Shown piece by piece: positions 1 to 64,000 of a stretch of DNA of 64,000 nucleotides (the first letter of the stretch is position 1; every line of letters starts with the position of its first letter). The stretch covers positions 576,001-640,000 of the forward strand of contig JAHPZH010000002.1 of the NCBI GenBank assembly GCA_019058315.1, read 5' to 3'. The stretch is from Candidatus Helarchaeota archaeon (GTDB taxonomy: Archaea; Asgardarchaeota; Lokiarchaeia; Helarchaeales; RDOG01). The notes beneath the pieces are model-generated. The model saw nothing but the letters and a program-made list of their open reading frames with translations. It was not told the DNA's origin and did not search any database. Position numbers and translations under genes: made by a program.

Positions 1-227
1 AAATTATATATTTCTCCATTAAAAATAACCCATACAGTTTCATCTTCATTATGCATTGGTTGACGACCTTTTTCACTTAAATCAATTATACTTAATCTCT
101 TATGGCCTAGAGTAATATTTTCATCATTATAAAATCCATCTTGGTCAGGTCCTCTATGATTTAAAAGATCTGTACTTTTTTTTATTAAATTTCTATCGTC
201 CCAATTAAATCCATTTATTCCACACAT
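1..227 (-). CDS. asnB: Asparagine synthase (glutamine-hydrolysing)-like amidotransferase, N-terminal part (runs off window start)
   Basis: Not in ORF track. Minus strand from ATG 227 reads MCGINGFNWDDRNLIKKSTDLLNHRGPDQDGF...HKRLSIIDLSEKGRQPMHNE, with the Ntn Cys2, HRGPD and RLSIID motifs. Confidence 0.92.
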   Translation of the reverse strand, partial: MCGINGFNWDDRNLIKKSTDLLNHRGPDQDGFYNDENITLGHKRLSIIDLSEKGRQPMHNEDETVWVIFNGEIYN

Positions 228-315
228 AACTTAATACTAACCTTAGTTAAGAATAAAAAATATTCGAAATTATCTATACTATTAAATCTCAAAATTATTA
301 TATTTTTCATTCTAA

Positions 316-1359
316 TTGCTATTTATGGATCATCAACAATCAAATAAAATTAAAATCTCCATTTTGATTTCAACTTATAATCGTGTTGAGGAATTAAAAA
401 GTTGTATAAATTCTATATTAGAAGTCGATTTCCCTAAAAATCATTACGAAATCTTAGTCGGTGATGGTGGGAGCACCGATTCCACATTTGAATTTATGTC
501 AAATTTGGTAAAAAAATCTGAAAAATTTCCTGATCAATTACCAATAATTAAATATTTTCGTAATAATAAAAATTTGGGGGCAATGGGAAATAGAATGACT
601 TCATTTCGTGTTGTAAAAGGTAAATATATGTGTGTTTTGGATTCAGATGCAACAGTTCCTAAAAATTGGTTGAAAAACATATATAATCATATGGAAAAAA
701 ATAAATTAGACGCATCTGGTGGATTAAATATTACAAATCCTAAAGAAGGACCAATTCTTGGTGCTGATGTAGGTTCAAATGGAATAATTCAACCTTGCTA
801 TCGCAAAAATGATCCTCTTTTTATAAGTACAGTTAATGCATTTTTTAATACAAGAACGTTAAGAAAAATGGGCGGATTGGATCCAATAATGGCGTATGGG
901 GGTGCGGACATGGAATTAGGGATTAGAGCTAGATTATTTGGTGCAAAAATTTCAGGAGAAATGAACACAATAGTAGATCATACTAGAAAACCTAAAGGAG
1001 AACACTTTAGAGCCCGTAAAAATATTGAAAAATTAACCTATTATCAATTATCAAGACATATTTATTTATTTCTTAAAAATTTTGAATGGAGATTTGGTAT
1101 AATCTTTTCCTTAAGAATATTTCTTTTCAAATCAATTCAATTAATGGGAGCATTAATTAAGAAAAATTTAGGTTACATTAAAGGTTATATAAAAGCGATT
1201 TTCTGGATATTATCTAATTTAGGAACAATAATTCTAAATCATAATAAAGTAAAGAGAAAAATTAAAAGTTTTAAAATTGTAAAAAAATACTATCATCCAA
1301 AACCAAGTCTTATTTCAATTTGTGTGAGAAATTACCGTTCTATATTTAAGAAATACTAA
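316..1359 (+). CDS. Glycosyltransferase family 2
   Basis: ISILISTYN...LVGDGGSTD...VLDSDA GT-A motifs. True start may be ATG 325. Confidence 0.9.
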   Translation: MLFMDHQQSNKIKISILISTYNRVEELKSCINSILEVDFPKNHYEILVGDGGSTDSTFEFMSNLVKKSEKFPDQLPIIKYFRNNKNLGAMGNRMTSFRVVKGKYMCVLDSDATVPKNWLKNIYNHMEKNKLDASGGLNITNPKEGPILGADVGSNGIIQPCYRKNDPLFISTVNAFFNTRTLRKMGGLDPIMAYGGADMELGIRARLFGAKISGEMNTIVDHTRKPKGEHFRARKNIEKLTYYQLSRHIYLFLKNFEWRFGIIFSLRIFLFKSIQLMGALIKKNLGYIKGYIKAIFWILSNLGTIILNHNKVKRKIKSFKIVKKYYHPKPSLISICVRNYRSIFKKY

Positions 1360-1456
1360 TTTTTTAAAATGAGAAATTTTGATTCATTTCTAATAAAGTA
1401 AAGAACAATAAATCACAAAAATTAAATATAAATAGCCCATTAAGAAGATTAGAAAA

Positions 1457-2515
1457 ATGAAATTACTTTTTAATACAGTAACTACAACTGGATACGAAAT
1501 AGATAAAAATTTTTACGAGACTTTCAAGGATTTGGGATTCGAAACAATTAAATTTAATTCAACTGAGCATAATATTAAGTTTGGGAAAAAAAAAACTGAT
1601 GAAATTTTAATAGAATTAGTAAACACCAATAAACCAGATGTAATTTTTACATTCTTAAATAAATACGAAATCTCAAAAAATACATTCAAAAAAATTAAAG
1701 CGAAATCAATTAGTCTTGCTTGGTTTGCAGATGATCACTGGCGGTATAATATTTATTCAAAATATATGGCACCTTTCTTTGATTACTGTTTAACAACTTC
1801 AAAAACAGCTTTTGAACATTACAAAAGAGATGGATTTGGTAATGTTATTAAAACTCAATGGGCAGCCAATCCACGTTATTATAAAAATCTTGATCTTGAA
1901 AAAATTTACGATGTTTCGTTTATTGGCTATAAATATGGAATACGTCCACATATTATTAATACAATTAAGAATAATAGAATAAATATTAAGGTCTTTGGAA
2001 AGGGATGGACTGAACTTCCAGTAAGAAAAAAAATAAATAAAAAAATTAAAGGTATTTTTAAAATAAATACCTTAAGAGAGCTATCATTTTTTGAACAAAT
2101 CTTAAATAAATTTCAAGTTACTTCGTTTTTTAAACCTCAAAAAGAAAATGAATCGAAGTTTATATCATTTTCAAAATTAGTTAGATTATATAATATATCA
2201 AAAATCAATTTAAATTTGGCAGAATCTTCAGCAAATGAAAAAATTTTACAGATTAAAGGTAGAAATTTTGAAATCCCGATGTGTGGGGGATTAATACTCA
2301 CAAAATATATACCTGAATTAACTGAATATTATGATATAGGTGAAGAAATTATCTGTTATGAAAATTTAAATGACTTAATTAATAAAATAAATTATTTTCT
2401 CAAACATGAAGAAGAAAGAGAAGATGTTGCTAAAAGAGGATATGAGAGATCAATTAAGGAACATACTTATGAAAAAAGATTTAAAACAATATTTAATGAG
2501 ATTGGTATTTTTTAA
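1457..2515 (+). CDS. CgeB/YkvP-like glycosyltransferase (GT-B, Glyco_trans_1_2)
   Basis: WFADD, YDVSFIG, KINLN, RNFEIPMCGG and EHTYEKR motifs. Confidence 0.85.
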   Translation: MKLLFNTVTTTGYEIDKNFYETFKDLGFETIKFNSTEHNIKFGKKKTDEILIELVNTNKPDVIFTFLNKYEISKNTFKKIKAKSISLAWFADDHWRYNIYSKYMAPFFDYCLTTSKTAFEHYKRDGFGNVIKTQWAANPRYYKNLDLEKIYDVSFIGYKYGIRPHIINTIKNNRINIKVFGKGWTELPVRKKINKKIKGIFKINTLRELSFFEQILNKFQVTSFFKPQKENESKFISFSKLVRLYNISKINLNLAESSANEKILQIKGRNFEIPMCGGLILTKYIPELTEYYDIGEEIICYENLNDLINKINYFLKHEEEREDVAKRGYERSIKEHTYEKRFKTIFNEIGIF

Positions 2516-2565
2516 TATCATTATAAATTGTCTAGTAATATATAAAAATTTAAACTTATGAATTA

Positions 2566-3753
2566 GTGAATGGAATGAGTATAATATTTTTCACTTACAA
2601 TTTAAATCTATTTAAATATTCTAATTTATATGATGGACTTATGTATCTCTCAAAATCTGCTAAAATACATATAATTGGTGGCGGATACATCCCCAAAGGG
2701 GTTAAAGTCCCAAAAAATATTATTATTCATTCAATAAAAAAACCAAGATTTAAAACAATGAAAAATCTTTTTTTTACAATAAAAATGTTATTTAAATCCT
2801 TAAAAATAATAAAGTCAAATAAAATTAATGTAATTTTTGTTCTTAATGATATTTTTCCTCAAATTTTAAGTTATTTTATATGCAAATTGACTAAAATTCC
2901 ATATTTTGTAGATTATAGGGGAAATGTTTCATATGAAAGAGAATTAGATCTTAAAAAATTTTCTTTCTTAAAAAAACTCATTCGTTTGTATTTAAATAGA
3001 TCATATGATGCGCTAGAAGATTTTACTCTAAAAAAAGCAAAAGCAGTAATTTGTAATAATCATTTATCAAAAAAATTATTATTAAGAAGATCTATTAATA
3101 ACGATAAATTGCATGTAATATGGCATGGAGTGAATCTAGAAAAATTTAATTCAAAAAAATATTCAGATAAGGAAAAATCCCTCTTAAAAACAAACCTTAA
3201 ATTAAAATCTGACGATTTTATTTACTTATTTATTGGAAGATTAGTACCAAATAAAGGTTTATTTTACCTTTTACGTGCAATGAAAGAATTAAAAGTAGAA
3301 TTTCCTAAAATAAAACTCTTAATTGTTGGTTATGGACCGCTGGAGAAAGAACTAAAAGAATTTGCTATAAAAAATGAAATTTTCGAAGTAAAATTTTTAG
3401 GTAAACAATCTCATGATAAGATTCCAATTTTTTATGCTATATCTAATAGTTTTGTATTACCAACATTAAGTGAAGGACTTCCTAATGTCGTCCTAGAAGC
3501 TATGGCTTCTGCCATTCCTGTAATTTCTACCAAGGTAGGTGATGTTCCTAGGTTAATTGGAAAATCAAAGAATGGTAATATTCTAATTGATTCAAGAGAT
3601 TTAGAACAATTAGTTAGTGGAATGAAACAATTTTACGAAAACAGAAACGATCTAACACAAATTGGAAGAAATAATAGAGAATTTATTTTAAATAATATTA
3701 GTTGGAAACATTTTGCTATTAAATTAATAAAACTATTTAAATTTTCTTCATAA
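2566..3753 (+). CDS. Glycosyltransferase family 4
   Basis: FIGRLVPNKG and EGLPNVVLEAMA (E-x7-E) motifs. Confidence 0.92.
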   Translation: MNGMSIIFFTYNLNLFKYSNLYDGLMYLSKSAKIHIIGGGYIPKGVKVPKNIIIHSIKKPRFKTMKNLFFTIKMLFKSLKIIKSNKINVIFVLNDIFPQILSYFICKLTKIPYFVDYRGNVSYERELDLKKFSFLKKLIRLYLNRSYDALEDFTLKKAKAVICNNHLSKKLLLRRSINNDKLHVIWHGVNLEKFNSKKYSDKEKSLLKTNLKLKSDDFIYLFIGRLVPNKGLFYLLRAMKELKVEFPKIKLLIVGYGPLEKELKEFAIKNEIFEVKFLGKQSHDKIPIFYAISNSFVLPTLSEGLPNVVLEAMASAIPVISTKVGDVPRLIGKSKNGNILIDSRDLEQLVSGMKQFYENRNDLTQIGRNNREFILNNISWKHFAIKLIKLFKFSS

Positions 3754-3767
3754 TAAAAGATATGATC

Positions 3768-4577
3768 TTATAAAATCCTCTTAGAAATAAAATTACGAAT
3801 TCTATCTATTTGTCTCCGAGCAATAATCTTTTTGGTCTCTTTAAATCTAGGCAATTTAATAATTCGAGCTTCTATATAACCAATCAAAGTAGAAATAATT
3901 TCTGGTAATGTAAATGGATTTCTTATCAGTTTAAAAAGAAGATGTAAAATTGTAAAACCGAAAGGAAAACATAATTGATATCTAGCCCAACCCTTTCTAA
4001 TTCCTTGATTAATATATTTACGAGATCTAAAAGGTCGCATCTCATATGCAATTGCTTTTTTATTAGCAATTACTTCAAAACCTTTTTTTTCAATTAACAA
4101 ATCTTGATATGTATCAAAACCAATCAAATCCTTACATCTAACCTCTTTCAATAATTGAGTTCTAATTAATCTACAACCTCCTAAAAAGGTCTGATAATTT
4201 GGAATTCCAAAAATTCCTTTAGTAATACAGGTTCCACTTACAACTCCTATTTTAGGATTCTTAATACTTTTTATCATATTTTTCATGAAATTATTAGTCA
4301 GATAAAGATCCGCATCACATAGAAAAGTATATAATCCATTTAATTCATCGATTCCAAAATTAATGACTTCAGCTCTAGGATTTGACCATTTTTTAAAATT
4401 CTTCTCAAGAACTCGAATATTATTTTTTTTTGCAATATTTATTGTTCTATCAGTACACCTATCTGCTACAAGAATTACTTCTTTAATGCCAACTTGATTA
4501 ATGACGCTTTTTAAACAAATATTTAAGGTTTTTTCTTCGTTATGTGCTGGAATTAAAACGCTTACTTCTTTTTGCAA
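3768..4577 (-). CDS. Glycosyltransferase family 2
   Basis: VLIPAHNEE, ADRCTDRT and CDAD (DxD) motifs. Confidence 0.9.
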   Translation of the reverse strand: MQKEVSVLIPAHNEEKTLNICLKSVINQVGIKEVILVADRCTDRTINIAKKNNIRVLEKNFKKWSNPRAEVINFGIDELNGLYTFLCDADLYLTNNFMKNMIKSIKNPKIGVVSGTCITKGIFGIPNYQTFLGGCRLIRTQLLKEVRCKDLIGFDTYQDLLIEKKGFEVIANKKAIAYEMRPFRSRKYINQGIRKGWARYQLCFPFGFTILHLLFKLIRNPFTLPEIISTLIGYIEARIIKLPRFKETKKIIARRQIDRIRNFISKRIL

Positions 4578-4644
4578 AGAGAATACCCTAAATAGTTAAT
4601 AAGATTTAAAAATATTTGAAATTATGTGGAATATCTTATAAATT

Positions 4645-4962
4645 TTAAGATATTTTAATTGATTCAATAAATTCCCGTAATTCATTTATGGATTTAGCCG
4701 CAATTTCTTTCTTAATTATTTTGCCATTTTTAAAAATTATATAAGTGGGAACTCCTTCTATATTATATTTTGAAGCAATAGCTGGATTTCTATCAACATT
4801 AATTTTTCCAATTTTCACTTTTCCCTGATATTCAATTTCTAATTTTTTTATAGCAGGTTCAATCATTTTACATGGAGGACACCATGAGGCCCAAAAGTCA
4901 ACAAACACTGGTATATCTGATTCTATGACCTCTCTTTTAAAGTTTTTAGTTGTAAATTCCAT
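4645..4962 (-). CDS. trxA: Thioredoxin
   Basis: VDFWASWCPPCK active site; GVPT cis-Pro motif; 105 aa. Confidence 0.95.
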   Translation of the reverse strand: MEFTTKNFKREVIESDIPVFVDFWASWCPPCKMIEPAIKKLEIEYQGKVKIGKINVDRNPAIASKYNIEGVPTYIIFKNGKIIKKEIAAKSINELREFIESIKIS

Positions 4963-5038
4963 AAGTAATCATTAACATGCTTTTATACTAAATTTCAACA
5001 AATTTTTTAATTATTCTATAAAAATATCATTTTAAAGT

Positions 5039-6565
5039 TCATTCATTACGTTCTTCTGTGATAAGTTTTGGTTCATAACCTTTTAGTTCTTTAGTTCCTG
5101 GCTTATAAACTTCTAAAGTCTCTACTTGTTTCTTATCTCCACTCCACCACGTTTCAGGTAAAATTAAATGTGCCTTTTCTTCAATTTTTTTCCTAATTGG
5201 TTCTTGAGTTAATAATTGAAACATTCTTGTTATTTCCTTTTCTAAACTTACTTTAGGTTTGAATCCAAATGTATTAGGTAATTTTTGAGATACGACATTA
5301 AAAGGGTGCTTTTCAGCTTCTACTCTAGGGTTTTCTACTCTTTGAATTTTTACATCTATTCCAAATTTTTCCTTTCCTACCTTCGCAACAGTTTCTGCTA
5401 ATTCTCTTATTTTATAAAGTCCGGAAACTTGATTTACTACATCATATTGACCCGGTTCCGGAGGAGAGATTATCAATCTTGTCATACACTCCATAGCATC
5501 TTCAAGAGCTATAAAACCTCTAATTTGTTCACCTTTGCCGTATATAGTCAGAGGAAATCCCATTACCGCTTGGGCTACAAATCGATTGACTACTGTTCCA
5601 AACCATTCGTCTATATCAAGCCTGGTTCTGAGTTTTTCATCAGCAGCCACTTGTTCTGTATGAACTCCATAAATTACTCCTTGCATAACATCATAAGATC
5701 GAAGCCACCAATATTTACAAGCTTCATAAATATTAAATGTATCTTGAACTTTACTCACATGGTAAAAACTCACAGGATCTCTTGGGGTTAATTCTCCTCC
5801 CAAACTCCATTCTGTATTATTCCAATTTAGAACTGCTTCTCCAGGAAAGATTCCTTCAAAAAGAGCTCTTCCAGTTAATGGGCTACCATATTCGCCTAAT
5901 GTGCCCAATTTTATTAAGCTAGTTTCTGGTACAATTTCTTTCATTAAAAATAATAATCCGAGGGTTCCTATTACATTATTTGTTTGAACTTTTATTGCAT
6001 GATCACAATCTACCATACTATAAGGGGCGCTAGGACATTCTGCATAATGAACTATAGCCTCTGGTTTAACTTCATCTAAAAAATTTCTTAATTCTTTTCT
6101 ATCTAAAATATCAATCTCTTTAAATTTTATTTCTATACCTAATATTTCCTTTGCTGCCTTAATTCTTTCATGAATATTATTAATTGGGATTACACTATGA
6201 GAATCCTTTTCATCAACACAATTTCTTCTAAAAAAGTTATCAATACCGCTGATTTTACAACCCAAACTACCTAATTTAAGTGCCAATGTCCATCCTAAAT
6301 ATCCATCAATTCCAAGGATCATAATTCGCATATTTTTTAACATATATCCATATTCTGTCAGTTGCCACTCTGTACATTGTTCTAATGTAATCGAAGGTTC
6401 ATAGAGACCCAAATCAGGTCTACGTTCACATTCGATCATTATACTCTGTTCGCCATCTACAAATTTTGGTTCAATGGATTGACCACATGCTCTAAAATCC
6501 ACATGACCTTTAAATATTGCTGCTGGACAATTCCAACAAGTTTTATTTGCATTTTTTGCTTTCAA
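5039..6565 (-). CDS. sqdB: UDP-sulfoquinovose synthase (SqdB/Agl3) with a ~78-aa Cys-rich N-terminal extension
   Basis: GIDGYLG, HYAECPSAPYSM, KLGTLGEYG, YHVSKVQD, QGVIYG, FGTVVNRF and NPRVE match SQD1/Agl3 signatures. Confidence 0.9.
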   Translation of the reverse strand: MKAKNANKTCWNCPAAIFKGHVDFRACGQSIEPKFVDGEQSIMIECERRPDLGLYEPSITLEQCTEWQLTEYGYMLKNMRIMILGIDGYLGWTLALKLGSLGCKISGIDNFFRRNCVDEKDSHSVIPINNIHERIKAAKEILGIEIKFKEIDILDRKELRNFLDEVKPEAIVHYAECPSAPYSMVDCDHAIKVQTNNVIGTLGLLFLMKEIVPETSLIKLGTLGEYGSPLTGRALFEGIFPGEAVLNWNNTEWSLGGELTPRDPVSFYHVSKVQDTFNIYEACKYWWLRSYDVMQGVIYGVHTEQVAADEKLRTRLDIDEWFGTVVNRFVAQAVMGFPLTIYGKGEQIRGFIALEDAMECMTRLIISPPEPGQYDVVNQVSGLYKIRELAETVAKVGKEKFGIDVKIQRVENPRVEAEKHPFNVVSQKLPNTFGFKPKVSLEKEITRMFQLLTQEPIRKKIEEKAHLILPETWWSGDKKQVETLEVYKPGTKELKGYEPKLITEERNE

Positions 6566-6568
6566 TTT

Positions 6569-7852
6569 TTATACGCCATATAATCTATTCATAATAGGAA
6601 CCACATCTTCCACAGAAGGATTCTTCGGTACAGACTCTATATTATTTTTTCCTTTAATTAATAAAAATGCATTATCGTAAGAATGTTTTCCAGTATAAAT
6701 ATCACTTTCAAAAATCTCCTCTCTATGAAGATTTCCTCTTAAATTATATCCCTTATTCGATAATAAAACTAGATCAGGTGCATTTTTCAAATAGGGACCT
6801 TTGTATATTTCATGATTTGTAAATATTCTGTTAATAACTTTATCCTGACTATATTTCAATCTTTTAAATGAACTAATAATATCTTTAATTAAATCTTCTG
6901 CTTCACTAGGTGTTACACATCCTTTTGGATATTTTCCTTCTTTATTAAGATAAATTCTGGAAGGAAATAAACAAAATGCTCGAGTTCCTTCTTTGATGTT
7001 GTTAAACTTTTTTTTAGGTTCATTTCCTAGTTTTAAAAATCCTTCTTGAACTAGATGAGTGTTTAAATTTACATTTAATTTTGTATTTTCCATACCATGG
7101 TCTGATATCATGATCAAAATATCATTTTTATTCAATTGCTCTTTTATTTCTCCAATTACAGAATCAATTCTTATAAAAAATTCCAAAAACTTTGCATGAA
7201 ATTCATGTTCTTTGTTTTCATAAGCAGTCCATAGGAAGTGTTCTAATCTATCACTTCCTGTAAATACTAACATAAAATAGTCCCATTCAATTTCTTTCCA
7301 AAGAAATCTATATAGTTTAATACGATTTTCGAGGGTTTTGAATAAATACTTAAAAAATAAAGAGAGAGATTTATGTGCTGTGCTTGAATCTACATCGACT
7401 TGATAATTTAAATTTTTAAGTTTAGTAATGTATGAAGCAGGATATACAGATTTTTCTAAATCTGGTGAAACAAATCCAGAAACTAAAAATCCATTAAGTT
7501 TTTGAGCAGGGTATGTCATTGGAACATTTAAAATGACATATTTCTTCTGTTCATCTTTTTGCCAAAATGGTTGAGCTTTTAATTTTAAAATATTTGTAAA
7601 AGAAAGTGTATATGTTCCCTCAATTATATTTGTAAATCCAAAAATACTATGTTCACCTGGATTTTTTCCTGTAATTATGGAACTCCAAGAAACAGACGAT
7701 TCCTCAGGTAATGAGGAATACATTTTTTTAAAAATTCCCTCATCCTTCAATTTTTTAAAATTTGGCATTATGTCTCTATTTGAAAGATCCTCCAATAAAT
7801 CATAGGGAACTCCATCAATCCCAATTATAATGACTCTCTTTTTATTTTTCAA
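6569..7852 (-). CDS. Alkaline-phosphatase-superfamily nucleotide pyrophosphatase/phosphodiesterase-like protein
   Basis: IIGIDG, SSVSWSSIITGKNPGEHSIFGF, DRLEH, SDHG and TGKH metal-ligand motifs. Confidence 0.88.
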   Translation of the reverse strand: MKNKKRVIIIGIDGVPYDLLEDLSNRDIMPNFKKLKDEGIFKKMYSSLPEESSVSWSSIITGKNPGEHSIFGFTNIIEGTYTLSFTNILKLKAQPFWQKDEQKKYVILNVPMTYPAQKLNGFLVSGFVSPDLEKSVYPASYITKLKNLNYQVDVDSSTAHKSLSLFFKYLFKTLENRIKLYRFLWKEIEWDYFMLVFTGSDRLEHFLWTAYENKEHEFHAKFLEFFIRIDSVIGEIKEQLNKNDILIMISDHGMENTKLNVNLNTHLVQEGFLKLGNEPKKKFNNIKEGTRAFCLFPSRIYLNKEGKYPKGCVTPSEAEDLIKDIISSFKRLKYSQDKVINRIFTNHEIYKGPYLKNAPDLVLLSNKGYNLRGNLHREEIFESDIYTGKHSYDNAFLLIKGKNNIESVPKNPSVEDVVPIMNRLYGV

Positions 7853-7987
7853 TTTTCTTACTCAAACGAATTAGTTGATTTAAAAAATTAATAGAAAATA
7901 TATATATGTTTTTTAATTAAAGAATTTCATTTATAGCATTTTTAGATGAAATTTAAAATCAATTAAAAAAAAATATAAGGAAATATT

Positions 7988-8923
7988 ATGAAAATTTTAA
8001 TAACGGGTATATTGGGATATATAGGTTCAAGATTGGCTATATTAACAAGGGATAAACACGAAATTACGGGAATAGACAATGGATATGCTGCACAAATAAG
8101 TAAAATAGATGGTATAGATCTATATAATCTGGATATAAGAGACCATAAAAAAATTGAGTCTATAGCTTCTAAATTAGACTTAATAGTGCATCTTGCTGCC
8201 ATTAGTGGAGTAGATACTTGTAAAAAAAATCCTTTATTAGCTCATGATGTAAATACTCTGGCAACCATAAATTTAGCTTGGATTTGTAGACAGAATCAAA
8301 TACCTTTAATTTTTCCAACGAGTATGGCGATGTTAGGGGATCCAGTTAAATTTCCAATAGATGAAAAACATCCTAGAAAACCAAAAAATATCTATGGTTA
8401 TACTAAATATATTGCTGAGCAAAATATTAATCTCTATGCCCAAAATAGTTTCCCTGCTATTATGTTTATGACGAGTAATATATATGGACACCATATAATC
8501 GATGGAAAATTAATTTTGAAAAATACTGTTATAAATAAATTCATTGGATTGGCAAAAAATGGCAAACCTCTAACAGTTTACAGTCCAGGAACTCAAGCAA
8601 GAGATTTCCTACATTTAGAAGACACCGTTAGAGCTTATATAGATGTTATTAATAAAATTAATGAGTTTAAAAATGAGGCTTTAACTATGACACTTGCAAG
8701 CGGAAAAAGTACACAAATGAATGATATTGCTGAAATTATTTTCAATGAAGCACAAAAACGAGGTTATAAAACAAAAATAAATCTGATTAAAAATCCTCGA
8801 AATAATGAAACCTTAACTGATAATTTTAAAATTAATATTAGTAAGATTGAAGAATTGATTAATTTTAAACCCATGTTTACTATCCAAAGTGGAATAAAGG
8901 AAATTTTTGATTTAAAATATTAA
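7988..8923 (+). CDS. NAD-dependent nucleotide-sugar epimerase/dehydratase
   Basis: TGILGYIG, HLAAISG, YGYTK (YxxxK) and RDFLH motifs. Confidence 0.9.
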   Translation: MKILITGILGYIGSRLAILTRDKHEITGIDNGYAAQISKIDGIDLYNLDIRDHKKIESIASKLDLIVHLAAISGVDTCKKNPLLAHDVNTLATINLAWICRQNQIPLIFPTSMAMLGDPVKFPIDEKHPRKPKNIYGYTKYIAEQNINLYAQNSFPAIMFMTSNIYGHHIIDGKLILKNTVINKFIGLAKNGKPLTVYSPGTQARDFLHLEDTVRAYIDVINKINEFKNEALTMTLASGKSTQMNDIAEIIFNEAQKRGYKTKINLIKNPRNNETLTDNFKINISKIEELINFKPMFTIQSGIKEIFDLKY

Positions 8924-9043
8924 AAAATTTTTATTTTAATTAAAATTGTGTTCATAATTCTCTCATATTATTATATTATCGATTTTCTATCAAAAAATAT
9001 TAAATCATTAATTAATTGATATGGTCAAGACAGGTGATTTAAA

Positions 9044-10414
9044 TTGAATTTAATGGAATTTTCCGAGGATCAAGTAAAAAAAGCTATAAAAAATGGACAA
9101 ATTACTATTTCAGTTATCGGTTTAGGTAGAATTGGTCTGCCGACTGCAGTTCTTTTTGCTGAAAGTGGAGCAAATGTTATTGGTGTTGATATAGACCCAA
9201 AATTAATAGAATTATTAAAAGATGGTAAAAATGAATTAGATGAACCAAGTTTAGACGAATTAATTAAAAAAAATATTAAAAATGGGAAATTAAAAATAAG
9301 TTTGGATTTAAAATTTACAATAAAAAATTCCCAAGTTATTATTATATGTGTTCCTACCTCAATTAATAAAAATCATTCAGCAAATTATTCAATTATTAAA
9401 AAAGTTATCGAAGATCTTTCTGGGATCATAATTCCAAATCAAATAATCATCATAGAAAGTACAATCTCACCAGGTATGGTCGAAAATTATATGATTCCTG
9501 TACTAGAAAGAGGGTCAAAACTGAAGTGTGGTAAAGATTTTTTTATTGCAAGCTGTCCAGAAAGAGCTAATCCTGGAAATATTATAAAAACTTTTAAAAA
9601 TACTCCCAGAATAATTGGTGGAATTACTCAAAAATGCACAAATATTGCTAGTGCAATATATTCTTCGGTTATTGATTCTGAAATTATCAAAACGACCAAT
9701 CCAAAAACTGCTAATGCAGTAAAATTAACAGAAAATATTTTTAGAGACATAAATATAGCATTGATGAATGAATTGGCAATTCTTTATGAAAAACTTGAAA
9801 TAAATATTTTTGATGTTATTAAAGCCTCATCGACCAAATGGAATTTTATTCCACATTATCCAGGTCCTGGAGTAGGTGGCTCTTGTCTTCCTGTTAACCC
9901 CTATTATTTAATTGATGAGGCTAAAAAAGTTGGGTACGAATTAAATTTGATTCTTATGGCTAGAGAAATTAATGAACAAATGCCAGAACATATTGTTCAA
10001 TTGATAGGTAAGAGCCTAGAGATTGCAAAGAAATCTATTAAAAACTCAAATATATGTATACTAGGCTTATCTTATAAACCTGATATAAAGGATATACAAT
10101 TATCTCCCGCAATTTCCATTATAAATAAATTAAAACATCTCGAAGCTAAAATAAGACTATTTGATCCTTATTTTAAAAATCAAAATATTTTAGATATTAA
10201 GGTTAATAGTTCACTAGAAAATGCTGTAAAAGATGCGGATTGTTTGGTTATAGTAACTAAACATAAATTAATTAGTAATATTAATCTCCAAAATATTCAA
10301 AAATTAACTAAGAGTCCACTAATTATTGTTGATGGAAGAAAAACTTTTAATTCTGAAAATTTACCAAATAAAACTATTTATCAATGTGTTGGTTGTCCAC
10401 TTATTATATCTTAA
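9044..10414 (+). CDS. Nucleotide-sugar dehydrogenase, UDP-N-acetyl-hexosamine (WecC/WbpA-like)
   Basis: GLGRIGLP, ESTISPG, CPERANPG, KLTENIFRDINIA, GVGGSCLP and GLSYKPD motifs. Confidence 0.88.
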   Translation: MNLMEFSEDQVKKAIKNGQITISVIGLGRIGLPTAVLFAESGANVIGVDIDPKLIELLKDGKNELDEPSLDELIKKNIKNGKLKISLDLKFTIKNSQVIIICVPTSINKNHSANYSIIKKVIEDLSGIIIPNQIIIIESTISPGMVENYMIPVLERGSKLKCGKDFFIASCPERANPGNIIKTFKNTPRIIGGITQKCTNIASAIYSSVIDSEIIKTTNPKTANAVKLTENIFRDINIALMNELAILYEKLEINIFDVIKASSTKWNFIPHYPGPGVGGSCLPVNPYYLIDEAKKVGYELNLILMAREINEQMPEHIVQLIGKSLEIAKKSIKNSNICILGLSYKPDIKDIQLSPAISIINKLKHLEAKIRLFDPYFKNQNILDIKVNSSLENAVKDADCLVIVTKHKLISNINLQNIQKLTKSPLIIVDGRKTFNSENLPNKTIYQCVGCPLIIS

Positions 10415-10472
10415 AACATCTATGGAATATTTTTACTTTGAATTGGATGTAAATTTCTTTTTTAATAATTAA

Positions 10473-11492
10473 TCATTTTTCAATTGTAAATTTTAAAAAT
10501 GCATCTTCTAAGCTTGGGGTAATTGATTTAAATTCAGAGATTTTATATTTTGAGATTACATCCATTAGTGTTGGTAGATTTTCTTCGAAATGGAATTGAA
10601 CTTCAATCCGATTTTCAGCTATCTGTTTAATATGTTCAATAAATTCTAAATTGTTTAATTCATTAGTTAGTTTAGCTATATCCTTAGTTTCAATTTGATA
10701 AATAAAACTAGATAACACACTATGTCTAAGTTTTTCAGGAGTATCAATTGCAATAATATTTCCTTGTTTTAATAATGCTATTCGTGAACAAACATCATTG
10801 GCAACTTCCATATTATGAGTTGTAATGATAATCGTTTTCTCCATTTCTTTTAATAATATTCTGATAAACCTAGAATTCTCTGGATCTAATCCCAAAGTCG
10901 GTTCATCTAGAATAAGGATTTCTGGGTCGTGAATAAGTGCCCTTGCTAGTGCTAATTTTGATTTCATTCCTAATGAATAATTCTCTACATATTGATTTTT
11001 CCAATTAGTTAAATCAACCAAATCTAAAAGTTCGTTAATTCGTTCGTTATAATTAAGAATATTATAAATCTTGCAATAATATTTTAAATTATCATACCCA
11101 GTTAATCGATAATAGATCATTGTATTACCAAACATAGTTCCTGTCATTGATTGAATTTTGAAAAAATTTTTACTTACATCTTTATTATCTATTATAATTG
11201 AACCCGATGTAGGTTCTAATAAACCACAAAGAATTTTTACTATGGTTGTCTTACCTGCTCCATTTGGTCCTAATATACCAAAAATTTCATTTCTCATAAC
11301 TTCAAAACTTACATTTTTAACAGCCAAAAAATCTTGATATACTGGCAATATAAGATTTCTAATAGACCCTTTGTCCTTCTTTATTTTATAATATTTTGTT
11401 ATGTTTCTAACATCAATAAATACATTTGACATAGTTCTAATATCCATGAATTCCGTATTTTTTCCAAATATTATTAAATAAGAATACGCCAA
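10473..11492 (-). CDS. ABC transporter ATP-binding protein (DrrA/CcmA-like)
   Basis: GPNGAGKTT, YSLGMK, ILILDEPT and TTHN. The real start is probably MSNVF (ATG ~11432). Confidence 0.93.
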   Translation of the reverse strand: MAYSYLIIFGKNTEFMDIRTMSNVFIDVRNITKYYKIKKDKGSIRNLILPVYQDFLAVKNVSFEVMRNEIFGILGPNGAGKTTIVKILCGLLEPTSGSIIIDNKDVSKNFFKIQSMTGTMFGNTMIYYRLTGYDNLKYYCKIYNILNYNERINELLDLVDLTNWKNQYVENYSLGMKSKLALARALIHDPEILILDEPTLGLDPENSRFIRILLKEMEKTIIITTHNMEVANDVCSRIALLKQGNIIAIDTPEKLRHSVLSSFIYQIETKDIAKLTNELNNLEFIEHIKQIAENRIEVQFHFEENLPTLMDVISKYKISEFKSITPSLEDAFLKFTIEK

Positions 11493-12345
11493 GAAAAACC
11501 ATGACTATTGAAAAAATAACTATATATACAATTGAAAAAATGATATTTGGACTATAAATTCCAAAATACACATTTTGAGCTAAGCTAACTCCATGATAGA
11601 ATGGATTCAAAAATATTATAGGTTGTAGGAAATCTGGGAAAAATTCAAAGGGTATACTATAACAACTCAAAAATAGTATAATAAATTGTATAAGTTCAAA
11701 TATTGCACGATAACTTTCAGTTGAAATAAAAACAGCCCCCTTCATCAATCCTATCCCTGCTGATGCAATAATCATTAAACATGCTATTAAAAATACAAAA
11801 ATTATCTGAATAAATGAAACAGGAACAATCAGGTAACTAATAATTATTAATAAAATAAAAAATAACAGAGATTCAAATAATGTTATAAGAATAAAGCCAA
11901 ATAACAATATATATCGATTAACCGGTGCTAAGATAATTCCTTGAATTGTGTTCCAAAATTTTTCTAATTGAAATCGCTCTATAAATGCGTTAAATCCATT
12001 TCTTGAAAAAACAAAAACAACATTACCTATTAATAACCAAGATAAATAATTTGACTGATTAAAAGATGAAAGGAAATTTGCTTCAATAAATTCATATAAA
12101 TAGTAATAGTAAATTACGCTATTTGGCTCATATTGATATGCTAAATATATGTTTATTAATGAAAATATATTGGGGTTCTGGGTAAAAAATATACCTGCAT
12201 ATAGAATTACAAATGGAATTATTGATACAAAAGGTTTTATAAGTGTTCTAGTGAAGAAATAGATTGGAAACCGTAATTTAAGCTTAAATTCTTTTTCTGA
12301 GATTCCAATTGTTTTTCTATAAATTCTATTTAATCTTTGTAACAT
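11437..12345 (-). CDS. ABC-2 type permease
   Basis: About six hydrophobic helices; GIILAPVNR and FLPD...NPFYHGV motifs; directly upstream of the ATPase. Confidence 0.85.
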   Translation of the reverse strand: MLQRLNRIYRKTIGISEKEFKLKLRFPIYFFTRTLIKPFVSIIPFVILYAGIFFTQNPNIFSLINIYLAYQYEPNSVIYYYYLYEFIEANFLSSFNQSNYLSWLLIGNVVFVFSRNGFNAFIERFQLEKFWNTIQGIILAPVNRYILLFGFILITLFESLLFFILLIIISYLIVPVSFIQIIFVFLIACLMIIASAGIGLMKGAVFISTESYRAIFELIQFIILFLSCYSIPFEFFPDFLQPIIFLNPFYHGVSLAQNVYFGIYSPNIIFSIVYIVIFSIVMVFLGVFLFNNIWKKYGIHGY

Positions 12346-12533
12346 TAAACTTAACCCAATGTTTGATTATTTTTTATTTGTAAAGTATTCTATTTTTTTT
12401 TTTGGTATGTGTATTGAATTAAGAAAACTTAAAAATCTAATAAGAAATTGAAATAAATAAAATTTTATCAATAATTTCGTAAGAAATGTAGATATTTGAA
12501 TTTTAAAGTTTTACTCAAACCGGAGATTTAAAA

Positions 12534-13859
12534 ATGGAAATAAAAAATATTGGAATTGTCGGTTTAGGGTATGTCGGATTAACAACTGGAGTTGGCTTCG
12601 CTTTTAAAGGATACAATGTGATAGGTATTGATATAAATAAAACAAATGTTGAAAGAATTAATTCGGGTGAAGTTACTTTTTATGAACCAGGTTTGGCAGA
12701 ATTGCTTAAAAAAATGATAGAGAAACAGAAATTCAAAGCCAGTGTTAATATTAATGATCTTTTAATTTGTGAAGTTATTTTTATTTGTGTAGGCACTCCT
12801 CCAAAAGAAACTGGTGCTAGTGACTTAAATCAAATTGAAAGTGCGGCAATTGAAATAGGTAAAATATTACAGAAAATGAATAAGAATCCAATAATTATTA
12901 CCAAAAGTACTGTTCCACCCGGTACAACACAAACAGTAGTATTACCTTTATTAGAAAAATATTCTGGAAAAAAAGTTGGAAGAGATTTTTCCATTGCAAT
13001 GTCTCCGGAATTTTTAAAAGAAGGGAATGCATTAAACGATTTTCTTCATCCTGACCGTACAATATTTGGAGCATATGATGATAAAACATCAAAAATTTTA
13101 TATGATTTCTTTAAAATTTTTGATAATCCAATCTTTGCTGTTAAAAATATCTCCACTGCTGAAATGATTAAATATATAAATAACGCATTTTTGAGCACAA
13201 AAATATCATTCATCAATGAGATAGCAAATATTTGTAGGCTAATTGAAAATGTAGATGTAACTGATATTGCAAAAGGTATAGGAATGGATGAAAGAATAAG
13301 TGAAAAATTTCTTAGAGCAGGTTGTGGATTTGGGGGCTCGTGTTATCCTAAAGATGTAAAAGCTATAATTGCTTTTGCGAAAGGTAGAGGATATTCTCCT
13401 TTATTATTATCATCTGTTTTAGAAGTAAATGAAAATCAAGCTCAAATTACTGTAGATATCTTAAAAAACGCCCTTCCGGATTTAAGCAATAAAAAAATCT
13501 CTATATTAGGGTTAGCATTTAAGCCTGAAACTTCTGATATGCGTGAAGCATGTTCGCTTAGGATAATTAATATTCTTAAACAAGAAAAAAATGCAGAAAT
13601 AACTGTTTATGATCCTAAAGCAATGGAAGAAGCACGAAAAATCTTAGGTAATACAGTACACTTTACAAATTCTATTGAAGAATGCATTGAAGGAGCTGAT
13701 GCATGCATTATCGTAACCGAATGGGATGAATTTAAACCTTTAAAACCAGAGTTTTTTCTAAAACATATGAAAAATCCCCTCATTATTGATAGTAGAAAAA
13801 TTTATGATCATGAGAAATTTTCTAAAGTTCTATCTTATTACGAAATAGGACGACTTTAA
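12534..13859 (+). CDS. ugd: UDP-glucose 6-dehydrogenase
   Basis: GLGYVG, KSTVPPGT, PEFLKEG, EMIKY, GFGGSCYPKD and GLAFKP motifs. Confidence 0.92.
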   Translation: MEIKNIGIVGLGYVGLTTGVGFAFKGYNVIGIDINKTNVERINSGEVTFYEPGLAELLKKMIEKQKFKASVNINDLLICEVIFICVGTPPKETGASDLNQIESAAIEIGKILQKMNKNPIIITKSTVPPGTTQTVVLPLLEKYSGKKVGRDFSIAMSPEFLKEGNALNDFLHPDRTIFGAYDDKTSKILYDFFKIFDNPIFAVKNISTAEMIKYINNAFLSTKISFINEIANICRLIENVDVTDIAKGIGMDERISEKFLRAGCGFGGSCYPKDVKAIIAFAKGRGYSPLLLSSVLEVNENQAQITVDILKNALPDLSNKKISILGLAFKPETSDMREACSLRIINILKQEKNAEITVYDPKAMEEARKILGNTVHFTNSIEECIEGADACIIVTEWDEFKPLKPEFFLKHMKNPLIIDSRKIYDHEKFSKVLSYYEIGRL

Positions 13860-14452
13860 TCTCTGTTCCTAATAACTCTACACGGATTTCCATAAGCTAC
13901 TACATTTTTGGGAATATTTTTCGTCACAATTGAACCAGCACCAATAAGTGAGTGTTCTCCAATCTCAATCCCTGGTAATATAATAGATCCTGCACCAATT
14001 GCGCAATTTTTTCTAAAAATAGGACCTTTTAAAAGATTTTTATCTGTAACTGGGGGATATTTATCATTTGTAGTAATTACACATGGTCCAATAAATACCC
14101 CGATTTCAATTTTTACTCCCCATGTAATATAAACTCCACTTTGAATATTAACATTATTTCCTATGATACAATTTCCATCTACAATGCTATTGGTGCCAAT
14201 TAAAACATTATCTCCAATATTTGTCTTCTCTCTAATCATTACATTATGGCCAGTTTTGAAATTTTTTCCAATTTTTACCTCCCCATAAATTTTAGAACCG
14301 CTTCTTATCAATAATTTTTCCCCAATTTTTAATCCTTTATCATTAATCCCCAATTCCACATTATTTCCAATAATGGATTTATCATTTAATTTCACATTTT
14401 TATGAATTATGACATTTTTTCCCTTTTCAATGGAATTTTTCATATTAATCAT
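13856..14452 (-). CDS. Left-handed beta-helix sugar N-acetyltransferase (WxcM/WbpD-like)
   Basis: Hexapeptide repeats; FIGPCVITTNDKYP and IGAGSIVTKNIP...GNP motifs. Confidence 0.88.
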   Translation of the reverse strand: MINMKNSIEKGKNVIIHKNVKLNDKSIIGNNVELGINDKGLKIGEKLLIRSGSKIYGEVKIGKNFKTGHNVMIREKTNIGDNVLIGTNSIVDGNCIIGNNVNIQSGVYITWGVKIEIGVFIGPCVITTNDKYPPVTDKNLLKGPIFRKNCAIGAGSIILPGIEIGEHSLIGAGSIVTKNIPKNVVAYGNPCRVIRNRD

Positions 14453-14553
14453 CCAATTTGAGAATAAATAAGTATTTTAGGTTATCTTGACTTTAAAATT
14501 TAAGATTTTTGAAACATGAAATTATTAGTTTATTTAGTTGATAAAAGAAAAAA

Positions 14554-15024
14554 TTATTTGAGAAGTGATTCATCCGCATATGCTTCTAGAATTTCTCCGA
14601 AATAAAGACGATGGGAACAAATAGACCCTGATTCTGCTTCATGAATAATTTTACACTCGTAATTTATCATTGCTTCAGCTATTATGGGAACATCTATGAT
14701 TTTTGCTGGTTCTAAAGTTAAACCCGCCATTTCAATTTTATCTGTAGTTCTACCAGAATAAGAACCAGCAATGGATACAGCTGATCGAATTTTTGGTGAT
14801 GGAACATTCAATGAAAATTCCTTGACTTCTCCTAATAATGAAAAAGAATAGCGACTCGGAGCTACTGCAATTACACAAACAGGATCTCCCCATAAATTAC
14901 CAATGGTTTTCCAATCCAAAGCCATCATATTAGTTTTTCCTTCTTTAGATTGTGTGACTAGAAGCGCAGTTTTACTAACAGTTATGTTCGCTAATTGGAA
15001 AGGATCAATTTTTACTTTCTTCAT
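14554..15024 (-). CDS. Flavin reductase-like FMN-binding split-barrel protein
   Basis: NMMALDW, RYSFSLL...EFSLNVP, SGRTTDK, ECKI and HRLYFGEI. I prefer ATG 15024 over the track start 15069. Confidence 0.85.
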   Translation of the reverse strand: MKKVKIDPFQLANITVSKTALLVTQSKEGKTNMMALDWKTIGNLWGDPVCVIAVAPSRYSFSLLGEVKEFSLNVPSPKIRSAVSIAGSYSGRTTDKIEMAGLTLEPAKIIDVPIIAEAMINYECKIIHEAESGSICSHRLYFGEILEAYADESLLK

Positions 15025-15074
15025 AAGTAACTTATAAAGGAAGATATAATTATAAAATAATTTGATCAATTGAT

Positions 15075-15284
15075 TTGGAATCGATGATTTTGGTAAAGTT
15101 AGTAATTAACTATGATAAATGCACAGGTTGCGGAACTTGCGTCGAAACTTGCCCTGTAAATGTATATAAAATAGATGAAGACAAAGGAAAAACAAAAATT
15201 GTTGCTATTAATGAATGTCTCGATTGTAAAGCATGCGAAGTTCAATGTCCAGAAGAATGTATCGAAGTTATTTCTGAAGATTAA
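15075..15284 (+). CDS. 2x[4Fe-4S] ferredoxin
   Basis: CTGCGTCVETCP and CLDCKACEVQCP motifs. Start may be 15084 or 15090. Confidence 0.95.
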   Translation: MESMILVKLVINYDKCTGCGTCVETCPVNVYKIDEDKGKTKIVAINECLDCKACEVQCPEECIEVISED

Positions 15285-15328
15285 TTTATTTGTTTAATTT
15301 TTTATTCAATATTTAAAAAACCGTTCAA

Positions 15329-15336
15329 TTTATAAA
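15329..15336 (+). promoter_or_regulatory. Candidate TATA box for the tRNA
   Basis: TTTATAAA about 45 nt upstream of the mature tRNA 5' end. Weak evidence in AT-rich DNA. Confidence 0.3.
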
Positions 15337-15376
15337 GAATATTTAATTTATGAAAAATATAAAAATACCAAGAACT

Positions 15377-15507
15377 AGCCCGGTGGTGTAGCGGCCAAGC
15401 ATATAGGGCTTTGGTAGATTTAGTGAACATTAGATCTGGAGAAACCCTGCGACCCCAGTTCGAAAAGCTGAAAAATATTCAGTTCGAAAATCTGGGCCGG
15501 GCTACCA
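15377..15507 (+). tRNA. tRNA-Gln(UUG) with two BHB introns (15415-15443 at 37/38; 15465-15490 at 59/60), CCA encoded
   Basis: Acceptor AGCCCGG/CCGGGCT-A-CCA; anticodon stem TAGGG/CCCTG with loop CT-TTG-G^A; T stem CCCAG/CTGGG with loop TTCGAA^T. Both inserts fold into strict BHB motifs. Confidence 0.95.
15456..15490 (+). repeat. 11-bp direct repeat CAGTTCGAAAA (15456-15466 and 15480-15490) spanning the T-loop intron
   Basis: Read directly from the sequence. Confidence 0.9.
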
Positions 15508-15616
15508 ATTAATTATTTTCATTTATTTTTTTTAATTTATCAATAAGATGTGAAAAAAAATCTTTAGCTTTAAAATTTACAAAAAATTTTAAAGGTCCGC
15601 ATATAAACAAATTATA

Positions 15617-16531
15617 ATGAACCGTTTAAAGAGTAAATTAAAAAAATTTGAATGGGTACTATCTAATCCTTTTACTAAATTAAAACTTTATTCATTAAAA
15701 TCTAGTTCAATAAAAAAAATAATATATATTTTAATTGAAACTTATAATAAAAACAGAATTTTAACCCGAATGAAAGACCTTTTAAAAAGCAAATCGTTCA
15801 CAAAAAAGGCATTGGCGGTACTTGATAATGAATTAAGTGTTCATAGTTTATCAAGTATCGGTGAAAGTAAACCTAAAAGATTTCAAGGAGATGTCAAATT
15901 AAGCTATTTAATCGATAGAATAATAAAATTTTTTAATATTTCATCTTTTATCGAAACTGGAACTCACTTAGGGGGAACTTCATCAGTAATGGCAATTTTA
16001 CATCCAAATTTACAAATATTTACATGTGAAATAAATAGAAATTTCTATAAAATAGCAAAGGAGGGGCTTAAAAAATATAAAAATGTTTATATTGAAAATA
16101 AAAATTCTAAATCTTTTTTATTAGAATTGATTAAAAATAAAAAAATATCAGATGTTCCATTGTTATTTCTCGATGCTCATTGGTATGATTTTACACCACT
16201 TCAAATCGAGGTAAAAGTAATTTCTTCAAAAGTGAATAAAGCAATTTATGTTATTCATGATTTTGAGGTTCCTAATAAACCCGAATACCATTACGATATT
16301 CAGAGAAGATCAAGTAAAAACCCAATTGCATGTAATCTTGCTCTTATAAAAAATAATTTTAAATCTAGAAATCAATACAATCTTTTATTTCCGAATTATG
16401 GTAAAAGCAACTCAAATTTATCTAGACTAATTGGATACGTTGTAATTTTTCAAAATCTTTCAACATTATTTAATAAATTTTTAAATATTAAATATATTCA
16501 AAATAATTTTTTTGAATATAAGGAATTTTGA
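15617..16531 (+). CDS. Class I SAM-dependent methyltransferase-like protein
   Basis: FIETGTHLG, FTCEI, FLDAHW and VIHDF motifs. Confidence 0.7.
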   Translation: MNRLKSKLKKFEWVLSNPFTKLKLYSLKSSSIKKIIYILIETYNKNRILTRMKDLLKSKSFTKKALAVLDNELSVHSLSSIGESKPKRFQGDVKLSYLIDRIIKFFNISSFIETGTHLGGTSSVMAILHPNLQIFTCEINRNFYKIAKEGLKKYKNVYIENKNSKSFLLELIKNKKISDVPLLFLDAHWYDFTPLQIEVKVISSKVNKAIYVIHDFEVPNKPEYHYDIQRRSSKNPIACNLALIKNNFKSRNQYNLLFPNYGKSNSNLSRLIGYVVIFQNLSTLFNKFLNIKYIQNNFFEYKEF

Positions 16532-16552
16532 AATACAAATTTTACTTTAAAA

Positions 16553-17278
16553 TTAGCGATTAAAAACCAAATTACAATTTGGACATATTATATCCTTAAC
16601 TTCGAGTGTTTCAAAGCCATGACCACATTTAGGGCATATTAAATAATTTTCTAAATTGAATGGTTCTGCCTTTAATAAAACGTCTTCTTCAATCTTATCC
16701 TTCCATTTTTGAAGAAATTCTTTTTCATGCTTTACTTTTCGTATTTCATCAGGGAGCATTTGAGGAATTGTTTCAATAATCGGATACCATCTATTACATT
16801 TTCTACAAGTCATAATTCCTTCTTCAATTTCTGCAAAAAATAAGAACCAATTTAATAAATAAATATTAAATTTAAGTTTCTCGAAAATATTAGGCTGTTT
16901 TTCTATTCCACTATTATTTTTATACTCAATAATTTTATTGAACAAATCATTTTTAATTAAATCTAAAATTTTACTCGATTTTGTATTTGACTTATCTTCA
17001 ATGGATAAAATATCGTCATAAATTTTATCAAGTTCCTTAATATAATCGGATAGAGGTTTTTCTGACCGTGAAATGTAGTCTTTCACTTTAATTTCGTTCT
17101 CAATTTTTAAAACTTTAATTTGTATATCTTTTTTTAGGTCCTCAATTTTTTTTTCTTCAATTATACTTTCTAAATGTTTGAATTTATCGCTATCTGTCTC
17201 CCATTTAAAAATTTTTAATTGTAATGGAAAAAATTTACAAATAGGACAAGCTAATAGACTGAGTAGACCCGATTTCAA
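16553..17278 (-). CDS. trm112: Trm112-family methyltransferase activator with a large insertion and an extra C-terminal Zn ribbon
   Basis: LLACPICKFFPL...EIEEGIMTCRKCNRWYPIIETIPQMLPDE, plus CPKC...CPNC at the C-terminus. Confidence 0.85.
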   Translation of the reverse strand: MKSGLLSLLACPICKFFPLQLKIFKWETDSDKFKHLESIIEEKKIEDLKKDIQIKVLKIENEIKVKDYISRSEKPLSDYIKELDKIYDDILSIEDKSNTKSSKILDLIKNDLFNKIIEYKNNSGIEKQPNIFEKLKFNIYLLNWFLFFAEIEEGIMTCRKCNRWYPIIETIPQMLPDEIRKVKHEKEFLQKWKDKIEEDVLLKAEPFNLENYLICPKCGHGFETLEVKDIICPNCNLVFNR

Positions 17279-17335
17279 TAGTAATTCCTCAAAAAATTAT
17301 GTCAAATATAATTTTATTTCTTAAATATAATAAAT

Positions 17336-18481
17336 TTATTTTTTATTTTTGAAAAATATTTCATCTGCTGCTTTGACTCCTTTTCCAAGATTTTTCAAAA
17401 ATCCTAATTGGCTTAAAGCTAACTCAATTAGAGATAAAGTTACTAATATTTCCCTTTCCGTAACAACATTCATATGGGCGATCCTAAATATCTTACCCTT
17501 TATTTTACCTTGACCACCAGCGATTAATACTCCCTTATCTTGAATGGCTTTTCGAAATTCTTCATCTTTTATGCTATTAGGATAGCTGACAGCTGTTACT
17601 GTATTTGAAGCAAATTTTTCATCTGCAAATAAATCTAACCCTATAGCTTTAATTCCTTCTCTTGTTGCTTTACCCATGATTCTGTGCCGTTTAACTCGAT
17701 TTTCAAATCCTTCCTCTTCAATCATCAAGAGAGATTCGTGTAATGCATAAATATGCGGGATAGAAGGAGTAAATGGCATATGATCTTCCCTATATTTTAA
17801 GAGATTTAAATAATATGACGGAATAAATTTCCTAGATTCAATAATTTCCCATGCTCTTGGTCCAACCATAATCATACCCAAACCTGGAGGGATACCCACA
17901 CATTTTTGACTTCCTCCAGCTAAAATATCAAAATTCCATTTGTCTGGATAAACATAATCTCCACCAACAGAAGTTACTCCATCAACAATTAGTATTTTAT
18001 CATATTCTCTTGCCACTTTTCCGATTTCTTCTGCTGGATTTAAAATTCCAGTAGAGGTTTCATTATGGCATATGGTTATAAATTTTATATCCTTATTTTT
18101 TTCTAGACTCCTCGCAATATCTTCTCCTCTTACAGCTTTTCCCCATTCAATATTTAGAACTATTGATTCTCCTCCATAAGCTTTTGTTAATTCCAACCAT
18201 CGTTCTGAAAATTTACCTTGAACTACATTTAATACTTTATCTCCTGGTGAAACAACGTTAGCAATAGCTGAATCCATAGCTGAAGTTGAAGAGCCAGTAA
18301 GTAGAAATACCTCGTTTTTAGTTTGGATTAGTTTTTTAAACATATTTATTGTTTCTTCAAAAAACTCCTCGAATTCCGGAGTTCTATGTCCAATTAGAGG
18401 TCTAGAAAAAGCCTCATATATTCTCGGATGCATAAATACTGGACCAGGTATCATTAATAAAGGTGGATTGTCATGTTTCAT
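17336..18481 (-). CDS. Class V PLP aminotransferase (serine-pyruvate/alanine-glyoxylate family)
   Basis: LMIPGP, GHRT, HNETSTG, VDGVTS, GSQK and FRIAHM motifs. Confidence 0.93.
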   Translation of the reverse strand: MKHDNPPLLMIPGPVFMHPRIYEAFSRPLIGHRTPEFEEFFEETINMFKKLIQTKNEVFLLTGSSTSAMDSAIANVVSPGDKVLNVVQGKFSERWLELTKAYGGESIVLNIEWGKAVRGEDIARSLEKNKDIKFITICHNETSTGILNPAEEIGKVAREYDKILIVDGVTSVGGDYVYPDKWNFDILAGGSQKCVGIPPGLGMIMVGPRAWEIIESRKFIPSYYLNLLKYREDHMPFTPSIPHIYALHESLLMIEEEGFENRVKRHRIMGKATREGIKAIGLDLFADEKFASNTVTAVSYPNSIKDEEFRKAIQDKGVLIAGGQGKIKGKIFRIAHMNVVTEREILVTLSLIELALSQLGFLKNLGKGVKAADEIFFKNKK

Positions 18482-18629
18482 CTGATATTCTCCATTATTT
18501 AGGTATTTTAAATGGATTATATAATAAAAAGAATTTTATAAATCTTCTTTCATTCCATTCAAATTAGTTAAAATATATTTTATGGTTTGATTTTGAATAT
18601 TGTAATTAAATCCAAATCTAATTTAAAAG

Positions 18630-19448
18630 TTGAGAACTTGGATGAAACGGCGAATTATAACACTATTAACAGATTTTGGTCTTCAAGATCCTTATGTATC
18701 TGTTATGAAAGGTGTAATACTAACAATCTGTCCTACTGCCGAAATTGTTGATATTTCCCACCAAATAGGGAAATTTAATATTCGTGAAGCGGCTTTTAAA
18801 TTGGCTTTTACTGCAAAATATTTTGAGCCAAATACAATTCACTTAGTTGTAGTTGATCCAGGTGTGGGGAGTTCTCGAAAATCTCTGATAATATCAACAG
18901 AAAATTATTTTTTTATCGGTCCCGATAATGGAGTTCTTTCATTAGCAGCGGAAAAAGACGGGATTAAACGAATTATAGAAATAACCAATGAAGATTTATT
19001 TCTTAAACCTGTTTCTAATACGTTCCATGGGCGAGATATTTTTGCACCAGTTGCTGCACATGTAGCAAATCATATTCCATTAAATAAAATCGGTTCTGAT
19101 AGGAATGAGATGATTAAATTGTCTCTCACAAAAGCTGCTATGATTAGTAATGAAATTTTTGGTGAAGTGTTATATACTGATGGATTTGGAAACATAGTCA
19201 CGAATATTAATTCTGATTTGCTTAAGAAATTAAATATTTCTCATAAAACCAAAATGGAAATAGAAATAAAAGCAAAGTTAGAGAATATTATACTATGCAA
19301 CTCCTATAATGAAGTAAAAAAAGGAGAATTACTTGGAATAATTGGATCTAGTGGTAATCTAGAAATATCAGCTAACCAAAAAAGCGCAGCAAATTTATTA
19401 AATGCCGAAATTAATGATAAAATTAGAGTTAGAGTATTTAAAGTTTGA
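18630..19448 (+). CDS. SAM hydroxide adenosyltransferase (DUF62, chlorinase/fluorinase family)
   Basis: TLLTDFG, VVDPGVG, GPDNG, TFHGRDIF and DGFGN motifs. Confidence 0.93.
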   Translation: MRTWMKRRIITLLTDFGLQDPYVSVMKGVILTICPTAEIVDISHQIGKFNIREAAFKLAFTAKYFEPNTIHLVVVDPGVGSSRKSLIISTENYFFIGPDNGVLSLAAEKDGIKRIIEITNEDLFLKPVSNTFHGRDIFAPVAAHVANHIPLNKIGSDRNEMIKLSLTKAAMISNEIFGEVLYTDGFGNIVTNINSDLLKKLNISHKTKMEIEIKAKLENIILCNSYNEVKKGELLGIIGSSGNLEISANQKSAANLLNAEINDKIRVRVFKV

Positions 19449-19965
19449 GCTTTGTCTCGCCTATCGCTTTAATTCTTTCTACTCCCCCAATATCCTTAAT
19501 AAATTCGGCAACAGATGAAGGTACTGATTCCTCCCAAGGTTTTCCTTCTATTATTGCTGTCCGTATTAATGTAGCAGTGTATTTTTTTCTCTCAAAAAGT
19601 TTTACTTCTCCTATTTTAAAACCACTTTCAGTAAGTAATCTCCTTACTAGAGGATTATTTGAAAAAACAATTTGAAAAGAAGGAGTTAAAGATACTAAAT
19701 GAGCAACCCATATTCGATTATCATTAGTATCTGGAACTGGAATGAGATAATATCTATTTGGATCAATATTATTTTCATCTAGGGCTTTTTTAACAAAAGT
19801 AATCCGCTCTCCTGCCGTAAATGGATTACTAAAAGAATGACTACACTGCGCACTGCCTATAACAATTATAAGTTCATCGACTTGTTTTAGAATTTCTTTT
19901 ATTGCTTTAATGTGACCTTTATGAATAGGCTGAAATCTTCCAATAAATACTCCTCGTTTTACCAT
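19438..19965 (-). CDS. nadM: Nicotinamide-nucleotide adenylyltransferase
   Basis: FIGRFQPIHKGH, GSAQ, NPFTAGER and ATLIR motifs. Confidence 0.95.
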   Translation of the reverse strand: MVKRGVFIGRFQPIHKGHIKAIKEILKQVDELIIVIGSAQCSHSFSNPFTAGERITFVKKALDENNIDPNRYYLIPVPDTNDNRIWVAHLVSLTPSFQIVFSNNPLVRRLLTESGFKIGEVKLFERKKYTATLIRTAIIEGKPWEESVPSSVAEFIKDIGGVERIKAIGETKLKL

Positions 19966-19993
19966 TTTGACAATTATCCTGTTAATTAAGGGG

Positions 19994-20335
19994 TTATTTC
20001 AATAATATAACTTTAGAAACTAAATATTTGTTTAAATTAATTTTACCATTATTAATTTCAACATTTTCGTTTCTTAATAATTTTTCCTTATTTTCTGGTC
20101 CCGAGGCAAAACCACCAATTTTTCCATCACTTCTAACAACTCTGTGACATGGTACTTTTATAGGATATGGATTTTTATTCAAAGCATTACCCACAGCTCT
20201 GTATGACTGATTTCCAATTACTTCTGCAATCAAACCATACGTTGCAACTTTCCCTTTTGGGATTTTTTGTGTAATTTTATATACTTTCTTTTGAAATTCT
20301 GTTAGTTTGCTAAAATCAAGCCCCATTTTATTCAC
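19994..20335 (-). CDS. ogt: O6-methylguanine-DNA methyltransferase (short form)
   Basis: IPKGKVATYG, RAVGNAL and PCHRVV with the active Cys. Confidence 0.93.
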   Translation of the reverse strand: MNKMGLDFSKLTEFQKKVYKITQKIPKGKVATYGLIAEVIGNQSYRAVGNALNKNPYPIKVPCHRVVRSDGKIGGFASGPENKEKLLRNENVEINNGKINLNKYLVSKVILLK

Positions 20336-20341
20336 TTAATA

Positions 20342-21421
20342 TTAAATTTGGGTACAACAAGAGATTTTTATTAAATTATTCAATTTTTCAGATTGAAATT
20401 TTTTATTAATAAACTGTTCTAAAAGCCAAATATTAGTTTTTGCATGATTAGTAAATTTAGATGTTAGAAATTCTGATTTTCCATCATCTGCCATAGCCAT
20501 ATATGGCAATAACTGATCCGAAAGAAAAGTATCACAAGTAGCCTTGCTTTGATATGTATTTATTAAAAAATCTGCACATTTTTGGCCAATAACTTCAGCA
20601 CGAACTCCTCGTTCTCCTACATTATCTGAACCTAAAATAACTCCTGAATTGGTCTTTAACCAAATGGATATTCCAGAACCTGGAGATAATGTATCAACAT
20701 ATTTCGTTTTAATAAAACAAGATTGGTTTAATTTATTCCTTATTTTTCTTTTTACAGCCTTAGCTTGTCTTTCGGCTACATTTTGTTTTTTTAAAAGATA
20801 TGACGCAATAGAAATACCATTAATCTCTTCGATGTCACCTAGTTCAATCAAATGAATTGGTTTTAGTTTTTTTACCGTTTTAATTCTTATTCTGGCTTTA
20901 GCTCCTCCTTTTGGATAAAAACCATCTTTAATTATGTCGATTTCAGCTTTGTAACCCATTTTTTCTAATATTTTTAAGGTGACATTTTGGATGTATAAAA
21001 TTGTAGGAGCCCATTTGCCAAAAGTTGCACCACCATCAATATTTAATTGGATTTCAGATTTACTTTTTATACATGCAATTTGAATTGCTTGTAAAAGAAG
21101 CCCAATGCTACCTGCTGTTGCAATTTTGACATTTAAAGGTCCATTTTTTATTTCATTGGGTTCAAAAAAGATTTCGGTAGTACCTACTTTTGCATCTGAT
21201 AATTTTCCTTGACTTAATTCAGCTAGACTTTTTAATCCTACTAAATGTTGTGTACGTAATCCCGGTTTGGGTCGATTTTTTCTAATGTTATAAATCCTTA
21301 TAGGCGATTTAGTCAAAACAGAAAATGCTGCAGATAAACGTAATATCGAACCTCCTCCCTCTCCATAGCTACCATCAATCAAATAAAATTTTTTAGAATC
21401 AGAAAAGGAAGAACTCAACAT
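20342..21421 (-). CDS. rtcA: RNA 3'-terminal phosphate cyclase
   Basis: DGSYGEGGG, RPKPGL..QHL, GFYPKGG, LSDQL and catalytic His in TNHAKTN. Confidence 0.95.
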   Translation of the reverse strand: MLSSSFSDSKKFYLIDGSYGEGGGSILRLSAAFSVLTKSPIRIYNIRKNRPKPGLRTQHLVGLKSLAELSQGKLSDAKVGTTEIFFEPNEIKNGPLNVKIATAGSIGLLLQAIQIACIKSKSEIQLNIDGGATFGKWAPTILYIQNVTLKILEKMGYKAEIDIIKDGFYPKGGAKARIRIKTVKKLKPIHLIELGDIEEINGISIASYLLKKQNVAERQAKAVKRKIRNKLNQSCFIKTKYVDTLSPGSGISIWLKTNSGVILGSDNVGERGVRAEVIGQKCADFLINTYQSKATCDTFLSDQLLPYMAMADDGKSEFLTSKFTNHAKTNIWLLEQFINKKFQSEKLNNLIKISCCTQI

Positions 21422-21552
21422 TTATCACATTTTTATAAATTTAAAACCTTATTTAATTAAATTATGTTTTATAAAATTTCATTATAAGCATATTTAATAA
21501 AAAATCCTTTCAAATTTTTAAAATTGGAAAAAAAAAGAGAATTCAATAATTT

Positions 21553-22434
21553 TTAGTGTCTTGACTTCACAACAGCAGTTATGATAATAGCCCCAACAAC
21601 TAATAAAGAAATACCTATTATTATAAATACTCCAGAAGTCCCTAAACCTACGCCTCCACCAATATTAGGTCCCATTGTCAGTAATAATAATTCTATTGGA
21701 ATTCTTCCGTCTTCTCCTATAAGCTTCTGTTCCATCACAAGTATCCAACCACTTGTTATAACCAAATACTGTCGAGAAAGGATTAGTACTCCTTTGCTGT
21801 TATAACTGTAAGTAATCCTCGAACTCCCAGGAGTACTAGCATTTCCTACCGTTATATCCCATGTTCCAGAAATACTTGGGGGTGTTGGAGCCGTATAGCT
21901 AAAAGTAAAACCAAAGGATACTAAGACTGCCATTGCTGAATAAGTTAAATTAACAATAGTATGATTAGCTGTTGTATAATTTTGAGGGATAATATTTAAA
22001 CCCCAAGAATAATATTGCCCTGTATAATTATACATACCACCTACATTATAAGCTGTAATTGGGGTTGTTGAGTTATATGCAGCAATTAATGATTCACTAT
22101 AACTTGTCCAACTTTGTGATGTACTATTATAATAACGCCCTGTAGCCCATATCATATCTGCTATCCAACCAGACGTTAGATTACAAGTACCACTATCAAT
22201 AGAATTGTTCATTGTAGTAATAGTTGTTTCTATTTTATCACCAGAGGAAACCAAAGTTCTAATTGCCATAGTCCATGTATCATTTACAGCAATTGTAAAC
22301 CCATCAGAACCTTCTGTTAAGTTAGGTCCAATCGCTTGTATACGTTGAACTGGAAAACACAATAATAAAGAAGTGATTAACATAGTTAATAAGGGCAAAG
22401 ATATTACTATTCTTTTCATTTTAGTTTGTCCCAC
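21553..22434 (-). CDS. Secreted/surface protein with signal peptide and C-terminal TM anchor
   Basis: Hydrophobic N-terminus, Thr/Ser/Asn-rich body with N-x-S/T sequons, Gly-rich linker, TM and basic tail. Confidence 0.75.
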   Translation of the reverse strand: MGQTKMKRIVISLPLLTMLITSLLLCFPVQRIQAIGPNLTEGSDGFTIAVNDTWTMAIRTLVSSGDKIETTITTMNNSIDSGTCNLTSGWIADMIWATGRYYNSTSQSWTSYSESLIAAYNSTTPITAYNVGGMYNYTGQYYSWGLNIIPQNYTTANHTIVNLTYSAMAVLVSFGFTFSYTAPTPPSISGTWDITVGNASTPGSSRITYSYNSKGVLILSRQYLVITSGWILVMEQKLIGEDGRIPIELLLLTMGPNIGGGVGLGTSGVFIIIGISLLVVGAIIITAVVKSRH

Positions 22435-22690
22435 CGTTTGCTTTAATTTTAAGTGATTTAAAAATGGATTATAAAATATCTCTTTTTAATTTATTAAAAT
22501 ATTTTCTAACAAAAATAAGAAGTTTTATTTAATTTTATTTTTTATATTTTTTTTTCAATAAAATAAATGAGATATAACCAAATTTAAATTAGAATCAAAA
22601 ATTAATTTATAAAAAATCTTTAAAGAAATTTAAGATGTTTACATTACTATTAGAATTTTCTATTCATTTGAAAAACTTGAATTTTTGACT

Positions 22691-23185
22691 TTAAAATGCA
22701 ATTAATCCTAAAACTATAAACAAAATTCCGAAGAAAATCAAAGCAACTCCCATAATAGATAACCGAATTTGTTTAGTCGTTTCGATTAACTCTGCTTCAA
22801 CTACATCACTTGCTAATCTTTTATAAAAATGTGGTACTAATATTTCTGCACTTATTATACAGACGATACTTATCCACCATGTAAAATTAGGAATTCCATC
22901 AATTGATGTAAAAGAAAACATTAAAGATATTAAATTAAGGTTACGAGAATAAAACATTAATAAACCAGATCCAAAAAATAGTCCTAAAAAAGTAGCTAAT
23001 GCTAATAATAATGTTTGAACTATCTTATTTTCAAAAACATCACGAATACCATATCGTGAGAACCCTCTCATTGCGATTTCTCGTGTTTCTCTTAATTGTA
23101 TTTTGGCTAATTCTTTTTGTTTCTCTTCTTCAATTTTTTTTTCTATTTTCATAAGATCTTCTTTAGATTTAGACAAAAAAATCAC
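22691..23185 (-). CDS. Hypothetical membrane protein (about 3 TM, charged N-terminal helix)
   Basis: Hydropathy by eye. An AGGTGA SD-like motif suggests TTG 23176 as the start. Confidence 0.75.
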   Translation of the reverse strand: MIFLSKSKEDLMKIEKKIEEEKQKELAKIQLRETREIAMRGFSRYGIRDVFENKIVQTLLLALATFLGLFFGSGLLMFYSRNLNLISLMFSFTSIDGIPNFTWWISIVCIISAEILVPHFYKRLASDVVEAELIETTKQIRLSIMGVALIFFGILFIVLGLIAF

Positions 23186-23269
23186 CTGAATTAATTGAAC
23201 TTATAGTTGATTCTCCTATAAATATATATTTCATAGATTAAAAAATAAAAAAATAAAGGAATGAGGTTG

Positions 23270-26200
23270 TTACTCTTTTTTAGTTTCTTCTTCCTTAGTT
23301 TCTCCTTTTAATCCTGCTATAAATTCTCTCTGATCAGATGGAGAGAGATCTTTTATTTCTTTCAAGAATAAGCGTTTTTCTTCAGAGGTAAGATCTGTTA
23401 TTTTTTCTAAGTCTGCTTTAATTTGTTCTTCAGTAAGTGGGGATAATTCTTTTTCTAGTTCTTCCTTCTTTATGACTTTTGTGATTGGTGGGGGTAATTT
23501 CTTGGGAGAAATAGGTTCTAATTTCACACCAAATATTGATAATTTTACTTCTGCTTCCTCGGTTATCTGTTGCTCCCGTGATTTCATAATTCCAGCGTGT
23601 GTTTTTCGCCTTCTTTTAATTTTCTTATCGGTATCTTCTATCATTCGTAGTGGATATGGAACTCTTAAAATCCTGATTGTATAATAAGTGGAATATGCTC
23701 CAACAACCGCAACTGTACCTATTACACCTAATATCATTGCACCCGTTAAAGGTCCAAAAGGGCCAGCGGAATTAATATTAATGATTAGTGACCTTTGATT
23801 TGTCGTAAGCATTGCCGCAGTATCATAATCATTATAATTACCATAGTCATCATTGGGATCAAAGGAGTTCGAAAAACCTTTCAATCTGGCCTCAAATATA
23901 TACATACCTGGCTCTTTTGGGTCAAAAAATGAGTCCCATGTGTCTAATGATGTAATATACAATCCATTTCCCATGTCTACCATAAAACCTAAAACCGGAA
24001 TCAAGGGATTAATTCCAGGACCCTTTATCTCATATTCAATATTTGCTCCTCTCAAATTTTTAGGAGAATTTCCAGTGGCTGTAGGATCAGTAACTTTTAA
24101 AACGATAAATAACAGTTCTCCTTGCGTTGCAACAGGATACATTGCTTCTTCCATAACAACAGGTATTGGTAAAACTTTTATATTAAAAAATCTCTCTGCA
24201 GGACTAATTTTATATTGTTGGTAATTAGTTTCTGAAGTAACTACTTTTTTAGCCGAGAGTGTTACTCGATATTCCGTGTTTATTTTTAGACCTGTAGTAT
24301 CTATAGTAAAATTATAAATACCATCATTATTATCTGCTAAATTATCCTCCCAATATATACCAGGTAAAGCGGGTATTGCACCTTCTGTTATGTTGATCCA
24401 CGCATATGCATCATTAATTGGCCCTCCATTTCGTGTACAAGTATCATTGTAAAAAAAACTCATTGTAAATATTCGATTTTTAGGAATCAAGTAAGGGCTG
24501 GCTTTATATCCAGATGCATCTAATGTTAAATTCTCATAAATAGCCAAAATATCTCCCAAGTCTTCGGTCTTTTCCATTACACCACCAATATCTACTCCGT
24601 CTAATGAAGTTGGTCGGGAATTCAAGAAGAATGTAATTTCCTTCTGTGGTATAATTGGAGGTGTCCCATCATCATCAATAGTATAATTCTGTAAATCTCC
24701 TATGATTTTAAATTTAAATTCTTTTCCAGGAGCTTCTTCTTGGGCTTCTAAAGAATATGTGGAATATGCTGCAACATATTTTCCATTGATCTCAGGTATA
24801 TTTATACTTGCATTGATTGGAGTTAATGGACTAGCCATATCTATTAAATCGAACTCAAGATCAAACCCTTCTACTTCCCACGATCCATCAGGGTGGTCAG
24901 CAGTGACTGTCCCATTATTTAAAGCATCCCATGCTGTTAAATTTAACGTTAGAATATCATTCCAATAATATTTAAGATCAGTCGTATCATGGATTAAATG
25001 GTTATTCCTTTGAATGAGAACTACAGGATTATCATTAACATCTATATCTAGTGTTTTAACTACTTTACCAAATTTATATGGAGGGTTTGCTCCGCCTATC
25101 ATAGTTTCATTGTACCAGACTTTATCTAATTTCTGACATGTTATATACAATGTATATTGGCGAGCGAGTGCTTTGTGGACTGTAAAATTTTGATAGTACC
25201 ATCCCCATGTAAGATTATTGTTTATATCCCAAGGAATTAAATTACCTGTGTAATATCCATCAGTCGTGTTAATCTCTGGCACCAAACTATAGTGACCACC
25301 AGTATCACCTGTCCATCTGTATGGAATAGCTTCTATCCAGTCTTTGTTCCAAGCAGTTCCCTCTGCTTCTGATCTAATAGATACATCTCCAGCATTTACT
25401 CGTTTAAGATTTTCTCTTAAATATGAGACATTACCTTCTCGCAAAGCAATACTATCGTTATAATACGTAGAATTAACAAATCCAACGTGTGAATTTAATC
25501 CAGAAAATGGTCTACTAATATCATCTTCTAAACCATAGTATCGGACATATATTGTTATGTTATCATTATCCCAATCATACCAATATACATCGATATCGGT
25601 TTGTTGTATTGGATCTTCAGCCCATGTAACGTCAGAACTTACAACAAATTTATATTCTGCTTCTTCTACCGAAAATTTAACCCATTTGAGCTTCTCATAT
25701 GGAGTACCAACCATTCTTTCGTCACTGGTTGTACTTTCATTCATGAGATATACTTGTTCGAATTCCCAATCTAATGAATCATTCCTAGCAATAGTAACAG
25801 AGAAGTTTAAATAGTAATACTGCTCCCACCAATTAGAAGATCCTTCATCAGTAGCTTCACAAGCGGAATCTATATCAATAACAGCATCAAAAGTACCTGG
25901 TACTTTTTGAGATAACAGACCACTAGTTTCATTTTGTGCCCAAAGAGTTCTAATTAAATTTTTTATAGTGGCATTTCCAAGTACAAGAGACCAATTAACT
26001 GTAACTAACCCATAATATTCGCTGCCAAAGCTATTATTATCTATGAGTTTATTATGAGATTCATCGTATATATACACTAATAGATTAAGAGGATCTCCTT
26101 GATCATATTCATCAATAACAGGTAAAGGATTAGGAAATGTCGGTTCTATTCTAATATCCACCATAACGAAAAAACTACCATTTATTTTTCTAGAGTCAAG

Positions 26201-29062
26201 TTCACCGTCTATTTCTGTAGATTCGCTAAATAATTCAATAGTAAAATTATGAGAACCTGTATAACACCAGCCAAAGTAATCTGAAAAACCAATCTTATAA
26301 TAAAAATTACTCCCATCTCTTGACATTTCAAATTCATTTGTAGTATATGGTGGTTTATCGTCATATGTAGGATAATCTGCGTCGATTGTAATATTCGCTG
26401 TTTCATAATAATTAACAGGTGTACCCCAATGATCATCAGTCCAAGTGATATTTATATACAAAGGGTCTCCGTCCAATGTTATATTTGCAGGTTTATTAAG
26501 ATCTGAGCCATTACCAACCAAACCAGAGTCTACTTGGCTAAACATTACTTCCGTAGTAGTAGTTCTTCTTCGTACATCCATAACTATAGTAACATGTCCA
26601 ACTTCAGTAATTTGCCCAGGTGTGAGGGAATTATTCCACCATAGTACATAAATCCATTTTCCTGGTATTGAATCAAGAGGAATTACCCAAGGTGTAGAAT
26701 ATGTCACTGAAGTTCCAACATCAAATTTTTGATTATGCTCAATACCAAAATTTCCTGTAAAATCTGGTCCCGTCCTCGAAGCATTCATTATTGTCATATT
26801 CAAATATCCGTTATCATCAAATGCCTTTACTCGCAACCTTGTGTTGTTAGTAGGATAAACGATTGAACGATTGGTCCAGCCACCAGTATCCTCTTGAATG
26901 CGGATACTTGAAATTGTATCATTCAATTTATTGGGTGAAGATGCAGTAAATGTATAAAGTGTATTTGAAGTTGACCCAGTAACCCTCAAAGTACCAACAG
27001 CTGGTCTCGATGCAGTTTCTGTAGCATTTGTTATTGGATTGATATTGGTATAAGCGGCACCCCAATCATTAGGAACTCCAGTTATATCCATTTGTTCCGA
27101 ACTAGTTCTATTTTCCATTCTTTTTTGAGATGAATTCCATGTTAAATACCAATCATTTGTTGCATTTACTGCACATGAGAAGCTTGTAGTTGCAAGGGTA
27201 GTATTTGATTCCGCCATATATATATCACCATACCCGATAATTATATTTGTACTTCCTCTGCAGTAAGGATCGGTAATAACCCATTGGAATGAAGGTGTTG
27301 TACCACCATTATATGTTCCCGTCCAAGACCATGCTGCTCCCGAGTCAAAAGTTCCAGTACCAAAACCTGTATTCGTTACTGCAATATCACCTTGAACTGT
27401 TTCACGTAGATATAGCCCAACCTCATCTGGTCGGACAGAGGCAGTAAAATCAAACTTAAGATTATCAAAATCGAAGTTTAAATTTGAGTCAGTAAGCGGT
27501 CCCCAGTTATCTGTCCAGCGAATTGTTAATCTGAAGTAAAAGGAAGAAACAGCTCCAAATGTACCCAGGGGTATCTCAAGAGGTATTATAGCATCCGTAA
27601 TTGCATGCCAAGCATTATCTTTGACGAATAGACCATCATCATCTAATGAGTGAGTCCAAACATCTGCACCAGATGGACTAGAAGCTGTTGAAGACATATA
27701 AAGAACAGCCTCTGCATGATCACAAGCTGCAGTATTGCCCGTAGTATCATCCCAAAGAGCTGGTAATCTATAAGAAAATGTAAAGTTCCCATCTATTGTA
27801 TTTTTAAGATATTGATAAGTATCACTTTGAAATCCCGCTTCGCTGCCAGAAGAGAATTGACGTGCTTGGTTATAATTGATGGTTAAATAAACATAATCGA
27901 TATTACAGTCAATGTCTTGGTCATCATTTGAATTATCTGCATATAAATATGCATAGAATCGGAATTGAATCCTAAGATTAGTATTGTAGGTTGTTGATTG
28001 TAGAAGTGATGTTACATCCCAATTCTCAATATTATAACTTGATGTATCACCTTCAGTCCATACTTCATGGGATGAATAAGAAGAACCGCCATTGGTACTT
28101 AAATATACGTACAAATTAGCATCATTAGTACTAGCTGTATAACGAACTTCGCTGTTTACGATCGAACGTACACTTAAAGTTGCCCCTGTTATCTCATATC
28201 CTCCACCTAGACCTGTATTATAACCATGTTGAAAATTAGGTGATGTTATATAGAAATAATGAGTGTCACTATCTGCATGTTGAACAGTATCGTAATTACA
28301 CCAGATATCATGGTTCTCTAGAGTTGTATATCCATCTTCTTCAAGTTCAAACCAATAAGTGGATTCACCACCATACGTTGAATAGCCATAACTGCGAGAA
28401 CCTGTACTATGGTCACCAGTATCACTTGTACTCGATTCTGTAAAAGTCCAGTCGTCCGTTTGATCCATATCTGCATCGAATCCATCATCATCATCTAAAG
28501 TAACTGATCCAGAATCTTTTATTCCATCCATAGCTATTCTGACACTCCCTGATGTCCAAGTTTCACTCATTCTACTTAGATCAGCTGCTGGTCCTGATTC
28601 ATAAGCAGTCCAATTCTCAGTATCACTAGTAAACGGGTTGTTAAATGCATTTGGATGGTCTTCTATAAGAGAAATTACAGTTCCAAAAACCTTATTAGCA
28701 TCTTGTGAGGGAGTACCCCCATCTATAGGAATAGCGACAGGATTATTGTATCGTAAATTTGATGCGCTTGTAGCATATTCAATGACCTCATTAAATGTTT
28801 CAGTAACAGTATAAGTATCTCCAATACCTGTATAAGCAGGTGGGCCATATTCTTCGGAAAGTGTAACTAAATTAAGTTCATTATCATTAATAGGATTGGT
28901 TATCGTACCTGGATTATTATATTTGTAAAATGAACTATTTGGAAAAATTGGTAGATTATCATTAGCAAAAAGATAGGATGGTAAAAATGTAGCAAAAGAA
29001 AATACCAAAGTCATTGTTATTAAAGTTGATGTTAAAATTTTTCTTTTTGTAAAAATTTTCAT
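23270..29062 (-). CDS. Giant (1930 aa) single-pass surface glycoprotein with jelly-roll/Ig-like domains and a ~135-aa cytoplasmic tail
   Basis: Signal peptide, beta-rich body with many sequons, TM (AMILGVIGTVAVVGAY) and a charged tail. Confidence 0.85.
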   Translation of the reverse strand: MKIFTKRKILTSTLITMTLVFSFATFLPSYLFANDNLPIFPNSSFYKYNNPGTITNPINDNELNLVTLSEEYGPPAYTGIGDTYTVTETFNEVIEYATSASNLRYNNPVAIPIDGGTPSQDANKVFGTVISLIEDHPNAFNNPFTSDTENWTAYESGPAADLSRMSETWTSGSVRIAMDGIKDSGSVTLDDDDGFDADMDQTDDWTFTESSTSDTGDHSTGSRSYGYSTYGGESTYWFELEEDGYTTLENHDIWCNYDTVQHADSDTHYFYITSPNFQHGYNTGLGGGYEITGATLSVRSIVNSEVRYTASTNDANLYVYLSTNGGSSYSSHEVWTEGDTSSYNIENWDVTSLLQSTTYNTNLRIQFRFYAYLYADNSNDDQDIDCNIDYVYLTINYNQARQFSSGSEAGFQSDTYQYLKNTIDGNFTFSYRLPALWDDTTGNTAACDHAEAVLYMSSTASSPSGADVWTHSLDDDGLFVKDNAWHAITDAIIPLEIPLGTFGAVSSFYFRLTIRWTDNWGPLTDSNLNFDFDNLKFDFTASVRPDEVGLYLRETVQGDIAVTNTGFGTGTFDSGAAWSWTGTYNGGTTPSFQWVITDPYCRGSTNIIIGYGDIYMAESNTTLATTSFSCAVNATNDWYLTWNSSQKRMENRTSSEQMDITGVPNDWGAAYTNINPITNATETASRPAVGTLRVTGSTSNTLYTFTASSPNKLNDTISSIRIQEDTGGWTNRSIVYPTNNTRLRVKAFDDNGYLNMTIMNASRTGPDFTGNFGIEHNQKFDVGTSVTYSTPWVIPLDSIPGKWIYVLWWNNSLTPGQITEVGHVTIVMDVRRRTTTTEVMFSQVDSGLVGNGSDLNKPANITLDGDPLYINITWTDDHWGTPVNYYETANITIDADYPTYDDKPPYTTNEFEMSRDGSNFYYKIGFSDYFGWCYTGSHNFTIELFSESTEIDGELDSRKINGSFFVMVDIRIEPTFPNPLPVIDEYDQGDPLNLLVYIYDESHNKLIDNNSFGSEYYGLVTVNWSLVLGNATIKNLIRTLWAQNETSGLLSQKVPGTFDAVIDIDSACEATDEGSSNWWEQYYYLNFSVTIARNDSLDWEFEQVYLMNESTTSDERMVGTPYEKLKWVKFSVEEAEYKFVVSSDVTWAEDPIQQTDIDVYWYDWDNDNITIYVRYYGLEDDISRPFSGLNSHVGFVNSTYYNDSIALREGNVSYLRENLKRVNAGDVSIRSEAEGTAWNKDWIEAIPYRWTGDTGGHYSLVPEINTTDGYYTGNLIPWDINNNLTWGWYYQNFTVHKALARQYTLYITCQKLDKVWYNETMIGGANPPYKFGKVVKTLDIDVNDNPVVLIQRNNHLIHDTTDLKYYWNDILTLNLTAWDALNNGTVTADHPDGSWEVEGFDLEFDLIDMASPLTPINASINIPEINGKYVAAYSTYSLEAQEEAPGKEFKFKIIGDLQNYTIDDDGTPPIIPQKEITFFLNSRPTSLDGVDIGGVMEKTEDLGDILAIYENLTLDASGYKASPYLIPKNRIFTMSFFYNDTCTRNGGPINDAYAWINITEGAIPALPGIYWEDNLADNNDGIYNFTIDTTGLKINTEYRVTLSAKKVVTSETNYQQYKISPAERFFNIKVLPIPVVMEEAMYPVATQGELLFIVLKVTDPTATGNSPKNLRGANIEYEIKGPGINPLIPVLGFMVDMGNGLYITSLDTWDSFFDPKEPGMYIFEARLKGFSNSFDPNDDYGNYNDYDTAAMLTTNQRSLIININSAGPFGPLTGAMILGVIGTVAVVGAYSTYYTIRILRVPYPLRMIEDTDKKIKRRRKTHAGIMKSREQQITEEAEVKLSIFGVKLEPISPKKLPPPITKVIKKEELEKELSPLTEEQIKADLEKITDLTSEEKRLFLKEIKDLSPSDQREFIAGLKGETKEEETKKE

Positions 29063-29260
29063 TGATATCCCTTAATTTTTTGTTAATAATACGGTATATC
29101 AACTGAATACCTTAAAATGTTCATTTTTAATATGTATATAAATGTCTTTTGAAAAGTTCAAAAAATGCCTATTGAAAGAATAGAGCAAAAAAATAGTTAA
29201 TATGGCTAGAATTTCTTGATTTCTATTATCCAATTTTAATTTAAACAATTAATTTCATGT

Positions 29261-30778
29261 CTATATCCTTTTTCTTGAGAACTCTGCTTTTTTTTCCCTA
29301 TATTTTGCTTCGTCTTTATGTATTTCCAATTTATATAAAAATAGTAAATTGAATACTATTATGGTAGCAATAGAACCAATAATGAAAGTTTTTTTATAAA
29401 ATAATAGCGGATCTTCTTCGTTCCATATAAAAATATTTGTAAATGATGAATAATAATTAGAATGATTGTAGATCCTACATAAAACTATTAGAGGAATAAA
29501 TTGTTCAATTGCATATTTTCTAGAGTCATTTACACCAAATATTAGATTAAATCTTCTACAAAAATAATTATCAATTTTCATATTTTTTATGATGTGACTA
29601 ACCGAATTTAATATATAATTGCTATATGAGCTTAAATTAAAGTTTTCTGGTATCTCCAGAATAGATTTAAGAAAAATAGAAATATCGGAAGGTCTAACTA
29701 TAAAATATTGTCCAACGCCATTTCTAGAAGTGTTTCCTACAAATTGTTTGTAATTACTATTCCATAAGTATCTAATAATAAAATCTAAAGTGGGAACAAG
29801 GTAATCATCAATTAAACTAAAATTATTAAGAATAGTCACTGCTTTTGTAATTGCAGATATCCCACCCCCTTGGTGAGTTAGATATTTTGTATAACCTTTA
29901 GGTACTGGAATACTACCGTTCTTTAGACTATAGTGGTAAAAACCTCCATATAAATCATCATACAAATAGGTTAATAAAAAATTTAAACTTTTATTAGCAT
30001 ACTGTGCATAGGTAATATTACCAGTTGTCTTATAAGCTTCGAGTAAAGCAATTATTGGCCATTGTTGATACCATGATTCCTTTTCAGTATCAATTTGACC
30101 ATTGTAATAATATGTTCTATAAAAACTATTATTATCAGCATCCCATAAAGTAGTTATTAGAAAATTTAACATAGGAATAGCATAATTATTTAAATATGAA
30201 GCGTTATTTGTCAAATTGTAAGCATCTAATAGTGCTAATATTGTATATGCTTGATAAAAAGATATTTGTTCTGTTGAAGAATTAAAATCGCTAATTTTTA
30301 GAGTTGAAGGAAGTGAACCATTCTCGAAACACCAATGATAAACTCCATAATTTGATTTATTGAAAAGGTGTGTTAAAATATATTCTAAATTAGGGATAGA
30401 GTAATTATAATAATAGCTAAAATTATTAGTCAATTGAGAAATTTCTAACATTGTGAAATAGCTCCAAGCACAGTATGAAGTGTGAAATCTTCTTCCCTCT
30501 TCTTCAAACGAACCATCCTCGTTCTGAAAAGTAAAAAATGCCTCCTCTGCGGTTGACCATAAATTCTCCAATGTAAAATTTAAATTTTCAAATATAGAAG
30601 AATTCACCACAGTAGAATCCAAATTTTTAGCTATGGGTTTCTGGCCGGTATCGATAAAAATATGGGATTTTAAAGGGATTGATAGGGAATATATTAATAT
30701 AAATAAGTTAATAAACAGAATTAGGTTTAATCCTATTCCGATAATTATTTTTTTCTTTTTATTTTTCATTAAAACCAA
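29261..30778 (-). CDS. Membrane-anchored six-hairpin (alpha/alpha)6 glycosidase/AGE-epimerase-like protein
   Basis: Recurrent L-x-F-L-x3-L-W/Y-D-x3-G/S-F-Y units; N-terminal and C-terminal TM segments. Confidence 0.7.
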   Translation of the reverse strand: MVLMKNKKKKIIIGIGLNLILFINLFILIYSLSIPLKSHIFIDTGQKPIAKNLDSTVVNSSIFENLNFTLENLWSTAEEAFFTFQNEDGSFEEEGRRFHTSYCAWSYFTMLEISQLTNNFSYYYNYSIPNLEYILTHLFNKSNYGVYHWCFENGSLPSTLKISDFNSSTEQISFYQAYTILALLDAYNLTNNASYLNNYAIPMLNFLITTLWDADNNSFYRTYYYNGQIDTEKESWYQQWPIIALLEAYKTTGNITYAQYANKSLNFLLTYLYDDLYGGFYHYSLKNGSIPVPKGYTKYLTHQGGGISAITKAVTILNNFSLIDDYLVPTLDFIIRYLWNSNYKQFVGNTSRNGVGQYFIVRPSDISIFLKSILEIPENFNLSSYSNYILNSVSHIIKNMKIDNYFCRRFNLIFGVNDSRKYAIEQFIPLIVLCRIYNHSNYYSSFTNIFIWNEEDPLLFYKKTFIIGSIATIIVFNLLFLYKLEIHKDEAKYREKKAEFSRKRI

Positions 30779-30927
30779 TTTATTTTATAATTCTGAATTT
30801 ATAAATATCTTATTTTCAAAGCTAAAATTAATGTATTTTTAAGAAGATCTGGATATAGCAATTTTATTTAAAGTATCGAATTTAAGTTCAAATATTAAAA
30901 TGATAATAGGAATTTGGAGCTTCATAA

Positions 30928-32328
30928 GTGAAAATATCTTTAGTTTTTCCAAATCGTAACATAGGTAGAAAAAAAAAACTTGACGCAGTTACTCCACCAT
31001 TAGGCTTGGCATATTTAGCTGCTATATTAGAAAAAAATAATTTTAAAATAAATATAATTGATTGTTATGCAGAAAATCTTGGATTTGATGATTTAAAAAA
31101 AATTATTAATGAAATAAAGCCTGATGTAGTTGGAATAACAACAAATGTTGATATTATCTATCATTCATTATTAACAGCTAAAATAATAAAAGAAATATTA
31201 CCAAACACAATAATTTTATTAGGGGGACCTCAGGCAACAAGCACTTATAAGTATCTATTAAAATACAATTTTATTGATTATATAGTTTTAGGAGAGGGTG
31301 AATATACTACTCTCGAATTACTACAAAAAATTAAAAATAATGAATCAGTCGAAACTGTAAAAGGAATAGCATTTAGGAAAAATAATAAGATTATTAGAAC
31401 TCAAGATAGAGGGTTCATTGAGAATTTAGATGAATTACCATTTCCAGCATGGCATTTTTTTCCAAATTTAAAAAAATATAAATATTTTACTTTAACTAAT
31501 AGGCCTTTGCCAATTTTAACAACACGTGGCTGTCCTTACAAATGTATTTACTGTACTAAATGTATTCATGGGTATAAAGTTAGATATAGAAGCCCTGAGA
31601 ATATAGTTGATGAAATTAAACACTGTATAAAGAAGTATAAGGTTAAAGAATTTGGGATTGCCGATGATCATTTTACATTTGATGCCAAAAGAACAATTAA
31701 ACTGTGCGATTTAATAATTAAATCCAAATTGAAGATAAAAATGACATTAAGTAATGGAATCCGTGTAGATACAATTTCAAAAAAATTGGTTAATAAATTA
31801 TATAGTGCTGGTTGTTGGTTCATTGCAATAGGAATCGAATCAGGAAATCAGCAGGTATTAAATAAAATTGGAAAAGAAATCAAACTTGAACAAATTACAA
31901 AAAGTATAAAGATTATAAAGCAAAAAAATATTATAGTTGCTGGGTATTTCATTATTGGCTTACCTTATGATAACCTAAAAACTATAAAGGATACAATAAA
32001 ATTTGCCAAAAATAGCGATTTGGATTTGGCTATTTTTAACTTAGGGATTCCTTTTCCGGGGACGAAAATGTTTAATTTAATAGAAAAATATGGTAGATTT
32101 ACATTTCCATCTAAAGTAAAGTTTCTTAGAGGAATGAACACTCAATACGAAGGACCTTACTTTGAAATTTGGAATCTAAAAAAGGAGGATGTAATTAAAA
32201 GTCATAAAAAAGCTTATAAAGAATTCTATTTCAGACCAGCTAAAATTATTTCATTGATGTCAAAGATACATTCAAGTAGACAAATTAAATATATTTTAAA
32301 TTATTTTAAAAACATGTTCTTGAGCTGA
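30928..32328 (+). CDS. Cobalamin-binding radical SAM protein
   Basis: PPLGLAYLAA, GGPQAT, GEGE, TRGCPYKCIYC and GIESG motifs. Confidence 0.93.
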   Translation: MKISLVFPNRNIGRKKKLDAVTPPLGLAYLAAILEKNNFKINIIDCYAENLGFDDLKKIINEIKPDVVGITTNVDIIYHSLLTAKIIKEILPNTIILLGGPQATSTYKYLLKYNFIDYIVLGEGEYTTLELLQKIKNNESVETVKGIAFRKNNKIIRTQDRGFIENLDELPFPAWHFFPNLKKYKYFTLTNRPLPILTTRGCPYKCIYCTKCIHGYKVRYRSPENIVDEIKHCIKKYKVKEFGIADDHFTFDAKRTIKLCDLIIKSKLKIKMTLSNGIRVDTISKKLVNKLYSAGCWFIAIGIESGNQQVLNKIGKEIKLEQITKSIKIIKQKNIIVAGYFIIGLPYDNLKTIKDTIKFAKNSDLDLAIFNLGIPFPGTKMFNLIEKYGRFTFPSKVKFLRGMNTQYEGPYFEIWNLKKEDVIKSHKKAYKEFYFRPAKIISLMSKIHSSRQIKYILNYFKNMFLS

Positions 32329-32403
32329 AATCCTTTTTGTTCCACAACTTTTAATTTATAATTAATTAATATAAATTTCTAATGATATTGAGGTAAATGA
32401 TTA

Positions 32404-34500
32404 ATGAAAGAAAAAATTAAAGAAAAATATTCAGATAACTTGATAATTTTTTCTATTATTTATTGTCTTACTTCAATTTTTATATTATTAATTTCAGATT
32501 TCTGGCCTTTAAGAATTATTTCAATATTCTTTTTCTTTTTTTTCTTGGGATATCCTATTTCTCTTTTTTTTAAGAATTTAAACATCTTTGAGAGAATTTC
32601 ATTAAGTCTCGGAATTTCCCATCTGATTTTGTTATTATCTTATTATATTCTTTATATGTCGGCTTATTCACTTAATGTAACTCCAACATTTGACTTTCAA
32701 GTTCTTTTAATTGGCATTTATTTTGTAAGTTCTAGTCTAATACTTTTATTCTATTTTAAACGTAAAAATTATCCAAATTCTTATATTTCACTCTCAAATA
32801 TCAAGGATTTTTTTTTGAAATACAAATTTCTACTATTTATATTAGTACTTGGTACATTTTTACGGTTCGCTTTTTTAAATTGCCCGGATTTTAGTACAGA
32901 TGAAACTTACTTCGTCGCCACTAGTTACCCTCTCGTAGACCCATTCCAAATAACAGGACTTCCTCCCCCACCTTTAACGTTTTTAAGCGGGCATCATCCC
33001 CCATTAACCTTTGTTGGGACCAATTTTATAATGAATATATTAAACCCTATTGATTGGTTAGCCATGTTAGACTGGATGGGGAAATTTTATTTTGCTTTCA
33101 TAGGTTCTATTTCAATTTTTTCGATTTTTTCTCTATTGAACAAAATTTATGGAAAGTATGCAGGATATGTAGGGGCATTATTCTATTCTCTAAATACATA
33201 TGCCATAGTTGTGAGCAGAGTTGGATACCAAGAAATATTGTTAATTTTATTTTTAATAATTACATTGGATTTTATGTATAGAGAAAATTGGAAATTAACT
33301 GGTTTTTTTTTGGGTATTAGTCTATTAACGAAATTTACTGCAGTTATCATTATTCCTACGATTATATTATATCTAATCATAAAAAATTTTAAATTTGATA
33401 AGAAACAAATTAAGAAACTTTTAATTAATTTTAGTCAAGTTGCAGTTTTTGCTATGGTTCTTTATTTACCTATTCTAATTTCTAATATTGCTATACATTA
33501 TCATTACGGCTATGCTGATACGTTTCTAAGTCGAATATTTGGATTAAAAGATCCCCTTAGCGAGGCTATAGGTGAAGCAGAATTACCTGTTGGTTTAATG
33601 CCTGCAGGATTGTTTGCCTATTCTTCTGTATTAAATTTACAAATTGTAAATGTTATTGGTATAATATTAATACCTTACATTATATTTTGTGTTATCCTGT
33701 CTTTTCTAGACAAAGGAAAAATTCTACTTTTCAATTTAATTAATTTTATTTTTCTAATCCTTTTATATTTGATTTTCACTAGTAGATGGTTTCAAATTAT
33801 TAGTTTAAGCCCCATTATTATCCCAATCATAATTATTAGTTGTAGAATCGTTAACTTAGATAAGGTATTTCATAAATTAAACAAATTCTTTAATATTTCT
33901 TATCCAATTTTTTCGGCAAGATTTAAACCTATAATTAAGAAAATTGAGAGAAGAACTACGAAGTTCAGATTTCCCACAGTATTTAGATATAAGAATTTAA
34001 AAAAGAATTATAGAAAACATAATGTAAAATATCAACATTTTGTAATTTGTTCAATTTTAATGTTTTTTTTCAGCTTTTCATTCATATATTCATGGAACAC
34101 TATTGCCTATCCTCACTTTTTCTTTTCTAATGATATAGATGACCTCAGAGAATCATTTAGAACTAATACTGAATATTCTACAATTGGTTATTTATGGATA
34201 ATGAGAAATGGGTATGATGAAGTTATGGAGATTATTAGAAACTTCAGATATTTTTTCATTTATGTTGATGATAACCATCCGAAGTTTAGTTATATTTATT
34301 ATTTTTATCAAAGAGGCATTACAAGTTTAGTTTCTGACTGGGATAACCGAACCAATTCATTATTTATTTTCTATAAACAACCTAACTATATGTGGGAATC
34401 TTTTACTTACTCTAATAAAGGTGATGCTAATGAACATTATATAAGAGAACATGGAACTTGCATATGGGAATCACTAAATTTTGAAATATATATAATTTGA
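32404..34500 (+). CDS. GT-C (ArnT/PMT-like) polyprenyl-phosphate-sugar-dependent glycosyltransferase
   Basis: Polytopic; LR...FSTDETYF (DE motif), HPPL and GISLLTKFT; extra N-terminal DUF1616-like helices (IFERISLSLGIS). Confidence 0.85.
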   Translation: MKEKIKEKYSDNLIIFSIIYCLTSIFILLISDFWPLRIISIFFFFFFLGYPISLFFKNLNIFERISLSLGISHLILLLSYYILYMSAYSLNVTPTFDFQVLLIGIYFVSSSLILLFYFKRKNYPNSYISLSNIKDFFLKYKFLLFILVLGTFLRFAFLNCPDFSTDETYFVATSYPLVDPFQITGLPPPPLTFLSGHHPPLTFVGTNFIMNILNPIDWLAMLDWMGKFYFAFIGSISIFSIFSLLNKIYGKYAGYVGALFYSLNTYAIVVSRVGYQEILLILFLIITLDFMYRENWKLTGFFLGISLLTKFTAVIIIPTIILYLIIKNFKFDKKQIKKLLINFSQVAVFAMVLYLPILISNIAIHYHYGYADTFLSRIFGLKDPLSEAIGEAELPVGLMPAGLFAYSSVLNLQIVNVIGIILIPYIIFCVILSFLDKGKILLFNLINFIFLILLYLIFTSRWFQIISLSPIIIPIIIISCRIVNLDKVFHKLNKFFNISYPIFSARFKPIIKKIERRTTKFRFPTVFRYKNLKKNYRKHNVKYQHFVICSILMFFFSFSFIYSWNTIAYPHFFFSNDIDDLRESFRTNTEYSTIGYLWIMRNGYDEVMEIIRNFRYFFIYVDDNHPKFSYIYYFYQRGITSLVSDWDNRTNSLFIFYKQPNYMWESFTYSNKGDANEHYIREHGTCIWESLNFEIYII

Positions 34501-35117
34501 AGATGGCATATATGAAAAAAAGACAGGTTTTAATTATCGCTTGGATTATTATAACAAGTCTTTATATTCCTATTCATAAAACCTCAGAAGTTACGACTTT
34601 ACTATATCCTTTATCATCATATTCCAAATCAGATAGTCAAGAAGATCTTAAATTAACAGTTTCAATAAATAGTCGAATTTTAAAATGGGATTCATTTTTG
34701 ACTCTAGATGTTTCATTAAAAAATACCACATCTAACAAACCAGTTCCAAATAGAGGGATTGAATTAAAGGCTTTTGTACGTTCAACAATCTATTTAAAAG
34801 TCAATATTTCAATTCGATATTTTCTTATTTACGAGCATATAACATTATCAAATGAAACTAGAAAAGTATATCAGTTTATTCCCCATGTGCCTACTTTATT
34901 TCCATATACTTTTGAAGCTACTTACAATAATTTCACAACAAATACAAAATTAAAAGTTTCTTTTCCATTTTTAATATTAAGTGATAGACAACCAATGCTC
35001 CCATTAATAACCTTTGAGATTTTCATAATATTATATATTCTAATATTAAGTCTTGCGTGTGCTATTTTATTGATAAATAGATATTATAATCAAAAAATCG
35101 AAAAAAAATCCAATTAA
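34497..35117 (+). CDS. Hypothetical membrane protein (N- and C-terminal TM, central beta domain)
   Basis: ORF overlaps the GT-C stop; hydrophobic termini. Confidence 0.65.
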   Translation: MKMAYMKKRQVLIIAWIIITSLYIPIHKTSEVTTLLYPLSSYSKSDSQEDLKLTVSINSRILKWDSFLTLDVSLKNTTSNKPVPNRGIELKAFVRSTIYLKVNISIRYFLIYEHITLSNETRKVYQFIPHVPTLFPYTFEATYNNFTTNTKLKVSFPFLILSDRQPMLPLITFEIFIILYILILSLACAILLINRYYNQKIEKKSN

Positions 35118-35286
35118 AAAGTATTAAATGTTATTTTCATATTACAATCTATTCTAATTCTAATCTAGAGGAGTCAAAAGTTTATTAATCATTTAAAATT
35201 GAATTTAAAAATTTTTATTATAAAAGTTTCATTATAAGAAATGAAGGTAAAATCTTTGAATTAATAAATACTGAAAGGAAAAACTA

Positions 35287-36690
35287 ATGAGTAAAATTCT
35301 TCTCATAAGGCCAAAATTTAAAAAATTCTTACAGCCAAATCCTCCTTTAGGTCTTGGATATTTAGCTTCTATGCTCGAAAGTAAGGGTCATAAAGTAATT
35401 TTACTTGATTGTCAAGTATTGAGAATAAATTATAATGACATACTGAATTTTATTAAAAGAATAAATCCTGACTTAATTGGAATGACTAGTTTATCTTCTC
35501 ATTATAATAATATGGTAAAACTTTCTAATTTAATTAAAAGTGATAATCAAGTTAAAGATATCCCATTAGTTTTAGGGGGTATACACGCTTCGGCTTTACC
35601 AGAGCTGAGTTTAAAGGAATGTAAAGCTGATTATGTAATTGTAGGTGAGGGAGAACTTACTCTTACTGAATTAGTGGAATATATCGAGAATAAAGTAGAC
35701 ATTTCTAAAATAAACGGTTTGGTCTATTGGGAAAATGGAAAAGTAAAAATGAATGAGGAGAGAAATTTAATAGAAAATCTCGATTCTATACCTTTTCCCG
35801 CATGGCATCTTATGCCACCTCAGAAATATCCCAAAGATCCTCATGGGCATGAGTATATAAGATTCCCCTATGCTCCTATAATGACTAGCCGCGGTTGTCC
35901 TTTTAATTGTACTTATTGTGCTTCTAAAAATCTTTGGAAACGAAAAATTAGGTTACGAAGTCCGAAAAATGTTGTAGATGAAATTGAATTTTTAATAAAA
36001 AATTATGGAATAAAAGAAATTCATATTTGGGATGATAATTTCACTCTAATAAAAGATCACGTAATAGGAGTTTGTGATGAAATAATCAAAAGAAAAATAA
36101 ATTTAACTATAAAATGTCCTAATGGAATAAGGATTGATTCATTAACGCCAAAAATTCTTTATAAGCTTCGAGAAGCTGGTGTTTATCAAATGGCACTGGC
36201 TGTTGAATCAGGCAATCAAAAAATATTAGATAAAGTCAAAAAACAATCTAATTTGAATAAAGTTCGTAAGATTCTAAAAATTATAAAGAAATTTGACATA
36301 ATTACAAGAGGGTTTTTTATGATCGGATTACCTGGGGAAACTATAGAGACCATCTATGATACAATTGAATTTGCTTTAAATAACAATTTTGATTATGCTA
36401 GTTTTTTTCTTGCACAGCCTCTTCCTGGCTCTGATATATTTTATGATTGGGCAAAAGATAAAATTATTTCAAAAGACCTACTTTATATGGAATATGCAAC
36501 AACTCCACTTTTATCAAATTTAAAACCCAAAGTGCTGAAAAAATTGCATAAGAGAGCATTTCAAAAATTTTTTATTCGAATTGATTTCATAAAAACAATT
36601 GTTAAATACCCGAAAGCGTTTTTTAGGTGGGCAAAGAATATTGCATTTCAATTAATGAGACGTTTAGTTGATAGAAGTAGAGGAGAATAG
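35287..36690 (+). CDS. Cobalamin-binding radical SAM protein
   Basis: PPLGLGYLAS, GGIHAS, GEGE, SRGCPFNCTYC and AVESG motifs. Confidence 0.93.
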   Translation: MSKILLIRPKFKKFLQPNPPLGLGYLASMLESKGHKVILLDCQVLRINYNDILNFIKRINPDLIGMTSLSSHYNNMVKLSNLIKSDNQVKDIPLVLGGIHASALPELSLKECKADYVIVGEGELTLTELVEYIENKVDISKINGLVYWENGKVKMNEERNLIENLDSIPFPAWHLMPPQKYPKDPHGHEYIRFPYAPIMTSRGCPFNCTYCASKNLWKRKIRLRSPKNVVDEIEFLIKNYGIKEIHIWDDNFTLIKDHVIGVCDEIIKRKINLTIKCPNGIRIDSLTPKILYKLREAGVYQMALAVESGNQKILDKVKKQSNLNKVRKILKIIKKFDIITRGFFMIGLPGETIETIYDTIEFALNNNFDYASFFLAQPLPGSDIFYDWAKDKIISKDLLYMEYATTPLLSNLKPKVLKKLHKRAFQKFFIRIDFIKTIVKYPKAFFRWAKNIAFQLMRRLVDRSRGE

Positions 36691-36693
36691 AAA

Positions 36694-38118
36694 TTGGATT
36701 TAACTTTAATTTTTCCACCAATTCAAAAAAGTGAGAGTTATAATCCATTTTATGAAACTCCTATGTTTCCTCCTCTAGGTCTAGCTATGATTGCAGCGAA
36801 GCTGGAGGAAGATGGGTTTAAAGTAAATATATATGATTGTGAAGTATCTCAAATTCATTTATCCCAATTAAAAAAAATTATAAATAAAGATAATCCAAAG
36901 GCAATTGGAATTACTGCTTCCACTTCTATTTATTTTCAGAGCAGAAAAGCTGCAAAATATTTAAAATATCACTTTCCGGATATCCCAATCATAATGGGTG
37001 GTCCTCATGTAACTATTTTTGCTTCTGAGACATTAAAACAAAATCCATTCGTAGATTATTTAGTTATTGGGGAAGGAGAAATTACTACTTCAGAGTTATT
37101 AGATTCAATAGAAAAAAATAAAACAATTTTTTCAGAAATTAAGGGTATTGGATACAGGGAGAATAGTCACATTAAAATTAATGAACAAAGACCATATATC
37201 AAAAATATCGATGAATTACCTCTTCCTGCACGGCATTTACTCCCGATGAAATTATATAAACCCAGTGAGAGGATAGTAAAAAGACCTCCAGCAAGTCATG
37301 CAATTTTCTCTAGAGGTTGCCCATTTCGATGTGGATTTTGTTCGAAAGCTATATGGGGAAAGACTATTCGAGAACGTAGCGCAGAAAAAGTTATTGAAGA
37401 AATTATCCATTTAAAGGAAAAATTTGGATTTCATGATATCATATTTGCTGATGACACTTTCACTATAAATAAAAAGAGAGTTATAAAAATTTGTAATTTA
37501 TTGATTAAAAATAAAATAGATATTGCTTGGAGTTGCTTGACTAGGGTCGACTGTGTTGATAAAGAGTTATTAATAAAGATGAAAGCTAGTGGATGTCATC
37601 AAATAGGATATGGTATTGAATCTGGTAATCAAGAAATACTTGATTTGATGAAGAAGGATATCACAATAGATCAAATCCGGAAGGCTTTTCAATTAACTAA
37701 TAGGGTTAAAATTGACACTCGTGCATATATCATGTTTGGTCTGCCTGGCGAATCCATCGCAATGGCACAAAATACCATTAAATTTCTAAAAGAACTTGAT
37801 CCTGACTATGCAAATATTTACATATATAGCCCTTATCCCGGAACCGAACTATTTGAGATTGCAAAGGAAAAAGGAGAAATAAAAAATTTTAATTGGACAG
37901 ATTTTGACAAATTTAATCCTATATACATTCCATTTGGAAGAAAAAGAGCTGAAATTCTTAAGACCTATAAACGAGCATTCTGGGAATTTTATTTTACTCC
38001 ACATTATATTAAAAAACGAATATCCAAAATTGACAATCTTTATGAGTTAAAGAAAAATTTCATTTTATTATTCAAATTACTTAAAGGTTTATTAGGAACT
38101 CCCGCATTAAAAAGTTAA
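36694..38118 (+). CDS. Cobalamin-binding radical SAM protein
   Basis: PPLGLAMIAA, GGPHVT, GEGE, SRGCPFRCGFC and GIESG motifs. Confidence 0.93.
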   Translation: MDLTLIFPPIQKSESYNPFYETPMFPPLGLAMIAAKLEEDGFKVNIYDCEVSQIHLSQLKKIINKDNPKAIGITASTSIYFQSRKAAKYLKYHFPDIPIIMGGPHVTIFASETLKQNPFVDYLVIGEGEITTSELLDSIEKNKTIFSEIKGIGYRENSHIKINEQRPYIKNIDELPLPARHLLPMKLYKPSERIVKRPPASHAIFSRGCPFRCGFCSKAIWGKTIRERSAEKVIEEIIHLKEKFGFHDIIFADDTFTINKKRVIKICNLLIKNKIDIAWSCLTRVDCVDKELLIKMKASGCHQIGYGIESGNQEILDLMKKDITIDQIRKAFQLTNRVKIDTRAYIMFGLPGESIAMAQNTIKFLKELDPDYANIYIYSPYPGTELFEIAKEKGEIKNFNWTDFDKFNPIYIPFGRKRAEILKTYKRAFWEFYFTPHYIKKRISKIDNLYELKKNFILLFKLLKGLLGTPALKS

Positions 38119-38777
38119 TAATTGATTTTCTTACTTAAAATTACGTTATACAAACCAAATCTCATTTTTTTCAAATCTGGAGCTCTAAAAATTCTTTTTA
38201 AGAATGTAGGAAGTCTATTTGGAGCAATAAAACCAGTTGAAAATGAATCAATAATTTGAAATTTATACATTAAAAGAAGATTCTTAAGATTTTTTAATGA
38301 AAGTCTAATTAGCCCTTGCTCATTTTTATTGAAAAGTGCAAAGATTGCCATTAATAAATTGTTTCTGTTGGGTTCTATTAAAATATAATATTTTTTAGTT
38401 ACACGACTTACTTCTTTTAACCCTCTACTTGGATTTTTGAGATGATGTAAAACATTGGCTGAAAAAATTAAGTCAAAAGAATTATCTCTAAATGGTAATT
38501 TTAGGACCGAACTTCGAATTAAATCTAAATTACTGTTTTTTCTACATAAATTTAGCATAATTGAACTTAAATCAATTCCAACTATATTTGAAATTATATT
38601 TTTCAATTGAATTGTGAAAGAACCATTTCCACAACCTATTTCTAATCCATTTTGAATAGAATTTAAATCTAATTTTTTTCTAATTAAAAAAAGTTTTGAA
38701 AATACAAAATTGTAGACACATGGATGATTGGGTGCCCTTCGACTTAATAATTCAAATCTTTCCCAATAATCATTCAA
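38115..38777 (-). CDS. Class I SAM-dependent methyltransferase (Methyltransf_11)
   Basis: LEIGCGNG, GIDLS, LPFRDNSFD and VLHH motifs. Confidence 0.9.
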   Translation of the reverse strand: MNDYWERFELLSRRAPNHPCVYNFVFSKLFLIRKKLDLNSIQNGLEIGCGNGSFTIQLKNIISNIVGIDLSSIMLNLCRKNSNLDLIRSSVLKLPFRDNSFDLIFSANVLHHLKNPSRGLKEVSRVTKKYYILIEPNRNNLLMAIFALFNKNEQGLIRLSLKNLKNLLLMYKFQIIDSFSTGFIAPNRLPTFLKRIFRAPDLKKMRFGLYNVILSKKINY

Positions 38778-38791
38778 TTATAGTCCCTAAT

Positions 38792-40216
38792 TTAAATTTT
38801 TAACAAAATCATAAAATTATTTAAATTTGTTATTAATTCTTTGAATGATTTTATCGATTTTATGCTTTTTAATATATATTTTAATCTCAAATAGAATCTA
38901 AGATATGAATTTTTTATTAATTTTTGTAAAATATTCCTAGTAATTTCTTTATTTTCATAAATTGGATTGGGTTGATGATCTAAATGTCCTAATGTAAATT
39001 CTTTCCAAACATCAGTTTTCAAAATACCACTATTTAGTGCTTCTTGGTACATTTTCGTACCCGGGAATAAAGTTGTTATATAAAATCCTACATAGTCCGG
39101 TTCTAAATTTTTAGCAAATTGGATTGTTCTATTTATGGAATTTAAATTTTCTTTAGGTGAACCCAACATAAAGTAAGCTAATGTCTTTATACTTACTTTT
39201 TTTGTCCAATTCATTGCATTTTTAATTTGATTTATAGTGATTTCTTTTCCCAAGCAATTTAATATGTTTTGATCACCAGATTCTATTCCATAATGTATTC
39301 TCTGACAACCTGCCAATTTCATGATTTTTAATAAATTTGGAGTTACTAAATCTACTCTTGTCCTGCAGCTCCAATAAAATTTTAATTTATTTTTAATAAT
39401 TTGCTTACATATTTCATATATTCTTTTTTGATTAACTGTAAATGTGTCATCATAAAAAAAAATTTCACGAATTTTGTATTTATCAATTAAAAATTCTATT
39501 TCTTCAATAACATTTTCAGGACTTCTCATCCTATACTCTTTTCCAAAATGAATTCCTGTAGATCTTAAACAAAAATTACAATTGAATGGACAGCCTCTGC
39601 TTGTAATCATAGTAAAAAAAGGTTTATTTTTAGAAAAAGCATCAAAATATTTATTAATAGGTAAAAAATGAACCGCTGGAAACGGTATATCATCTAAATT
39701 TTTTATGAAAGGACGTAATTCATTTAATATAATATTATTATTTTCTTTATAAACAATACCTTGGATATTTTTCAAATCTGAATTTTGTTCTAGTGCTTGA
39801 AGAGTTTCCAAGGTAGTAATTTCTCCCTCTCCTATTACTCCTATATCAAAACAATCATTTTTTAAAACTTCTTGTGGATAAATACTAATATGAGGTCCTC
39901 CAACTATAATTTTAACATCTGGAAGAATTTTTTTTACTAATTCTGCGAGTCTTCTAGCTTGAAGAAAAGTAAATGAAGTACAAGTAATTCCAACTGTATC
40001 TGGTTTTTGACGTTTTAAAATATCTTTCATTTCTTTATCGGAAAATTGAAATACATCTTGATCTATTATATATGCCTTAAAACCATTCTTTTCTAAAACA
40101 CTAGCTATATAAGCTAATCCTAATGGAGGAAATTTCCCTCTAGATCTTTCAATAATTTTGGGTAAGGGTGAATAAATTTCTTTTTGAAAAATGGGATTAA
40201 TTAAAGTTATTTTTAA
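38792..40216 (-). CDS. Cobalamin-binding radical SAM protein (474 aa if started at non-canonical TTA 40216; possibly a nonsense-inactivated allele)
   Basis: The frame stays open 62 codons upstream of the track start (40030) and encodes LKITLINP...FPPLGLAYIASVL. SRGCPFNCNFC present. No ATG/GTG/TTG between the in-frame TAA at 40222-40220 and 40030. Confidence 0.85.
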   Translation of the reverse strand, partial: LKITLINPIFQKEIYSPLPKIIERSRGKFPPLGLAYIASVLEKNGFKAYIIDQDVFQFSDKEMKDILKRQKPDTVGITCTSFTFLQARRLAELVKKILPDVKIIVGGPHISIYPQEVLKNDCFDIGVIGEGEITTLETLQALEQNSDLKNIQGIVYKENNNIILNELRPFIKNLDDIPFPAVHFLPINKYFDAFSKNKPFFTMITSRGCPFNCNFCLRSTGIHFGKEYRMRSPENVIEEIEFLIDKYKIREIFFYDDTFTVNQKRIYEICKQIIKNKLKFYWSCRTRVDLVTPNLLKIMKLAGCQRIHYGIESGDQNILNCLGKEITINQIKNAMNWTKKVSIKTLAYFMLGSPKENLNSINRTIQFAKNLEPDYVGFYITTLFPGTKMYQEALNSGILKTDVWKEFTLGHLDHQPNPIYENKEITRNILQKLIKNSYLRFYLRLKYILKSIKSIKSFKELITNLNNFMILLKI

Positions 40217-40294
40217 CTTTTAGACCTCCATTTGAAGATGTTATTTTTTTAAGTCATTTTTTGCCATAAACAAATCTAAAAATTCTGTCAAATT

Positions 40295-40978
40295 TTAATA
40301 AATATTTTTATTTAATAAACATAAAATTAACATTTTTAGAATTTTTAGTCCGACATTAACAGTACTCAATTTAGATGTTCCTTTTCTTCTACTTGGCATA
40401 AAAGGAATTTCCAATATCCTCAAATTATTTTTATTAGCTAAAAGAGTCATTGTTGTAGTAAATGAAAAACTATTGGTCCATTTTTTGTAATTTAGGGATA
40501 AAAAACTGCTCTTTTTAAAAACTCTAATTCCAGAATTGAGATCTTTAATTTTTTTATTCAATATTAAGGAAGCTAATAATGAAAGAAATCGATTTCCAAA
40601 GGTCCTTACTAAAGGCGTATTTCCGGTCCGTACTCCGATGATTAAATCATGATTCTTAATCTTTTTAAATAGTTCATATAGAACTACAGGCGGATATGTT
40701 CCATCTGCATCAATTATTCCGATTATTTCTGCTTTTGCATTCTTTAATCCAGTTTTTAAGGCTGCTCCATATCCTAATTTATGATTATGCTTAATAATTC
40801 GAAAATTCATATTCTTAACAATATTTGGAGTATTATCTGTAGATCCATCATCAATAACTAGAATTTCTGCAAGTTGGTTTTCTAAATAGTCATGAAATAT
40901 ATTCTTTATGTCTAATAATACCTTTCTAATGGAATATTCTTCGTTATAAGCAGGAATAATAATTGAAAAATCATACAT
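40295..40978 (-). CDS. GT2 polyprenol-phosphate glycosyltransferase (DPM1-like)
   Basis: IIPAYNEE, DDGSTD, GYGAAL, IDADGTY, DLNSGIR and RKGTSK motifs. Confidence 0.9.
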   Translation of the reverse strand: MYDFSIIIPAYNEEYSIRKVLLDIKNIFHDYLENQLAEILVIDDGSTDNTPNIVKNMNFRIIKHNHKLGYGAALKTGLKNAKAEIIGIIDADGTYPPVVLYELFKKIKNHDLIIGVRTGNTPLVRTFGNRFLSLLASLILNKKIKDLNSGIRVFKKSSFLSLNYKKWTNSFSFTTTMTLLANKNNLRILEIPFMPSRRKGTSKLSTVNVGLKILKMLILCLLNKNIY

Positions 40979-41046
40979 CTTTGTTCTTTCATAATAATAT
41001 TATAATTTTAATTTATTATTGCTTAAGTTTCTTAAAAAGATAATAT

Positions 41047-44000
41047 TTATTTTTCGTTTTTCTCTTGATTTTTCTCTATTTTCCTCATTTCATCATGGAT
41101 TTTCTTGACTTCAGTAGCTTCTTTTTTTGGTTCTTTTTTAATCAGCTTGATTAAATATAAACTCAAACCTACCGAAATACCACCAATGACAATAATATAG
41201 ATAAGAAGATATTCTAAATTACTTTTTTGACTTGAACTAGCCATTAAATACAAATCAATGATATTTGGTTTGATATGAATAATCACAGTATCTGGAACAC
41301 CATAATTTCCATTACTATCATAAAAAACAATTGTATAATTGAAATCACCAAAATAATCTGTGTTTATTGGAACGTTTAGGTCTGTATTATTCGTCCATGG
41401 AATCCATTCAGAAGGTTTACCATTTATGTAAACACAATATAAACCTTCATCAAAATCATCAAATAATCTCCAATGTATGAATGAAGTTTCAGTTCTGATA
41501 GTTACCATATTATTAGGATGGTTTGAAGTAGGTATGAGTTCCCATAAAAGTACAAACAAAGTTGTTGAGTTTCCTCTTAATCCATAACTATCGTAATATT
41601 CAAAAGTAAAATTAAAGTATCCAACCTCAGTTCTATTAATTTCAAGGTTTAAATCTGTATTATTTACCCAAGTATACCATATGCTCGGAGTTCCATTAAT
41701 CCAGACTCTATATTGCCCAGCTCCAAGGTCATCTCTTATTACTAAGTGTATCAGTTCTGGCCCATAAATATAACTTGTAATATTATCTAGTTGAGTGGCT
41801 GTAGGTGGAAAATTAACAAGAAGAAAGACCGTATCACTCCCCCAATTACCATGAGAATCGTTAAATAATATTGTGTAATTATAAATTCCTGACTTATTTG
41901 TTGATATATTATAATATATTGATGTGTAATTATTCCAAGTTGCCCATGAACAATTTGGAGTTCCATTCAATAAAACCTGATAAAATCCCGTTCCATAATC
42001 ATCCCAAAGAATCCATTGTATCTGTTCACTTCCTTTTACATTAGCTGTTATATTCAAAGGGCTATTTGACTTTGGTTCAAAGTCAATAGTGATAATTACT
42101 GTGTCTGGGAAGCCAAAATTATTGAATGAATCATTATAGATAATAGTATAATTATAAATTCCCGAAAAATTTCGATCAATATTATAATTTAATGGTGTAT
42201 TATTGTACCATCTAGTCCAATTATTGTGAGGAGTTCCATTTATTAATACTTGAAAAAATCCTTCACCATAATCATCCCAAAGAATCCAATTAATTACTTC
42301 ATCTCCTGAAGAATTTGTAATAATATCTAATGGATTATTAATTGTTGGAGGAAAATCTGGAAGAATTTCAACTATAATAAAATCTGTTAAACCTTTGTTT
42401 CCATATGAATCGTTAAATTCAATAGAATAATTATATATACCGAATTGAGTTCTATTAATATCGTAATAAATTGGTGTATTATTTGTCCAGATAGTCCAAG
42501 AACAGTCTGGACTCCCATTTATTAAAACCCGATAAAATCCTGGTATAAAATCATCCCAAAGAATCCATTCTATTTGTTCAGTTCCTGTTGTATTAGTAAT
42601 GATATCTGGAGGATGCGTACTTTGAGGAGGTAAATCTGGAATTATATTTACCCATACAAGATCAGGTTCTCCATAATTCCCAAATGAGTCATTAAATTCT
42701 ATTGTATAATTAAAAAAACCTGCTGTACTTTTATTAACTTCGTAATTAATAGATGTGTTATTGAACCAAACATCCCATGAACTATCTGGAGTTCCGTTAA
42801 CTAATACCCGATAAAATCCTGTTCCCAGATCATCCCATAAAGTCCAATTTATGTAAGCATTATAATATAAATCTGTATTTACATCATCAGGGTGATTAGA
42901 AATCGGAGGATTTTCATCAATAAACTCAATTTGTGTTTGTCCAATTACCGGAAATGAAAGATTATATACAGAGATATTTGCAATTCCAATAATTGGAATT
43001 GATTGAAGAGTAAAATTTATAGTTCCATTTTTTATTGAGATTTGAACTCCAGATGTCGCAAAATCTTCATCAGAAGTAATGATATTTCCCAAATCTGTCG
43101 ATACTGTAATTAATGTTCCATTTTCTAATTCAACTCCATTTTTATTGTATAATTTTCCTGAAATGATATTTGTTGTGCTTATTCCATCTGCTGTAATATT
43201 ATTTTTAGAAGGGGTGAGATTAACATCAACATATGGATTACCATTTTTCAACCAACATTCTAAAAATAGAAATAAAGGTGAAAAATCTCTTTCATTTGTA
43301 ATAATATCAGTATCCCCAATTACCATTATACTGGAATTATAAATAATTAATGGAGTTGGAATAATATCTCCTTTAGTATATTGAAGAGGGGCATCGTTAC
43401 TATAACCTAAAGAGGAATTTCCTTCTCCCCATGATGTACTTTTACCTTGGGCAAATATTTTTAAAACTGGATTAGTTGAATCTACTACAGAACTTTGAAA
43501 AGCTGTAAATTCTAAACCAGGAATAATACCTTGTATTTGAGGATATATCAAATTATTTCTGTAATTAAAAGTGTTATCGCAGATTAAGTGATGGGTTAAA
43601 TTAAGATCATAATTTTTTAAAACAGAATTAATTGGATTCCAGATTGGGTTAAATCCAAATGCATCTAGGATTAAATTAAAAATATTTTTAGTCGAGATTG
43701 TTGTATAACTTTCTCCCAGGACCAATAATCTATTTGAGGCTAATATATTTGTAATTTGATTGTTTGAATAATTTTGTAACGGATTTGCTATACAAACAGC
43801 ATCAAAATTTGAAGTATTAAGCTCAAATTCGGAAGCAAAGACTGAAAAATTATTATTTCGAAGATATTTTGAAAAATTATATAATCCGCTTAGAATTGGC
43901 TCTGTTCTTCTGCTAAAATTAACTTCTGATATTAATACATTTCTTATTGGACATATCGGTTTTAAAAAATATACAGTAGAAATTTTAAATTCAACTGAAT

Positions 44001-45114
44001 TATTCACTATAAATTTTATGAATCCATCAGTATTTACAGTTATATTCCAGCTTGTCCAACTTCCCGCATTTATTCGTTGAGTAGGATTTACTGAACCACC
44101 TAAAATTTCAGTAGAAATATTATAAATTCCATTGGTTGTTAAGTTTAATAAAAAATAATCAGCAGTAAATAAATTATATTGTGGTATAACCTTGATTGAA
44201 TTAGAATTATATGATTTATTGGCTAAATATTCAAAAATTTTTAATGCAAATTTAGAATTATTTCCTATTTTTATTCCAAATCCTCTATCTTTTCCAACTC
44301 CATCATCTCCATTCCAAATAAATTCACTATCTGTTACACAAACCACTCTTCCCTCCCCATATTCATATTTCGCACCTACTGTTGCATTAGGGATTGGACT
44401 TGAATAATTAGATGCATAAGCTATTGGAATTACGCCCTCTCCCATAGTTAAAGAAGCTGCTGCAAAGAAGGTTACATTATCTATATCAAAATATGAAGAA
44501 TTGAAATTTATCCAATTAGGAGTTTTATAATAATAGGAATCAGTGACACTGTCATTATTAATTGACATATTAAAATTTACTAATAATTTATTTTGAAAAG
44601 TAGCTAATCCCCATTCATTATCATGTTCACCAATAACTAAAACACCACCTCCTTGCTCTACAAACTGCATTATTAATGTTACTTCTTGGTCAGTATATGT
44701 CTGATATTTAGCTACATTCAAAACAAGAATATCATCTTCTCTCAATGATGGGATTGTTTCGTTTAAGTAATTTGTGCTTGCACTGATTCTAAAATCATTA
44801 TTCATTAACAATATTGTAAGATCTGAATATCCAATAAACCCTGTATCCCAAACGGACCAAACTTGATGGTGTGAGGTGTCAAAAACAATATTTACATCTG
44901 AAAAATTCGATGTTTGATTTAAATCTAATGAATAAATTTTATTTTTTTGATTTGGGAGTTTATTAAACCCAAGAAAGAGATTTTTATTATATGAATTAGA
45001 AAGATGATAGAAATTAATTGGCATTAATAATAAGAATAAAGTCATCGAACCTAGAATAAAAAAAAATAGTTTAGCCAAAAAATTGGATTCCCTAATTCGT
45101 AATTTTAACACCAA
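41047..45114 (-). CDS. 1355-aa surface protein: two GIFT/DUF4350 (GATase-like) domains, an invasin-type Ig domain, six tandem Ig-like repeats, C-terminal TM
   Basis: IVFDTSH...FVEQGGGVLVIGE...GRVVCVTDSE; second copy with VIGDTD; ITADGISTT...VSTDLG (Big_1-like); tandem repeats; TM plus Lys/Glu tail. Confidence 0.82.
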   Translation of the reverse strand: MVLKLRIRESNFLAKLFFFILGSMTLFLLLMPINFYHLSNSYNKNLFLGFNKLPNQKNKIYSLDLNQTSNFSDVNIVFDTSHHQVWSVWDTGFIGYSDLTILLMNNDFRISASTNYLNETIPSLREDDILVLNVAKYQTYTDQEVTLIMQFVEQGGGVLVIGEHDNEWGLATFQNKLLVNFNMSINNDSVTDSYYYKTPNWINFNSSYFDIDNVTFFAAASLTMGEGVIPIAYASNYSSPIPNATVGAKYEYGEGRVVCVTDSEFIWNGDDGVGKDRGFGIKIGNNSKFALKIFEYLANKSYNSNSIKVIPQYNLFTADYFLLNLTTNGIYNISTEILGGSVNPTQRINAGSWTSWNITVNTDGFIKFIVNNSVEFKISTVYFLKPICPIRNVLISEVNFSRRTEPILSGLYNFSKYLRNNNFSVFASEFELNTSNFDAVCIANPLQNYSNNQITNILASNRLLVLGESYTTISTKNIFNLILDAFGFNPIWNPINSVLKNYDLNLTHHLICDNTFNYRNNLIYPQIQGIIPGLEFTAFQSSVVDSTNPVLKIFAQGKSTSWGEGNSSLGYSNDAPLQYTKGDIIPTPLIIYNSSIMVIGDTDIITNERDFSPLFLFLECWLKNGNPYVDVNLTPSKNNITADGISTTNIISGKLYNKNGVELENGTLITVSTDLGNIITSDEDFATSGVQISIKNGTINFTLQSIPIIGIANISVYNLSFPVIGQTQIEFIDENPPISNHPDDVNTDLYYNAYINWTLWDDLGTGFYRVLVNGTPDSSWDVWFNNTSINYEVNKSTAGFFNYTIEFNDSFGNYGEPDLVWVNIIPDLPPQSTHPPDIITNTTGTEQIEWILWDDFIPGFYRVLINGSPDCSWTIWTNNTPIYYDINRTQFGIYNYSIEFNDSYGNKGLTDFIIVEILPDFPPTINNPLDIITNSSGDEVINWILWDDYGEGFFQVLINGTPHNNWTRWYNNTPLNYNIDRNFSGIYNYTIIYNDSFNNFGFPDTVIITIDFEPKSNSPLNITANVKGSEQIQWILWDDYGTGFYQVLLNGTPNCSWATWNNYTSIYYNISTNKSGIYNYTILFNDSHGNWGSDTVFLLVNFPPTATQLDNITSYIYGPELIHLVIRDDLGAGQYRVWINGTPSIWYTWVNNTDLNLEINRTEVGYFNFTFEYYDSYGLRGNSTTLFVLLWELIPTSNHPNNMVTIRTETSFIHWRLFDDFDEGLYCVYINGKPSEWIPWTNNTDLNVPINTDYFGDFNYTIVFYDSNGNYGVPDTVIIHIKPNIIDLYLMASSSQKSNLEYLLIYIIVIGGISVGLSLYLIKLIKKEPKKEATEVKKIHDEMRKIEKNQEKNEK
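41270..42918 (-). repeat. Six tandem ~91-aa Ig-like coding repeats
   Basis: Consensus P-x-S-N-H-P...W-I-L-W-D-D-x-G-x-G-F-Y-x-V-x-I-N-G-T-P...W-x-N-N-T...N-Y-T-I-x-F-N-D-S-x-G-N. ATCATCCCAAAGAATCCA recurs about every 275 bp. Confidence 0.92.
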
Positions 45115-45293
45115 TTGAATTTAATCAAATTTTACGTGATTATATTATTTCAAAATTTAGATATATTTTTCTTTCTTTTTTTAAAGGAACATCATGATTT
45201 ATCAAAACTAAAGCTAAATATTCACATTTAAGAAATAATATAATAATTTTCAATATACCCATTAAATTAAATGTCGATTTCGGTGATTTCTAT

Positions 45294-46001
45294 TTGGTAC
45301 TAGATATAGTCCAAAAAAGATGGAAAACTGCTATTAAAAAACAGTTTGGGAAAGGGTGGTTTCTAAATAAAAATAGGGTGGCATTTAAATTACGTTATAA
45401 AATGGTAAAGCAATTTTTATCCCAAAATAAACAAATAATTCTATTAGATATTGGAACTGCTGATGGTGAGATGTTATATAAACTAAATAATAACTCCCCT
45501 TTAAATATTTATTCTGTTGGTATTGAAATTTCTTCTGATTGTTTGAAATATGCTCGAATATTTTTTAATAAATCGAAAAAAAAACAAAATCTTAATTTTA
45601 TTAATGCTGACTCCGATTTTTTGCCTTTAAGAAATGAAATTTTTAATTTCATAATTGGAACCGCTTTAATCGAACACGTTCCTGATCCATATAAAACTAT
45701 CAAAGAAATTAAACGAGTTGGAATTAAAGGTTCTCGAATATTATTAACAACCCCAAATCCCTTATATCAACCATTATATAAATTATTAGCAAAATTAAAA
45801 TTAAAATATAAAGAGGGTAGATTTAACAACTTTCAAAAACTATCAAGTCTAAAGAATATATTTAAAAAATTAAAATTAAAGATTTCTTATAGTTCTGGTT
45901 TTTCGGCTATTTCTTCTATTATTGATAAAATTTTATCCAAAATTTCTTTTAGAGGATATCATATTTTAATTAATCAAGTAATAATTGGAGAAAAAAAGTA
46001 G
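45294..46001 (+). CDS. Class I SAM-dependent methyltransferase
   Basis: LLDIGTADG, GIEIS, LPLRNEIF, LIEHV and TTPN motifs. Confidence 0.88.
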   Translation: MVLDIVQKRWKTAIKKQFGKGWFLNKNRVAFKLRYKMVKQFLSQNKQIILLDIGTADGEMLYKLNNNSPLNIYSVGIEISSDCLKYARIFFNKSKKKQNLNFINADSDFLPLRNEIFNFIIGTALIEHVPDPYKTIKEIKRVGIKGSRILLTTPNPLYQPLYKLLAKLKLKYKEGRFNNFQKLSSLKNIFKKLKLKISYSSGFSAISSIIDKILSKISFRGYHILINQVIIGEKK

Positions 46002-46026
46002 TAATTAACTGATTCAATAATTGAAT

Positions 46027-46512
46027 CTATTTTATAAATTCATTTAAAAAACCAACAAGTGCTTCTCTATGTTCAGGCATTATTGCACTTATTCCAATAG
46101 TTGGGAGGTCAAAAAATTTCATTGCTGCTGTGGGGTCCAGAGATTCTTCTAAATCTTGTTTATTCGCAATTACGCAGAATTCAGCATCTGGGGATAGTTC
46201 AGATAATTTATTAATTAGTTGTTTGCATGCAAGCATATTGCGAAATTTAGTAACTACAAATACAATTAAATTTGCATTTTGAACGAATGATGTATGCTTA
46301 CCTGAAGAAATTAATTCAGGTGTTGTAGATACTAATAATGCGTTATAGATATCGGTCGCAGTAGCTAATTGACCTTTTTTCATAACACTTTCAGGGATGT
46401 TCTTAGCCATAATTGGCAAACTCTTTAATTCTAACAATAAATTAATAATAGTTCTTTTCCCAACCCCTGGATTTCCGATAAAAACAACTTTTAAATTTAT
46501 TTCTTCAGACAT
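46027..46512 (-). CDS. Degenerate small GTPase-like protein (Ras/Arf fold)
   Basis: KVVFIGNPGVGKRT (G1), ANKQD (G4) and ISA (G5); the G3 DxxG motif is absent. Confidence 0.8.
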   Translation of the reverse strand: MSEEINLKVVFIGNPGVGKRTIINLLLELKSLPIMAKNIPESVMKKGQLATATDIYNALLVSTTPELISSGKHTSFVQNANLIVFVVTKFRNMLACKQLINKLSELSPDAEFCVIANKQDLEESLDPTAAMKFFDLPTIGISAIMPEHREALVGFLNEFIK

Positions 46513-46651
46513 TTTTTTCCCTCTTTGTTAAATTTTGATAAATAAAAAATCTAATAATCTTTGTTAAACTTTTCTTTATACCTTTTTTTTGTAAAAATAA
46601 TCTTTAAAAATCAATATTTTTGTATAATTCGAATTTTAAAATATTATCTGA

Positions 46652-46673
46652 ATATGGTAACATGTCAACATAT
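46652..46673. promoter_or_regulatory. Imperfect 22-bp palindrome in the divergent intergenic region (candidate operator)
   Basis: ATATGGTAACATGTCAACATAT matches its reverse complement at 18/22 positions. Confidence 0.4.
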
Positions 46674-46873
46674 CCCGTCATGAAGTAGAAATATATAATC
46701 AAAAATAAGCAATTTGTAATAAGAGTCGATAATTACGCCTTTACATTTTTAATAATAAGTGCGTTTCTATCGAATTCTTTATATTTTATAATAAAATTAA
46801 TAAAAAATAAAAAAAATCTATTAAAATCTATCAATAAATAAACTAGTTTTTACTAATATACGGAGATTTTAAG

Positions 46874-49800
46874 ATGGCAAGTTTTATTCGCAAAAATTGG
46901 CTTAGAACTATTGTAATTATTGGACTTTTCGCTGCAGCTGGTGCTGCACCAACTATAATTGAACAACAAATGTTACCATTGGTCCAATTATCCGGTTTAG
47001 TTACTGATTACTATAACCCCCTTTCAGGGGATTTAAATATCGAAGATATTATTAATAATATTGTATCAATAAACGTTCTAGCAACAAGTGCTACTCAAAC
47101 TACTCTTTTAATTACGACTTATATCGTGAACCAACCTTATAATTTCTATCCAATGAAAATTCCTGCGCTAGATCTGGATTTATACTACAGGGCAGGTCGT
47201 CCATATGACAGTGAAAAGCAAATCATTCAGCAATTTAAAGCTGATCCTAATTTTGGTAGTTTAAAGGAGCCTATTTATGATCCTTTAAGCTATTCATGGG
47301 TTCGTACAATGAACATAATAATACCAAATGAAGTCAATATCCCAGTAGGAACACCTGGTCTTGTTAATGTATTGATAACAATGTATACTAATGGTCAAGA
47401 TGAGAACGCATTATCCCAAATGATTAGTACTATAATTAGAGAAGAAAAAATCCCTTCACAAAGACTTTTTGCAAGTGGAAATGTTTTCTTTATGGGAGTT
47501 CCTGTTCCTATATCCCTTGAAATCCCAGAATTCGCAATGCCTACTTCTGATGAAGAAGGTGCAGGTTTAACTGATTTGCTCTCTACATTTTTCTTAGATA
47601 TGGTTCCTGAAACAGATGATTTGGACTTTTTCCATTTAGCGGATATAAGGAATTATGATGATCAAAACAGAAATTTTTATCGTGACTGGAATGATACTAT
47701 TCTAAATGGATTAAAAGATGAAGGAGAAAATTTCACAGAGCCGCTTCTTGAAAACGGAACAATATCAGCTACTGCATTTTTAAGATTGACAGACAAATTG
47801 TCTATTGGCGGAGGGTCTGTCGAAATACCATCCTCCCCTTGGAATGTACAAGAAGGTCAAAATCAAACTACTGGTCTTCTAAATTATGGTGATTTAAGTT
47901 ATTGGGATTCAGAAAACATATTTGGTGAGACCAGATATACACCAAAAACAGAAATTGAAAATACTGTTTGGGGAACTGCTGAGCAACAACTTCTATTATA
48001 TGTTCCTGGTAGCCTCGCTGAGAGAATGAATCAGCCTAATTGGAGGAACCGTATTATAGGAGCAATTGGGTTCAATCGAAGTCAGTCAATGTCTCTAGAG
48101 AGTAGAGGCTCTTCCGTACCACTTCTTCTAAGTGCAGACATTAAAATTACAGGAGACGCCAGACCAAATGCAAATTTTACATCAGGAGATGCAATTAATA
48201 CTTTTATTCCACAACTAATAGATTATGGAAACGTTTCATTAGGAATTGTGGGAAATATAAAGGTGAAACTAGGTGAAATGCCACTTAGTTTAACTATTAA
48301 ATTAGAATTAGAACAAGATACCTCAAGTCTTTTGGGTGGAAGTTCGTCCAGTGTTGGAGCCTCGGGTCTTAGTGCCCTTCAGAATGGCGGTACAAGTACC
48401 TCAAGTATATTTGATATGATATTTGGGTATTTCAGTTTGAATAATATACTATTTAATGGGCTTGCTATGGATGTTTACAATAAAATCATGCAAGTAAACT
48501 CAACACTCGGTTTGGATTTATTCTTCCCTTACGGAATATACTTCCCTGATACCCCCGAAGAGGCAGAACAATTTCTAAGTTTGCAAGGTGGTCCAATCCA
48601 AATTTTCAATCAGTCAAAACCTGGAGAATGGGGATATTTAAATCAAACTTTTCCCTATAATAAGCCTGATGTAGTAATTAATGAGGATTTCGAAAGTTAT
48701 ACTGATGATAACGCGTGGCAAACAACTTCTCGATGGACAATTTACAATGAATCTGGTTCAGATATAACACTAGATTTATTCTCTGGAAAGTTAGGCTCCA
48801 GAGGGCTGATATATAATTCTGATGGTTCAGCAGATTGTCATATTGAAAACAGCTTTTCACAACAATTAGGTATATCCGGATTTTATTTTGATGTTAAAAT
48901 TAATACAACTCAAGGAGAATTCACCGCACTCCTACATAATAGTTCATCACCTATTATGAACTTAACAATTGATAGTCTTGGTAATATAAAAGTAAATGGA
49001 TTACAGAGTGCAAGGATTAATAATAATACAGATTCTTGGTATAGAATCTTTGTAACAACAAATTCTGATCCAATTGGGACATTTGATGTTACAATCGCTG
49101 GTATTGTAAATGAAACTCACACTGGAACAGGGGCAGAATCTCAATTCTGGCTTCCAAATATTATAACATCTGGAGATATCATCACAATTTACGCAATTAA
49201 TGAACAAGATGCTGAAGTTTCATTTGATGGTAATGATGTTAAGAACAATTTTGCTGTCAATCAGACTTTAGATAACATCTATTATGTAATGATAAATGAA
49301 TCATTTGATGGAGATGGCACAACATCAGACTTTACATTTGCTAATATAGCAAATACAACTGGAGCAACTGATGCAATAGTAGAAGTATTAATGTATAACG
49401 CTACAAATTCTACTCAAAAACAAGTCTTTACACATACAGCTGGTGTTCCTTCTGCTGGATATGAATATACGAGAAGTTCACAACAGATTTTCCTTTATAA
49501 TGCAGGAGTACTTTATAATCCGCCTATTGGATTCAAAATTAACACTACATTCTATGTAGAGGAAGATAATTATGATGCAATAACTGGCAATACAGTTCTT
49601 AGATTTCTATATAATCCCCCAGCAGACAATGCTACTGTGACTATAAGCTTTCATACAATTGATCGTCCAGTCTTTACGTATACAACATCACCAAGTACTG
49701 GATATCAATATAGATGGAATCCTACTTATAATCGAGTTGATTTATATTTAGATGGTTCTGATTATCTACTACCACTAAATTATGAACTATTCATCGATTA

Positions 49801-52800
49801 TAATTTAGGAACGGTAGTAGACGACGGCTCTTTTATTAATAATTTTATCCCAACAAACCTTACCTTAATGATGAATGATTCCTATGGACCAATATATATT
49901 GATAACGTCATGTTTAGAAATGCAAAAACCCTAGAAGAAGCCCAAAAACAATGGTACCAAGATCATTTACTATTTAATTTAACAATAGAAACAGAAACCT
50001 TAAAAGATACATTTGCAAAAATTTTATCTGAAATTGGAAGTTACAGGAATGGTATGGGTATAGCGTATCACTTTAATAGCCGTTATTTAATAGGTGCATA
50101 TGGAACACCCCAAGTTGGTTATTATAGTCAAGTTCTTGCTAATTTAAATGATCAAGCTACAGGTTATCCGATTGGTACGATGCCTACTGGAAATGACACA
50201 ATTGATGCTCAAAGAGGGTTACCATTAGCAAAGGTGCCATTTGAGATTAAATTAGATGACTTAAGACTTAATATTAAAGAAATTTTTCCACAATTCGGTG
50301 ATGGTGCCTCAAGTCTGCTTAATTCCATTGGTATTAATCCAAGTTTAATATCATACCTCAATAAATCATTAGATGATTGGGGAGTACAAACTGGTAAAGG
50401 TAGTGGTGCTGGTAATACGGGAACTCTTGCAGACCTCTTATTATTCGATTTAAACCAATTTCTAAAAATTTTATATCAAGATGGACCAGCTAATGACTTA
50501 TTTGATTTTATGATTGATCAAGGTTTTCTTAACGAAACATATTCTGCATTAAATTTAACAGCTTTAGTAGATGGTGCCTTAAATTTGCTTGGAGCCGATG
50601 ATTTAATGAGTGGTGCTACAGGTGGAGAAGATAGTGAAGACTTGTTTACAATGCTTCCAGAGTTACTACAAGCAACAAACATAAATTTTGATGACATTCT
50701 TCCAGGTCTAATTGACTATTTAATTGAAAATATGTCATATGAAAATGGTGTAAAGCTTTTTGAATTACTTGATGTTGCACTGAGCTCTACAGGAACAGAA
50801 ACCGCAGATATAGCAACTGGAATTGATGATGAAAGCTGGTTTGTTCTTTTCGATAACCTAAAAGCGTTATTAAATATTATAGATCCTATGGAGCTTGCAT
50901 ATGTCGCTATTAATAACCCATTGCCATTTGTAGACTATCTGAATAGAAGTTCAATGCTCTCAGAATATACAGTCATGCCTTTAATTGAAAGTCTATTTTC
51001 AGAAATGGAAGGAGGAGAAGAATTTGATTGGGATAAATTATTACGAAATGCAGCTGGACTTATAGAAGGACTTCTTTTTGGAGTTGATATTCCAGATGGA
51101 ATTACGCAACCATGGGAAAATAAGGGCATTAATCTTTTCGCTATGTTACAAGCACCAGAAAGTATACAAGACTATGATCCATTTAGCAATCAGACAATAA
51201 CTCTTGAAGAAGCAAGAATGGCATTAGAAAATCTCTATAATACGGGAAAAGGACTGGAAATTCAACAAGTTGGTGAAGGAAATTATATTGCAGATACTCC
51301 ACCATACGATAATTTACGAGTAGTATCAACAGAGGCTTTGGCCCTTATGTTAGCTGGTTTTACAGCTGAAGATATCTATCAGTTGTTAGCAGATCTGGGA
51401 ATTTTAGATCTGACTCAACTAGGCAGCACTGGAGGTGATGATATGTTCTCTGGAATAAATGCATTACTGCCCATTTTGGGAATGCTTGTTCCTCCAGGTG
51501 AATGGATGTCTATTCTCAGAGAAATGGGAATCTGGAGCACTTGGGATGGCGACTGGGATATGATGGTTTATGTAGATATTTGGGGAATGATCACAATTCC
51601 AATTAATGTAGCTGCTTTGATGGGAAGATTAGTTAATCTAGAAAAACTCCTTGCAACTGGTATAATGGAAATCCTCCCTGACTTTCCTATAGGTGGTGGT
51701 CAGATAGATCTTTTTAATATTCAATTAAGCCTTAATGAAAATCAAAGTTATGGGAATCCTTATTTCTACCAAACTGGGTATGACACAAGTTCAACAAGTG
51801 ATTCTCAACGAACTGGACCTTGGAGACAAAAGACGACTGGTTTAACGACTTCTTGTGATAACTGGGGTTGGGTTCCCATGGGTTGGGATCCAGGTGGTCC
51901 TCAATATGGAAGTCCTTTAAAAAATTATTCTTCAGATACAGGTGATGATTATCCGAGAAGTGTGCTCTCAAAAGTAATTTCCAATTTACCTATCTCAATT
52001 GATCTCGATATTGATGAAATCGATATTCCTAGAACTGAAATCTTACGTTTTGGCATAATTTTTGGTGACATTGTTATAGATATCGAAATGACCTTACCTA
52101 TTGATTTAGCGGTTCGATTACGAATGGAAGGAAATCCTGCTTCAATGGTAAAAGAATTGGAAACCGCAGGTATGTCACCATATGGATTCTTAACACATCT
52201 TTATCCAAATCCAAACCAATGGATATATGATATGTTTGGAGATCTAGCTGGTGGCGGAGGCGGTGGTGGAACAACTAGTAACATGGATTATTTGGATAAA
52301 ATCTTTAACAATTTGGACTTATTTGTAGATGCACTATTTACAGCTGATACTGATCTTATGCATACTATGTCATTCTTACTAGATCCCGATTTTATGAAGG
52401 GTTCAAGGTTTTACTTAGATCCAAGCTATATGGTTTGGGATATTGTAAATAATGTAACTGGTCTCGAGGAAGAAAATCCCGCAAAATATACATTATATTG
52501 GGATTACGATTATCAAGCAAATGGATATGGCAACGTAACACAAAGACCTTACTTCGGTGATGGTGATGAGGTTCCGGATGAATATCCTTGGTATCGTTTC
52601 TTCTTACCAAGTTATAACCAACTTAATCCTCATCGTGGTCCTGGTACCTATTTGCAAGCTGATATTTATCGATATCCACTGATTCTTGATCAATATACTC
52701 CCCTTGGATATCCTGGTCAAGGATATTGGCTGAATACACCAGATGGCACTCCCGATGGAGTTCAACATTATTGGTACGATACTCCATATGCTTATATCAA

Positions 52801-55800
52801 TACTACTCCAAGTGCAAGCGATCCTTGGCCAAATGTTGACCCAGATGACTGGGCTAATCCTAATGGTAATACTGGATCAGGTTATTATCAATGGACTGTG
52901 GGTGGAACAACTTATTATTGGGGTGAAAATGCCCCAGCACATCCTGATAGAGCCGATTTCCCTTATGAACAAGTTCCATTAGTTGACATTGATATGGGTG
53001 ATTGGGCTACATATGCACCATTATATTATGGATGGGCCTCAAATCCGGCACATCCGGTCTATGCATCTGGTGAAGCAAATAATAATTTTGGTACAGCTCC
53101 AGTCCATACTTCAATACAAGATACTGATAGTTATGGTTATCCCGACATCTGGGCTAGCTTTGCTTTTGCTTTGGATCAAACAGATTATAGATTCGGATAT
53201 TGGGAGAAAAATACAACTGCGCATAGTGTAGATAACACACCTTATGACTACTTAAACTGTCTACCTTTCTGGACTTTATTAAGTTTAGGTGTTACACCAC
53301 ATTTAAGTGGTGCAATAGATTTCTTCGATATTCCTGGTATGATGACTGATGTAGCTCAAGTTGCTACAGCTAATCTTGGTTCTGATTATTGGCATAAATC
53401 GGAATATAATAGGACTTATAGATGGTTTGAACCACACTGGGATTATATTGATAACAAAGGTTTTGCATATGAAGATAATGTATCATTAGGAGTTGATGGT
53501 CTGGTTACCATGAATGGAGCAGCAACAGCCTTTACTTCATATGGAAATCCGGTATGGACTGATTATGGAAATGGAACTGTTAAGGTCTGGAATAATATTG
53601 AATATTATGGAGATCTTTATGACGTAGATTTAAATCCATTTGGTTTGCTTCAATGGATCTGGGATGGAGCATCGGATGTTTTCAAATTGAATGATACTGG
53701 AGGAATACCTAAATATGAGTCATATATGACGAAATACCTCGCACCTTATTCAACACCTAACTTAAAGGGAGCTTTAGAATGGTTAGCTGATAAAGGTTTT
53801 ACAATTGATCACATATTGAATATCCTACCAACACTTATTGAAGATTTAAGTTCTTCTGCTGCTGGATCAACAGATATGCTAACAGACATGCTTGGTACTG
53901 AAACAATAGTAAATTTTATCAAATCAATGGAAGATTATTATAGAAGAGTTCCTGCTATAATAAATAGGACTGATTGGGCACTAAATCATGATCCAAACAG
54001 CCCAAATTACCTACTAGATATGGCCCAAAACCGAACTAGAGCAGCAGAGTTAATCCTTGAAGGATTAAGTGACTTTCCTGAGATTTTAGATATTAATCCT
54101 GCAAAAGCTGCAAGAGGAGCATTATCCTATTTAATGCCACGTGTAGCTGATATTTTTGGAACAGGTGGTGTTGGTGGTGAAGGCGGTACGGAAGAATTGT
54201 TAGACGGCTTAAACGACTTATTACACGATAGCGGTTTAGTGGACATAATTTTCGAAGATACAAGTAAAATAAGAAACCTTGCCTTAGACCTCTCAATTCA
54301 AAATACTATGTTGAATTTAACATTTATGGGTTGGAAGTTCATTGATATTCAATTAGACGATCTTGAAATTACCTTCAATTTAACCGAAATAGGAGAAGCT
54401 CTTGGTAATGAAGAAAGTGGCAATGGTGGTGGCGATTTTCCAATCGAATTACCACTTGATTTTGCGTCACCATTCCCATATATTGAGCTATCAACCTTTA
54501 ATGGACCATATGAGGTTACTTTTCAAGCATTAAATGCATCAAGTAGTCCAAATCCGGCTGAAATTGCAGGCGTTGACGTCTCATGGGGTCAAGTCTATTA
54601 TTGGGCAGATCCAGACGACCCATCTATAAATACATATTACTTCAATGTTACAATGTACGACTCTCCATTATCTGGCTGGTACAATGAGTCACTATTACCC
54701 GATATTCCACCGAACGCAAAGTTGTATATCCATAATGTATCCGATTTTGATCTTACACATACTAACGCTACTGGTCATGTCACTTTCTATGGTAATATTG
54801 GAGAAGATAATTTTGGTTGGGTTGATCCTTATGTCTATGTCCATGTCGAACCAATTGATTTACCTAACTTATTCTATTACTGGTGGAATGTAACAACAAT
54901 CTCAACTCAATTGACTTTAGGTGGTCATCAAGAAATTCAAAAGGCACGTTGGGTCACACCAAGAAGTGATGGTAAAGTTCCAAATATTGTTATACAAACT
55001 GCAACACCTTTCGACTCATACGTCACTGATATAGATAATGATGGTTTATCTGAAATCTTTGCTAGAGTCGAAATTGATAATAATACAATGTCAGATGTTC
55101 AAAAGATATTCTTTATGCCAAATGGTACTATAGATACTATAAATGTATCACATGCACTAGGATATGATATAGATCTTTGGGCTGATAGTAATATAATTCA
55201 GAATGATACTTGGGATGTCGACGGACTTGGTGGACAAACTAAATATACATTCTCTGAAGAAGTGACCCCTGATGGCTCGAATATAGTTTATCCAGTTTCG
55301 CCCAAGCTTATTACTGGAATTCAAGTAAATTCTGGTACTTGGATTGATGACTCTTTAACTAAAGCACAAATATACTATTATGATATCGAAGATGAAGATC
55401 AAGATAATCCAATCTATCTATTAAACTGGGACATAAGAGAAAATCAGTATATGGGAAGTTATGGTGGATGGGTCGAGAACTTAACTGGTAGTAACCGTTT
55501 AAGTATGATATATCCCGATACGTCTCCTACACAGCCTGAGACTTTAAGTTGGACAGTATTTGGTCAACTACAAGCAAGTGCAAACGCATCTAGAGGTGTG
55601 ACATTAGTATATGATGAAACTACTTATGGTGGTCAACAATACACTAATTTATATAGAATATGTGATTTAGATCTATTTCTCACAAATGTAACAGGCGCTA
55701 ATAGACTTAAAACACTCACTAACCTTGAACTTTGGTATTATGATTATTATGTGCCTGAAGGAGATGGCTATGGTTCAAAGAAACAATCTCTAATCTATTC

Positions 55801-57319
55801 ATATAATGGTAAATCAGTATTTCCGGGAACAACATACACTATTAATCGTGAACTGGGCGGAAATCCGACTGTCTTAGGTTACACAAATTCTGGTATGAAT
55901 TCATCAACTGCAGGTTATGATTTAATTTGGAATGGTCCATATCATCATCGTGATACTGGTGCTCACCATGCTTACTTTACCTATGTATTCCCAATTCCTT
56001 CAGATGCTTTTATTTCGGAAATCTTTTGGAATGTAACAAATCTAGATGATACTACGGCAAGCGGAATTAGTATTACTAATTTATCAGCATTCTACGGTGG
56101 CACTGGTCCTGCTGATCCAAATCGGGGTTGGAAGACTATAACAACTCCTGGATACGGTGGTGGTGGTGTCTATAGTGGTTCAATATACTCACAAACTTCA
56201 GTTGGTGGAACTTACTCAGATCCTTGGTCCCCTGGACATACACATCATTTATACCTAACAAGTCGTGGACAAGACACTTCTGAAACTTGGGAATATTTAA
56301 TGTTCGAAGTATATGTTCAAGATGATTTTATCACAGGTGCACAAGGTTGGGCTAATTTAGGATGGAATGATACAGATCCACCATTAGCCGATCAAGTAAA
56401 TAATCCATTGCCTGTCACTTTACTGTTAGAAATTAGGACTTATGATTTTCTCGATGAATGGGGTATGAATAACTTTGAACTTCCAGAAGGGCTAATTTCG
56501 GGATTCAAAGTTATCGCTACTATGTGGGATCCTCAAGAAATTGACGACTCTATTTCACCGACTTTCTATCCCAATTTCACAGTTTCTTATAAAACAGTTA
56601 GAATGGAAGACGGTTCTAATCTATTTCCATATGTGAATAACTCTATTCTTACGCCAAAAGTATATATCCGACTTGATATGGAAGATTCCATTGTTAATGA
56701 GGATGTAACAGGTGGTCGTGGGGATACTTTATATGTAGATCATAATCGCACATATGGATACCTTTGGCAACCATTACAATCAGCTAATCTACCATATGTT
56801 ACGACGAACTCGAGTATTCTCAATGTGGAATCAGAATTTTTAATTACAGTAAACGTAACACCTGATAACGCATTACGCAATTATTACCTCAATTTGACCT
56901 TACCTAACAGTAGAGGTTATATTGAACCAAAGCTAGGCAGACTAATAGTTATAAGCAATAATCCTGATGTTCAAAGGAGAATGGGAACATTTCCACCAAA
57001 AGTGATAATAGATCCGCGCATATTAAACGCAACATATCCATATCCACATATATATCGATTAGGAACCAAAATCGATTTAGATCCTACAACATACGAATAT
57101 TCTATTGAATATCATTTAACTTTCAGAGTTTCTGCACTGTTTCTAAAAGATTGGAGAGAAAATTACGCAACAAGTAATCCGTTTGAGAGATTCTATTTCT
57201 CTTGTGTCTGGGACAAACCTAGAGGTACTTTTGAATCTATTACTGAAAGATATATCAAAGCAACGACTTTTGGTCCGTTTGGAAGAGAAGAATATAGAGA
57301 AGTTTATATCCAAACTTAA
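46874..57319 (+). CDS. Giant (3481 aa) N-terminally anchored/secreted protein with LEA_2-like beta units, amphipathic helices, a LamG-like domain and nested beta repeats
   Basis: Uninterrupted ORF; GGAGA SD-like motif; single N-terminal hydrophobic helix; no C-terminal TM; acidic, with many sequons. Confidence 0.85.
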   Translation: MASFIRKNWLRTIVIIGLFAAAGAAPTIIEQQMLPLVQLSGLVTDYYNPLSGDLNIEDIINNIVSINVLATSATQTTLLITTYIVNQPYNFYPMKIPALDLDLYYRAGRPYDSEKQIIQQFKADPNFGSLKEPIYDPLSYSWVRTMNIIIPNEVNIPVGTPGLVNVLITMYTNGQDENALSQMISTIIREEKIPSQRLFASGNVFFMGVPVPISLEIPEFAMPTSDEEGAGLTDLLSTFFLDMVPETDDLDFFHLADIRNYDDQNRNFYRDWNDTILNGLKDEGENFTEPLLENGTISATAFLRLTDKLSIGGGSVEIPSSPWNVQEGQNQTTGLLNYGDLSYWDSENIFGETRYTPKTEIENTVWGTAEQQLLLYVPGSLAERMNQPNWRNRIIGAIGFNRSQSMSLESRGSSVPLLLSADIKITGDARPNANFTSGDAINTFIPQLIDYGNVSLGIVGNIKVKLGEMPLSLTIKLELEQDTSSLLGGSSSSVGASGLSALQNGGTSTSSIFDMIFGYFSLNNILFNGLAMDVYNKIMQVNSTLGLDLFFPYGIYFPDTPEEAEQFLSLQGGPIQIFNQSKPGEWGYLNQTFPYNKPDVVINEDFESYTDDNAWQTTSRWTIYNESGSDITLDLFSGKLGSRGLIYNSDGSADCHIENSFSQQLGISGFYFDVKINTTQGEFTALLHNSSSPIMNLTIDSLGNIKVNGLQSARINNNTDSWYRIFVTTNSDPIGTFDVTIAGIVNETHTGTGAESQFWLPNIITSGDIITIYAINEQDAEVSFDGNDVKNNFAVNQTLDNIYYVMINESFDGDGTTSDFTFANIANTTGATDAIVEVLMYNATNSTQKQVFTHTAGVPSAGYEYTRSSQQIFLYNAGVLYNPPIGFKINTTFYVEEDNYDAITGNTVLRFLYNPPADNATVTISFHTIDRPVFTYTTSPSTGYQYRWNPTYNRVDLYLDGSDYLLPLNYELFIDYNLGTVVDDGSFINNFIPTNLTLMMNDSYGPIYIDNVMFRNAKTLEEAQKQWYQDHLLFNLTIETETLKDTFAKILSEIGSYRNGMGIAYHFNSRYLIGAYGTPQVGYYSQVLANLNDQATGYPIGTMPTGNDTIDAQRGLPLAKVPFEIKLDDLRLNIKEIFPQFGDGASSLLNSIGINPSLISYLNKSLDDWGVQTGKGSGAGNTGTLADLLLFDLNQFLKILYQDGPANDLFDFMIDQGFLNETYSALNLTALVDGALNLLGADDLMSGATGGEDSEDLFTMLPELLQATNINFDDILPGLIDYLIENMSYENGVKLFELLDVALSSTGTETADIATGIDDESWFVLFDNLKALLNIIDPMELAYVAINNPLPFVDYLNRSSMLSEYTVMPLIESLFSEMEGGEEFDWDKLLRNAAGLIEGLLFGVDIPDGITQPWENKGINLFAMLQAPESIQDYDPFSNQTITLEEARMALENLYNTGKGLEIQQVGEGNYIADTPPYDNLRVVSTEALALMLAGFTAEDIYQLLADLGILDLTQLGSTGGDDMFSGINALLPILGMLVPPGEWMSILREMGIWSTWDGDWDMMVYVDIWGMITIPINVAALMGRLVNLEKLLATGIMEILPDFPIGGGQIDLFNIQLSLNENQSYGNPYFYQTGYDTSSTSDSQRTGPWRQKTTGLTTSCDNWGWVPMGWDPGGPQYGSPLKNYSSDTGDDYPRSVLSKVISNLPISIDLDIDEIDIPRTEILRFGIIFGDIVIDIEMTLPIDLAVRLRMEGNPASMVKELETAGMSPYGFLTHLYPNPNQWIYDMFGDLAGGGGGGGTTSNMDYLDKIFNNLDLFVDALFTADTDLMHTMSFLLDPDFMKGSRFYLDPSYMVWDIVNNVTGLEEENPAKYTLYWDYDYQANGYGNVTQRPYFGDGDEVPDEYPWYRFFLPSYNQLNPHRGPGTYLQADIYRYPLILDQYTPLGYPGQGYWLNTPDGTPDGVQHYWYDTPYAYINTTPSASDPWPNVDPDDWANPNGNTGSGYYQWTVGGTTYYWGENAPAHPDRADFPYEQVPLVDIDMGDWATYAPLYYGWASNPAHPVYASGEANNNFGTAPVHTSIQDTDSYGYPDIWASFAFALDQTDYRFGYWEKNTTAHSVDNTPYDYLNCLPFWTLLSLGVTPHLSGAIDFFDIPGMMTDVAQVATANLGSDYWHKSEYNRTYRWFEPHWDYIDNKGFAYEDNVSLGVDGLVTMNGAATAFTSYGNPVWTDYGNGTVKVWNNIEYYGDLYDVDLNPFGLLQWIWDGASDVFKLNDTGGIPKYESYMTKYLAPYSTPNLKGALEWLADKGFTIDHILNILPTLIEDLSSSAAGSTDMLTDMLGTETIVNFIKSMEDYYRRVPAIINRTDWALNHDPNSPNYLLDMAQNRTRAAELILEGLSDFPEILDINPAKAARGALSYLMPRVADIFGTGGVGGEGGTEELLDGLNDLLHDSGLVDIIFEDTSKIRNLALDLSIQNTMLNLTFMGWKFIDIQLDDLEITFNLTEIGEALGNEESGNGGGDFPIELPLDFASPFPYIELSTFNGPYEVTFQALNASSSPNPAEIAGVDVSWGQVYYWADPDDPSINTYYFNVTMYDSPLSGWYNESLLPDIPPNAKLYIHNVSDFDLTHTNATGHVTFYGNIGEDNFGWVDPYVYVHVEPIDLPNLFYYWWNVTTISTQLTLGGHQEIQKARWVTPRSDGKVPNIVIQTATPFDSYVTDIDNDGLSEIFARVEIDNNTMSDVQKIFFMPNGTIDTINVSHALGYDIDLWADSNIIQNDTWDVDGLGGQTKYTFSEEVTPDGSNIVYPVSPKLITGIQVNSGTWIDDSLTKAQIYYYDIEDEDQDNPIYLLNWDIRENQYMGSYGGWVENLTGSNRLSMIYPDTSPTQPETLSWTVFGQLQASANASRGVTLVYDETTYGGQQYTNLYRICDLDLFLTNVTGANRLKTLTNLELWYYDYYVPEGDGYGSKKQSLIYSYNGKSVFPGTTYTINRELGGNPTVLGYTNSGMNSSTAGYDLIWNGPYHHRDTGAHHAYFTYVFPIPSDAFISEIFWNVTNLDDTTASGISITNLSAFYGGTGPADPNRGWKTITTPGYGGGGVYSGSIYSQTSVGGTYSDPWSPGHTHHLYLTSRGQDTSETWEYLMFEVYVQDDFITGAQGWANLGWNDTDPPLADQVNNPLPVTLLLEIRTYDFLDEWGMNNFELPEGLISGFKVIATMWDPQEIDDSISPTFYPNFTVSYKTVRMEDGSNLFPYVNNSILTPKVYIRLDMEDSIVNEDVTGGRGDTLYVDHNRTYGYLWQPLQSANLPYVTTNSSILNVESEFLITVNVTPDNALRNYYLNLTLPNSRGYIEPKLGRLIVISNNPDVQRRMGTFPPKVIIDPRILNATYPYPHIYRLGTKIDLDPTTYEYSIEYHLTFRVSALFLKDWRENYATSNPFERFYFSCVWDKPRGTFESITERYIKATTFGPFGREEYREVYIQT

Positions 57320-57322
57320 AAA

Positions 57323-57361
57323 AATTTTCTTTAACTCATTCCTTTTTTTTTTGATTTTTTT
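57323..57361 (+). terminator. T-rich archaeal terminator-like tract
   Basis: Oligo-T runs (including T10) just after the stop of the 3481-aa gene. Confidence 0.45.
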
Positions 57362-57463
57362 AAAATTTCTATCCTAATCACAAAATTATTTAATTAACTT
57401 AGATAGTAAAGATTTGTAACACAAAGAATAAATTAAATATTAATATTAACATGGAATAGGAAA

Positions 57464-60400
57464 ATGAAAATCCGAAAGAAATTAGTAATTTTTTTTTTAC
57501 TCTCACAGATTTCATGCCAGTTCTTAATTTTATCCGCTTTATTTTCAACCAATGAAGATTATCCAAACTTTTTAAATCCTAATATTAATATATCAATTCC
57601 AATTGAAAGTAGTTCAGTTCCTTCTCCTTATTATGATAATTTCTTTAGTGAATATAACTGGGAATTTGATCCCAATTATGCACCTCTTCAGATTTTAACT
57701 GTTGTACACTATGATGAAAATTCGAATATGGATGATTTTGCATATCTATCTGCAATTCCTAATGTAATTTTTAATGATAGTGGAATTCGTAAAATTTCTC
57801 CAATAATATATGATAATGTTATAGATCATGAGAATACATTGGAATTTTTAAAAGAATGGAAACAATATAATGACATATTTGGTGGATTAAAGAGAGTAAT
57901 ATACGTTGGTGATGTTTCAAGTGCGACTCGAAATAAAATTACGGAGATTTTTGGAACACAAGGCGAAGCTGGTGCACCGATCAATTTTACGGGAAGTAAT
58001 ATTTTTGATTTATCCGCACAAATAAGTGATTATTTCTGGTATAAATCATCGAAAGCTGTTCTAGTATTAGGTGATGATACTTTTAACGAGCCAGAATCAA
58101 TTTATAATTATTCAATTAGTGATAATATCAATCCAAATACTTATTACTCTTTGATAGATAACATTACCAATATTAATTTAGAAGATATTTTTATTCCAAG
58201 TGCTCTAACTTTTGATGGTGGTGCGATATTTGCATACATTAATGATACAAATAATAAACTTGCATTAGATCTAATTGGAAATTATTCTACTTCAAATAAA
58301 TGGGTTTTTGACACTGATAATTCAACAAATAGTAATTTAATCTTCTTTCCTAACGTTACATATCCAGCAAATCTATCTGATTGGGCTATCCGTGTTTATA
58401 ATACTTCTCAAATTTCTTCTGATGTAGTATATAACATTACATTTTCCAATTTTACTGGCTTTTATCAACCTATAAAAGTTAATTATTCAAATACAAAATT
58501 AAAAATTGATATAAATTGGACAGACCCCCAAAAAGATATCGACTTATGGTTATTAAATCCAGATGGACAATTAGTAGAAAGCTCAGATCGCAATGGTTAC
58601 TTGTATGAAAGTGGTGAAACGAATGAATCAATATCAATCGAATATCCCTCAATGGGTAATTGGACTGTTATCGTCACCGCAAATGAGAATCAATCATCTA
58701 TTCCTTTTACATTAAAAATTAATTTTTTAAATCATTCGAATTATAAGACTAGATGCGTAGAATCTGCTTCTAATGGGGCAGTCATTGCTTCTCTTATGCA
58801 TGCTCCTATATTTTTCACGGATGGCAATAGTCTATCATCCTATACGCGAGAAATTTTATCAAGTTTATCACTTTCTGAAGTGATTGTAGTTGAACCTGGT
58901 AATACAATTAATGAGACCTTAATTACTGAGTTAGGTATTTCTACACTAAGTCTGGAAAACATTTCAATAATTCGTGAGTATATTCAAAATTTTAGCTTAC
59001 AAAACGATTTTATATTAACTACTCTTAAAGACGGCTATTTTGCCCCCGCAAGTTTGTTATCCGCTTATCATGGTGGAATAGTTCTACCGATTTTTAATGA
59101 AACTTTTAATTTCTACTCAAAAGCTCTAAGTAATTATAAATTGATGGAATATAGTTATTTTCAGGCCCCATTAACAGGTCCAGGACCAATTTATGAAGAT
59201 ATGACAGATCTTTCAGACGCCTTTCATAATTTTTTAAATGTTTTAGATCCTGGAGGTATCAACCGAACGGTTATAACTGTGTCTCAATTAACAGACTTAT
59301 ATCCAATCTTTGAAAGGGCAATAATTGGAGAATCATTTTCTGGCAGATTTCCTGGAGAAAATGAAATTGACGATACAACATATATATGTCGTTCCATATT
59401 ATATAGAGCCACAAACTATAAGAAATATACACCTAACGAAGATGCACTTTACCAACCTTATGAAAGAACGGGTTATTGGGCTGACCGATTCGATTCGATA
59501 AATCCTGAAGGTAATGCAAAGGGAAATTGGGGTATTTTTTCTGATGTATTGGTGAAAGATGCAAATGATAATAAATCCCATTTTTGTTTTAATAGTGTAT
59601 TAGGTGAAATATTGCGACCATCTTCTATACGTTTAAATGATTATGGTTTAGTTTTTGAAAATATAACGAAAATCAATATTAAATATCGCGCAAGAATCGG
59701 TTATAATGACTCTAATATTCAATTTGCAGGATTAAAGATTTGGAATTGGACTGCTTCTAATTTTACTACTCTTAGTACCTCCATTTTTAATTCAACAGAT
59801 TATATGGACGGATTTTTTTATATAACAGAAGATAATAAATCTCATTTTATAAGTTCTCAAGCTGATGGAAGACGAATCGAGCTTTTTATGTATGTAAATA
59901 CCACAGGACCATCAATTAATGCTTCTGTTGATCAAGTTCAATTTAATATAAGTATGTGGTCTCCATTTGCGAGACAAAGGGTTTTATCTTCTAGCATTTC
60001 ATATTGGCATAATTTCACATTTGGAGGTCAAAATTATAATTTTTCCGAGGTTATTCCAAATAATTTCTCAAATTATGCTTACATTGTCAATTATTCAACT
60101 TCTTTTTCTAACATTACTGATTTCCTTAAAAGTAATGTAGCCCTTTGGTATTTTTGTGGGATTGGTAATTATTCTGGAATTCCATTTAATGATAATGGAT
60201 CTATAAAATTAATGACAGATGATTATTGGAGAGGTTTTAATACAGGTCAATCTCCAGAGGATCCAATAGGAGCCGAAAATCCAGTGGATCCAAGTGGTGT
60301 ACTCGAAGATTGGATAGGTGGTAGTGAATTATTTACTGTATTAATAAATGAAAGCCTTAATTTATCTCATATAATTTTAAATAATGATTTCTTAGGTTCT

Positions 60401-63400
60401 ACCCAAATGCCAAATCTCTTATTAAGTCATGGGGCTTCCGTTGTAGTTGCTGATTTACGAGATAATATGTTAGGTTATTCTGAATATTTGTTTTATAATT
60501 ATTTTCAAGAATTATTGAGGAATAAGACAATCAGTATAGCTCTAATAAATGCCTTTAATAAAACGAGTCACTTGTACTCAAAAGGTTGGAAGGGAAATAT
60601 TGTTGAATCTCCACCATTTCCAAATAATTCAGAAGATTACCATCAATTTATAATATTTGGCGATCCAGAATCATATCTTATTAATTCAACATCCTTATTA
60701 CTTTTACCAGGCAATTATAAACCAATTGCTCAAAGATTTTATAATATATCAACTCGTAAGGGAATAAAATCAACAGAAGTATATCAAAGTGATTCAATAT
60801 TTAACTCGTATTTATTTGCAAATATAACTGATATCGATAATTCAATAGATAATTTAACAATACTAACTGAAAGTGATGTTCCTTCGGATTTTTTATTTGG
60901 AGACTCTTTTACTGCTAGTGATATTAGAGGTGGTCATCTATATAATATAGGAGTCGAGGGCCAATTTTATATTAAAGCAGTTGTTTTTCCGGATAATATG
61001 ACATTCAAATGGAAAATCTATGATCAAACTGATTCTGTAGAATTTCAAAATATTATCACTCTATTTTCTAATCCACCTACAATAGACCATTCTGGTCCAA
61101 CCCACTTCTTTTCTATAGACCGTTATCAAAACGGTTCAGTTGAGGAAATGTATTTTGATCAAAGTTATACAATTGGCAGGATAAATCAAACTCTTAATGC
61201 TTCTGTAGTTATACAAGATACTGATCATGATAATACAACAACCTTTATTAATGATCAAAATGAGTGGAATGTAACTCTACATCTAATACATAAGTCTAGT
61301 GGAATTTGGGTAAAGAATCTTACAATGGAGTTAAGTAAATCAACTGGAGATTATATTGCGAGTGGTTATCAATGGATTTATGGTTATTCTCAATGGAATA
61401 CTTCATATGTATTTACAGATGATGATCCTATTGGTGAATACGAATTCTTTGTTACCAGTATAGATAGTGAAGATGCATCCAGCTTTGAACAAGTTAATTT
61501 CACTGTAAAAGATCCCGAAGTGACGAATTGGCCTGCTGAATTCATCTCATTTACAAACAACACAAATACTCTATTTCGGGTTAATGAGAGTTTATATATA
61601 ACTGCTAATTTTTCTGACACAGATGGTTATTTAGATGAAAGTTTTTCAAGATATAAAGAAAACGATTCTATTATATTGAATTGCGAAGGAAATAATACAC
61701 TTACAAATATTAGTGTAAATGGGAGTTATTTTGAGAATGATTATCAAGCTACATATTTTGATGATAATTTTTCACATGTGATAGTCAATGACTCTTCTGG
61801 AATTATACGTATGCCGTATTCAATAAATCTATCAAATGCTGCAATAGAATACGATAATATTACTGAAGTTGAAATTAAATTAAGAGCATATTTAAATAAT
61901 ACTGAGAATCTCACCTTTGCAGGTTGGCAGATCTATAATTGGACTTCACAATCACTTCAAAATATATTTAATTCTACTAATAAAACAATAGGTATTTGTT
62001 ATATTTCAACAAATAACCTTTCAGATTTTATTAACCAGTCAGATAATCGTATAGAGATCTTTTTCTACTTGGAAACAAACACTACTACTAACGCAAGTAT
62101 TGATTATATTGAGTTTAATATAACTTATCCGGTGACTAAAACAGGAATTTCAGCAGAAATTCAGATGTATAATCCTCTTTATGGTGAAAATTGGATTAAC
62201 CGTACGATGATTTACGATAAAATAAGGGAAATTTGGAATTTTAATTGGGTATTTAGCCCAGAAAATGCTAGTGGCCCTTGGTATATTTATTTCAATTTAA
62301 CTGATAAAGAAAATGAGTATAGAGTTTGGAATATAAGTGAAATAATGAATGCAAGTAAAAATATCACGGTTAAGAATCACATTCCTAATTGGATCACTTC
62401 AAATATATCAGTTAATTCTACGTATAGAGGGGATCCTATTTTATTCTATGGTAATGCAACTGATATTGATATTTTTGATCGTATTAGCAATCTAACTTTA
62501 ATAGTTAATTTATCTCGTGTAGGAGAGGTAGTTAATCCAAAACAATATCCAATGAATTATGATAATAATACAAATCAATGGAATTGTTCGGTAATACCTG
62601 TATATACAACAAATCCTCTTACTACCTTTGCACCTGGTAATTGGTCATATGAAGTTATTGTAATTGATGAAACTGGTGCATTTAATATAACTGATAAGAA
62701 GTATTTCGAAATATTGAACAACCTTCCTATTCTAACGATTAATAAATTTTCTCCTCATGATTTAGATTTATATGACGGAGAAAGCATCTATATAGAGGGC
62801 AATTTATCTGATAATGAAGAACTAGATACAGCTTATATTCAATTAAATGACTCTTCGGGGAAATTTTTAAAGCGATTTATTTGGTTTCCTCCTGGAAGTA
62901 ATAACAAGACTTTTAGCTTACAAATTTCTAAAAGTGAATATTCACAACTAAGCTTTAAAGGTACATGGACTTTATATATCTTTTTAAATGATACTGATGG
63001 CGATGTTGCAGAAGCTACTTATAGAATTTCATGTCAGTTCCCCCCATTTCTCCCCCCTCCTCCCCCATTCCAATGGGAATATCTAATTATAGCGGGTCTT
63101 ATTGTAACTGTAGTATTAGGTACAATATTAGTATATAGGTTTTATAGAAGAGAGCATGTTGTAGTTCCAGCAAGTAGAGTTAAAGCTATTATTAAGAAAA
63201 TGGTAGAAGAAAAAGAAATCACGGAACTTGAAGAAGAAAAGGTAATAAAAGAAAGATTGAAGAAAGAAAAACTTAAGAAAAAACCTTCAAAGAAAATTAA
63301 AAAAGTAAAACCAGTTTCAAAGGAAAGATTAGAAGGCAAAAAAGAAAAATTAGATAAATTAGAAATCAAAAACCTCGAAGTTCGACTATCAGAGATTCTA

Positions 63401-63565
63401 AATTCTGCAAGAGAAGCCATTAGAAAGAAAAACTTTAATTATGCAGCAGAATTGTATCAAAGAGCTGCGAAAACATCTTCAAAATTAGGAGATTTAGATA
63501 AAGCCAAAAGATTTTCGGAAAGAGCAGAAGAATTGTATAAACGAGGAAAGAAAAAAATTAGTTAA
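57464..63565 (+). CDS. 2033-aa single-pass protein: CWB2-like repeats, PPC-like inserts, catalytically degenerate peptidase C25-like domain, Ig-like stalk, TM, cytoplasmic coiled coil plus TPR/MIT-like helices
   Basis: GSNIFDLSAQISDYFW..KAVLV and SASNGAVIASLMHAPIFFTDG (CWB2-like); WTDPQKDIDLWLLNPDG (PPC); GRFPG and IIFGDP (C25); PPPPP linker; TM; AREAIRKKNFNYAAELYQRAA. Confidence 0.82.
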   Translation: MKIRKKLVIFFLLSQISCQFLILSALFSTNEDYPNFLNPNINISIPIESSSVPSPYYDNFFSEYNWEFDPNYAPLQILTVVHYDENSNMDDFAYLSAIPNVIFNDSGIRKISPIIYDNVIDHENTLEFLKEWKQYNDIFGGLKRVIYVGDVSSATRNKITEIFGTQGEAGAPINFTGSNIFDLSAQISDYFWYKSSKAVLVLGDDTFNEPESIYNYSISDNINPNTYYSLIDNITNINLEDIFIPSALTFDGGAIFAYINDTNNKLALDLIGNYSTSNKWVFDTDNSTNSNLIFFPNVTYPANLSDWAIRVYNTSQISSDVVYNITFSNFTGFYQPIKVNYSNTKLKIDINWTDPQKDIDLWLLNPDGQLVESSDRNGYLYESGETNESISIEYPSMGNWTVIVTANENQSSIPFTLKINFLNHSNYKTRCVESASNGAVIASLMHAPIFFTDGNSLSSYTREILSSLSLSEVIVVEPGNTINETLITELGISTLSLENISIIREYIQNFSLQNDFILTTLKDGYFAPASLLSAYHGGIVLPIFNETFNFYSKALSNYKLMEYSYFQAPLTGPGPIYEDMTDLSDAFHNFLNVLDPGGINRTVITVSQLTDLYPIFERAIIGESFSGRFPGENEIDDTTYICRSILYRATNYKKYTPNEDALYQPYERTGYWADRFDSINPEGNAKGNWGIFSDVLVKDANDNKSHFCFNSVLGEILRPSSIRLNDYGLVFENITKINIKYRARIGYNDSNIQFAGLKIWNWTASNFTTLSTSIFNSTDYMDGFFYITEDNKSHFISSQADGRRIELFMYVNTTGPSINASVDQVQFNISMWSPFARQRVLSSSISYWHNFTFGGQNYNFSEVIPNNFSNYAYIVNYSTSFSNITDFLKSNVALWYFCGIGNYSGIPFNDNGSIKLMTDDYWRGFNTGQSPEDPIGAENPVDPSGVLEDWIGGSELFTVLINESLNLSHIILNNDFLGSTQMPNLLLSHGASVVVADLRDNMLGYSEYLFYNYFQELLRNKTISIALINAFNKTSHLYSKGWKGNIVESPPFPNNSEDYHQFIIFGDPESYLINSTSLLLLPGNYKPIAQRFYNISTRKGIKSTEVYQSDSIFNSYLFANITDIDNSIDNLTILTESDVPSDFLFGDSFTASDIRGGHLYNIGVEGQFYIKAVVFPDNMTFKWKIYDQTDSVEFQNIITLFSNPPTIDHSGPTHFFSIDRYQNGSVEEMYFDQSYTIGRINQTLNASVVIQDTDHDNTTTFINDQNEWNVTLHLIHKSSGIWVKNLTMELSKSTGDYIASGYQWIYGYSQWNTSYVFTDDDPIGEYEFFVTSIDSEDASSFEQVNFTVKDPEVTNWPAEFISFTNNTNTLFRVNESLYITANFSDTDGYLDESFSRYKENDSIILNCEGNNTLTNISVNGSYFENDYQATYFDDNFSHVIVNDSSGIIRMPYSINLSNAAIEYDNITEVEIKLRAYLNNTENLTFAGWQIYNWTSQSLQNIFNSTNKTIGICYISTNNLSDFINQSDNRIEIFFYLETNTTTNASIDYIEFNITYPVTKTGISAEIQMYNPLYGENWINRTMIYDKIREIWNFNWVFSPENASGPWYIYFNLTDKENEYRVWNISEIMNASKNITVKNHIPNWITSNISVNSTYRGDPILFYGNATDIDIFDRISNLTLIVNLSRVGEVVNPKQYPMNYDNNTNQWNCSVIPVYTTNPLTTFAPGNWSYEVIVIDETGAFNITDKKYFEILNNLPILTINKFSPHDLDLYDGESIYIEGNLSDNEELDTAYIQLNDSSGKFLKRFIWFPPGSNNKTFSLQISKSEYSQLSFKGTWTLYIFLNDTDGDVAEATYRISCQFPPFLPPPPPFQWEYLIIAGLIVTVVLGTILVYRFYRREHVVVPASRVKAIIKKMVEEKEITELEEEKVIKERLKKEKLKKKPSKKIKKVKPVSKERLEGKKEKLDKLEIKNLEVRLSEILNSAREAIRKKNFNYAAELYQRAAKTSSKLGDLDKAKRFSERAEELYKRGKKKIS
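59480..62130 (+). repeat. Two dispersed copies of a jelly-roll-like domain (~59480-59960 and ~61680-62130)
   Basis: NIT.I.IK.RA...FAG..I.NWT...IFNST...YI..N...FI..RIE.F.Y..T...NAS.D...FNI occurs in both copies. Confidence 0.8.
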
Positions 63566-63736
63566 ATTAAATTTCTTTTTTCCAATTAAACAAAAAATCT
63601 AAAATGACTTTTTATAAGCATAATTATCTTTAGAATTATTATTGAGAATTAAAATTAATAGCTTTAAAAGTAATAAAAATATTTTTTAATCAAATCATAA
63701 TTGTTTAACTGATTGTATAATAAATAATTTAAGAAT

Positions 63737-64000
63737 GTGGTTAGAAAATTGTCAATATCCTCAGCATTCAGAAAAGAATTATCAAAAAGTGAAATTGGAA
63801 AAACAATTAATTTTTGCTATCAGTGCGGAACTTGTTCTGGAATTTGTCCCGCATTGAGATATACTAAGATTTTTAACCCACGTCAAATAATTGAAAACTC
63901 ATTACTTGGGTTTAAAGATAAGATTATCGAAGGGGACATGATTTGGCAGTGTACAACATGTCATTCATGTCTAGAAGTTTGTCCTCAGGCAGTACTTGTT
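63737..64000 (+). CDS. hdrC: Heterodisulfide reductase subunit C-like 4Fe-4S protein, partial (runs off window end)
   Basis: Not in ORF track. GTG 63737 reads MVRKL...CYQCGTCSGICP...FNPRQII...LLG...IWQCTTCHSCLEVCPQ. Confidence 0.88.
   Translation, partial: MVRKLSISSAFRKELSKSEIGKTINFCYQCGTCSGICPALRYTKIFNPRQIIENSLLGFKDKIIEGDMIWQCTTCHSCLEVCPQAVLV

Follow-up and report, generated by a model that had tools for sequence, protein, structure and literature searches.

Recursive nesting of one small beta fold is known from Si3, an insertion in the beta' subunit of cyanobacterial RNA polymerase, which has been solved and contains eight SBHM domains (PMC10895346), and in which the nesting has been counted (PMC13114784). 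In Si3 the small fold is reused recursively, later copies lie within discontinuous ones, the whole is inserted in a host element, and the product is an elongated arm of 150 A. A survey of ECOD found insertions in 20% of multidomain proteins, with nesting beyond one level in a minority, and 65.8% of the insertion events joined different structural superfamilies (PMC13114784). We suggest, at a probability of about 0.6, that residues 598-1016 of a giant protein from a Helarchaeota genome have a similar layout, namely a jelly roll with a recursive insertion, R1 > R2 > R3, that would form a stiff finger. The protein is encoded within the window, the whole stretch of 64,000 nucleotides that was analysed. 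Its block would share with Si3 the recursive use of a small beta fold, the placing of later copies within discontinuous ones, the insertion in a host element and the elongated arm. It differs in that the fold and family are unrelated and that Si3 belongs to a cytoplasmic enzyme, whereas the protein described here would be an extracellular archaeal glycoprotein. A jelly roll serves as the host, the nesting would be three to four deep, and the block is known from sequence and models. Its formal architecture is that of a nested A1-B1-C-B2-A2 chain, with the difference that the inner host and guest would be copies of one family. Recursive nesting of the same fold is already known from Si3, and it is the domain family that is new here and not the principle.

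The protein (P0001, 3481 aa) is encoded by an open reading frame at 46874-57319 on the forward strand, as are all the features below. A single hydrophobic anchor is present at its N terminus (residues about 12-30). Its N-x-S/T sequons number 71, where 35 are expected from composition, and 15 of the 71 lie within residues 596-1016. The product is probably a giant protein of the cell surface that carries N-glycans. The gene sits within a glycosylation cluster, in a conserved trio whose other members encode a small GTPase and a membrane protein of 2033 aa. A Pfam search with the whole protein returned no family at E <=1. With residues 590-1030 there was none at E <=10, and three sub-ranges and a PHROGs search gave nothing relevant.

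The motif strings on which the first-pass annotation had built its domain reading were all present in this protein at the positions that it gave, and the block corresponds to residues 598-1016. The host domain opens with INEDFES (start 48677) and closes with IYIDNVMF (49892-49915). Between them lie the N-terminal motifs ETHTGTGAES, VSFDGNDV and SFDGDGTT (starts 49112, 49217 and 49301), followed by the C-terminal motifs VFTHT (49424), VLRFLYNPP (49595) and VFTYT (49670). Nowhere else in the window, read in all six frames, did the N and C motifs occur. Similarity between the repeats at the DNA level was limited to motif echoes of 14-16 nt, so that a recent duplication and an assembly artefact are both excluded.

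A search of 1.84 billion representatives recovered two real matches and P0004, a spurious repetitive protein. Three word-index searches added nothing but the query itself and P0003. No homologs were found in seven genomes of the order, in 400 genomes of the phylum or in a metagenome pattern scan. In both orthologs, P0002 and P0003, the order of the blocks and their borders were as in P0001, at 38-42% identity. P0002 (3489 aa) was 42% identical over residues 590-1030, and the gene order around it matched that around P0001. Since the family has only three members, it offered neither covariation nor variation in depth among orthologs.

The outer domain consists of an N-terminal part (48665..49108, residues 598-745) and two C-terminal strands (49805..49921, residues 978-1016). 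Residues 596-745 and 978-1022 were given to ESMFold2 as separate chains, with ortholog alignments, and were folded in trans into one beta sandwich (ipSAE 0.76). The docking runs scored 0.78, 0.76 and 0.66 and the best control 0.00. In the benchmark of the ipSAE mark, 58 of 80 solved complexes reached it and two of 110 mismatched pairs did so, a calibration that is rough here since custom alignments were used. The runs had at least 83% of their contacts in common, with a partner pLDDT of at least 61. The docked halves had a pLDDT of 62-79, and the N-terminal part 71-79. Both C-terminal strands were embedded in the sheets of the model: strand 995-1000 lay between 655-659 and 683-688, and strand 1007-1013 was paired with 671-675. 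Split halves of a common fold may pass such a comparison through their likeness to solved structures. With this caveat, the models support an outer jelly roll that is split, with residues 746-977 as an insertion of 232 residues. As the halves pair, the two ends of the insertion must meet, and the chain would have to run out and back.

We consider the outer domain to be likely a concanavalin-like jelly roll. Concanavalin-like domains, such as LamG, 3-keto-disaccharide hydrolase/DUF1080, PL7 and the legume lectins, are comparable to the spliced host of about 190 residues. Its first strand carries VINEDFES..W and its last GPIYIDNVMF, and in the model the two C-terminal strands enter the sheets. 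Atlas features of the jelly roll scored 0.94 against clusters with concanavalin-like Pfam families. Foldseek against the PDB, with the second of two AlphaFold2 models (pLDDT about 35), gave no match at E <=0.001. The weak matches, at E 7e-3 to 8e-2, were headed by PL7, legume lectins, SPRY and CBM6/29. The likeness differs from that of a described family in that no Pfam family was matched at E <=10 and the Foldseek matches were at E >=7e-3. The claim of an interrupted LamG/concanavalin domain was thus borne out in the docking of its halves and not in the LamG label, which no family profile matched. The spliced jelly roll had no contiguous paralog in the genome.

The innermost domain, R3 (49301..49555, residues 810-894), is about 85 aa long with seven predicted strands. 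It was contiguous in four sequences, namely P0001, P0002, P0003 and a paralogous open frame of 14,439 aa in the same genome. Its reading as one contiguous domain is supported by a profile match of E 2e-36. The R3 profile (87 positions) was built only from contiguous domains, the three R3 orthologs and the inner domain of the paralog. Only noise came back when PDB sequences were searched with R3 or with the R3 profile. On the native chain the profile matched, besides R3-type domains, C1 alone (residues 926-976 against profile positions 35-86, E 1.5e-5 to 3.7e-4), and the similarity of C1 to C3, the C-terminal half of R3, was clearly significant. C1 (49655..49804, residues 928-977) would supply beta4-7 of a split domain R1, and N1 (49109..49216, residues 746-781) is proposed to supply beta1-3 and completes the profile match when spliced to C1. 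With residues 782-927 excised, R1 aligned to profile positions 3-86/87 at 34.6 bits in P0001 and 42.6 bits in P0002, and none of 20,000 decoys scored as well. N1 added 5-7.6 bits to C1; compared with random N segments, this gain had p=0.02 (P0001) and p=0.002 (P0002). Neither N1 nor N2 was separated from decoys by an HMM built on the N-half alone.

A blind scan of 4,757 excisions placed the optimum in P0002 at 787-796 to 930-939, where the predicted borders are 792 and 933, and 787-796 corresponds to the N1/N2 border. In P0001 the best excision ended at 921-928, and an alternative excision without N1 equalled the predicted one (37.2 vs 36.7 bits). These comparisons support R1 (746-781 + 928-977) as a split copy of the R3-type domain. 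All three insertions enter one and the same loop, which follows the '...V.INE/N' strand. A genome search found no additional R-type copies.

Between R1 and R3 lie the flanks N2 (49217..49300, residues 782-809) and C2 (49556..49654, residues 895-927), proposed as the two halves of R2. The unit N2-R3-C2 recurs in the 14,439-aa frame, and a profile of spliced N2+C2 scored 19.1 bits on the paralog's flanks once these had been spliced, a value that 0 of 20,000 decoys reached. No R1-like shell was detected around the module in the paralog. That N2 and C2 flank R3 there, with no such shell detected, argues that N2 belongs with C2 and not with N1 or C1. Among homologs, in which variation in nesting depth was to be sought, the two orthologs had the same arrangement. 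By hhalign, N2 resembled the R1/R3 profile (P=0.0028), in register with its N-half and including the F-x-G-x-G...F motif, whereas no likeness of C2 to C1 or C3 was detectable (P=0.13). Spliced R2 did not match the R3 profile (1.4-4.6 bits, with 267-2,298 of 20,000 decoys as good), and no contiguous R2-type domain was found in the genome. One candidate for such a domain, picked by eye in the paralog (residues 5010-5083, 74 aa), aligned end to end with spliced R2 and was set aside at P=0.3. Comparison with the paralog leads us to infer R2 as a discrete nested domain. The junctions between R3 and its flanks have zero length, and nesting would thus require an R fold whose termini are adjacent.

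The first-pass annotation had counted three N-terminal and three C-terminal half-repeats, nested as LamG > R1 > R2 > R3. The N-N-N-C-C-C order inside a split jelly roll is real. The likeness of C1 to C3 (E 1.5e-5) is clear, N1 and N2 exceed chance in the splicing and hhalign comparisons and not with the N-half HMM, and C2 does not exceed it, so that the count of three plus three was partly pattern reading. As to the nesting, docking upholds the split of the jelly roll and the spliced profile that of R1, and R2 enters by comparison and inference only. The contact map in which N-C pairs were to be sought was not readable: AlphaFold2 on residues 590-1030 reached a pLDDT of 33.6 from the single sequence and 34.6 with a four-row alignment, and the models were not used for topology. 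They contained strands and no confident domains, and it was instead in the ESMFold2 models that a pairing emerged, that of the jelly-roll halves.

The proposed likeness of the repeats to small beta domains of phage tail and baseplate proteins had no support from profile methods. The R-type domain resembles the T7 gp17 N-domain (PF03906) and DUF4183 (PF13799) in size and in the pattern 'x-DG-x4-F-x-[LIF] ... V-x-V ... Y ... I-x-F ... P..G..I-x-I'. An hmmscan returned neither PF03906 nor PF13799, and neither family was found in the genome at E <=10. The Pfam and PHROGs searches were likewise negative. An hhalign comparison of the R3 alignment with residues 1-150 of T7 gp17 aligned eight motif columns only (P=0.33), and among 50,697 phage records tblastn of residues 782-927 hit nothing at E <=10. 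The sole pointer to phage tail or baseplate kinship was language-model feature similarity of 0.80-0.86: Atlas features of R3 and of 746-977 fell near clusters in which 14-28% of the members carried PF03906 or PF13799, at scores of 0.75-0.85, and such scores, below 0.9, were rated as leads only.

In the architecture that we propose, a late loop of the jelly roll would carry the 232-residue out-and-back insertion 746-977. R1 (about 85 aa, seven strands) would be interrupted in its beta3-beta4 hairpin by a module of 146 residues, 782-927, in which R3 is clamped between N2 and C2. These flanks would most likely co-fold as R2, a third and more diverged small beta unit. Two chain segments would cross every junction, and the stacked layers are for this reason expected to be stiff, forming a finger that holds R3 off the lectin-like body.

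An unlikely alternative dispenses with R2. R1 would then host a single enlarged domain of 146 residues, with N2 and C2 as extra edge strands of R3 or as a two-armed stalk. In two proteins N2-R3-C2 does travel as a single evolutionary unit, spliced R2 has no significant likeness to R3, C2 has no kinship to C1 or C3, the genome has no contiguous R2-type domain and the junctions at 809/810 and 894/895 are of zero length. Against this, N2 is in register with the N-half, F-x-G-x-G...F included (P=0.0028), the 61 residues of N2+C2 with about six predicted strands are enough for a small domain, and the insertion site that follows '..VMINE' is the counterpart of the one in R1. Exchange of partners, with N1 pairing with C2 and N2 with C1, or pairing between molecules, is very improbable. 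Spliced N2+C1 came near N1+C1 against the R3 profile in P0001 (31.5 vs 34.6 bits), yet N1+C1 was better by 6.4 bits in P0002, the paralog has N2 and C2 and no detectable N1 or C1, and closure of the jelly roll brings together N1 and C1, the two ends of the insertion.

Two other readings deny the block its nested domains. It could be a continuous array, for example with the half-units as beta meanders in two facing sheets (N1-N2-N3 vs C3-C2-C1). Such an array would accord with an insertion that must return to its start, with the nearly linker-free half-units and with the strands without confident domains of the AlphaFold2 models. We find it improbable because R3 is self-contained and contiguous in four sequences and because spliced R1 matches the R3 profile end to end, as independent copies of a domain predict. 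That everything apart from R3 and C1 is a glycosylated linker, its half-repeats chance patterns in a beta-rich, Asn/Thr-rich sequence, is hardly credible: in orthologs at 38-42% identity all six units have the same order and lengths, conservation of the flanks extends to the paralog, and C1, at four-sevenths of a domain, requires strands from a partner. The weak statistics of N1, N2 and C2 when each is taken alone, and the 15 sequons of the block, would fit such a linker.

For the nested jelly roll, a more specific history can be offered tentatively, at somewhat less than even odds. An orphan seven-strand domain, so far found only in giant Asgard surface proteins, may have inserted into itself at least twice at the beta3-beta4 hairpin and then into a lectin-like jelly roll, giving a doll of four shells, and the inner two-shell unit may be a cassette that two giant proteins have exchanged.

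If the nested architecture is true, same-fold recursion would have a second case after Si3 of RNA polymerase, independent of it and extracellular. Such recursion is rare, with one well-studied solved example, and a second unrelated case would present self-insertion in a hairpin loop as a general route to rigid elongated modules. Linear domain callers were blank on the 3481 residues, and the host domain could be modelled with confidence once the chain had been split at the inferred borders. This approach may open further giant proteins of Asgard archaea that so far lack any annotation. The block would give these archaea a way to build stiff, glycan-coated fingers on the cell surface, where each may act as a glycosylated contact or adhesion probe. 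As structures of the closest archaeal relatives of eukaryotes, the fingers would be candidates for contact between cells or between a cell and its substrate.

The first-pass annotation had proposed that domains are nested inside one another in P0001, the 3481-aa protein, and the strings it quoted were all found, at the nucleotides it gave, in the ORF at window 46874-57319 (+). In P0001 residues, the chain runs from the N-terminal part of a jelly roll (598-745) through half-units N1 (746-781) and N2 (782-809) to R3 (N3 and C3, 810-894), and returns through C2 (895-927) and C1 (928-977) to the C-terminal part of the jelly roll (978-1016). We consider it probable (roughly 0.75) that the jelly roll is split by an insertion whose chain goes out and back, that 782-927 in turn divides R1, and that R3 is contiguous. 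Both motifs were absent elsewhere in the window in a six-frame search. Since DNA-level echoes of the motifs reached only 14-16 nt, the repeat copies are old and not an assembly artefact.

AlphaFold2 predictions of residues 590-1030 had a pLDDT of 33.6 (alone) or 34.6 (four-row alignment), too low to use. Residues 596-745 and 978-1022 were therefore entered as separate chains, with the ortholog alignment for each, in a complex prediction. In the ESMFold2 model the two docked, with an ipSAE of 0.76 (0.78, 0.76 and 0.66 in separate runs), against 0.00 for the best of three controls. Of 80 solved complexes, 58 reached the ipSAE mark, as did 2 of 110 mismatched pairs, counts that are rough because our own alignments were used. 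At least 83% of contacts were common to the runs, with pLDDT of at least 61 in the partner and 71-79 in the other chain. In the docked model, strand 995-1000 (NLTLMM) is flanked by 655-659 and 683-688, and strand 1007-1013 (IYIDNVM) pairs with 671-675. In this model, which is not a measurement, the two segments thus resemble a single, complete jelly roll that does not need 746-977, with the caveat that a common fold cut in two can succeed in such a test through likeness to solved structures. Consequently 746-977 is an insertion, whose end residues (746 and 977) have to come together, so that the chain must go out and return. The split host domain anticipated by the first-pass annotation is supported by the docked model; its assignment to LamG gained no support from Pfam, which returned no match. 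Concanavalin-like folds topped the Foldseek list for the low-confidence AlphaFold2 model (E 7e-3 or worse), and the Atlas feature score between the jelly roll and clusters with concanavalin-like families was 0.94. Directly before the jelly roll (residues ~590-601, window ~48640-48676), NQTFPYNKPDVVI resembles VNQPYNFYPMKIPALDL near residue 85. One more shell has been suggested, in which the jelly roll itself would interrupt an LEA_2-like unit (also at window 49922-50100, residues ~1017-1080).

That R1 is a split copy of R3 is supported by an R3-type profile of contiguous domains only, namely R3 of the three orthologs and the inner domain of a paralog from the same genome. In the native chain this profile matched R3 and otherwise only C1 (positions 35-86, E 1.5e-5 to 3.7e-4). 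With 782-927 excised, N1 and C1 aligned as a single domain over positions 3-86 of 87, scoring 34.6 bits in P0001 and 42.6 bits in the ortholog P0002, above all 20,000 decoys drawn from the genome's other long proteins (best 16.8 bits). Most of this score came from C1. The gain from N1 was 5.1 bits (P0001) and 7.6 bits (P0002), equalled by 100 and 9 of 5,000 random N segments, respectively. In a blind scan of all excisions removing R3, the P0002 optimum fell at 787-796 to 930-939 (predicted borders 792 and 933). The C border was sharp in P0001 (921-928), where an excision also removing N1 scored equal to the predicted one. Spliced R1 is 22-31% identical to R3, about the same distance as between R3 and the paralog's copy.

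The paralog is an uninterrupted 14,439-codon frame on the same contig as P0001, outside the window (G000:C5:999863-1043179, (-)); if the frame is one gene, its protein is exceptionally large. At residues ~4732-4889 it holds a contiguous R3-like domain between flanks that resemble N2 and C2, near Trp-rich and Asp/Tyr-rich segments. Its spliced flanks scored 19.1 bits against a spliced N2+C2 profile built from the three orthologs (decoy maximum 11.6), and no R1-like shell was found around the unit, the sole variation in depth found. Because that unit lacks a detected R1-like shell, N2 and C2 belong together and not with N1 or C1, which argues against a crossed pairing of the halves. By hhalign, N2 matched the N-half in register (P=0.0028); C2 showed no significant alignment to the C-half (P=0.13), spliced R2 did not match the R3-type profile, and no contiguous R2 was found elsewhere in the genome. 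A contiguous 74-aa stretch of the paralog (5010-5083, EFWFDFEDYTL...TVSYRTY) is 24% identical end to end to spliced N2+C2, though not significantly (hhalign P=0.3); judged from sequence, this stretch could represent an R2-type domain that has no insert. Of the nesting LamG > R1 > R2 > R3, the splits of the jelly roll and R1 are probable, and N2 and C2 stay together in the paralog; that R2 is an R-like domain of its own, completing a four-shell doll, is an evenly balanced proposition.

According to the alignments, the insertion point of R2 in R1 is the loop that follows the third predicted strand ('..IYAINE', insert, '..VFTYT'), and that of R3 in R2 comes behind the corresponding N2 strand, '..YVMINE', with 'VEEDNY..' after the insert; strands are our own reading of the sequence pattern and low-confidence DSSP. 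The corresponding loop within R3 is 'LMYN-ATNSTQKQ-VFTHT', with two sequons. Profile methods (Pfam, PDB sequences, PHROGs, hhalign, PF03906, PF13799 and phage tblastn) linked the R-type domain to no known family. Language-model feature searches with R3 and 746-977 reached phage clusters at 0.75-0.86, scores rated as a lead only, and some of these clusters carry PF03906, DUF4183 or virion-protein families. The phage analogy of the first-pass annotation, and a resemblance to the pattern of the T7 gp17 N-domain, are possible leads.

A search of 1.84 billion representative proteins yielded only two true relatives of P0001: P0002 (full length, 42% identity) and P0003 (39%, fragmentary, ending at residue 939; NCBI organism Candidatus Hodarchaeota archaeon). 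Both keep every unit in the same order with the same borders, so that nesting depth, which the first-pass annotation had suggested comparing among homologs, does not vary between them. No further relatives were found in the order's genomes, 400 genomes of the phylum, or metagenome and word-index searches.

P0001 has 5 Cys and one hydrophobic segment, N-terminal. Its 71 N-x-S/T sequons (15 within 596-1016) are twice as frequent as the 35 expected from composition. The gene lies within a cluster of glycosyltransferases, sugar-nucleotide enzymes and radical-SAM enzymes, adjoining a GT2, a PMT_2-like transferase and many sugar-nucleotide enzymes; the sequon excess and these neighbours would fit heavy N-glycosylation. 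Directly upstream, on the opposite strand, is a small Ras/Arf-like GTPase (window 46027-46512, (-)), and downstream a 2033-aa protein (57464-63565, (+)). The order and orientation of this trio are kept on a JGI metagenome contig, L007 (6911-7393, 8001-18470 and 18663-24770; 160, 3489 and 2035 aa), which points, from gene order, to a putative functional unit. A 1355-aa protein at window 41047-45114 (-) has an IFT52 GIFT / ABC_transp_aux-like domain (residues 105-198, E 1e-9). G+C is 0.35-0.37 at window 48001-56000, inside the giant gene, likewise up to 0.35 at 24-28 kb, and 0.25-0.30 in most of the remainder. Amino-acid composition (rich in Gly, Asp, Thr, Pro and Tyr) may account for the giant gene's raised G+C, which need not imply foreign origin. 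The genome (5.8 Mb, 12 contigs) has a true actin gene (G000:C5:296580-297686 (+); PF00022, 448 bits) and a cluster of three Snf7/ESCRT-III genes (G000:C10:108790-112459), apparent marks of an Asgard archaeon.

Proteins with one domain inserted into another are common, and nesting as deep as six levels has been described (PMC13114784). The nearest parallel is Si3 of cyanobacterial RNA polymerase, which forms a 150-A arm within the trigger loop and comprises eight SBHM copies, including four discontinuous ones (PMC10895346). The principle of recursive nesting is thus already known. A rigid arm, and a function for it, would be our inference. What is new is that the nested domains form an orphan family, Asgard-restricted so far, the host is a jelly roll in an extracellular setting, and the inner two-shell unit is reused in a second giant protein.
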